Notes under the pieces: model-generated
The model's database searches: none
What the model was told of the DNA's origin: nothing
What the model saw: only the letters and a program-made list of their open reading frames with translations
In this document: positions 1-32,000 of the stretch, in pieces
Position numbering within the stretch: the stretch's first letter is position 1
Layout of the letters: each line of letters starts with the position of its first letter
From: a bacterium
GTDB taxonomy: Bacteria > UBP7 > UBA6624 > JBBIMK01
Direction of reading: 5' to 3'
Assembly (NCBI GenBank): GCA_037444445.1
Contig: JBBIMK010000021.1
Coordinates: 4,494 to 36,493, forward strand
Length of the DNA stretch: 32,000 nt
Made by a program: the position numbers and the translations under genes

Positions 1-79
1 AACAAGAAGCAAAATAATCCAGAGGACACGGAAGGAAGGAAGGAAGGAATACCCCATAACTTTTATACTTTCTTCTCAT
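1..79 (-). CDS. hypothetical protein, 5' end only (runs off the left edge)
   Basis: ATG at 79-77 is preceded by GGAGG (91-87, 7-nt spacer). The frame stays open to position 1: MRRKYKSYGVFLPSFLPCPLDYFASC. Only 26 codons are visible and there is no recognisable domain. Confidence 0.3.
   Translation of the reverse strand, partial: MRRKYKSYGVFLPSFLPCPLDYFASC
30..49. repeat. perfect tetranucleotide microsatellite (GGAA)5 = (TTCC)5 on the minus strand
   Basis: Read directly: ggaa ggaa ggaa ggaa ggaa at 30-49. It lies inside codons 11-17 of the partial minus-strand ORF. Confidence 0.95.
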
Positions 80-150
80 AACTCATCCTCCTTCTGCTGT
101 CTAATTTCCAACCTTGCAATATTATCCTACTATAAGCTAAAGAAAAAGTC

Positions 151-177
151 AAGCGGGGGGGGGATGAAATCCCGCTT
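151..177. other. 7-bp hairpin with a G9 homopolymer, in a divergent intergenic region
   Basis: AAGCGGG (151-157) pairs with CCCGCTT (171-177). The G run 155-163 spans the stem end and the loop. The flanking T-runs are not immediately adjacent on either strand, so this is not a canonical terminator. Confidence 0.5.
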
Positions 178-367
178 TTGCCCCCATTTTTTCGTTTGGA
201 GGGGATGAGAATGCTTCAAAACTCTCGGGTGGAGTGACCTCAGGGTTTTGACTGAAAGCAGGGGAAGAGGTAAAATAAAATGGGTGAGAGAGAAAGAAGT
301 GCTGATTCTTTTTTGGGTGGGGATGGTCCTGGGCTATGGGTCGCCCGCGAGTCAGCGTTCTATTTCT

Positions 368-2446
368 ATGAATCGGCTGAAATGGGAGAAGAGTCCGTAC
401 CTTTTACAGCATGCGGATAACCCTGTGGACTGGTATCCCTGGGGTGCGGAGGCGTTTGAAAAAGCCCTTAAGGAGGATAAGCCTATCTTCCTGTCCATCG
501 GATACTCCACCTGCCACTGGTGTCATGTGATGGAGCAGGAGTCGTTTGAAGACCCTGAGGTCGCACGCCTGATGAACGAAACTTTTGTGTCCATTAAAGT
601 GGACCGGGAGGAACGACCGGATATAGATAGTGTTTATATGACTGTTTGTCAGATGATGACGGGGAGTGGAGGCTGGCCCCTCACGATTATAATGACGCCG
701 GATAAAACGCCTTTCTTCGCCGCCACTTATATCCCCAGGGAGACGCGTTTCGGACGCATGGGCATGCTGGAACTTATCCCGCACATACAGAAAGCCTGGA
801 CCACACGACGAGAAGAGATTCTCACCATTGGCCAGCAGGTCGCATCTGCCCTGCAGAATCTGTCTCGTGAAACCCCCGGGAAGGCGTTGGATGAAACCAT
901 CTTGAAACTTGCCTTTGAGCATCTGAGCGACCGATTTGATACGGTTCATGGCGGGTTTGGCGACGCCCCCAAATTCCCAACCGCCCACCCTCTCCTCTTT
1001 CTCCTGCGCTACTGGAAACGCACAGGAAATACAAAAGCCCTGAAAATGGTGGAAAAGACGCTTCAAGAAATGCGACTGGGAGGCATTTATGACCATATCG
1101 GCTTCGGGTTTCATCGCTACTCTACCGATGCCATCTGGTTGGTGCCTCACTTTGAAAAGATGCTTTACGACCAGGCTATGCTGGCAATGGCTTATACCGA
1201 GGCGTATCAAGCCACCGGTCAGCCAGAATATAAAAATACCGCAGAAGAGATATTTCACTATGTTTTGAGAAATATGACTTCCCCCGAAGGTGCCTTCTAC
1301 TCCGCAGAAGATGCAGATTCCGAGGGCGTGGAAGGTAAATTTTATCTGTGGCAGGAGGAAGAAATCAGGCAAGCCCTCGGTGAACAGGCGAACCTTATCC
1401 TGACCCTGTTCAGTGTTCAGAAGAAGGGCAATTTCCGCCAGGAAGCCCATGGCCGTCCTGCTGGATTGAACATATTGCACCTGAAAAAACCACTCCCAGC
1501 ACTGGCTGCTGACCTGAATCTATCGGAGAAAGATTTGCAACGAAGGGCAGAGGAAGCACGGCAGAAACTTTTTGCGATTCGTGAGAAACGGGTTCATCCC
1601 TATAAAGATGACAAGATATTGACGGACTGGAATGGCTTGATGATTGCCGCTTTTGCCAGAGGGTCGCTGGCTCTGGACGAGCCGAAATATGCCAGAGTGG
1701 CGGAGAAGGCAGCGGAGTTTATCCTGCGCACCCTTCGCCGACCCGATGGCCGCCTCCTCCACCGTTATCGCCAGGGCGAAGCGAGCATACTCGCCACCGT
1801 GGACGATTACGCTTTCCTCACCTGGGGGCTGATAGAACTCTATGAAGCCACCTTCCGCACCCACTATCTCCAAACCGCATTAGACCTGACACAGGATTTG
1901 CTAAAGCACTTCTGGGATGAAAAACCAGGTGGCTTCTATTTCACCCCCGATGATGGGGAAAGCCTGCTTATCAGGCAGAAGGAAATTTATGATGGCGCCA
2001 TACCCTCCGGTAACTCCGTGGCTATGTGGAACCTGCTGCGCCTGGGGCGGATGACGGCAAACTCCGATATGGAGAAAAAGGCAGAAGAGCTCTCCTGTGC
2101 CTTCTCCACGCAGGTCATCCGGATGCCCTCGGCTTATACTCAACTTTTAGTCGCTCTCCAGTTTGCCATCGGTCCTTCCTATGAGGTGGTCATTGCTGGT
2201 CCTTCGGGGTCTGCGGACACGGAAGCCATGCTCAAAGCCCTGCGGGCGGAATTTGTGCCCAACAAAGTCGTTCTCTTCCGCCCCACCGACCAGGAATCCC
2301 CTGACATCCTCCGCCTCGCTGAATTTACAAAATATCATACCGCTGTGGATGGTAAAGCCACCGCTTATGTCTGCCAGAACTATCGCTGTGAAACCCCCAC
2401 CACCGACATCCAGAGCATGCTCCGTTTCCTACAGCCACAACCATAA
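368..2446 (+). CDS. yyaL: thioredoxin-domain protein, YyaL/DUF255 family (N-terminal thioredoxin-like fold plus six-hairpin glycosidase-like domain)
   Basis: [26 protein letters not shown]...[22 protein letters not shown] is the family's typical N-terminus. The start is taken at ATG 368. The ORF track begins at TTG 248, and ATG 323 is also in frame, so the start is uncertain. Confidence 0.88.
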
Positions 2447-2473
2447 GGCAGAGGTCTAACCACCGCTGATTAC

Positions 2474-2502
2474 TCCCTTCAGAAAGGAGGGATTTCTTTT
2501 TT
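2474..2502 (+). terminator. intrinsic terminator downstream of yyaL
   Basis: 7-bp stem TCCCTTC/GGAGGGA (2474-2480 with 2486-2492, one G-U pair), 5-nt loop AGAAA, then TTTCTTTTTT (2493-2502). It sits 28 nt after the stop codon. Confidence 0.6.
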
Positions 2503-2636
2503 CCAGGATTCCTAACATAGTTAAAAATCTTCCAATCGTAAATCTCCACCGACTGGATAGCCACAGATTCTCACCCACACGGCTTTCGGTTGGAAAGATA
2601 GTGGTATTGGTCAAAAGTCTAAAGTCTAATTTTGAA

Positions 2637-2657
2637 CCACGAGCCACGAACCACGAC
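2637..2657. repeat. three tandem heptamers CCACGAG CCACGAA CCACGAC
   Basis: Read directly. On the minus strand it is GTCGTGG TTCGTGG CTCGTGG, starting 5 nt after the ftsK stop codon. Confidence 0.8.
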
Positions 2658-2662
2658 GAGGG

Positions 2663-4726
2663 TTACAGGAGGACTTTGCGGGTTTTTTGCCCTGGAATGT
2701 TGTCCTTTTTCGGCTCCACCCAGCCTAATCGTTCCAGTTCGTCCATCAGCCGGCTGGCTTTATTGTAGCCGATGCGAAACCGCCGCTGAAGTAAAGAAAC
2801 GGAAACCTCATCCAGGGTCAGAAGCATTTCTTTTACCTGCTCTAACAGTTCCGGGTCTTCCACTTCTATATTTTCTTCTCCCTCTTCTTCTTCCACGATG
2901 AGACTGTTCATTACTTCCTCGTCATACTGGGCAGTTCCATAGTTTTCCTTCAGGTATTCTGCCACCTTTTCCAGTTCCTCGGGGCTGACATAAGGAGCCT
3001 GGAGGCGGCAGGGTTTATCCAGGCTGGGGGAGGCGAACAGGAGGTCACCTTTGCCTAACAGTTTTTCAGCCCCGGTCATATCCAAAATGGTCATAGAATC
3101 CGCCTTGGAAGAGAGTTTGAAGGAGATACGGGCGGGGAGGTTCGCTTTTATCCCGCCTTCTATGCGCTTGGCGTCCGGACGCTGGGTGGCGACGGCAAGA
3201 TGAATCCCAGCCGCCCGCGCTATCTGCGACAAACTCGCAAAGTATCGCTCTACCTCCCTCCCCTCCCGCGTCTCCTTCAGAAGAAAGTTCAACTCATCAA
3301 TGATGATGACGATATAAGGAATGGGGTCTTTGGCATTCTCGTTATATTCCGAGATTTTTTTGAATCCTTGCTCTTTCAAAAACTGGTATCGTCGCTGGGT
3401 TTCTTCCACAGCCCAGCCCAGAGCTTTCACTGCCATTTTTGGCGCCGTTACGATAGGCACCAACAGATGAGGTATGTCCTCAAAGTTGGATAAATCCACC
3501 TGCTTGGGGTCTACCAGAATCATCCGAACCTGTGAAGGTGGTGATTTATAAATCAATGAAACCACGAGGGCGGTGAGGAAAACGCTTTTTCCCGATCCGG
3601 TGGAGCCCCCGATTAAAAGATGGGGCATATCGTCTAAAGTGGCGATGAGAATTCTGCCCTCCAGGTCCTTCCCTATGGCAATAGTGAGAGGGGAAGGGGA
3701 GTTCATAAATGCCGGCGACTGGAGGATTTGCCTCAGGGAAACATCCCCCCGGTACGCTCTGGGGACTTCCACGGCGATGGTTTCTTTCCCGGGCACGGGC
3801 GCCTGGATAATCACATCCCCTCGCGCCGCCAGCGACATCGCTATGTTGTCCGCTGCGCTGCGGATCCGGTTCAAATCCACATACGCGGGAACGGAAAGTT
3901 CATACCTCACCACCCGGGGGCTGGACTGAACATCCACGATTCTCGCTTCCACTTTTGCCATCTTCTCCAGGAGAAAGAGAATCCGCTCCCCTTTCCGCTC
4001 AATCTCCGCTTCCGAATCCTCCTTCTCGGGTGGTGGGGCATCCAGAAGTTCAAAAGGTATCTGATAGGCTCCATTTCCCATAACTGCTGGCAACTCTGTT
4101 AATTTCTTCTCCGCTTTCTCCCCCTTCCTTCTTTTCGGAACGCCGCGAGACGCTCTTTCAGACGCCATTTCCAGTGATGCCGACTCAGTTTCCCCGGCCA
4201 TATCCCCGGTGGTTGGAGATGTCTCTTCCAGTTTCAACGCTGAGGAGACCTCCTGGAACCATCTCAGTATACTTTTTAAGCCATTTCCAACCTTTTCCGT
4301 AATTCCTTTAATGGAGAGGAGCGCATATAGTTGCAGGATAACGAGAAAGACCAGCCCCAAAAGCAGGAAGGTGCCGGTTCTACCGATACGAGCCTCCAGC
4401 AGGGAGAAGAGGCTTCGCCCGAGAGTACCCCCTCCCTGGAAACTTCCCAAAAGGATGGAAGTATATACCCCGATAAGAAGGGTCAGGAGGAGCGTATGAA
4501 GCAGGGATTGACTCCTCGGATACAATGTCAAAAGCGCCAGCAAAAATATCCAGGCAGGAACGAGGAGAGAAATCTTTTTTCCGAGGAAAAACAGGAGGAA
4601 GCCTGCCCATTCAATCCCGATGGCGCCCGTCAATTCAGGATTGATGAGTGCAATCAGGGTAAAGATGGCGAAAGCGAATAATGATGTGGTCAGGACTTCT
4701 CCTGTCCAGGTTCGTCGCCCTTTCAT
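2663..4726 (-). CDS. ftsK: DNA translocase FtsK/SpoIIIE
   Basis: N-terminal multi-TM region, charged linker, and motor domain with Walker A GGSTGSGKSV. The C-terminal winged-helix gamma domain reads LLQRRFRIGYNKASRLMDELERLGWV. The start is placed at MKGRR (4726), which forms an ATGA overlap with the uppP stop. The ORF track extends 13 more codons to 4765. Confidence 0.95.
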   Translation of the reverse strand: MKGRRTWTGEVLTTSLFAFAIFTLIALINPELTGAIGIEWAGFLLFFLGKKISLLVPAWIFLLALLTLYPRSQSLLHTLLLTLLIGVYTSILLGSFQGGGTLGRSLFSLLEARIGRTGTFLLLGLVFLVILQLYALLSIKGITEKVGNGLKSILRWFQEVSSALKLEETSPTTGDMAGETESASLEMASERASRGVPKRRKGEKAEKKLTELPAVMGNGAYQIPFELLDAPPPEKEDSEAEIERKGERILFLLEKMAKVEARIVDVQSSPRVVRYELSVPAYVDLNRIRSAADNIAMSLAARGDVIIQAPVPGKETIAVEVPRAYRGDVSLRQILQSPAFMNSPSPLTIAIGKDLEGRILIATLDDMPHLLIGGSTGSGKSVFLTALVVSLIYKSPPSQVRMILVDPKQVDLSNFEDIPHLLVPIVTAPKMAVKALGWAVEETQRRYQFLKEQGFKKISEYNENAKDPIPYIVIIIDELNFLLKETREGREVERYFASLSQIARAAGIHLAVATQRPDAKRIEGGIKANLPARISFKLSSKADSMTILDMTGAEKLLGKGDLLFASPSLDKPCRLQAPYVSPEELEKVAEYLKENYGTAQYDEEVMNSLIVEEEEGEENIEVEDPELLEQVKEMLLTLDEVSVSLLQRRFRIGYNKASRLMDELERLGWVEPKKDNIPGQKTRKVLL

Positions 4727-5502
4727 CGTCCCATCACCCCGGTGAGGATACCCAGCACAATACAATATACGCTAAACCCGTAAAATCGCGTTCTCCTGGA
4801 AAGGTAAAGCAACAGCCGGACGGCAAACACTCCGGAAACCACTGCGGAGAAAAACCCGAGAGCAAGAATCTTTAAAGATACAGCGGTATGGAAGGGAGGT
4901 TCCAGAGCGCCTGCCACAAGCCCTCCGAGGATGGCGGGGAAGAGCAGGAGAAGGGAGAAGAAGACAGCGGATTCCCTCCTCAAGCCCATCATCATTCCGC
5001 CTGCGATGGTGGCGCCTGAGCGGGAAAGACCGGGCAGGATGGCGGCTCCCTGAAGCAAGCCAATCCAGAAAGCGCCGAGGTAAGAAAGATGAAAAACTTC
5101 CCCCGTAGATAAGGGGTTTCGGAATTCTCCCGTAGCCAGTAAAACGGCGGTTACAAAGAAGCCGACAGCCACCAGCCAGCCCCCCTCAAACCCTGTCATC
5201 AGCACTTTCTTGAAAATGAAATACACCACACCCGTAACCATCGTGCTCACCAGAGTCAGATATAAAATGTGGCGATGGGCTGGCTCTTTCCAGTTTCGCA
5301 CCAGGTTCACTACCTCTTTCCTGAGAGCCACGGTGAGGGCAAAAAGAGTCCCGAGATGCAGCACCACATCAAAGAAAAAGAGCCTCCCACTCTCCAGCCC
5401 CAGAAGGCGCTGAGCCACCACCAGATGACCCGAAGAGGAGACAGGCAAAAATTCAGTCACCCCCTGAAGGATGCCCAGAATAACTGCTTTCCACGGTTCC
5501 AT
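4723..5502 (-). CDS. uppP: undecaprenyl-diphosphate phosphatase (BacA/UppP)
   Basis: MEPWKAVILGILQGVTEFLPVSSSGHLVV is the canonical UppP N-terminal motif. The protein is polytopic and hydrophobic (259 aa) and carries a PGLSRSG motif. Confidence 0.95.
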   Translation of the reverse strand: MEPWKAVILGILQGVTEFLPVSSSGHLVVAQRLLGLESGRLFFFDVVLHLGTLFALTVALRKEVVNLVRNWKEPAHRHILYLTLVSTMVTGVVYFIFKKVLMTGFEGGWLVAVGFFVTAVLLATGEFRNPLSTGEVFHLSYLGAFWIGLLQGAAILPGLSRSGATIAGGMMMGLRRESAVFFSLLLLFPAILGGLVAGALEPPFHTAVSLKILALGFFSAVVSGVFAVRLLLYLSRRTRFYGFSVYCIVLGILTGVMGR

Positions 5503-5878
5503 CGCTCTGGTGTTCTACTTCTATGAACCCCTCCTCGGTTTTCATCAGTTTCACCGCCTTCTTGGCTCTGGGGTAGATGGCGTAGATTTTTTCTGGCACC
5601 ACTTCCAGCATCGCCCCGCAGGTATGCTTTCCAATTTCATTCTGGATATAATGCTTTACATAAAAGGTGATCTTCGGGTCAATCTTCGGGTTGAGAAACA
5701 GGAATATATCTCCCTTTCCCGCTTTCATAAAATCCACCACCGCATTGGCTTCCTCCACCGTCGTGGGGATAGCGAAGAGGACCCGTTCCCCTTGCTTCTC
5801 CGGGCTTTCAGCGGTCTTCCCCTCCTCAAACGAGAAGATTTCATTAAACTTTCTCCTCACAGAATGGATAAGCCCCAT
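5453..5878 (-). CDS. sepF: cell division protein SepF-like (DUF552)
   Basis: Possible N-terminal amphipathic helix MGLIHSVRRKFNEIFSF. The core VLFAIPTTVEEANAVVDFMKAGKGDIFLFLN...IYAIYP aligns by eye with the B. subtilis SepF C-terminal domain. It sits just after yggS (ylmE), as in Gram-positive ylm clusters. The sequence is divergent. Confidence 0.65.
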   Translation of the reverse strand: MGLIHSVRRKFNEIFSFEEGKTAESPEKQGERVLFAIPTTVEEANAVVDFMKAGKGDIFLFLNPKIDPKITFYVKHYIQNEIGKHTCGAMLEVVPEKIYAIYPRAKKAVKLMKTEEGFIEVEHQSDGTVESSYSGHPSGGD

Positions 5879-6672
5879 CGTTCAAACGCCTCCTTTTCAA
5901 AAAGAATTCGCCCAAGGCGAACCATCGTGGCTCCCTCCTCAATCGCCACAAGGAAATCCTGGCTCATGCCCATGGAAAGGTGTTGGAGTGAGATATTCTC
6001 CCTCTCCAGGCACAGGAGGGAATCTCGTAACTGTCGGGTGCGTGCGAAGAAGGGGCGGGAATCCTCCGCCTGTTTCGGAACCGGGGGAATCACCATCAGC
6101 CCCTTTACGAGAAGGTGAGGGCAGGCTGACCCAATTTTGTCCACGAGCCCCCTCAACTCCTCCGGCAGGACGCCTCCTTTCGTGGTTTCCCCTCCCACAT
6201 TCACCTCAACCAGCACCGGAAGGTACCGATTCTCCAGAGCCAGCCGCTTTTCCATTTCCACAGCGTGGCTGAATGAAGAAAGCGTTTGTATCCACTGAAC
6301 CTGGCGAAGCAATCTGGGGATTTTGTTCCTCTGAACCCGTCCGATAAAATGCCACACCACCTCACCTGCATTCTGCGCTCTGTAGCCCGCATCCTGCTCC
6401 TTCATTTCTTCTTGATGTCTTTCCATTTCCTGGACGATATTTTCACCGATGTGAGAAATCCCCGCTTGAATGGCATCCAGGATGTCCGAAGTGCTTCTCC
6501 CTTTAACGGCGGCGATGAGGATAACTGAATCCTTCCGTCCCACTTTTTTCAGAGTTTCCTCCACCCTTTCCTGGATGACCTTCATCCGCTGTTTGCTCGT
6601 CGTATGATTGCTTCCTTCATAGTAGACTGATACACCCATAATCTCATCCACCGTTTTCATACCTTCTCTCAT
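5857..6672 (-). CDS. yggS: YggS/YlmE family pyridoxal-phosphate homeostasis protein
   Basis: LIAAVKGRS (PLP lysine region), HIGENIVQE, WHFIGRVQRNK, LSMGMSQDF and GATMVRLGRILF match YggS motifs. The true start may be the internal MKVIQERV at 6582; the first 30 codons are not typical of the family. Confidence 0.88.
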   Translation of the reverse strand: MREGMKTVDEIMGVSVYYEGSNHTTSKQRMKVIQERVEETLKKVGRKDSVILIAAVKGRSTSDILDAIQAGISHIGENIVQEMERHQEEMKEQDAGYRAQNAGEVVWHFIGRVQRNKIPRLLRQVQWIQTLSSFSHAVEMEKRLALENRYLPVLVEVNVGGETTKGGVLPEELRGLVDKIGSACPHLLVKGLMVIPPVPKQAEDSRPFFARTRQLRDSLLCLERENISLQHLSMGMSQDFLVAIEEGATMVRLGRILFEKEAFERWGLSIL

Positions 6673-6674
6673 TG

Positions 6675-7730
6675 TTAGGAAGCCCGGTCCAGGCGGAAGG
6701 GAGGCAGGTCAATTCCCCCCTTCTCCCAGGGAAAGGTCTGCTGTTCCATTCTGATGGGCTTTTCTCTTTCTTTGGGGGGAGAGAAAAGGCTCACCGCGAG
6801 GAGGCCAACTTTCACCTCTTCCTCCTCTTCCGGTGCAGTCACCAGCCCCCAGCAGATTTCCGGTGTGTAGCCATCCTCTCCTTTTGCCTCTTTCCGCACG
6901 ACTTCCATCCCGCGTTCCAGCGAGGAGAGAGTCAAATCTTTGCCCGCCAGGATGTTGAGCAGGAGGGCATGGGCAGAGCCCGGAGAAATCTCCAGGATAG
7001 GGGAGTGGAGAGCATGCAGGGTTGCCTCCTCCATTCCACGCTTTCCTCGCCCTTCCCCCCATCCGAAGTAGAGGGAGCCGGATTTCTTCAAAAAGGTTTC
7101 TATATCGGATAAGTCGCGGTTCACCAGGCCGTGGGTATTCAACAGATAGGAGAGGGTGGCGACGGCGTTTCTTAAGGTGATGTGACTCAGCTGGAGGAGA
7201 TGGGAAGCCGGGAGGTGCTCCGCCTCCGGCAGCTGGAGGAGCCGGTCATTAGAAATAGAAACCACGCCATCTGCTGTCTTTCTGAGGAGAGCAAGCGCTT
7301 CTTCCGCCACCCGCAGGCGGTGAGGTCCTTCCCAACGGAATGGGCGAGTGGCAATCACAATGGTTAGAATTCCCATTTCCTTCGTCAGGTCCGCCACGAT
7401 GGGTGTGGCGCCGGAGCCGGTTCCACCTCCCAACGCAGTGCTGAGAACCGCAACTTCACAGCCCTTCAGCGCCTCCCGAATTTCTTCTCGGCTTTCTTCT
7501 GCTGCCATCCTGCCCTTTTCCTGGTCGCCTCCCGTTCCTCTTCCCCCCGTTTCCTTCTTCCCCAGTTGAACCAGATGAGCGTTCCGAAGCCTTTCCAGCG
7601 CTTCTTTATCGGTATTCAGCGCCCAGAGTTCCACTCCCGAGATGGGATATTCTTCCAGAAAGGCGATGGCGTTAGTGCCTCCGCCTCCAATCCCCATTAC
7701 CTTCAACCGATTCTCCGCTCCCTTTGCCAT
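6675..7730 (-). CDS. ftsZ: cell division GTPase FtsZ
   Basis: GIGGGGTNAI, NTD, tubulin signature GGGTGSGATP and NDRLL. The C-terminal peptide GIDLPPFRL resembles the conserved FtsZ tail. GGAGGA lies upstream of the ATG, and the start overlaps the ftsQ stop by 1 nt (TAATG). Confidence 0.9.
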   Translation of the reverse strand: MAKGAENRLKVMGIGGGGTNAIAFLEEYPISGVELWALNTDKEALERLRNAHLVQLGKKETGGRGTGGDQEKGRMAAEESREEIREALKGCEVAVLSTALGGGTGSGATPIVADLTKEMGILTIVIATRPFRWEGPHRLRVAEEALALLRKTADGVVSISNDRLLQLPEAEHLPASHLLQLSHITLRNAVATLSYLLNTHGLVNRDLSDIETFLKKSGSLYFGWGEGRGKRGMEEATLHALHSPILEISPGSAHALLLNILAGKDLTLSSLERGMEVVRKEAKGEDGYTPEICWGLVTAPEEEEEVKVGLLAVSLFSPPKEREKPIRMEQQTFPWEKGGIDLPPFRLDRAS

Positions 7731-8500
7731 TATCCTCCACCGGGGGATGGATTCCCGGTTTCCACTGGAACGCCCGATTTCGGCTTTACTACCAGGGTCG
7801 TTGGGGAAATCACTTCCACCCGCTCACCCTGCAAAATCTCCGCCGGATGAGTCCGAAATAGATAAAGGAATGCCTCCAGCCCCGGCTGTGCATACCGCAG
7901 GCTTGAGATATAGAGTAATGGCAGTTCCCCCTGAAATCTTACCGTGAGGCTATTGTTTTCATCAATCTCCACCTTCTTCACTCCCAGCCCTGCGGAGGGC
8001 ATCTGCCGCCAGAGCGTCTGGAGGACATCCAGCAGGAGGGAGGCAAAAGGAATATCCATCGCCTTTCCCACCACAGGGGTGTTTCCTTCTCCCCTCAGGT
8101 CTACCACTTCTATTAGCCCTCTGTATCCCTGGCTTTCCCCTTTTGCCAGCACCCATCCATCTTCCGAAAGGAGATAGGATTCTTGCTTTCGGTAGAGTTG
8201 TGCCATGGGATTTCGCTCCACGATGAGAATTTTGAGATGGTTGGGGAATCTCCATCGGACTTCCGCATCCTGGATCCAGGGATGGCTTTTGAGGCGCATC
8301 TGAACTTCTTTTCGGTTCAGTTTTAATAGCGACCTTCCAGTCCGTAGCCTGCTGAGAGAAAGAATCTGCTCCGTTTCCACCACCCGATTTCCTTCCACTT
8401 GAATTTCCTGAATCCGGAAAAACGGAGAAAGGCTACCAGCGGCGATGAGAAACGAGAAGCCTATCAGGAAAATGATGAATCTATTCCACATCCGGTTCAA
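7730..8500 (-). CDS. ftsQ: cell division protein FtsQ/DivIB (POTRA domain)
   Basis: Single N-terminal TM (FIIFLIGFSFLIAAG), then the POTRA-like FRIQEIQVEGNRVVETEQILSLS...LKSHPWIQDAEVRWRFPNHLKILIVER. It lies between murB and ftsZ. Confidence 0.85.
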   Translation of the reverse strand: MNRMWNRFIIFLIGFSFLIAAGSLSPFFRIQEIQVEGNRVVETEQILSLSRLRTGRSLLKLNRKEVQMRLKSHPWIQDAEVRWRFPNHLKILIVERNPMAQLYRKQESYLLSEDGWVLAKGESQGYRGLIEVVDLRGEGNTPVVGKAMDIPFASLLLDVLQTLWRQMPSAGLGVKKVEIDENNSLTVRFQGELPLLYISSLRYAQPGLEAFLYLFRTHPAEILQGERVEVISPTTLVVKPKSGVPVETGNPSPGGG

Positions 8501-9392
8501 TCCACTCTCCTATCCGCTCCACCTCGGGCTCCAGGGAAATACCGGTTTCTTCAAACACACGCTTTTGCGCCACTTTCATCAGAGTGGCCACCTCGTCAGC
8601 GGTAGCCCCCCCCAGGTTGACGATGAAGTTGGCGTGCTTTTCCGACACCTGAGCCTTTCCCACCGTTTTTCCCTTCATCCCTGCTTCTTCCAGCAAGCGA
8701 CCGGCATACTGACCTGTGGGATTCTTGAACACGCTACCCGCCGAGGGCACGCCAATGGGCTGGGTCTTCAAACGGTAAGTGGTGAGGCGCTCCATCCGCT
8801 CCAGGATTCCCTCCCTGGAGCCTATCTTCCCCATCATCAGACACCCAAGGACGATATGACCATCATTTTTCAGGGAACTCCACCGATAGCCTTTCTGGAT
8901 GTCCTTTGCTTGCAGGGTAACCTTTTTTCGGGAGGGGAGGTGGAGGGTTTTCACTTCCACTACATGTTCCAGAATCCCCTCTCCACCTGTGCCGGAGTTA
9001 TTCGCCAGTGCACCGCCGACGGTTCCCGGCACGCCGCAGAGGAATTCAAAACCACTGATGCCCTTTTCAGCCGCTTTTCGGATGCACTTGTTCAGGCTGG
9101 CTCCGCCGCCTGAAACGAGGTAAGGAGGGTCCACTTCTACCTTTTCAAATTCACCGCGAAGGCGGATGACGAGCCCCCGAATGCCCCGGTCTGACACCAG
9201 TAGATTACTCCCTCCGCCTATCACCGTTACTGGAAGCCCATTCACCATACTCAGGGCTTCCAGCAGGGGTCCTTCCTCTCGGAAGGTTCCCCAGAGGTCC
9301 GCCGCCCCACCAATCCGATAGGTGGTATACCGGCTCATCCATTCATTGGATTTCACTCCGAAGGCAGACAGTTTCGGCTCCCATTCTGCCAT
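8481..9392 (-). CDS. murB: UDP-N-acetylenolpyruvoylglucosamine reductase MurB
   Basis: YTTYRIGGAADLW, VIGGGSNLLVSD, and GSVFKNP...AGRLLEEAG.KG...G.AQVSEKHANFIVN. The start is placed at MAEW (9392), 10 nt after AAGGAGG. The ORF track extends to 9455, inside murC. Confidence 0.9.
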   Translation of the reverse strand: MAEWEPKLSAFGVKSNEWMSRYTTYRIGGAADLWGTFREEGPLLEALSMVNGLPVTVIGGGSNLLVSDRGIRGLVIRLRGEFEKVEVDPPYLVSGGGASLNKCIRKAAEKGISGFEFLCGVPGTVGGALANNSGTGGEGILEHVVEVKTLHLPSRKKVTLQAKDIQKGYRWSSLKNDGHIVLGCLMMGKIGSREGILERMERLTTYRLKTQPIGVPSAGSVFKNPTGQYAGRLLEEAGMKGKTVGKAQVSEKHANFIVNLGGATADEVATLMKVAQKRVFEETGISLEPEVERIGEWIEPDVE

Positions 9393-9408
9393 TTTGCCCA
9401 TTTCCTCC

Positions 9409-10797
9409 TTATTTTCCTTCCGGTGCATTTTTTTTCTCCTGCTCCCTCTGAGCATATTCTACTCCCCAATCGTGGATACTGCCCGCTCCGATGAAGAGGA
9501 CAATATCGCCAATCTGAATGGTTTCATTTAAGGCCTGGAAAACATTCTCTTTGCCCGGGCAGAAGAAAACATTTTTTCTCTTGTGAAGGCGGGCGATTTC
9601 CGCCACCTGAATACCACCTACGCCTTCTATGGGGGGTTCGCCAGCGGGGAAGATGTCCGTTACAACCACCACATCCGCCCCCACCAGAGAGGCTCCCAAT
9701 TCCTGCCACAGGTGCTGAGTTCGGGTATATCGGTGTGGCTGGAAAACGGCCACCAGCCGCCGACGAAATTGCTTCGCCGATTCCAGCAGACTCCGAATCT
9801 CGGTGGGGTGATGGGCGTAATCGCTGTAAATCCATCCTCCATTTTGTCGCCCGAGAAATTGAAACCGCCGCTTGACGCCCTGAAACCTTCTTAACCCCTC
9901 TCGGATGGATTCTAACGGCACTTTTAAGGTGGTTAACGCACCCAGGGTTGCCAGAGCGTTTTTCACCTGATATGCACCGATGCCATTCACAACGAACTCC
10001 CCCATAGGCACTCCATGAATCATCGCTTCAAAGGTGAGAGTGGAAGTATTGGAGTAAAGGATTCTCCCTTGAAGGGAGGCACCCTCCGTGAATCCGAAGG
10101 TAGCCACCGGTGAATTCATTTGCTTCAGTTCCCGCACGAACCCCTTCAAATTATTCTCATCATGGCAAATCCAAATGCTGCCGTCCTGAGGGACCTTTTC
10201 AGCCAGTTGAAAGACGGAATTTCGGAGGGTCTCCAGGTTCGGGTAAAAATCCAGGTGGTCCAGGTCCAGATTGGTGAGCACGAGAAGAGTAGGGGATAGG
10301 AGAAGGAAAGAGGTCCTGCTCTCATCGGCTTCTGCGACGAAAATATCCCCGCTTCCCCATTTACCTCCTTTCTGCCAATCTACCAGTTCACCGCCAGCCA
10401 CCACGGCGGGGTCGTGGCCACAGGCTTGCAGGCAGAATCCAATCATGGCGGTTGTGGTCGTTTTCCCGTGGCTTCCGGTGACCGCCACCCGCTCCCCCTT
10501 CTGGTGAAACTGGTCGGCTAAAAATTCCGCCCTCGCCATTACGGGAATGCCCTGAGTTCTTGCCGATACAATCTCCGGATTATCCGGTGGCACGGCAGTA
10601 GAGTAGACCACGAGGTCCATGCCATCCACATGGGTGGGGGAATGAGACAAGTAGACTGTGGCTCCTGCCGCACGCAACTTCTCCAGCGTTTCCGATGGCG
10701 TCACATCCGATCCCCCTACCTCCCAGCCCCGCCCCAGGCATAGCCAGGCTAAACTACTCATCCCGCTACCGCCCAATCCGGTGAAAAAGATTCTCAT
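9409..10797 (-). CDS. murC: UDP-N-acetylmuramate--L-alanine ligase MurC
   Basis: MRIFFTGLGGSGMSSLA, GSHGKTTTTAMI, and a Mur-ligase C-terminal domain with DYAHHPTEI. The start at 10797 forms an ATGA overlap with the ftsW stop. The 71 upstream codons in the track overlap ftsW and are rejected. Confidence 0.95.
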   Translation of the reverse strand: MRIFFTGLGGSGMSSLAWLCLGRGWEVGGSDVTPSETLEKLRAAGATVYLSHSPTHVDGMDLVVYSTAVPPDNPEIVSARTQGIPVMARAEFLADQFHQKGERVAVTGSHGKTTTTAMIGFCLQACGHDPAVVAGGELVDWQKGGKWGSGDIFVAEADESRTSFLLLSPTLLVLTNLDLDHLDFYPNLETLRNSVFQLAEKVPQDGSIWICHDENNLKGFVRELKQMNSPVATFGFTEGASLQGRILYSNTSTLTFEAMIHGVPMGEFVVNGIGAYQVKNALATLGALTTLKVPLESIREGLRRFQGVKRRFQFLGRQNGGWIYSDYAHHPTEIRSLLESAKQFRRRLVAVFQPHRYTRTQHLWQELGASLVGADVVVVTDIFPAGEPPIEGVGGIQVAEIARLHKRKNVFFCPGKENVFQALNETIQIGDIVLFIGAGSIHDWGVEYAQREQEKKNAPEGK

Positions 10798-11879
10798 CCC
10801 TTCCACTCCTCTTCCACAGCCAGGCGTCCAAGAACCCCTGCCTCCAGACAGTTCATTCCGAGAGCAGTCCCCCCATAACTGACGAAGGGAAGTGGCAAGC
10901 CCGCTACCGGCAACAAAGTGGTGGATACACCCAGGTTCATCAACACCTGAAATCCTATTATTCCTGCAATCCCCGCTGTAAGCAGGGCGGGAAAGGGGTG
11001 CTTCGCCCATTTCTCCATCACCTGCACACTGCTCCCGAGGAGCAAGATATATAGTCCCATCACCAGGATCCCCCCCAGGATTCCCATTTCTTCATTCACT
11101 ATCGCAAAGGCATAGTCATTATGGGGTTCCGGAATGTAATACTTCTGGATACTTTCCCCCAGGCCCTTGCCCAAAAGCCCACCGGAAACATAGGCGTATC
11201 GCGCCTGTTGTATCGCATATTGTTCATCGGAGAAGAGATTTATCCAGTGGCCTCCTCGCAGGCTCAATGCGGTGATACTGAAAATACCGGTGATGGCGAT
11301 GGCTAATACGCCTTGTGTGATAAGCGTTTTGAAGGTCAATGTTCCCGAAATAAGCACCATCAGCCCTAAAAGCAGGAGAAGCAGAGGAATGGCATCGGTA
11401 TCGGGCTGAAGGGCGATAGCCACAGCCGCAAGCATGAAAGTGGCGAGTAATAAAGTTTGCCCCCTGGAAGAGTTCATTTTCCCCATTTTCATTGCTTCCA
11501 GAACCCGGGCGGTGAACAGGATAAATCCGAATTTGAAAATTTCCAGTGGTTGCAGGGTGAAGAAGCCCAGGTCAATCCAGCGGGTCGCTCCGCGGGAGGT
11601 GTGGCTCACGCCTGGAATGAGAAGCAAGAATAACAGTGCCAAACCCATAAAAAGCCACAAAAGAGCGCTCCGACGCCAGATAGAAGGCTTCACCCTCAGC
11701 CCGATGAAAAATGCCAGTATCCCCAGCGGGAAGAGGAGGAATTGTTTCACGGCAAGATTCCCATATTTTTGTGTGTGAAGGGTGGCATCCAGCACCACAA
11801 GAAATCCCACACACAATAGCAAAGCCACAGCGATGCCTATCCGAAAGAAAACGGGATTACTTCTCACTTTCTTCAGCAT
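10794..11879 (-). CDS. ftsW: SEDS-family peptidoglycan glycosyltransferase FtsW
   Basis: Polytopic membrane protein with PSEFxK-like LQPLEIFKFGFIL, PEPHNDYAFAI (FtsW/RodA motif), and GLPLPFVSYGGTAL near the C-terminus. It occupies the dcw position after murD. Confidence 0.9.
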   Translation of the reverse strand: MLKKVRSNPVFFRIGIAVALLLCVGFLVVLDATLHTQKYGNLAVKQFLLFPLGILAFFIGLRVKPSIWRRSALLWLFMGLALLFLLLIPGVSHTSRGATRWIDLGFFTLQPLEIFKFGFILFTARVLEAMKMGKMNSSRGQTLLLATFMLAAVAIALQPDTDAIPLLLLLLGLMVLISGTLTFKTLITQGVLAIAITGIFSITALSLRGGHWINLFSDEQYAIQQARYAYVSGGLLGKGLGESIQKYYIPEPHNDYAFAIVNEEMGILGGILVMGLYILLLGSSVQVMEKWAKHPFPALLTAGIAGIIGFQVLMNLGVSTTLLPVAGLPLPFVSYGGTALGMNCLEAGVLGRLAVEEEWKG

Positions 11880-13281
11880 ATTGCTTCACCAGTCGTTTGA
11901 AAACTTCTCCCCTTTCTTCATAGGAGTGAAACTCATCAAAACTGGCGCAGGCAGGGGAGAGGAGAACCACACCGTTGGGGGGTGTAACCTGAATGGCACT
12001 TTTCACTCCTTCGGTGAAAGAATCCACCACTACGAGCATGGCTTTCCCATTCCCGTGTTGCTGGAAGGCTTGAAACAGGCGCTTCCGTGCCTCACCCATC
12101 AGGACCACTGCTTTGCATTTTTCCGAGGCTATCTCAGCCAGGCGAGAATAATTCAGGTTCTTCTCGGAGCCACCCAGAAGAAGAGTCAGCCAGCCCTCTT
12201 TGAAGAGCGCCTGAATGGCCGCCAGGACGGAGTGTGGCGTCGTGGCTTTGGAATCATCGTAGTACTTCACTTCGTGGAAGGTTCCCACATATTCCAGTCG
12301 GTGTGGGAGGGGGGAAAAGGTCTTTAACCCCTGCTGAAGGAGAGGGATGCTCACGCCCGCCACTCGTGCAGATAGGATGGAGCCTAACGCATTGCTCACA
12401 TTTGCCTCCCCCAGTAGAGGCAGGTCATCCCGGTGAAGCACCGGTATTTCCTTTCCTTCCCACCTTATGCTCAGCACATCGTCCTTCACATAACCATCTG
12501 GCTGGTATGGAAAATCTGACCCTTTTTTCTTTTTCCATTTGCCTTCCGCATCTGACGGTTGGAGAGAGTAAGTAAACACCCGGCTACGGCATCGTTTCAA
12601 GGCAGACTCAACCCAGGGCTCATCTCCATTGATCACCGCTGTATCCTCTTCCGTCTGGTTCTCAAAAATCCGTAGCTTCGCAGATTTGTATTCTTCAAAA
12701 TCCCTGTGCCAGTTCAGGTGGTCTTCCTCAATGTTCAGCAGGAGTGCGATTTTAGGGCGGAATTCATGAATGGTGGATAGTTGGAAAGAAGATACCTCCA
12801 GCACAATCCAGTCCCACTCCCCTTCGCACACACTCACCAGAGGATTTCCAATGTTTCCTGCGGCAATCACCTTTTTCCCGCTCATCCGTAATAGATGTTC
12901 CAGAAGCCGAACGGTGGTGCTTTTCCCATCCGTTCCCGTAACTGCCAGAATCGGGGAATGGGTGAGTTGATAACCGATTTCCACCTCAGAAATCAAGGGA
13001 ATGCCCAGTTCTCTTGCCCTATAGAAAACGGGATGGACGGGGGGGATGCCCGGGCTGGGAATGACGGCATCTATCCCGTTCAGGAGGGATGTGTCCTGCG
13101 GTCCGAAGTGCAACAGGCATCCCCGGTTTGCCAGCGCCTGCACACGCTCATCCATTTTAAGCGATGGATTGGAATCCGAGGCCAGAACCGAAGCGCCCTT
13201 GTGCAGAAGTTTCTCCGCTACTGCCAGCCCGGAAATCCCCAGCCCTAACACCAGAAATCGTTTCTTCTGAATGTCGTTCAT
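11857..13281 (-). CDS. murD: UDP-N-acetylmuramoylalanine--D-glutamate ligase MurD
   Basis: MNDIQKKRFLVLGLGISGLAVAEKLL (Rossmann N-terminus), AVTGTDGKSTT, and a Mur-ligase C-terminus. The start at 13281 forms an ATGA overlap with the mraY stop. The 179 upstream codons in the track lie inside mraY and are rejected. Confidence 0.95.
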   Translation of the reverse strand: MNDIQKKRFLVLGLGISGLAVAEKLLHKGASVLASDSNPSLKMDERVQALANRGCLLHFGPQDTSLLNGIDAVIPSPGIPPVHPVFYRARELGIPLISEVEIGYQLTHSPILAVTGTDGKSTTVRLLEHLLRMSGKKVIAAGNIGNPLVSVCEGEWDWIVLEVSSFQLSTIHEFRPKIALLLNIEEDHLNWHRDFEEYKSAKLRIFENQTEEDTAVINGDEPWVESALKRCRSRVFTYSLQPSDAEGKWKKKKGSDFPYQPDGYVKDDVLSIRWEGKEIPVLHRDDLPLLGEANVSNALGSILSARVAGVSIPLLQQGLKTFSPLPHRLEYVGTFHEVKYYDDSKATTPHSVLAAIQALFKEGWLTLLLGGSEKNLNYSRLAEIASEKCKAVVLMGEARKRLFQAFQQHGNGKAMLVVVDSFTEGVKSAIQVTPPNGVVLLSPACASFDEFHSYEERGEVFKRLVKQYAEESEK

Positions 13282-14303
13282 ATCGCCCACTGAATAGCCT
13301 CCGGAATGGCAGAAGATTCCACCGCACCTACCCCCAGAAGTGTAAACAGGAAGTGAAAAATCCAGAATGCAAGAACCACCCGTGGCTCTTCCATTCCACT
13401 CATTTCCAGATGATGATGAAGCGGGCTCATCCTGAATATCCTTTTCCCAAACAGGTGAAAGGAAATCACCTGAAAAATCACGGAGAGGACTTCCACCGCA
13501 TACACGGCTCCGAAAAGGAAGAGGAAAAGTTCGGTTCGGGTGAGGATGGCGACGGAAGCCAGCACCGCTCCCAGCAGGGATGACCCCACCTCCCCCATAA
13601 AGATTTTTGCCGGATAGGCATTCCATACTAAAAAGCCGAGGGAGACCCCGGATAGAACCCACAGGGGAAGCATAATCTCTGGCAGATAACTCCAGAACAG
13701 GCTTCCGTATGCGAAAAAGGTGAAGAGGATGCAACCGGTGAGGAGCCCATCCAGCCCGTCGGTGAAGTTCACCCCATTTACCGTGCCCATATAGGCAAGA
13801 ATCGCCAGCAGGATACACCCTTTTCCAATGTCCGGTATCTGGTCAGAAAAAGGGATGAAAATCTGGCTTCTGCCGCTGGCATAGGCCGTCCACCCCAGCA
13901 GGGCTCCGAGGAAAATCTGAAGGAGGATACGATAACGGGCTCGGAGCCCAGCGGTTCCTCCCCGCATTTTCAGAACATCATCCAGAAGCCCCGAGAGACT
14001 CGCTACTCCGCACACCACCCAGAAAACAACCTCCGTCCGGGTTAACCCCCCCCTGCCAGAGAGCCGATGAAATAATGGCAAGAGGAAAACCATCAGGAAG
14101 AGAACCCCTCCCATGGTGGGGATTCCCTGCTTCTGTAAGTGAGTAGTGGGTCCATCCGTTCTCACCCTCTGCCGTATTCCCCAGCGGGGGAAATACCGAA
14201 TCATCAATGGGGTTGCAAAGAGGGACAGAAGGAAAGTGAAAATCAATAAATATCCGGGTGTTCCCAGCCAATCCAGTTTCTGGATGAGAGGGAACTCATT
14301 CAT
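13278..14303 (-). CDS. mraY: phospho-N-acetylmuramoyl-pentapeptide transferase MraY
   Basis: KQGIPTMGG, DDVLK, NGVNFTDGLDGL, and PAKIFMGEVGS...MSPLHHHLE. The start is at MNEFPL (14303), 2 nt after the murF stop. Confidence 0.95.
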   Translation of the reverse strand: MNEFPLIQKLDWLGTPGYLLIFTFLLSLFATPLMIRYFPRWGIRQRVRTDGPTTHLQKQGIPTMGGVLFLMVFLLPLFHRLSGRGGLTRTEVVFWVVCGVASLSGLLDDVLKMRGGTAGLRARYRILLQIFLGALLGWTAYASGRSQIFIPFSDQIPDIGKGCILLAILAYMGTVNGVNFTDGLDGLLTGCILFTFFAYGSLFWSYLPEIMLPLWVLSGVSLGFLVWNAYPAKIFMGEVGSSLLGAVLASVAILTRTELFLFLFGAVYAVEVLSVIFQVISFHLFGKRIFRMSPLHHHLEMSGMEEPRVVLAFWIFHFLFTLLGVGAVESSAIPEAIQWAI

Positions 14304-14305
14304 GA

Positions 14306-15691
14306 TTACTCGCCTCTCACCCCGGACGCTTTCAGGATTTCTTCCACCATTCTTTCCATCCCCGTAGCGCGGGAGCCTTTCACCAGTATGACACTGTCCT
14401 GCCAGTTTTCCTTCTTCACATCTTCCAGGAGAGAAGGGAAATCCGCATACCATTGGCTTTCCACACCGCCTTTCTTCGCCTCTTCCACAGCCTCCTTCAT
14501 AGCATCTCCACAGGCAAGGAAGGACTGGAAGCCGAAATCCCCCAGTTGGTTTCCGATGTTCCGATGATATTTGCTGGCGTAATCGCCCAGTTCCAGCATA
14601 TCTGCGAGGATGGCGATTTTCTTTTTTCCTGCTCCGATTTGAGCCACAAAGCGGAAGGCTTCCTCCATAGAAGCAGGATTGGCATTATAGGTGTCATCCA
14701 CGAGGGTGCAGTTTTTCTTCAATACAAGAAGGTTCATACGGTGGGGGAGTGGTGGGCAGGAGAGGATGCCTTGTAAGATGTCGCCCTGAGGGATGCCCAG
14801 GCTCAGGCCCACCGCCACCGCCGATGCCAGAGGATAGCCCTGAAATTCGCCCGGGAGGGGTGCTCTCACCTCTTCCCGCCACTCCGGCGTCCTCACCCAG
14901 AACCGGCATCGTCCGTCTTCCCCGAACTCTTTCAGTTCAAAACTGATTTCTCCTCGCTTCCCGTAGGTCCGTATATCTCCGCGGCATTTATGTTTGAGCA
15001 CATGGAAATATGGGTCATCAGCGTTCAGAATGGAAAGATTTCGTCCCGTCAGATTCCACAGAAGTTCCCCTTTTGCATCCACAATAGCATCCATAGAACC
15101 CAGCAACCCGATATGCGTAGGGGCAATGGTAGTAATCACCCCGATGGTGGGTTGTGCCCTCTCGCACAGCCACAGGATGTCACCCGGCTTTCTCATTCCG
15201 AACTCCAGCACCACCACTTCAGCGTTCCCATTGATTCGGCTCAAGGTAAGAGGAACGCCAATTTCATTGTTATAACTCAGGGGGGTTTTCAGGGTTCTGA
15301 ATCTCCGCTCCAGAACAGAAGCGATGTATTCTTTTGCCGTGCTTTTCCCCACGGACCCGGTGACCGCCAGCACTTCTCCCTGGAATGCTTGACGGTGAAA
15401 CCGCCCTACTTCTGCCAGGGCTTCCAGACTATCCCTCACCTGAACTGCGAAAGCACCGGGGGGTAAAGCGCGAGGACCGCTGGGGTAGCGTTCCGCAACC
15501 ACTCCACGAGCCCCCATCTTCAGGGCTTCCAGGACATAATCGTTTCCGTTGTATCGTTCCCCTCTCAGGGCAAAGAAAACCTCTCCGGGTTTTAAACTCC
15601 GGGTGTCTGTGGCTATATCCTCCAGGGGAGATTCCGGGTCGCCTCCCAGAAGTGTAGCCGAACAAATTTGGAGCAAGTCCTTAACTTTCAT
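14306..15691 (-). CDS. murF: UDP-N-acetylmuramoyl-tripeptide--D-alanyl-D-alanine ligase MurF
   Basis: MKVKDLLQ...IATDTRSLKPGEVFFALRGERYNGNDYV, VTGSVGKSTAKE, and DDTYNANPASM. The start is at 15691, overlapping the end of murE by 11 nt. Confidence 0.92.
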   Translation of the reverse strand: MKVKDLLQICSATLLGGDPESPLEDIATDTRSLKPGEVFFALRGERYNGNDYVLEALKMGARGVVAERYPSGPRALPPGAFAVQVRDSLEALAEVGRFHRQAFQGEVLAVTGSVGKSTAKEYIASVLERRFRTLKTPLSYNNEIGVPLTLSRINGNAEVVVLEFGMRKPGDILWLCERAQPTIGVITTIAPTHIGLLGSMDAIVDAKGELLWNLTGRNLSILNADDPYFHVLKHKCRGDIRTYGKRGEISFELKEFGEDGRCRFWVRTPEWREEVRAPLPGEFQGYPLASAVAVGLSLGIPQGDILQGILSCPPLPHRMNLLVLKKNCTLVDDTYNANPASMEEAFRFVAQIGAGKKKIAILADMLELGDYASKYHRNIGNQLGDFGFQSFLACGDAMKEAVEEAKKGGVESQWYADFPSLLEDVKKENWQDSVILVKGSRATGMERMVEEILKASGVRGE

Positions 15692-17159
15692 ATTCCAGTT
15701 CCTGAAGCGCCTTGCGGGCTTCCACCCGGTCATCAAACGGGAGGATGGAATCCCCTACAATCTGGTAGGTTTCGTGCCCCTTCCCGGCGATGACCACGGC
15801 GTCGTTCTTTTTTGCCTCGGCGATGGCTTTTCGGATGGCTTCCCTCCGGTCTGGAAGAATGTGAATACAGTGGGCTTGCTCCACGGGGATACCCCCAAGA
15901 ATATCCCGGATGATGCCCAGGGGGTCTTCCTGCCGGGGGTTATCGCTGGTGATGAACACAATATCCGAGAATTCGCAGGCGATGCGCCCCATTCTGGGGC
16001 GTTTGGCTCTATCCCGATTGCCTCCACACCCGAACACCGTGAGCACCCGCCCGGAAGTAAGCCTTCTCACCGTTGTGAGAACCTTCAGCAGACTATCGGG
16101 TGTGTGGGCGTAGTCCACAAGGACCCTAAAAGGCTGACCCTGCTGAATTTCTTCCATCCGACCCGGAATTCCTTTCACTCGTGCAATGCCTGCCTGAATG
16201 GCACCCGGGGGAACCCCCAGCGATAACCCCAGCGCCACCGCTCCCACTACATTATACACATTGTGTTCTCCCCGCAGAGGCGTGAACACTTCCCATTCCT
16301 TTCCATTCAGCCCTCTCACTCTCAGCCGGCTCCCGTCCTCGCCCAGTTCCACACTTTCTGCCCGATATTCACCATTTTTTATCCCGTATCCCAGCAATCC
16401 CGGAACCTCCTGGAGAAGGCGGATGCCATAGCCATCGTCAGCGTTCACCAGGCCCTGAAATCCCTTCTTTCGCTCCACCTCCGTGAAGAGAAGTTTTTTG
16501 GCAGAGAAATAATCTTCCATGCTGGAATGGAAATCCAGATGGTCCTGGGAGAGATTGGTGAACAGGGCCCGGTCCAGCATAATTCCACTCAATTTCCCCA
16601 GCCTCAGCCCGTGAGATGAGGCTTCAAAACAGGCGCACTGAGCATCACGGGTTTGAAATTGGCGTAAGAGCCACACGAGGTCGTCTGCTTCCGGAGTGGT
16701 GTTCTCCAGGTTCCAGACTTCGCCATCCAGGCTCCCACCTAAAGTGCCCACGATGCCGGCTTTTTTCCCAGCAGCGTTGAGAATAGAGGCTACCAGATGG
16801 CTGGTGGTGGTTTTCCCTTTCGTTCCTGTAATGGCGAGGATGGACATTTGAGCGGAGGGGTTGTGATAGAATCGCTGGGCGACCTGCCCCAGGGCCCTGC
16901 GTACATCCCTGGCTTTGATGATACACGGGAAGGGAATCCCCACCGGGCGGTCCACCAGCACTGCCACTGCCCCTCTCTCGTAGGCTTCAGCGAGGAAATC
17001 CATGCCGTCCCGCTTCTCCCCCCGAATCGCCGCAAACAAATGCCCTGCCTCCACTTTCCGTGAGTGGTGCACAATCCCGCGAATGGGAACCTCCACATCC
17101 CCAAAAACTTCGCCATCTAACCTCTTCACTAACTCTTTAATCCGTTTCTCTCGTTCCAT
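15681..17159 (-). CDS. murE: UDP-N-acetylmuramoyl-L-alanyl-D-glutamate--2,6-diaminopimelate ligase MurE
   Basis: ITGTKGKTTTSHL, DYAHTPDSL, and GCGGNRDRAKRP. The ITSDNPRQEDP segment carries the DNPR motif that established work associates with meso-DAP-adding MurE enzymes. Confidence 0.95.
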   Translation of the reverse strand: MEREKRIKELVKRLDGEVFGDVEVPIRGIVHHSRKVEAGHLFAAIRGEKRDGMDFLAEAYERGAVAVLVDRPVGIPFPCIIKARDVRRALGQVAQRFYHNPSAQMSILAITGTKGKTTTSHLVASILNAAGKKAGIVGTLGGSLDGEVWNLENTTPEADDLVWLLRQFQTRDAQCACFEASSHGLRLGKLSGIMLDRALFTNLSQDHLDFHSSMEDYFSAKKLLFTEVERKKGFQGLVNADDGYGIRLLQEVPGLLGYGIKNGEYRAESVELGEDGSRLRVRGLNGKEWEVFTPLRGEHNVYNVVGAVALGLSLGVPPGAIQAGIARVKGIPGRMEEIQQGQPFRVLVDYAHTPDSLLKVLTTVRRLTSGRVLTVFGCGGNRDRAKRPRMGRIACEFSDIVFITSDNPRQEDPLGIIRDILGGIPVEQAHCIHILPDRREAIRKAIAEAKKNDAVVIAGKGHETYQIVGDSILPFDDRVEARKALQELEYES

Positions 17160-18861
17160 TTTCTATCCCAGCCTCTGTCTGCGGCGGAATCCCGTAATAC
17201 CAGAAGATGTCCTTCAGGATGTTTTTGACAGCCGGAGCGGCCAGTTGCCCGCCAGAAGCCCGGTAAGTTTTCGGGTCATCCAGGACCACGGCCACGAGAA
17301 ACCGGGGAGAATCTGCCGGATAAAAGGCAAAGAAGGAAACGACCACATGCTGTTCATCCCGATGATAATACCCGCCGCCGGGCTTGGTCTTCTGAGCCGT
17401 TCCCGTCTTCCCTGCCACTGGATAGCCTTCCATCTTCAGCGCAGTTCCAGTGCCCTCCAGAACCACTCCCTTGAGGGCATTGAGAATAAAGTCTACCGTC
17501 TCTTTTGAAAGAACACGATGGGCAGTCCTCTGGCACCTGAAGATGGGCTCTCCATCCCCCTTGCGAATCTCTTTCACCACACAGGGGTCCACCACCTCAC
17601 CCCCGTTGGCAAATGCACTATAGGCTCGCAGTAGTTGAATAGGAGTCACAGCGATTCCTTGCCCGAACCCGAGGGTGGCTTTCTCCGTGGGTCCGAACTG
17701 GGCTGGAAGAAGCCCCCGGGCTTCCAGCGACCGGGGCCTCAGCACTTCCTCTGCCATCACTGCCTGCCCGAATCCGAACTTCTGAAGCCATTCTTTCCAT
17801 TCCAGGTCAGAAATCAGGGAGCCCACCTCCGAAGCCCCCACATTGCAGGACTTGACAAGAATTTCCCGCAAGGTCACTTTGCCGTGGGCACGTCCATCAA
17901 ACTCCCCGATGGGAGAGCGCTGGGGCATCGGCCGTTGCCCGGTACACACCACCTCAAAAGATTCCTTCACCTTCCCGTCCTCCAGGGCAATAGAGAGGGC
18001 GATGGGCTTGAAGGTGGAGCCAGGCTCATAAACAAAATAGAGGGCTTTATGCCGCAGGTTTTCCGGGTTCTGGGAAGCATACTCATTCGGGTTAAATACA
18101 GGCGCACTCGCCAGAGCAAGTAGTTCCCCCGTTTGCGCATTCATCACCATCCCAACGGCTCCTACCGCTTGCTCCTTTTCCATAGCCTGGCTAATTTCCT
18201 CTTCCACGATGTATTGCAGTGCTTCATCTATGGTGAGCACCAGGTCATATCCATCCAGGGCTGGCAAAAAAGGAGCTGCTCCAGGAATTGGCCTGCCGAA
18301 GGCTACCCTCCGATACATCTGCTCCAGTGTGCTTTCCTTTAGATAATCCTCAAATGCCCATTCTAACCCACCCCCCTTTCCTCCTTCATAAGCGGAGCGA
18401 TAGCCAATCAGATTTCCCGCCAGGCTTTGCAGGGGATAATATCGGTTGTTGCGTTTTTCCATTCTTAACTGTAAGCCGATAGGCACGCCATTCACTCGTT
18501 TCCTCTTCAGGACTTCTGCCTTCTCAGGGGGCAGGAAGAAAAGGGCTTGAGACTCCTCCGGCTGGATTTTCCTGCCAAGGATTTCTTGCATGCCGATGAC
18601 CACTGCGGACCGGACCTCCGGGGTCATCTTCCTCCAGGGCGCCCGGATTTCATAAGTGTCCTGGTTGACAGCGAGAAGGTGATTCTGGCGGTCAAAAATC
18701 CGCCCCCTCCCCCCGCTCCACTCCCCCAGTTCCTTTACCTGCTTTTGATACTGGGCTTTCAATCGTTCATCTCCCCTCAATTTCATTACCTGCAGAAGGA
18801 AAATCACTGAAAAGACAAAAAAGGCACTCCTCCAGAGCCAGACCCCGGGGTGAACGGTCAT
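17137..18861 (-). CDS. ftsI: class B penicillin-binding protein / peptidoglycan D,D-transpeptidase FtsI
   Basis: N-terminal TM anchor and the three transpeptidase motifs: STFK (YEPGSTFKP), SCN (KSCNVGA) and KTGTA (AGKTGTAQK). It occupies the dcw position between ftsL and murE. Confidence 0.92.
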   Translation of the reverse strand: MTVHPGVWLWRSAFFVFSVIFLLQVMKLRGDERLKAQYQKQVKELGEWSGGRGRIFDRQNHLLAVNQDTYEIRAPWRKMTPEVRSAVVIGMQEILGRKIQPEESQALFFLPPEKAEVLKRKRVNGVPIGLQLRMEKRNNRYYPLQSLAGNLIGYRSAYEGGKGGGLEWAFEDYLKESTLEQMYRRVAFGRPIPGAAPFLPALDGYDLVLTIDEALQYIVEEEISQAMEKEQAVGAVGMVMNAQTGELLALASAPVFNPNEYASQNPENLRHKALYFVYEPGSTFKPIALSIALEDGKVKESFEVVCTGQRPMPQRSPIGEFDGRAHGKVTLREILVKSCNVGASEVGSLISDLEWKEWLQKFGFGQAVMAEEVLRPRSLEARGLLPAQFGPTEKATLGFGQGIAVTPIQLLRAYSAFANGGEVVDPCVVKEIRKGDGEPIFRCQRTAHRVLSKETVDFILNALKGVVLEGTGTALKMEGYPVAGKTGTAQKTKPGGGYYHRDEQHVVVSFFAFYPADSPRFLVAVVLDDPKTYRASGGQLAAPAVKNILKDIFWYYGIPPQTEAGIENGTRETD

Positions 18862-19232
18862 TCCTTTCCTTCCTCCCGGGCTGGCAAAATCTCTCGTTCC
18901 TCAGTTTTCGCCATCCCTCGCTCCCTCGCCTGCTGAAGCACCCGCCGGGAGGCTTCCAGCTCCGTCAGGTGAATTCTCAGGTTCTCAACTACCCGCCGTT
19001 GGGCGCTTAATTCCTCCACCAGTCGCTCCCTCTCCTCTAATTCACGAGCATCCAACACCGAGAGCACACCATATACAAGTGTGAAACTGACTATCACACC
19101 CATCCCCAGCAAAAAGAATTTCCACGAGGGCAGGTGTTCCCGCGCTTGAGAATCCGTGGAGCCGACTCTCTCCATTCGGTGATGCGCCAGAGCCTGCTCC
19201 GAATTTTGCGATTCACCAGCCGAATCCGTCAT
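18858..19232 (-). CDS. ftsL: cell division protein FtsL-like (bitopic, coiled coil)
   Basis: 124 aa with a single TM (FFLLGMGVIVSFTLVYGVLSVL) followed by the coiled-coil-like ELEERERLVEELSAQRRVVENLRIHLTELEA. It sits between rsmH and ftsI with ATGA overlaps on both sides. The call rests on position and architecture only. Confidence 0.65.
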   Translation of the reverse strand: MTDSAGESQNSEQALAHHRMERVGSTDSQAREHLPSWKFFLLGMGVIVSFTLVYGVLSVLDARELEERERLVEELSAQRRVVENLRIHLTELEASRRVLQQARERGMAKTEEREILPAREEGKE

Positions 19233-20131
19233 TCCAGTGTCCTCCGCTCAAAAGCCCTTAAACGGGCGCTTCTTCCTCGCCGATTTTCCTCCACTTCTTC
19301 CCCGGGTGGAAAAACGGGAAAGGGCTTCAAAATTTCCCCCTTCCCTTCCCTTTCCCACCTTCTGAAGGTTTGCTTCACAATCCGGTCCTCCAGGGAATGA
19401 TAAGCAATGACCAGCAGGCGCCCGCCGGGTCGCAGGCAAGAAATCCCTTCCTCCAGCCCCTCCCGCAGCGCATTCAGTTCATCGTTCACCGCTATACGCA
19501 GGGCTTGAAATACCCGCGTCGCTGGGTGAATCCTCCCGCGATAACGCACAGGCACCGCCCCTTTCACCAAATCCGCCAGGCTCACCGTGGTCAGCGGCAA
19601 CTCCTTCTTCTCCCGGACCCACACAATCCTTCGGGCAATTCGCCGAGACCACCGCTCCTCCCCATATTCTCGGAAAATCCTCTCTAACTCAAAAAGTGAG
19701 GAAGATTCCAGTATTTCCCGGGCTGTTCGCCTCATCCCGGTATCCATCCGCATATCCAGAGGACCGGGATGCAAAAAGGAAAATCCCCGTTCCGGCGTCT
19801 CTAACTGGAGGGAAGAAACTCCCAGATCCATCAGGATGCCGTCCACCTGCCTTACACCCGTATGGCTCAAAAGTTGCTGTAAACGCCTGAAATTCCCCTG
19901 AAGCAGAGTGAAGGCTTTCCCTGTTTCCTCCAGCGTCGTCTGTGCTTCGCACAAAGCAAAGGCATCCTGGTCAATCCCGATGAGACGCCCTTGCTGCAAC
20001 TCATTCAGAATGGCCCGGGCATGTCCACCCGTTCCTACGGTAGCGTCCACGAAAACGCCCCGAACCGGGTGAAGAAAATTCAGCACCTCCTTCACCATCA
20101 CCGGACGATGTCGTATCCTCAAATCCACCAT
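19229..20131 (-). CDS. rsmH: 16S rRNA (cytosine1402-N4)-methyltransferase RsmH (MraW)
   Basis: HRPVMVKEVLNFL...VDATVGTGGHARAIL, DLGVSSLQLE..ERGFSF, PLDMRMD, and IAYHSLEDRIVK. Confidence 0.95.
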   Translation of the reverse strand: MVDLRIRHRPVMVKEVLNFLHPVRGVFVDATVGTGGHARAILNELQQGRLIGIDQDAFALCEAQTTLEETGKAFTLLQGNFRRLQQLLSHTGVRQVDGILMDLGVSSLQLETPERGFSFLHPGPLDMRMDTGMRRTAREILESSSLFELERIFREYGEERWSRRIARRIVWVREKKELPLTTVSLADLVKGAVPVRYRGRIHPATRVFQALRIAVNDELNALREGLEEGISCLRPGGRLLVIAYHSLEDRIVKQTFRRWEREGKGEILKPFPVFPPGEEVEENRRGRSARLRAFERRTLE

Positions 20132-20604
20132 CGCAGAACTCTTTGCTCCTCTTCAGAAAACTCTTCCAGCCTGGAAACCAGCTGCTTCCTCCAGGCTTCA
20201 AAGTGATGTCTCGCCCACAGGAAAAGCATGGAGTTACCCGTGATAGCCACTTCATCTTTCATTTCCGCATACTCAATAAAATCTCTGGGCAGAAGAATCC
20301 TGCCCAATTCGTCAAAGGTTCGGTAGCGAGACCAGTGTTCCGTGAACAGTTGAATATCGTAGGCTCTGGTCTGGTATTTTTCCGGAAGATTCTCCAGATA
20401 TTTCAGATATTCATCACGCTGATGTGGCGACATCACTCTCAGGTGGGGGATGGCAACGAAGGGGGGAGCCCAGACAATCCAGACTTCATCGCTGGCAAGG
20501 CGTTTTCTGTATTCTTGAGGGATGAGGATTCGCCCTGCCGGGTCCAGCCTCTGGTAGAAATTGTTAGTAGAATTTTTCCTGCCCACTGCCGTTCTGATTT
20601 TCAT
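20119..20604 (-). CDS. mraZ: transcriptional regulator MraZ
   Basis: Two copies of the MraZ D-x-x-G-R-I-L-I/L-P motif (LDPAGRILIPQEYRKRL and DELGRILLPRDFIEYA). It is the first gene of the dcw cluster. Confidence 0.85.
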   Translation of the reverse strand: MKIRTAVGRKNSTNNFYQRLDPAGRILIPQEYRKRLASDEVWIVWAPPFVAIPHLRVMSPHQRDEYLKYLENLPEKYQTRAYDIQLFTEHWSRYRTFDELGRILLPRDFIEYAEMKDEVAITGNSMLFLWARHHFEAWRKQLVSRLEEFSEEEQRVLRWWI

Positions 20605-20627
20605 ACTTTAACATATTTTCCCAAAAA

Positions 20628-20707
20628 TTTCCACTCTAAACCCCACTTCGTGCACCCCATTTTCAACTTTTGGTAACATATTATAGGAAAACCTGATACC
20701 CCATTTC
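20628..20707 (-). promoter_or_regulatory. candidate mraZ promoter (-10 TATAAT at 20685-20680) with four (A/G)TGG(G/A) direct repeats that may be MraZ boxes
   Basis: The minus strand reads GAAATGGGGTATCAGGTTTTCCTATAATATGTTACCAAAAGTTGAAAATGGGGTGCACGAAGTGGGGTTTAGAGTGGAAAT. There is no convincing -35. Box spacings are 44, 14 and 12 nt, not the 10-nt phasing described for E. coli. Confidence 0.3.
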
Positions 20708-20907
20708 CCCCCTTTTTCCTCCCTTCAACTCCCCATCCCAACGCTAAAATCCCCCATCTTGTTGCTTTAACCCCCTGTACAATTTTTACATATTCTCCTG
20801 ACAATCCTTACTTTTTCCGAACATTCTTGCCAGTTCTACTGATAAATGTAGAAACACTATGTTCAAAGCAGGGAAGGTGAGCGACCGACTTCCACCATAT
20901 TTCTGCC

Positions 20908-20936
20908 TGCCGGAAAATCATCTCTTCGGCATTTTT
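20908..20936 (+). terminator. orphan intrinsic-terminator-like hairpin in the mraZ / tRNA-Ser spacer
   Basis: Stem TGCCGGA/TTCGGCA (20908-20914 with 20925-20931, one G-U pair), 10-nt loop, then TTTTT (20932-20936). No annotated plus-strand gene lies upstream. Confidence 0.35.
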
Positions 20937-21094
20937 CTTCTAAGATTATGGGGTTTTTCCACATTTTACAATGCAACAAGGTGGGAAGAATGGCGGGACG
21001 AAATCATGGGCTTGCTTGCTGTGTGATGTAAATCACTTATTTCCGGATATAATGAATGTGGTAGTTGCTAATGGCGGAGGGTAAATCCTTATGC

Positions 21095-21188
<94 letters not shown>

Positions 21189-21268
21189 GTTATCACCTTT
21201 TGGATTCTGGCAGGAATTTTGCAAACCCAAGAGCAGTGGAACCAAAAATTTAAGAAGGAGGTAAACTT

Positions 21269-21479
21269 ATGCCATTTACAACCGTAAAAGTCATAAAAGG
21301 AGTGTTCTCCAAAGAGCAAAAAGGCCCAACTCATCCACAAGGACACCGAAGCGATGATTGAGGTTGAGGGCGAGGGCATGCGCGATTTGACCTGGGGCGA
21401 CATTGAAGTAGTGGAACCTGGAGATTGGGCAATCGGAGGCAAGCCCATCTATCCCAAGCCGAAGCCAGCGGGTTCGTAG
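21269..21479 (+). pseudogene. 4-oxalocrotonate tautomerase-family gene interrupted by a +1 frameshift in an A5 run
   Basis: AAGGAGG (21255-21261) is followed 7 nt later by ATG 21269. Frame 1 reads MPFTTVKVIKGVFSKEQK and stops at 21359. The next frame, from about 21321, reads KAQLIHKDTEAMIEVEGEGMRDLTWGDIEVVEPGDWAIGGKPIYPKPKPAGS*. Joined, the two give a typical 69-aa Pro-1 tautomerase. The junction lies in caaaaagg (21317-21324). Confidence 0.75.
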
Positions 21480-21546
21480 TTTCAAATGATAACTGAAAAA
21501 AAATTCAAAGAATTCTCTCACGGCCCATTAACAAAACTGCCACGCT

Positions 21547-21572
21547 AAAAAAGCAGCCAGCGGAGAACGCTG
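21547..21572 (-). terminator. weak terminator candidate downstream of the repeat-protein gene
   Basis: On the minus strand: CAGCG-TTCTC-CGCTG (5-bp stem), then GCTGC, then TTTTTT. The T-tract is 5 nt away from the stem, so support is weak. Confidence 0.3.
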
Positions 21573-21647
21573 AGCGAGAAGTCAAGATTTTGTATCATCG
21601 GTAGCGTTGAGGTCAAAAGATTTAAGGTGTAAAAGGGTGGGGAGGGA

Positions 21648-23768
21648 TTATTTTTTGAGGAGTTGGAGTTCTTCCTCGGTGAGGGTGCCGGAGCCGTCTT
21701 GCTTTCGCAGTTTTGCGATTTCTGATGCGAGGGCAGAGCGCTGCTGGATAGCCAGAGCAATCAGGCTCTCCAGGACTTCAGCGGAGGCGCCGAGTTTTAC
21801 CACCTCAAAGGCGGATTCCAGGTCGCCAGCGCGGATAAATTCCACCGCCATCTGATTGATTTCCTCAAGGGTCAGGGTTCCTGTTCCGTCGGGCTTTCTC
21901 AGATAAGCAACTTGAAGAGCTTTCGGCAGGTTCCGTTCGCGGATGGCGAAGCGAACCAGGCGGTCAATTTCCTCAGGGAAGAGGGTTCCGGTTCCATCCG
22001 GCTTCCGGTGGCGAGCCACTTCTATGGCATCTCCCAGCATCCCCCTGCGAACGCAGTAACCGACGAGCATATCGTAAGCAAAGGGGGTAGCACCCAGGCG
22101 TGCGGTTTCCAGACCCGTGCGAAAATCTCCATCTTCAACGAACCGTTGCACCAGCCGGTCCAGAACATCTGGCGAGGCTCCCAGTCGCGCCGCCTGAAGT
22201 GCCTCCCTTGTCCTTCCTTCCCGGTTCAAGTGAACCACCATCTGGTCAACTTCCGCTGGAGTGAGTATTCCAGTTCCATCGGGCTTTCGCAATTTCGCCG
22301 CCTGAACGGCTTCCTCTACCATCTGCCGTTCGGTGCAGTAAGAAACCAATAAATCAATCGTTTCCGGCACTGCACCCACACGAAGAGACTGGAACATATC
22401 GGGAAATCCTCGGGCTTCCAGGTATTTCACGACGAGGCGGCCGAAGGTGGCTGGATGTATAATCTGCCGCACCCGCTCCTGAGTCCAGGGTCCCTTCCCT
22501 CCTGCGTCTATAAAAATCCGAAACAGGAATTCCATTTCTTCCAGTGTTACATATCCGGTTCCTTCGGGCGTGCGAAGACGAGCCGCCTGCTGAATCACTT
22601 CCACTCTCGGGAACTGGCTCTGCATTTCTCTCTGGATGAGTCGAGTCAGGAGCTCGGAATGGCTGGTAGGGTCTCGGGCGGATTCCCCTGCTTCCGGAAG
22701 ATACCTGAGCAGAAAAGAGGTTCGCAAAGTGTGGAGTTCCTCCGGCGTCAGGGAGCCTTTACCGCCGGGCTCTCGCTGATGGGCGGCACGAAAGGCATGG
22801 TCCACATATCCCCGCTGTAGATAAAGGGACATCAAGCGTTCCCGTAAGGGGGGAGAAACACCCTGCTGGGCAATCTGAAGCACCACATCCAGCCAGAAGA
22901 CGGGCACACCCTGTTCCATCACGGATTCCCGTTCTACCCAGCCTTTCTTTTCATCCAGGAAAATGAGAGCGTGGCTCACCAGCCTTTCTCTCACATCTTC
23001 CGAGACACCGAATTTCGCCACTTCAATGGCGGGCCAGAGGTCCACCAGAGAAGCATCCCGAGCCAGGAGGTTTTTCACCAGGTCATTCCGCTCTTCCAGG
23101 GTCAGGTTGCCTGTTCCATCCGGTGTACGGAGTTTCGCTGTTTCCATGGCGACGGCGGCATTTCCCCTGGCGATTAAGACTTCAATCAGGCGATTCAAGC
23201 AAGAAAGGGAAACGCCACGGCGAGCCACCCTCGCCGCAATGTCTTCTCTTCCATTGGCAATGAAAGCATCTACCAGCCGCTCATAATCCTCCATTGAAGT
23301 GGTGCTGATGCGAGTGGCTTTCAGGGCTTCTTCCATATTTCCTGATTGAATATTCACCTGGATGAGCGTACTGACTTCTTCGGGAGTTAATTTTCTGTCT
23401 GGGCGTAAGCGGGCGGCTTTTCGGGCGATGTCCACCCATCCGGCCTTCGCATATGCGTGAATTAACTTCTCCCGCAGGCTTTCCGGCACCGTCTTGTCCA
23501 GGAATTCCACGGTATAAGAAACCTGGTCATGCTGGAGACACGCCTCCAGAAACAGATGAAGAGCCTCGCGTGAGGGCTTCAGCCTGCAGGCTTCAGCGGC
23601 AAGGTGAAACTGCATTGCCTCCACGAGGCTCCGAACCAGCAGGTCCACCCCCTTCTGGGAGGCTCCATGCGCCGCCCGATGAACCGCTTCCTCCCACTTC
23701 CTCTGAAAGAGGGCGGAACGAACAAGCCCATCTACCCGACGCTCATGTAACCTCTGCAACAAGCCCAC
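21648..23768 (-). CDS. orphan alpha-helical repeat protein, pentatricopeptide (PPR)-like, with eight A(K/R)LR(K/T)PDGTGxLTxEE loops
   Basis: Long ORF (706 codons, GTG start; the first in-frame ATG is codon 52) with no competing frame. It is built from 31-36-aa repeat units along its whole length. No signal peptide or TM segment. See findings. Confidence 0.8.
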   Translation of the reverse strand: MGLLQRLHERRVDGLVRSALFQRKWEEAVHRAAHGASQKGVDLLVRSLVEAMQFHLAAEACRLKPSREALHLFLEACLQHDQVSYTVEFLDKTVPESLREKLIHAYAKAGWVDIARKAARLRPDRKLTPEEVSTLIQVNIQSGNMEEALKATRISTTSMEDYERLVDAFIANGREDIAARVARRGVSLSCLNRLIEVLIARGNAAVAMETAKLRTPDGTGNLTLEERNDLVKNLLARDASLVDLWPAIEVAKFGVSEDVRERLVSHALIFLDEKKGWVERESVMEQGVPVFWLDVVLQIAQQGVSPPLRERLMSLYLQRGYVDHAFRAAHQREPGGKGSLTPEELHTLRTSFLLRYLPEAGESARDPTSHSELLTRLIQREMQSQFPRVEVIQQAARLRTPEGTGYVTLEEMEFLFRIFIDAGGKGPWTQERVRQIIHPATFGRLVVKYLEARGFPDMFQSLRVGAVPETIDLLVSYCTERQMVEEAVQAAKLRKPDGTGILTPAEVDQMVVHLNREGRTREALQAARLGASPDVLDRLVQRFVEDGDFRTGLETARLGATPFAYDMLVGYCVRRGMLGDAIEVARHRKPDGTGTLFPEEIDRLVRFAIRERNLPKALQVAYLRKPDGTGTLTLEEINQMAVEFIRAGDLESAFEVVKLGASAEVLESLIALAIQQRSALASEIAKLRKQDGSGTLTEEELQLLKK

Positions 23769-23969
23769 GAATTACTTCACCTGCCTCCTCTTTACCTCCT
23801 TCAATCATCTTTATTATCTCATAGAAGTTCCTGCGATTTCAACTGTCGGGGAAGATAGGGTATTCAAAATTCTCTACGAATTTGCAGTGCGGGAAGAGAC
23901 AAATCTATGGCTTCCCCGTGCCTCCCGCAGGTTTTGTATGGATGGCTATCTGCCCCCACCAACGGAGGG

Positions 23970-23986
23970 TGGTATAATGGGGAAGG
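23970..23986 (+). promoter_or_regulatory. candidate extended -10 promoter TGGTATAAT followed by GGGGAAGG
   Basis: TG at 23970-23971 and TATAAT at 23973-23978. No clear -35. The 15-mer GTATAATGGGGAAGG (23972-23986) recurs at 27834-27848. Confidence 0.4.
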
Positions 23987-24010
23987 TTATGGTGGTCGTA
24001 AAATTTTTCT

Positions 24011-25306
24011 ATGGATAGCACCGGAGGATTTTTATCTTCAGAAATAAACAGAATGCGGGAGCGGTTTCCCGCCCTGCAATCTCGTGACTTTCGGATGTTC
24101 TGGACAGGGCAAATGGTTTCTCTCACCGGCACCTGGATGCAGTCCGTGGCGCAAGCGTGGCTGGTGCTGAAACTGACGAATTCGCCGCTGACGCTGGGCA
24201 TCATTGGCGCCCTCCAGTCGGCTCCCGTGTTCCTCTTTTCCATCTTCGCAGGGGTTCTGATAGACCGCATCCCGAAACGAACTTTGCTCCTGTTCACTCA
24301 ATCCGTCCTCACTCTTCAGGCGCTGATTTTAGGCATCCTCACTCTCACGAAAACTGTGGCGTTCTGGCATATTGCCGTGCTGGCAACTGTCCTCGGGCTC
24401 GCCAATACTATGGATATGCCCGGTCGGCAGGCTTTCATCAAAGAAATGGTGAAGCGGGAAGATGCGGTGATGAATGCAGTGGCTCTGAACTCCACCATCT
24501 TCAACCTTGCGAGGGTGCTGGGACCGGGAATTGCCGGCCTCCTGATGACCCGGTTTGACATCGGCATCATTTTCATACTGAATGCCTTCACTTTTCTCCC
24601 GGTTCTCTGGAGCATTCATCGGATGGAAGCAGGTAGGGAGGCGCCCAAAACCAACACTACCATTCTCAAAAGTGCAACAGAAGGCTTACACTATGTGAGA
24701 AGCCAGCCGGTGCTTTTCAGGCTTCTTCTCCTCCTCGCCTTCCTCAGTATCTTCTCCATCAACTTCAATGTGTTGATACCTGTGTTCGCCAAAATCTATT
24801 TGCATGAAACGGCGAAGGGCTACGGCCTATTGATGTCTTCTATGGGGCTGGGAGCGCTGGCAGGCGCTGGATTCCTGATTCTTCTCAGCCGACGGGGACC
24901 CCAATCTTCTCTGATTTACGGGGGAGCCCTCGGGCTTTGTATTTTTCAAGCACTCCTGCCCCTCACTCATTCTATTCCCTCCGCTTCTCCTCTTTTATTC
25001 CTTGCGGGCGCCAGTATGATTATCTACATTTCCACCACGAATACCCTACTTCAGGTAACCAGTCTGGATGAATATCGTGGGCGAGTGATGAGCCTTTATA
25101 TACTGGTCTTCGGCGGTGCTACTCCCATTGGTAACCCGCTCATTGGCACCCTCACGGAGCATCTGGGCGTTCCATTCGCTCTGCTTTTCGGCGGGCTTCT
25201 GGGCGCGGTCATCACACTCATCTTCGCCGGGTGGAGGCTCTACGCTCGTCGCCCCACCAATCTCGGAATTCCCTTCCCGGGAATGAAATGGAGAACCTTC
25301 AAATGA
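24011..25306 (+). CDS. MFS transporter (MFS_3 / EntS-like family)
   Basis: RDFRMFWTGQMVSLTGTWMQSVAQAWLVL is a typical N-terminus of this MFS subfamily. About 12 hydrophobic segments. The start is ambiguous: ATG 24011 or MRERF at 24053. Confidence 0.88.
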   Translation: MDSTGGFLSSEINRMRERFPALQSRDFRMFWTGQMVSLTGTWMQSVAQAWLVLKLTNSPLTLGIIGALQSAPVFLFSIFAGVLIDRIPKRTLLLFTQSVLTLQALILGILTLTKTVAFWHIAVLATVLGLANTMDMPGRQAFIKEMVKREDAVMNAVALNSTIFNLARVLGPGIAGLLMTRFDIGIIFILNAFTFLPVLWSIHRMEAGREAPKTNTTILKSATEGLHYVRSQPVLFRLLLLLAFLSIFSINFNVLIPVFAKIYLHETAKGYGLLMSSMGLGALAGAGFLILLSRRGPQSSLIYGGALGLCIFQALLPLTHSIPSASPLLFLAGASMIIYISTTNTLLQVTSLDEYRGRVMSLYILVFGGATPIGNPLIGTLTEHLGVPFALLFGGLLGAVITLIFAGWRLYARRPTNLGIPFPGMKWRTFK

Positions 25307-26061
25307 CATCGGCAGAAGAATGGTGGCAGGATTTCTTTGACGAAGATATGAAAAAAATCCTGTTCCCCGAGGAAAGATGGCAAAAGGCGGAAGAGAATGC
25401 AGACGCTTTAGTAAGGCTTCTGGAAATCCTCCCCGGAGCCAATATCCTCGATTTAGCCTGTGGAACCGGGAGGTATGCCATTCCCCTCGCTCGCAGAGGA
25501 TTTCAGGTGACAGCCCTGGACCTCACACCTGCTTATTTACAGGAGGGACAGAAGAAAGCCGAGGCTGAAAACCTATCCATTCGGTGGGTTCAGGGTGATA
25601 TGCGCGACATTCCTTTTCAGGATGCATTTGACGCTGTGATCAACATCTTCACCAGTTTCGGGTTCTTTGAAGAGGAAAGCGACCATTGGAAAACGCTAAA
25701 AGGCATTGCTAAGGCACTCAAGCCCGGGGGTAAGTTTTTAATGGATGTGATACATCGGGATTGGCTGATTCGCAACTTTCGGCCCCGCAACTGGCATCAG
25801 CAAGATGGGGATTCCTATCTCTTAGAAGAGAGTCAATTTGACGAAGTGAACAGCCGGGTCATTTCCATCTGGACCCTGCTTCTGCCCTCCCGACGCAGGG
25901 AATATCGCTTTTCCCTTCGTGCTTTTACACTGAAGGAACTCATTCAGTTGTGCGCCTCCGCAGGGTTAGAATATGTGAAAGCGTGTGGAAGCCTGAGTGG
26001 AGAAGCCCTTTCTCTGGACTCCCAGCGTCTTATCTTTCTCGCCCGCAAGCCCTTGCCATAA
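25303..26061 (+). CDS. class I SAM-dependent methyltransferase
   Basis: Motif I ILDLACGTGRYAIPLARRG, post-I acidic VTALDL, and INIFTSFGFF/LKPGGKF. The start at 25303 makes an ATGA overlap with the MFS stop. The track's upstream ATGs (25231, 25288) lie inside the MFS gene. Confidence 0.85.
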   Translation: MTSAEEWWQDFFDEDMKKILFPEERWQKAEENADALVRLLEILPGANILDLACGTGRYAIPLARRGFQVTALDLTPAYLQEGQKKAEAENLSIRWVQGDMRDIPFQDAFDAVINIFTSFGFFEEESDHWKTLKGIAKALKPGGKFLMDVIHRDWLIRNFRPRNWHQQDGDSYLLEESQFDEVNSRVISIWTLLLPSRRREYRFSLRAFTLKELIQLCASAGLEYVKACGSLSGEALSLDSQRLIFLARKPLP

Positions 26062-26152
26062 AAGACAATTGAGCCTCTGCACAATTCATAATGCCTCCCC
26101 ATTAAAACGATAAATGCTGATGAAGGTGTAAAATGCAAGGGGTGGTGGGTAG

Positions 26153-27043
26153 ATGAGAAAAGGAATGATGCTCGTGTTTGCAGTCTTCTTCCCGCTTTTG
26201 TTTTCTCCATCAACACAGCAGAGGAAGCACCCGAGGTGGATAACTCTGGAGGATAAGGTGGCCTCGGGGCAGTGGTTTGAATTGAAGGAGATTGAGGAGC
26301 CTTCAGGAATTGTTTTTGTTCCTCTTCGTGGCACTCTTTTTGTCATCGGCGACGAAGGCGATGTGGCGGAATTATCAAAGGAAATGAGAATCCTCAAGCA
26401 GAAGCGCCTCGCACCGTTAGAAGGAGGGGAAAATTATGACCTGGAAGGTGTAACCTATAATCCCTTCAATAATCGCTTGTATGTGGTTGTGGAAGGCGAA
26501 GACATCATTTTTGAGCTTCACCCGGAAACCCTAAAAATCCTGAGAAAATTTCCTGTGGACCGCTCGTTTGGTGAGAACCCGGAAATCATTAAACCCGGGG
26601 GAAATGGGATAGAGGGGATTACTTTTGTTCCGGATGTTTCTTCGCCGGAAGGAGGGTTTTTCTATGCAGTGAATCAAATGGACCCACCGTTGATTTTGAA
26701 GCTTTCCGTCCCGATTCTTTCCTCATCCACCAATGCTTCAGCAAAAATTCTGCAAACTTTTACTCTCCCTCTTTCTGTTCGTTCTCTTAACGAAATTCAA
26801 TACGACGAGACAAGACGCATTTTTTACATTCTCACGGGCTTCTGGAACACCTGGTATATCGCGGATGAGAAGATGAACATCCTTTTTCGTGGACCTTTCC
26901 CGGGTCTTCAATCCGAGGGGCTGACCTTTGATGATGAAGGCAACCTGTATATTGCAGAGGATGCGGGTGGCGTCGTTAAAATCTCCTTCCACACCCCCCT
27001 CTTTTCAACATCACCCTCTCGTTCACCTCTCCTTCTCCCCTGA
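26153..27043 (+). CDS. secreted beta-propeller protein, SdiA-regulated/YjiK or phytase-like family (tentative)
   Basis: N-terminal signal-like MRKGMMLVFAVFFPLLFSPS. Recurring EPSGIVF, DLEGVTY, GIEGITF and SEGLTFDDEGNLYIAEDAGG blades resemble PF06977/PF13449-type repeats. The family call is from memory only. Confidence 0.55.
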   Translation: MRKGMMLVFAVFFPLLFSPSTQQRKHPRWITLEDKVASGQWFELKEIEEPSGIVFVPLRGTLFVIGDEGDVAELSKEMRILKQKRLAPLEGGENYDLEGVTYNPFNNRLYVVVEGEDIIFELHPETLKILRKFPVDRSFGENPEIIKPGGNGIEGITFVPDVSSPEGGFFYAVNQMDPPLILKLSVPILSSSTNASAKILQTFTLPLSVRSLNEIQYDETRRIFYILTGFWNTWYIADEKMNILFRGPFPGLQSEGLTFDDEGNLYIAEDAGGVVKISFHTPLFSTSPSRSPLLLP

Positions 27044-27050
27044 AAAAAAG

Positions 27051-27059
27051 TGATACAAT
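27051..27059 (+). promoter_or_regulatory. candidate extended -10 promoter TGATACAAT for hsp20
   Basis: TG at 27051-27052 and TACAAT at 27054-27059. AAGGAGGTGA (27070-27079) follows, then ATG 27086. No -35 is seen. Confidence 0.4.
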
Positions 27060-27085
27060 AAATTTGGTTAAGGAGGTGAGCCATA

Positions 27086-27556
27086 ATGAGCAGTAGTAGC
27101 GATAGGGAAAGGGAAGAGGAAAGATTTCTGCCCAGAATATTTCGGGAAGGCTTGCGGGATTGGATGGAAGAGTTTTTGCCAGAGCGATGGTGGGAGCCGA
27201 GTTTGCCCCGAAGAGGACGGGGGCTTGCCTGGGGCCCTGCTCTGGATTTCTACGAGACGGAGGACGCTTATCATGTAGAAATGGATTTACCCGGATGGAA
27301 GAAGGAAGAGATTAAAATTCAGAAGAAAGGCAATCATCTGGAAATCCGGGGAGAGAAGAGAGAAGAGCACGAAGTTCGGAAAGAGAATTATATTCGTAGA
27401 GAGCGTCGGAGTGGGAGCTTTGTCCGTACCGTCCCGATTCCTGATGATGCGGATGTTTCTTCCATTAAGGCGAAATTTGAAGGGGGCCTTTTACACGCTA
27501 CAATCCCCAAAAAAGAAGAAAAGAAAAAGCCTGAAATAATCGTGGAAATTGAATAA
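27086..27556 (+). CDS. small heat shock protein, Hsp20/alpha-crystallin family
   Basis: The alpha-crystallin domain reads PALDFYETEDAYHVEMDLPGWKKEEIKIQKKGNHLEIRGEK...RRERRSGSFVRTVPIPDDADVSSIKAKFEGGLLHATIPK. A strong Shine-Dalgarno sequence lies upstream. Confidence 0.95.
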   Translation: MSSSSDREREEERFLPRIFREGLRDWMEEFLPERWWEPSLPRRGRGLAWGPALDFYETEDAYHVEMDLPGWKKEEIKIQKKGNHLEIRGEKREEHEVRKENYIRRERRSGSFVRTVPIPDDADVSSIKAKFEGGLLHATIPKKEEKKKPEIIVEIE

Positions 27557-27672
27557 CTGAGTGCAGACTGCCGAAGGACAGCCGGATTGCTTCCCTGCAC
27601 GACCATAGCAATTGGATTTCAAGGATAGAGCGGTTCCGATTGAATCCGGGTCCCTGAAAGAAAACCCCCTTA

Positions 27673-27681
27673 TGTTACAAT
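27673..27681 (+). promoter_or_regulatory. candidate extended -10 promoter TGTTACAAT upstream of the tRNA
   Basis: TG at 27673-27674 and TACAAT at 27676-27681, 19 nt before the tRNA 5' end. Confidence 0.4.
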
Positions 27682-27700
27682 GAAACAGGATTCACCGGGC

Positions 27701-27774
27701 GGGGGCATAGTTTAATGGTAGAACAGATGATCCGCAGTCATCCGGTCCGGGTTCGACTCCCGGTGCCTCCACCA
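27701..27774 (+). tRNA. tRNA, probable Ala (anticodon CGC), CCA encoded, unusual C33
   Basis: Acceptor GGGGGCA/TGCCTCC with G3:U70 wobble and A73 discriminator, which are Ala identity elements. D arm GTTT-AATGGTA-GAAC. Anticodon stem GATGA/TCATC with loop TCCGCAG. 4-nt variable loop. T arm CCGGG-TTCGACT-CCCGG. 3' CCA. Confidence 0.78.
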
Positions 27775-27833
27775 TCGGCTAAAAGGTTCAGTCCCGGTCC
27801 TCTCTAATTTTTAACGGGCTTTTCTCGCGGGTT

Positions 27834-27848
27834 GTATAATGGGGAAGG
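27834..27848 (+). promoter_or_regulatory. candidate -10 (TATAAT 27835-27840) plus GGGGAAGG abutting the gatA ATG
   Basis: TTAACG (27811-27816) - 18 nt - TATAAT. The ATG at 27849 is only 8 nt after the -10. The 15-mer is identical to 23972-23986. Confidence 0.35.
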
Positions 27849-29300
27849 ATGAGCAACCTGCAAGGGATGACTCTGCTGGACCTTTTCCGTTTGCAGTGTG
27901 ATGGGAAGGCGTCACCGGAGGAGGTTCTTCAGGAGTTATGGGCGGTTACGGAGAGGCTGGACCCGGTTCTCAGGGCTTATATTTCCCGATGGCAGGAAAT
28001 TCCAGCAGTTACACAATCCGAACCTGTTTTACCGATAGCGCTGAAGGACAACCTGTGCACCCGGGATTATCCCACCACCTGCGGTTCAAAAATGCTAATG
28101 GATTTTCGCCCGCAGTATGATGCTACCGCTGTAAAGAAATTGAGGAATGCCGGCGCTGTTTTCCCGGGTAAAACGAATATGGATGAGTTTGGTATGGGGT
28201 CTTCTACGGAGAATTCGGGCTTTTTTGTGACGAAGAATCCGTATGATATAACCCGGGTGCCAGGAGGGTCCAGCGGGGGAAGTGCAGTGGCGGTGGCTAC
28301 CGGCATGGTTCCAGCGGCTTTGGGAACTGACACGGGTGGAAGCGTGCGCCAGCCAGCTTCCTTCTGTGCCCTTGTGGGCATCCGCCCCACCTACGGCCTG
28401 GTTTCACGATACGGACTTGTGGCCTTCGCTTCCTCTTTAGATACTATCGGTGTCCTCGCCAGAACCGTGGAAGATACAGCCCTTATCCTCTCTCTCATCT
28501 CCGGAAAAGACCCGAAAGACAGCACCTCCAGACAGGGATTTACCGCGAGGATTCCCGAGGATTTAGCGATTTCCACTCCTTTCACACTCGGGCTCGTGAA
28601 GGAACTATGTGAGGGGGAAGAAGTGGAGGAGGAGGTGAAGCAATCTCTGGATTCTGCTGTTAGAACTTTTGAAAATCTCGGGTATAAAATCCAGGAGGTT
28701 TCAGTTCCACATATCCGATATGCTCTGGATTCCTACTATGTGATAGCACCGGCGGAGGCGAGTTCCAATCTTGCACGCTATGACGGTGTAAAATACGGCT
28801 ATAGAGAAATGGGAGGGGGAAGGGGAAAGAAGAAAGAAGGAGAACAGGTTACACTGGAAGAAATGTATGCTTTCACCAGGTCTAAAGGCTTCGGGGATGA
28901 AGTGAAGCGGAGAATCTTGCTGGGGGTGTTCGTCCTGTGTTCCGGGTATTATGAAGCCTACTATCAAAAGGCTCTTACTTTAAGAAAACGCATTGCCGAT
29001 GAACTTTTAGAGGCACTCCAATCGTGCGATGCTCTACTTACTCCTACCTCACCGACCCCGCCTTTCCGGCTGGGAGAGCGGCTGGACTCCCCATTGAAGA
29101 TGTACTATTCTGATATGGACACTTTGCCCGCGGCTCTGGCGGGAATTCCCGCTATTTCCATCCCTTCCGGGTTTACTCGCTCCGGCTTGCCGATAGGCAT
29201 TCAATTTATGGGTAAGCCATTTGATGAACTCACCCTGTTCCGGATTTCTTACGCCTTCCAGGAAGCCACAGGGCTGAAGAACCTGATGGTGAAAGGTTGA
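27849..29300 (+). CDS. gatA: Asp-tRNA(Asn)/Glu-tRNA(Gln) amidotransferase subunit A
   Basis: Near-colinear by eye with B. subtilis GatA: PIALKDNLCT, MDEFGMGSSTENS, amidase signature VPGGSSGGSAVAVA, GTDTGGSVRQPASFC, and SRYGLVAFASSLDTIG. Alternative start at Met7 (27867). gatB and gatC are not adjacent. Confidence 0.92.
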   Translation: MSNLQGMTLLDLFRLQCDGKASPEEVLQELWAVTERLDPVLRAYISRWQEIPAVTQSEPVLPIALKDNLCTRDYPTTCGSKMLMDFRPQYDATAVKKLRNAGAVFPGKTNMDEFGMGSSTENSGFFVTKNPYDITRVPGGSSGGSAVAVATGMVPAALGTDTGGSVRQPASFCALVGIRPTYGLVSRYGLVAFASSLDTIGVLARTVEDTALILSLISGKDPKDSTSRQGFTARIPEDLAISTPFTLGLVKELCEGEEVEEEVKQSLDSAVRTFENLGYKIQEVSVPHIRYALDSYYVIAPAEASSNLARYDGVKYGYREMGGGRGKKKEGEQVTLEEMYAFTRSKGFGDEVKRRILLGVFVLCSGYYEAYYQKALTLRKRIADELLEALQSCDALLTPTSPTPPFRLGERLDSPLKMYYSDMDTLPAALAGIPAISIPSGFTRSGLPIGIQFMGKPFDELTLFRISYAFQEATGLKNLMVKG

Positions 29301-29365
29301 GGAGTCAGGAGGGAGAAATTTGAGGCCTGCCATACAAACGGTAGAACAATGAAGGAGGAAGAATT

Positions 29366-31906
29366 ATGGAAGAAAAGGCGAGGAGAAAAATTCTATGGCT
29401 GTGGGTGGTGTTCCTATGGTCATTTTCAGCATGGGAACCCCCCACGAAGACAGTGCTGGATAACGGGGTTCGTGTCATACTGGCCCCCGACTCTTCCAGA
29501 CCCCTAATCAGCCTGGCGCTCCTCGTGGATGGGAGTTCGCGGATTGAGACCGAAGAGTTTGCCGGCGTTTCTCATATGTTAGAGCACATCGTCGTTCGCG
29601 GCCCATCGGAAAAACAGGACATCCTACAATTCCGCCAGGCACTCTGGGAACTGGGGCAAGAATCGGTGTATACCTCCAGCGACTATGTGTTCTACTCTTT
29701 CACCGTCCCGAAAGAAAATCTGGATGAAACCCTGTGGCGGTTCGTGGATATGACCCTGAAATTGAAAGTGACTCCTTCAGAAGTGGAAAAGGAAAGGGAG
29801 GTGGTGGCGCAGGAACTACGGATGAACCTGGATAATCCATGGAGTCAGTTATTTGACACGCTGGATTCCATTGCATTTCAGGTTCATCCCTACCGTCGTC
29901 CTGTGATTGGATTTGAGCCCGTTATTCGCCAAATCACGCCGGAACGCATAGATTATTTTTACCGACACACCTTCGTCCCAGAGAACCTCGTCATTGCCGT
30001 GGTGGGAGATTTTGAACCACCCGTGATTTTGAAAAAACTCAATGAAACCTTTGGAAAGATAGAAAATACAGATCCCTTGCCAGAACTGGAGCCCGGTGTC
30101 CAAACCTTTTCCACTGTTTCAGCAACGAAGGAGAAGGAGATGAAAACGGAAAATGTGTATCTAACGATGGCATTTCCGGTGGGAGAAGGCTTGCTTCCTG
30201 ACCGGGCGGAATGGGAAGTCTTTACCCGCATCTTAGGAAAGGGGGGTAACTCTCTTCTGCATAGAAAATTGGTGGACACAGGGCTTGCCGCACAGGCGTT
30301 TGCTGAACTCTCTGTTCGGAAGAGAGGAACCCTTCTAATCCTGGGTGCTATTTTGAAAGATGCTTCCCTGATTGAAAAGATTGAGCAGGAAATGCTGTCT
30401 GCCCTACAGGCAGCCAGGGGGATAAACCTCACACCACAGGCGGTGAAAAAAGCGCGTGAAAAAGTCTACGCAGAAGAGATTTTGAATAAAGAATCTTTTG
30501 TCAGCCGGGCGAATGAATATGCCTACTGGGAAATTTTAGGAGATTATTCCGGCTGGGATGCCTACATAAAAAGATTGAAGGAACTGACGGAGGATGATGT
30601 GATAAAAACTCTTTCGGGGTGGGTGCCGGAAGTGCGGTATGAGGTGGTGATACGGCCGGAGGGCACGGCGCCTGTGTCTTCCGTTTCGCGCTCCTTCAGC
30701 CTTCCCAACGGCTTTCACATTGTTCTCAAGCCCAATACTTCCTACCCCGTGGTGGCAGGCTCTCTCGTTTTTCCCGGCGGAGTTCGCACCGAGGCTATCC
30801 CGGGCTTGAACGCCCTTACTATCCGCCTTCTGTTGAAAGGAACTGTGAAACAAACTGCTCGTGAAATTGCAGATTTTCTGGATGAAAACGGAATTCAGAT
30901 GAGCGCCGATAGCGACTGGGATGCAGGCTACCTGTCCTTCCGTGCTCCTTCTAACGCCCTGCCCGCTGTTTTTGCTCTCCTGCAAGAAATCCTTCAGAGC
31001 CCCTCCTTTCCACCCGAGGAAATAGACAAAGTGAAAAGGGAAATGGTCAGTGAAATACGCGATATGCAGAGCGATAATTTTGACTCTGCCCGATTGCTCT
31101 TCTTTCGCTCCTTTTTTGGCTCTACCCCTTATGCTAACGACCCGAGAGGCACAGAAGATTCCTTGAACGCCATCCAGAGAAAAGATATTGTATCCCACTT
31201 CAAGAGCCTATTTACATCAGCCAATGGCACACTGGTTCTTGTAGGAGATATGGATGCGTCCGAAGTGATGGAGAGCCTTAAAAAAACCCTCGGCGGGCTG
31301 GAAAAAGCAAATTCCCCATCCCCCCTTTCCCCTTCTCTGACGCCTTCCAGCACAGGCGTGCTGCGAAACGAGCGCCAATCCTCCCATCAAGTCATCATTG
31401 ATTTTGGCTTTCCTGCCCCTTCCGCTGGTCACCCTGACTTCGTGCCAGTTCTTCTGCTCCGCAGTGTCCTGGGTATGTCTCTGTTCAAACGATTCGTGTA
31501 TGACGAAGGCATTGCTTATCGGATGTGGACCCGGTATCCTTATGGGGTGAATCCCGGAATCTTTTATATTGAAACCGGCGTCTCGCCGGAACATGTGAAA
31601 TACATCCAGGAGGAAGTGCTGAAAGAAATTCAGAAGATACAAACAAAAGGAGTGAATGAAGAAGAGCGCCGGCGTGCTATCAACCGGCTGAAGACCTCCC
31701 ATCTTCTCACCGCCTCTCTCTCTTCTTCTCTTGCCTCCAGCCTGACATCCTTTGAGGCGTTAGGGCTGGGGAGCGAATTCTGGGAAGCCCTGCCCGAGAA
31801 ACTGGAGCAGGTTACCGCAGAGCAGATTCAAAAGGCGGCACAAACATACCTGGCCCCCGAAAACCTTCTCCTCGTCTACTCCGGTCCCGGTGTGGACAAC
31901 TATTGA
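29366..31906 (+). CDS. two-module M16 (pitrilysin) family zinc peptidase, probably secreted
   Basis: Signal-like ILWLWVVFLWSFSAW. Inverted zinc motif HxxEH in GVSHMLEHIV in the first half. The second half (from about residue 440) repeats the M16 fold without HxxEH. GAAGGAGG lies upstream. Confidence 0.88.
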   Translation: MEEKARRKILWLWVVFLWSFSAWEPPTKTVLDNGVRVILAPDSSRPLISLALLVDGSSRIETEEFAGVSHMLEHIVVRGPSEKQDILQFRQALWELGQESVYTSSDYVFYSFTVPKENLDETLWRFVDMTLKLKVTPSEVEKEREVVAQELRMNLDNPWSQLFDTLDSIAFQVHPYRRPVIGFEPVIRQITPERIDYFYRHTFVPENLVIAVVGDFEPPVILKKLNETFGKIENTDPLPELEPGVQTFSTVSATKEKEMKTENVYLTMAFPVGEGLLPDRAEWEVFTRILGKGGNSLLHRKLVDTGLAAQAFAELSVRKRGTLLILGAILKDASLIEKIEQEMLSALQAARGINLTPQAVKKAREKVYAEEILNKESFVSRANEYAYWEILGDYSGWDAYIKRLKELTEDDVIKTLSGWVPEVRYEVVIRPEGTAPVSSVSRSFSLPNGFHIVLKPNTSYPVVAGSLVFPGGVRTEAIPGLNALTIRLLLKGTVKQTAREIADFLDENGIQMSADSDWDAGYLSFRAPSNALPAVFALLQEILQSPSFPPEEIDKVKREMVSEIRDMQSDNFDSARLLFFRSFFGSTPYANDPRGTEDSLNAIQRKDIVSHFKSLFTSANGTLVLVGDMDASEVMESLKKTLGGLEKANSPSPLSPSLTPSSTGVLRNERQSSHQVIIDFGFPAPSAGHPDFVPVLLLRSVLGMSLFKRFVYDEGIAYRMWTRYPYGVNPGIFYIETGVSPEHVKYIQEEVLKEIQKIQTKGVNEEERRRAINRLKTSHLLTASLSSSLASSLTSFEALGLGSEFWEALPEKLEQVTAEQIQKAAQTYLAPENLLLVYSGPGVDNY

Positions 31907-32000
31907 GACTCTGAAGGTTTCGCCCTTTCTTTCCGAAATTTCACCGATTCTCTTGCCCTCAGCGTTTATCCCGAAGTGGAATTGGGCACCGAACAGCGAT

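Follow-up and report, generated by a model that had tools for sequence, protein, structure and literature searches.

PPR proteins are defined by degenerate tandem motifs of about 35 residues (P motifs of 35, L motifs of 35-36 and S motifs of 31-32 residues), and the canonical PPR code pairs Asn, Ser or Thr at position 5 with Asp, Asn, Ser or Thr at position 35, in combinations which vary between repeats. TPR proteins, which are likewise composed of stacked helical hairpins, typically serve as protein-binding scaffolds in bacteria. The EF-hand is taken here as a 12-residue loop in which positions 1, 3, 5, 9 and 12 supply oxygen ligands. PPR proteins are described as essentially absent from bacteria, a few plant parasites excepted, Ralstonia among them (PMC3858423), and it is in a bacterium that the protein described below is encoded.

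In this work we have analyzed a 706-aa protein encoded within a stretch of 32,000 nucleotides (referred to as the window), for which an earlier note had proposed a PPR-type RNA-binding function. We favor, at a probability of roughly 55%, a genuine soluble cytoplasmic protein which forms one continuous alpha-solenoid of a rare repeat family and acts as a binding scaffold, the partner of which is more likely a protein than RNA.

The gene and its neighborhood

The complete ORF (706 aa and a stop codon) occupies positions 21648..23768 on the minus strand with a GTG start at 23768, and the ORF listing bears out the long minus-strand frame described before. The N-terminus (MGLL...) lines up with the start of orthologue P0012 (MGFL...). 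A Shine-Dalgarno-like sequence, GAGGAGGCAGGTGA (23777..23790, minus strand), was read from the sequence, its AGGTGA ending 8 nt 5' of the GTG. Consensus scanning, by consensus match only, placed a promoter-like TTGAAA-18-GATAAT at 23813..23842 (minus strand; matching the consensus at 10 of 12 positions and carrying the TG of an extended -10) and a terminator-like hairpin followed by a T-run at 21557..21573 (minus strand), 75 nt past the stop codon. The ORF is under purifying selection, with dN/dS of 0.13 against orthologue L001 and 0.12 against L002 (706 and 394 codons in the two comparisons). The great rarity of the family, the use of GTG as start codon and the lack of expression evidence in the databases searched could be taken as signs of a spurious or decaying frame without function. 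That reading is effectively refuted by the selection signal over these codons and by colinear full-length orthologues with 33-44% identity in several assemblies, and the very confident predicted fold and the plausible expression signals on both flanks, consensus matches as they are, also stand against it. The ORF is a genuine conserved bacterial gene. Orthologue P0002 was considered as a natural 394-aa truncated form and dismissed, the upstream DNA of its contig encoding the N-terminal part, broken by runs of N. The absence of a signal peptide or transmembrane segment, which had also been noted, was upheld: the 19-residue segment of highest hydrophobicity is an amphipathic repeat containing Lys and Glu.

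In the lineage of the window the gene is flanked by tRNA-Ser and mraZ on one side and by an MFS gene on the other; the latter, an MFS_3 gene at 24011-25306, is the one from which the gene had been described as divergent, and this is correct. The description of the gene as standing alone agrees with twelve context look-ups, in which no neighbor was common to all orthologue lineages, most of the distant relatives lying on contigs of 1-5 kb. An apparently shared methyltransferase neighbor was discarded, being not orthologous (26% identity over 78 aa). A GatA-like amidase is encoded in the neighborhood of the gene; its closest counterparts among species representatives share just 48-54% identity with it and are scattered across many phyla, so that it gave no taxonomic placement. 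In one orthologue lineage a PP-loop/NFACT-R protein is found upstream of the repeat gene.

Repeat units, loops and predicted fold

The protein consists of about 20 helix-hairpin units. The core unit has 28-29 residues with the pattern G-A-S-P-E-x-L-D-x-L-V...G....A.E.A-K/R-L, and grows to 36 residues by insertion of a 7-residue loop, RKPDGTG, at seven junctions and a further degenerate one; in the unit alignment this is visible as a 7-column insert. The unit size of 31-36 residues given in the earlier note has to be revised, since 36 residues are reached only with the loop. The internal repetition was borne out by BLASTP of protein chunks against the protein itself, with matches to E 1e-18, beyond chance (for example residues 439-510 against 533-604). 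Each unit is composed of a helix A of about 13 residues and a helix B of 8-11 residues, with a turn containing Gly between them, and it is because of this short helix B that the unit measures 29 residues. Two kinds of joint connect the units, a tight G-A-S-P linker in those of 28-29 residues and the G-A-S-P linker together with R-K-P-D-G-T-G in those of 36; after the insert comes L-T-x-E-E, which caps the N-terminal end of the succeeding helix A and aligns with the A-S-P-E-x of the short units.

Four regions, all read on the minus strand, can be distinguished. Residues 1-34 (23667..23768) form irregular helices by DSSP of the full-length model and match a unit only in part, at residues 13-29. 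The N-terminal array of residues 35-253 (23010..23666) holds seven units of 28-40 residues, defined by the unit table and alignment and forming hairpins in the model. The central region, residues 254-464 (22377..23009), is supported by orthologue alignments and model pLDDT; it carries irregular units of 27-49 residues with inserts, its P289, W292, F386-P387 and W428 are kept in all orthologues, as is the invariant L244-W245 just upstream in the preceding array, and in the single-sequence model pLDDT falls below 50 at residues 274-291 and 425-435. The regular C-terminal array, residues 465-706 (21651..22376), is supported by the AlphaFold2 model and Foldseek and is made of seven units of 29, 36, 29, 29, 36, 36 and 28 residues and a terminal half unit, the protein ending in ...GTLTEEELQLLKK.

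The eight copies of the loop motif lie exactly where they had been placed, starting at residues 119, 211, 329, 396, 491, 585, 621 and 685. Six of them fit R-x-P/Q-D/E-G-T/S-G-x-L/V-T/F well, and those at 119 (RLRPDRKLTPEE) and 329 (QREPGGKGSLTPEE) are degenerate. Numbered from the N-terminus, and all on the minus strand, the loops are RPDR (residues 122-125, 23394..23405; degenerate), RTPDGTG (214-220, 23109..23129), REPGGKG (332-338, 22755..22775; degenerate), RTPEGTG (399-405, 22554..22574), RKPDGTG three times (494-500, 22269..22289; 588-594, 21987..22007; 624-630, 21879..21899) and RKQDGSG (688-694, 21687..21707). At the DNA level the loop region forms a repeat family, D1, of seven 55-nt copies, those around loops 2 to 5 being at 23089-23143, 22735-22789, 22534-22588 and 22249-22303; loops 6 to 8 are likewise supported by motif, AlphaFold2 model and DNA repeat family, and loop 5 is coil in the high-confidence model. 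The D1 copies share only 64-73% identity, so their codons differ and the repeats are not an assembly artefact, as the earlier note had argued in calling them old. The resemblance of DGTGTLT to the DKTGTLT motif of P-type ATPases and HAD proteins was set aside, as the motif is an inter-helix coil in an all-helical protein.

The full-length single-sequence model shows helix hairpins throughout. Residues 463-706, modelled by AlphaFold2 with an alignment of 31 sequences (pLDDT 96.7, pTM 0.87), contain 15 helices and no strands, with 9-11 coil residues for each PDG loop; the AlphaFold check proposed in the earlier note thus returned an all-helical solenoid. As modelled, the protein would consist of stacked antiparallel two-helix repeats in a superhelix, the arrangement which defines the TPR-like helical-hairpin superfamily. 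In a Foldseek search of solved structures with residues 463-706 the top 20 matches were almost all PPR proteins, with E-values from 3e-4, query TM-scores (TMq) of 0.31-0.53 and rmsd of 7-17 A, and TPRs followed close behind; the matches span PPR, TPR, Sel1 and clathrin-type solenoids. The BFVD library of viral structures returned generic solenoids only. A profile of the wider family matched consensus TPR (1.6e-6), LRPPRC (3.4e-5) and clathrin repeats (1e-3). A tandem HTH DNA-binding array was rejected, the confident model being an antiparallel solenoid with PPR and TPR structural neighbors. The AAKLGASxxxIxxLV junction does agree with A5-L8-G9-I15, the classic HTH pattern, and weak HTH_28 and HTH_38 matches occur in one relative. 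The resemblance between LTPEEV and LTPEQV had suggested a TALE-like reader of DNA, which was rejected on the reversed helix lengths (long A, short B); no TALE appears in the Foldseek top 50 for the model of residues 463-706.

An exhaustive phmmer search gave 41 matches in 1.84 billion cluster representatives, so that the protein is not strictly the orphan it had been called. Four or five of these are clusters of full-length orthologues, colinear from start to stop, and the rest are shorter repeat-only proteins from metagenomes (P0014-P0038, P0040-P0050, P0052 and P0053), in which ...AAKLGASxExIDxLV... units alternate with ...AKLAGRxLTxEEIDxLV... units. Homologue searches with a word index, profile queries included, recovered hardly anything beyond two near-identical orthologues. 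None of the Pfam, NCBIfam or PADLOC families was convincingly passed, the PADLOC search giving no match for the 706-aa protein, and a Pfam scan of the longer family members revealed no informative fused domain; neither a genome scan with the protein nor two metagenome scans with family alignments gave matches. The family is very rare and uncharacterized, and lies within the TPR/PPR-like helical-hairpin repeat class.

Candidate functions

The proposal of a bacterial PPR-type modular binder, reading RNA or single-stranded DNA with one nucleotide per hairpin along the inner groove of the superhelix, draws on the Foldseek result, where the best matches are RNA-bound designer PPRs, PPR10, mitoribosomal rPPRs and, from the plastid RNA polymerase complex, PPR-containing subunits such as pTAC3. 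A profile of the protein's own units also finds PPR proteins best, with designer PPRs at E 2e-23 to 4e-9 and the matched segment running from helix A through the turn into the first part of helix B; these E-values, however, result from summing about nine identical 8-bit matches, and natural PPRs score 0.09 or worse. TIGR00756 of NCBIfam scores 22.7 over the whole protein against a cutoff of 20, with no individually significant stretch, and the Pfam check which the earlier note had called for failed narrowly for PF01535 (24.2 against 25) and more widely for PF13041 (16.4 against 30); PF12854 likewise stayed below its cutoff (11.2 against 23.8), not one repeat being individually significant in any PPR model. 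Weak PPR matches occur in six of 31 family members, and for the wider-family profile consensus TPR is a slightly better match than PPR. The defining motif length is not attained, the core unit being of 28-29 residues and reaching 36 only by loop insertion, and helix B has 8-11 residues against about 13. The code readout was also negative: the position-2 equivalent is Asp or Glu in 13 of 20 units and the position-5 equivalent in 12 of 20, the position-35 equivalent is Ser or Thr in 14 of 20 and never Asp or Asn, and a canonical 5/35 pair occurs in three. No unit position was found which varies between units and yet is conserved between orthologues. The protein is slightly acidic (pI 5.7-6.4 across orthologues), some members of the wider family have signal-peptide-like N-termini, and TM-scores to PPRs are just 0.3-0.5. 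Nucleic-acid enzymes adjoining some orthologues would fit a PPR-type binder, which we nevertheless consider unlikely. Of the earlier proposal the helical-hairpin alpha-solenoid and the PPR proteins as nearest solved folds stand; membership of the PPR family, or a function as a PPR-type RNA reader, is not supported by the sequence. TPR membership fares no better in Pfam, where the best model, TPR_14, scores 13.2 against 23.5, far below the cutoff; the unit has 29 residues against 34, and the signature W4-L7-G8-Y11-A20-F24-A27-P32 is absent from the protein. That the protein and its roughly 40 relatives represent an unrecognized prokaryotic sister lineage of PPR and TPR, binding RNA or single-stranded DNA by a logic other than 5/35, we regard as distinctly unlikely; on that reading the endonuclease V, SNF2 and PP-loop/NFACT-R neighbors could point to a role in the repair or modification of nucleic acids. 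Improbable too, in our estimate, is an accessory protein adaptor in nucleic-acid repair or remodelling, recruited by or recruiting endonuclease V or a SNF2 helicase and not itself a reader of bases. At the P0012 and P0013 loci the next gene downstream, in the same orientation, encodes endonuclease V (after 266 and 69 nt), with repeat proteins sharing only 41% identity and endonucleases sharing 54%, and at the P0013 locus the repeat gene begins with a codon that overlaps the stop codon of a SNF2 helicase; but the association is missing in the lineage of the window and at the P0011 and P0051 loci, endonuclease V was not found among the window genes scanned, and with just five contexts the two that carry it may simply share ancestry.

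The alternative that the junctions are EF-hand-like, with the eight K-P-D-G-T-G-x-L-T-x-E-E segments binding Ca2+ and so altering the pitch of the solenoid, is highly improbable. It arises from Pfam scores of 25.1 for EF-hand_6 (cutoff 25), 23.6 for EF-hand_7 (cutoff 30) and 20.9 for EF-hand_1 (cutoff 25.4), and from orthologue P0002, 89% identical, which is above all three sequence-level cutoffs (37.8 against 30, 31.6 against 25 and 25.6 against 25.4). Loop positions 6, 8, 9 and 12 are occupied by Gly, Leu, Thr and Glu respectively, two of the loops are separated by 36 residues, which is the spacing of the EF-hand pair in calmodulin, and calmodulin itself is weakly matched (E 0.5). These Pfam scores nevertheless add up partial matches confined to profile positions 11-27, the back half of the loop and the exiting helix, and no stretch is significant alone. 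Neither the protein nor any of five orthologues contains a PS00018/DxDxDG pattern; at position 1 there is Lys, Thr or Glu and never Asp, at position 5 Thr, Ser or Lys, and most loops of P0012 and P0013 have lost the position-3 Asp. Among the orthologues only R...G.L...E is invariant. The wider-family linker is GRxLTxEE without PDG, and the signal is limited to the lineage of the window (three of 31 members). The confident model is a translational solenoid without inter-loop beta-bridges, not a set of four-helix lobes, and no EF-hand protein is among the Foldseek top 50.

As for the scaffold which we prefer, about 20 short helical hairpins would stack side by side into one continuous alpha-solenoid without a catalytic domain, and the fold class alone suggests a rigid superhelical platform, along the surface of which a macromolecular partner would bind. 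RNA would be a less likely partner than a protein or a basic peptide because the face equivalent to the base-reading face of PPRs appears acidic, the concave face and its charge being deduced from sequence periodicity. The PDG loops would then be spacers of length and geometry on one edge of the solenoid, and not metal sites. Two observations run counter to a scaffold with a protein partner, namely that the nearest structural neighbors are RNA-binding PPR proteins and that nucleic-acid enzymes occur in several orthologue neighborhoods (endonuclease V in two lineages, SNF2, PP-loop/NFACT-R).

Comparison with known repeat families

The main practical value of this analysis is one of caution, as summed partial HMM matches lift close orthologues over the Pfam EF-hand thresholds. 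With these passes and the near-pass for PPR, automated annotation would call such genes "EF-hand domain protein" or "PPR protein", labels which both fail once the defining residues are checked. A compact 29-aa hairpin repeat family without a Pfam or NCBIfam model has been defined, and its very confident predicted fold could be of interest for the classification of repeat proteins or for solenoid scaffold design. Were its members to bind nucleic acid, the PPR proteins would have a prokaryotic counterpart in this family; present evidence leans against such binding.

Among the closest known proteins are those of what we term the KLGAS/GRxLTxEE family, defined here as arrays of hairpins of about 29 residues joined by -LGAS- or longer -R/G-x-LTxEE- linkers and ending in a half unit, LTxEE...K. 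The 706-aa protein belongs to this family: it shares the hairpin unit, the two linker types and the C-terminal half unit (...LTxEEIxxLxxxLxK), with 25-40% identity over 100-200 residues (E 1e-17 to 5e-4). The other members differ in being of 144-600 residues and not colinear with it, in having (A)GRxLT without P-D-G-x-G as the long linker and, in some cases, signal-peptide-like N-termini. With the EF-hand (calmodulin 1EXR; PF13405, PF13499, PF00036) the protein has in common a helix-loop-helix in which G-x-L-T-x-E-E corresponds to loop positions 6-12, but its loops are without ligand residues at positions 1 and 5. TPR proteins (CTPR 8BU0/1NA0, kinesin light chain, APC/C subunits) are similar in being hairpin solenoids with small residues at helix-packing positions, the wider-family profile finds its best sequence match in consensus TPR, and TPRs rank second in Foldseek; the TPR unit, however, has 34 residues and two helices of similar length. 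The mixed unit lengths of the protein recall the PLS-class PPRs, which combine long and short units. PPR proteins (dPPR10 6EEN, cPPR-Telo1 5ORM, maize PPR10 4M57, rPPRs 9GYT/9EVS) share with it the stacked tandem hairpins wound into a superhelix and the pattern xLxxLVxxxxxxGxxxxAL, which runs from helix A through the Gly turn into the first part of helix B, but their units have 35 residues against 28-29 here, with a helix B of 8-11, and the positions which in PPRs read nucleotides are acidic or Ser/Thr in the 706-aa protein, alike in every unit.

The repeat gene and its units

The minus-strand ORF at 21648..23768 starts with a GTG codon and encodes 706 aa, as the earlier note had described, and motifs of the KLRKPDGTGxLTxEE type were located at the eight residues it had named (119, 211, 329, 396, 491, 585, 621, and 685), six of the copies being good and two, at 119 (RLRPDRKLTPEE) and 329 (QREPGGKGSLTPEE), degenerate. 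When 90-aa chunks were compared with the whole protein by BLASTP, off-diagonal self-matches reached down to an E of 1e-18 (e.g., 439-510 against 533-604, and 468-540 against 598-670); internal repetition is far above chance. The DNA of the loop region forms a 55-nt family whose seven copies share just 64-73% identity, and the proposal that the repeats are old, with codons that differ between copies, is thereby upheld. The absence of a TM segment was also borne out, since even the most hydrophobic stretch of 19 aa is part of an amphipathic repeat and has Lys and Glu in it.

Units were defined by cutting the protein at predicted helices and then aligning the pieces. This gave about 20 units with a core of 28-29 aa, G-A-S-P-E-x-L-D-x-L-V-x-x-x-I-x-x-G-x-x-x-x-A-x-E-x-A-K/R-L, in which helix A is about 13 residues long and a turn with a Gly leads into a helix B of 8-11. 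Of the 31-36-aa units proposed earlier, those of 36 aa do occur, but in the alignment each is the 29-aa core lengthened by an insert of seven columns, R-K-P-D-G-T-G, here called the PDG loop. The L-T-x-E-E past the insert lines up with the A-S-P-E-x of short units, and it caps the helix A that follows. Units are regular across residues 465-706, the C-terminal third, where they measure 29, 36, 29, 29, 36, 36, and 28 aa and end in a half unit; in the centre (residues 254-464) they are longer and irregular, and a small number of Trp, Pro, and Phe residues there are kept in all orthologues.

The ORF is a real gene under constraint: its Nei-Gojobori dN/dS is 0.13 in comparison with the copy on contig L001 (97% identical) and 0.12 with that on contig L002 (89% identical). 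Its start site is backed by the alignment with orthologue P0012, whose MGFL... lies opposite MGLL.... Upstream, a predicted promoter-like site reads TTGAAA-18-GATAAT and has an extended -10 TG, and GAGGAGGCAGGTGA ends 8 nt before the GTG; downstream, a hairpin and then a T-run are predicted. The repeat gene looks monocistronic.

A rare repeat family and its gene neighbourhoods

Word-indexed homologue searches yielded little. A phmmer search run exhaustively over 1.84 billion cluster representatives returned 41 proteins at an E of 1e-3 or better, four of which were long (510-707 aa) colinear orthologues, and a later profile search added a fifth, P0051 (716 aa, 44% identical to the window protein). 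The others are P0002 (89% identical), P0011 (42%, N-terminus partial), P0012 (35%, 707 aa), and P0013 (33-35%, 674 aa). All align with the window protein unit for unit from start to stop. P0002, called at 394 aa from positions 665-1849 of L002, was considered as a truncated form and rejected; it is a split gene call, because DNA upstream of it on L002 encodes the N-terminal part, broken by runs of N.

The remaining relatives, of 144-600 aa, hold nothing but the same hairpins. They form a wider, unnamed, repeat-only family (P0014-P0053) in which ...AAKLGASxExIDxLV... and ...AKLAGRxLTxEEIDxLV... units alternate, and many shorter members close, as the window protein does, with a half unit ...LTxEEIxxLxxxLxK. 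No consistent Pfam family was found for the relatives, the weak matches being scattered over Glycos_trans_3N, DnaB_2, PPR, SpoVIF, ELYS, and TPR_30, and the Pfam scan detected no informative fused domains. Hydrophobic, signal-peptide-like N-termini are present in three relatives (P0019, P0022, and P0034); P0029 carries a C-terminal CFIATAVYG region and P0048 an N-terminal CxxC...CxxC motif. The exhaustive search also returned P0039, a long (1342 aa), eukaryote-looking protein with repeats of about 33 aa (LRLGVSQELRxxV...), a DUF5799 match of 49 bits, and a sub-threshold Ank_2 match near the C-terminus (25.1 bits, cutoff 27.3), which is probably a merely convergent match to the LGVS/LGAS junction.

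No neighbour was common to all orthologue lineages (the window and L001, P0012, P0013, P0011, and P0051 loci). In the window and L001 the repeat gene is flanked on one side by tRNA-Ser(GGA) and an mraZ-led cell-division cluster, and on the other by a divergent MFS_3 transporter gene and a methyltransferase gene; nadC lies downstream at the P0011 locus and a PP-loop/NFACT-R protein gene upstream at the P0051 locus. At the P0012 locus FAA hydrolase is upstream and endonuclease V downstream (9815-10513 on contig L003). At the P0013 locus (L005, 1-14178) a SNF2 helicase (951-969 aa) has a stop codon that overlaps the repeat gene's start codon, at position 10001, and endonuclease V (12094-12768) follows 69 nt downstream. 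Endonuclease V directly follows the repeat gene in two lineages that have diverged, whose repeat proteins are 41% and EndoV proteins 54% identical; the recurrence hints weakly at a link with nucleic-acid metabolism, but it comes from two loci which possibly share ancestry, and the adjacency is seen nowhere else.

Several other features of these loci were recorded. The best PADLOC matches of the L005 helicase are to BrxHI- and DrmD-type models; further upstream are an N_methyl-motif pilin-like protein, ORFs of 460 and 1325 aa without a family, and a PH-like protein, and a methyltransferase is also encoded downstream of the repeat gene. On L004, the other P0012 contig, a 298-aa protein with unqualified EF-hand_7 matches (123-1019) is encoded about 3 kb upstream of the orthologue, and the 290-aa gene at the matching position on L003 has no Pfam match on record. 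The cell-division/cell-wall cluster of the window (5800-20604, minus strand) comprises mraZ, rsmH, an ftsL-like ORF (124 aa, without a Pfam match), ftsI, murE, murF, mraY, murD, ftsW, murC, murB, ftsQ, ftsZ, a YggS-like gene, uppP, and ftsK; murG between ftsW and murC, ddl between murB and ftsQ, and ftsA between ftsQ and ftsZ are absent from it. The tRNA-Ser(GGA) gene (21095-21188, plus strand) stands alone between the repeat gene and mraZ, on the strand opposite to both, and the 119-aa ORF which overlaps it (21089-21448, minus strand) looks spurious. A GatA-like amidase (27849-29300, plus strand) shares just 48-54% identity with its best matches among 185,579 GTDB species representatives, and these matches are scattered across many phyla (Aquificota, Nitrospinota, Planctomycetota, Atribacterota, and others). 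The lineage of the window organism seems to lack a close representative genome.

Predicted fold and similarity to known repeats

The full-length AlphaFold2 model, made without an alignment, consists entirely of helix hairpins at moderate confidence (pLDDT 71.6, pTM 0.42). Modelling of residues 463-706 with a 31-sequence alignment of relatives gave a pLDDT of 96.7 and a pTM of 0.87, with fifteen helices, 9-11 coil residues at each PDG loop, and no strand or bridge. In a Foldseek search of the PDB with this model PPR proteins ranked first: designer PPRs (6EEN, 5ORM, 5I9G; E from 3e-4), plastid RNA polymerase complex subunits that contain PPRs (e.g., pTAC3) together with rPPRs of plant mitoribosomes (TMq 0.48-0.53), and PPR10 and LRPPRC. 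After these ranked TPR proteins, among them APC/C subunits and kinesin light chain, and no EF-hand protein was among the first fifty matches. TM-scores of 0.3-0.5 and rmsd values of 7-17 A show that the hairpin class is shared but the superhelix is different. The full-length model and viral library searches likewise returned generic solenoids.

Whole-protein scores of the window protein against curated models were 25.1 bits for Pfam EF-hand_6 (cutoff 25), 24.2 for PPR (25), 23.6 for EF-hand_7 (30), 20.9 for EF-hand_1 (25.4), and 13.2 for TPR_14 (23.5), and 22.7 for the NCBIfam PPR model TIGR00756 (20). These PPR, EF-hand, and TPR scores arise by adding up many weak partial matches, and no stretch was individually significant in these models except 13 residues in EF-hand_1 (690-702). 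When PDB sequences were searched with a profile built from 19 units of the protein itself, fifteen designer or consensus PPRs came out on top (E 2e-23 to 4e-9), each match being composed of about nine identical hits of some 8 bits at unit positions 6-25; natural PPRs did no better than an E of 0.09, and designed TPRs reached 0.05. With the wider-family profile a consensus TPR came first (1.6e-6), followed by LRPPRC (3.4e-5), rPPR6 (6e-5), and clathrin repeats (1e-3). Sequence places the repeat within the TPR/PPR-like class, slightly closer to PPR in the case of the window protein, and in no curated family.

The PPR and EF-hand readings

The earlier note had offered, as its weaker alternative, that the PDG loops are degenerate EF-hands. 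Numbered as an EF-loop (K1-P2-D3-G4-T5-G6-x7-L8-T9-x10-E11-E12), the motif fits at positions 6, 8, 9, and 12; position 1 holds Lys, Thr, or Glu and in no loop Asp, and position 5 holds Thr, Ser, or Lys. Neither PROSITE PS00018 nor DxDxDG matched any loop of the window protein or of five orthologues, and the Pfam matches span just profile positions 11-27, i.e., the back half of the loop and the exiting helix. Only R...G.L...E is invariant across orthologues, Asp is missing from most P0012 and P0013 loops, the wider-family linker is GRxLTxEE without PDG, and the EF-hand signal is limited to the window lineage (three of 31 members). The confident 463-706 model is a translational solenoid without inter-loop bridges. 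The EF-hand reading does not hold. P0002 clears the sequence-level cutoffs of EF-hand_7, EF-hand_6, and EF-hand_1 solely by summed partial matches, a likely route to misannotation.

The proposal favoured in the earlier note, a PPR-type RNA-binding protein, agrees with the structural ranking, but not with the residues of the code or with the Pfam PPR score, which stays below its cutoff. In the own-unit HMM register, unit position 5 stands for PPR position 2, unit position 8 for PPR position 5, and position 3 of the following unit for PPR position 35. Asp/Glu occupies the position-2 equivalent in 13 of 20 units and the position-5 equivalent in 12 (otherwise N three times, H twice, S, T, and G); at the position-35 equivalent Ser/Thr occurs in 14 of 20 and Asp/Asn in none. 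A canonical pair is formed in just three of the 20 units (N/S twice, N/T once). A fixed recognition code would give positions that are variable between units and conserved between orthologues. None was found, the most variable unit positions (12, 13, 19, and 22) being also the least conserved (orthologue identity 0.10-0.24). Given these residues and the slightly acidic pI of the window protein and its orthologues (5.7-6.4), the face equivalent to the base-reading face of PPRs would, in this alignment register, be acidic and uniform. PPR proteins are reported to be all but missing from bacteria, the exceptions being some plant parasites, for example Ralstonia (PMC3858423). To claim a bacterial PPR would take stronger evidence than that found here, and the PPR reading holds only as a statement on shape.

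The window protein, cytoplasmic and under constraint, is a non-enzymatic alpha-solenoid in which about 20 compact helical hairpins follow one another and the PDG loops are linker insertions. Its repeat family is very rare and has no curated model. The protein probably acts as a binding platform, for which a partner protein appears more likely than RNA. The main use of the finding is as a caution for annotation; the class itself, that of the TPR/PPR-like helical-hairpin repeats, is of a known kind.
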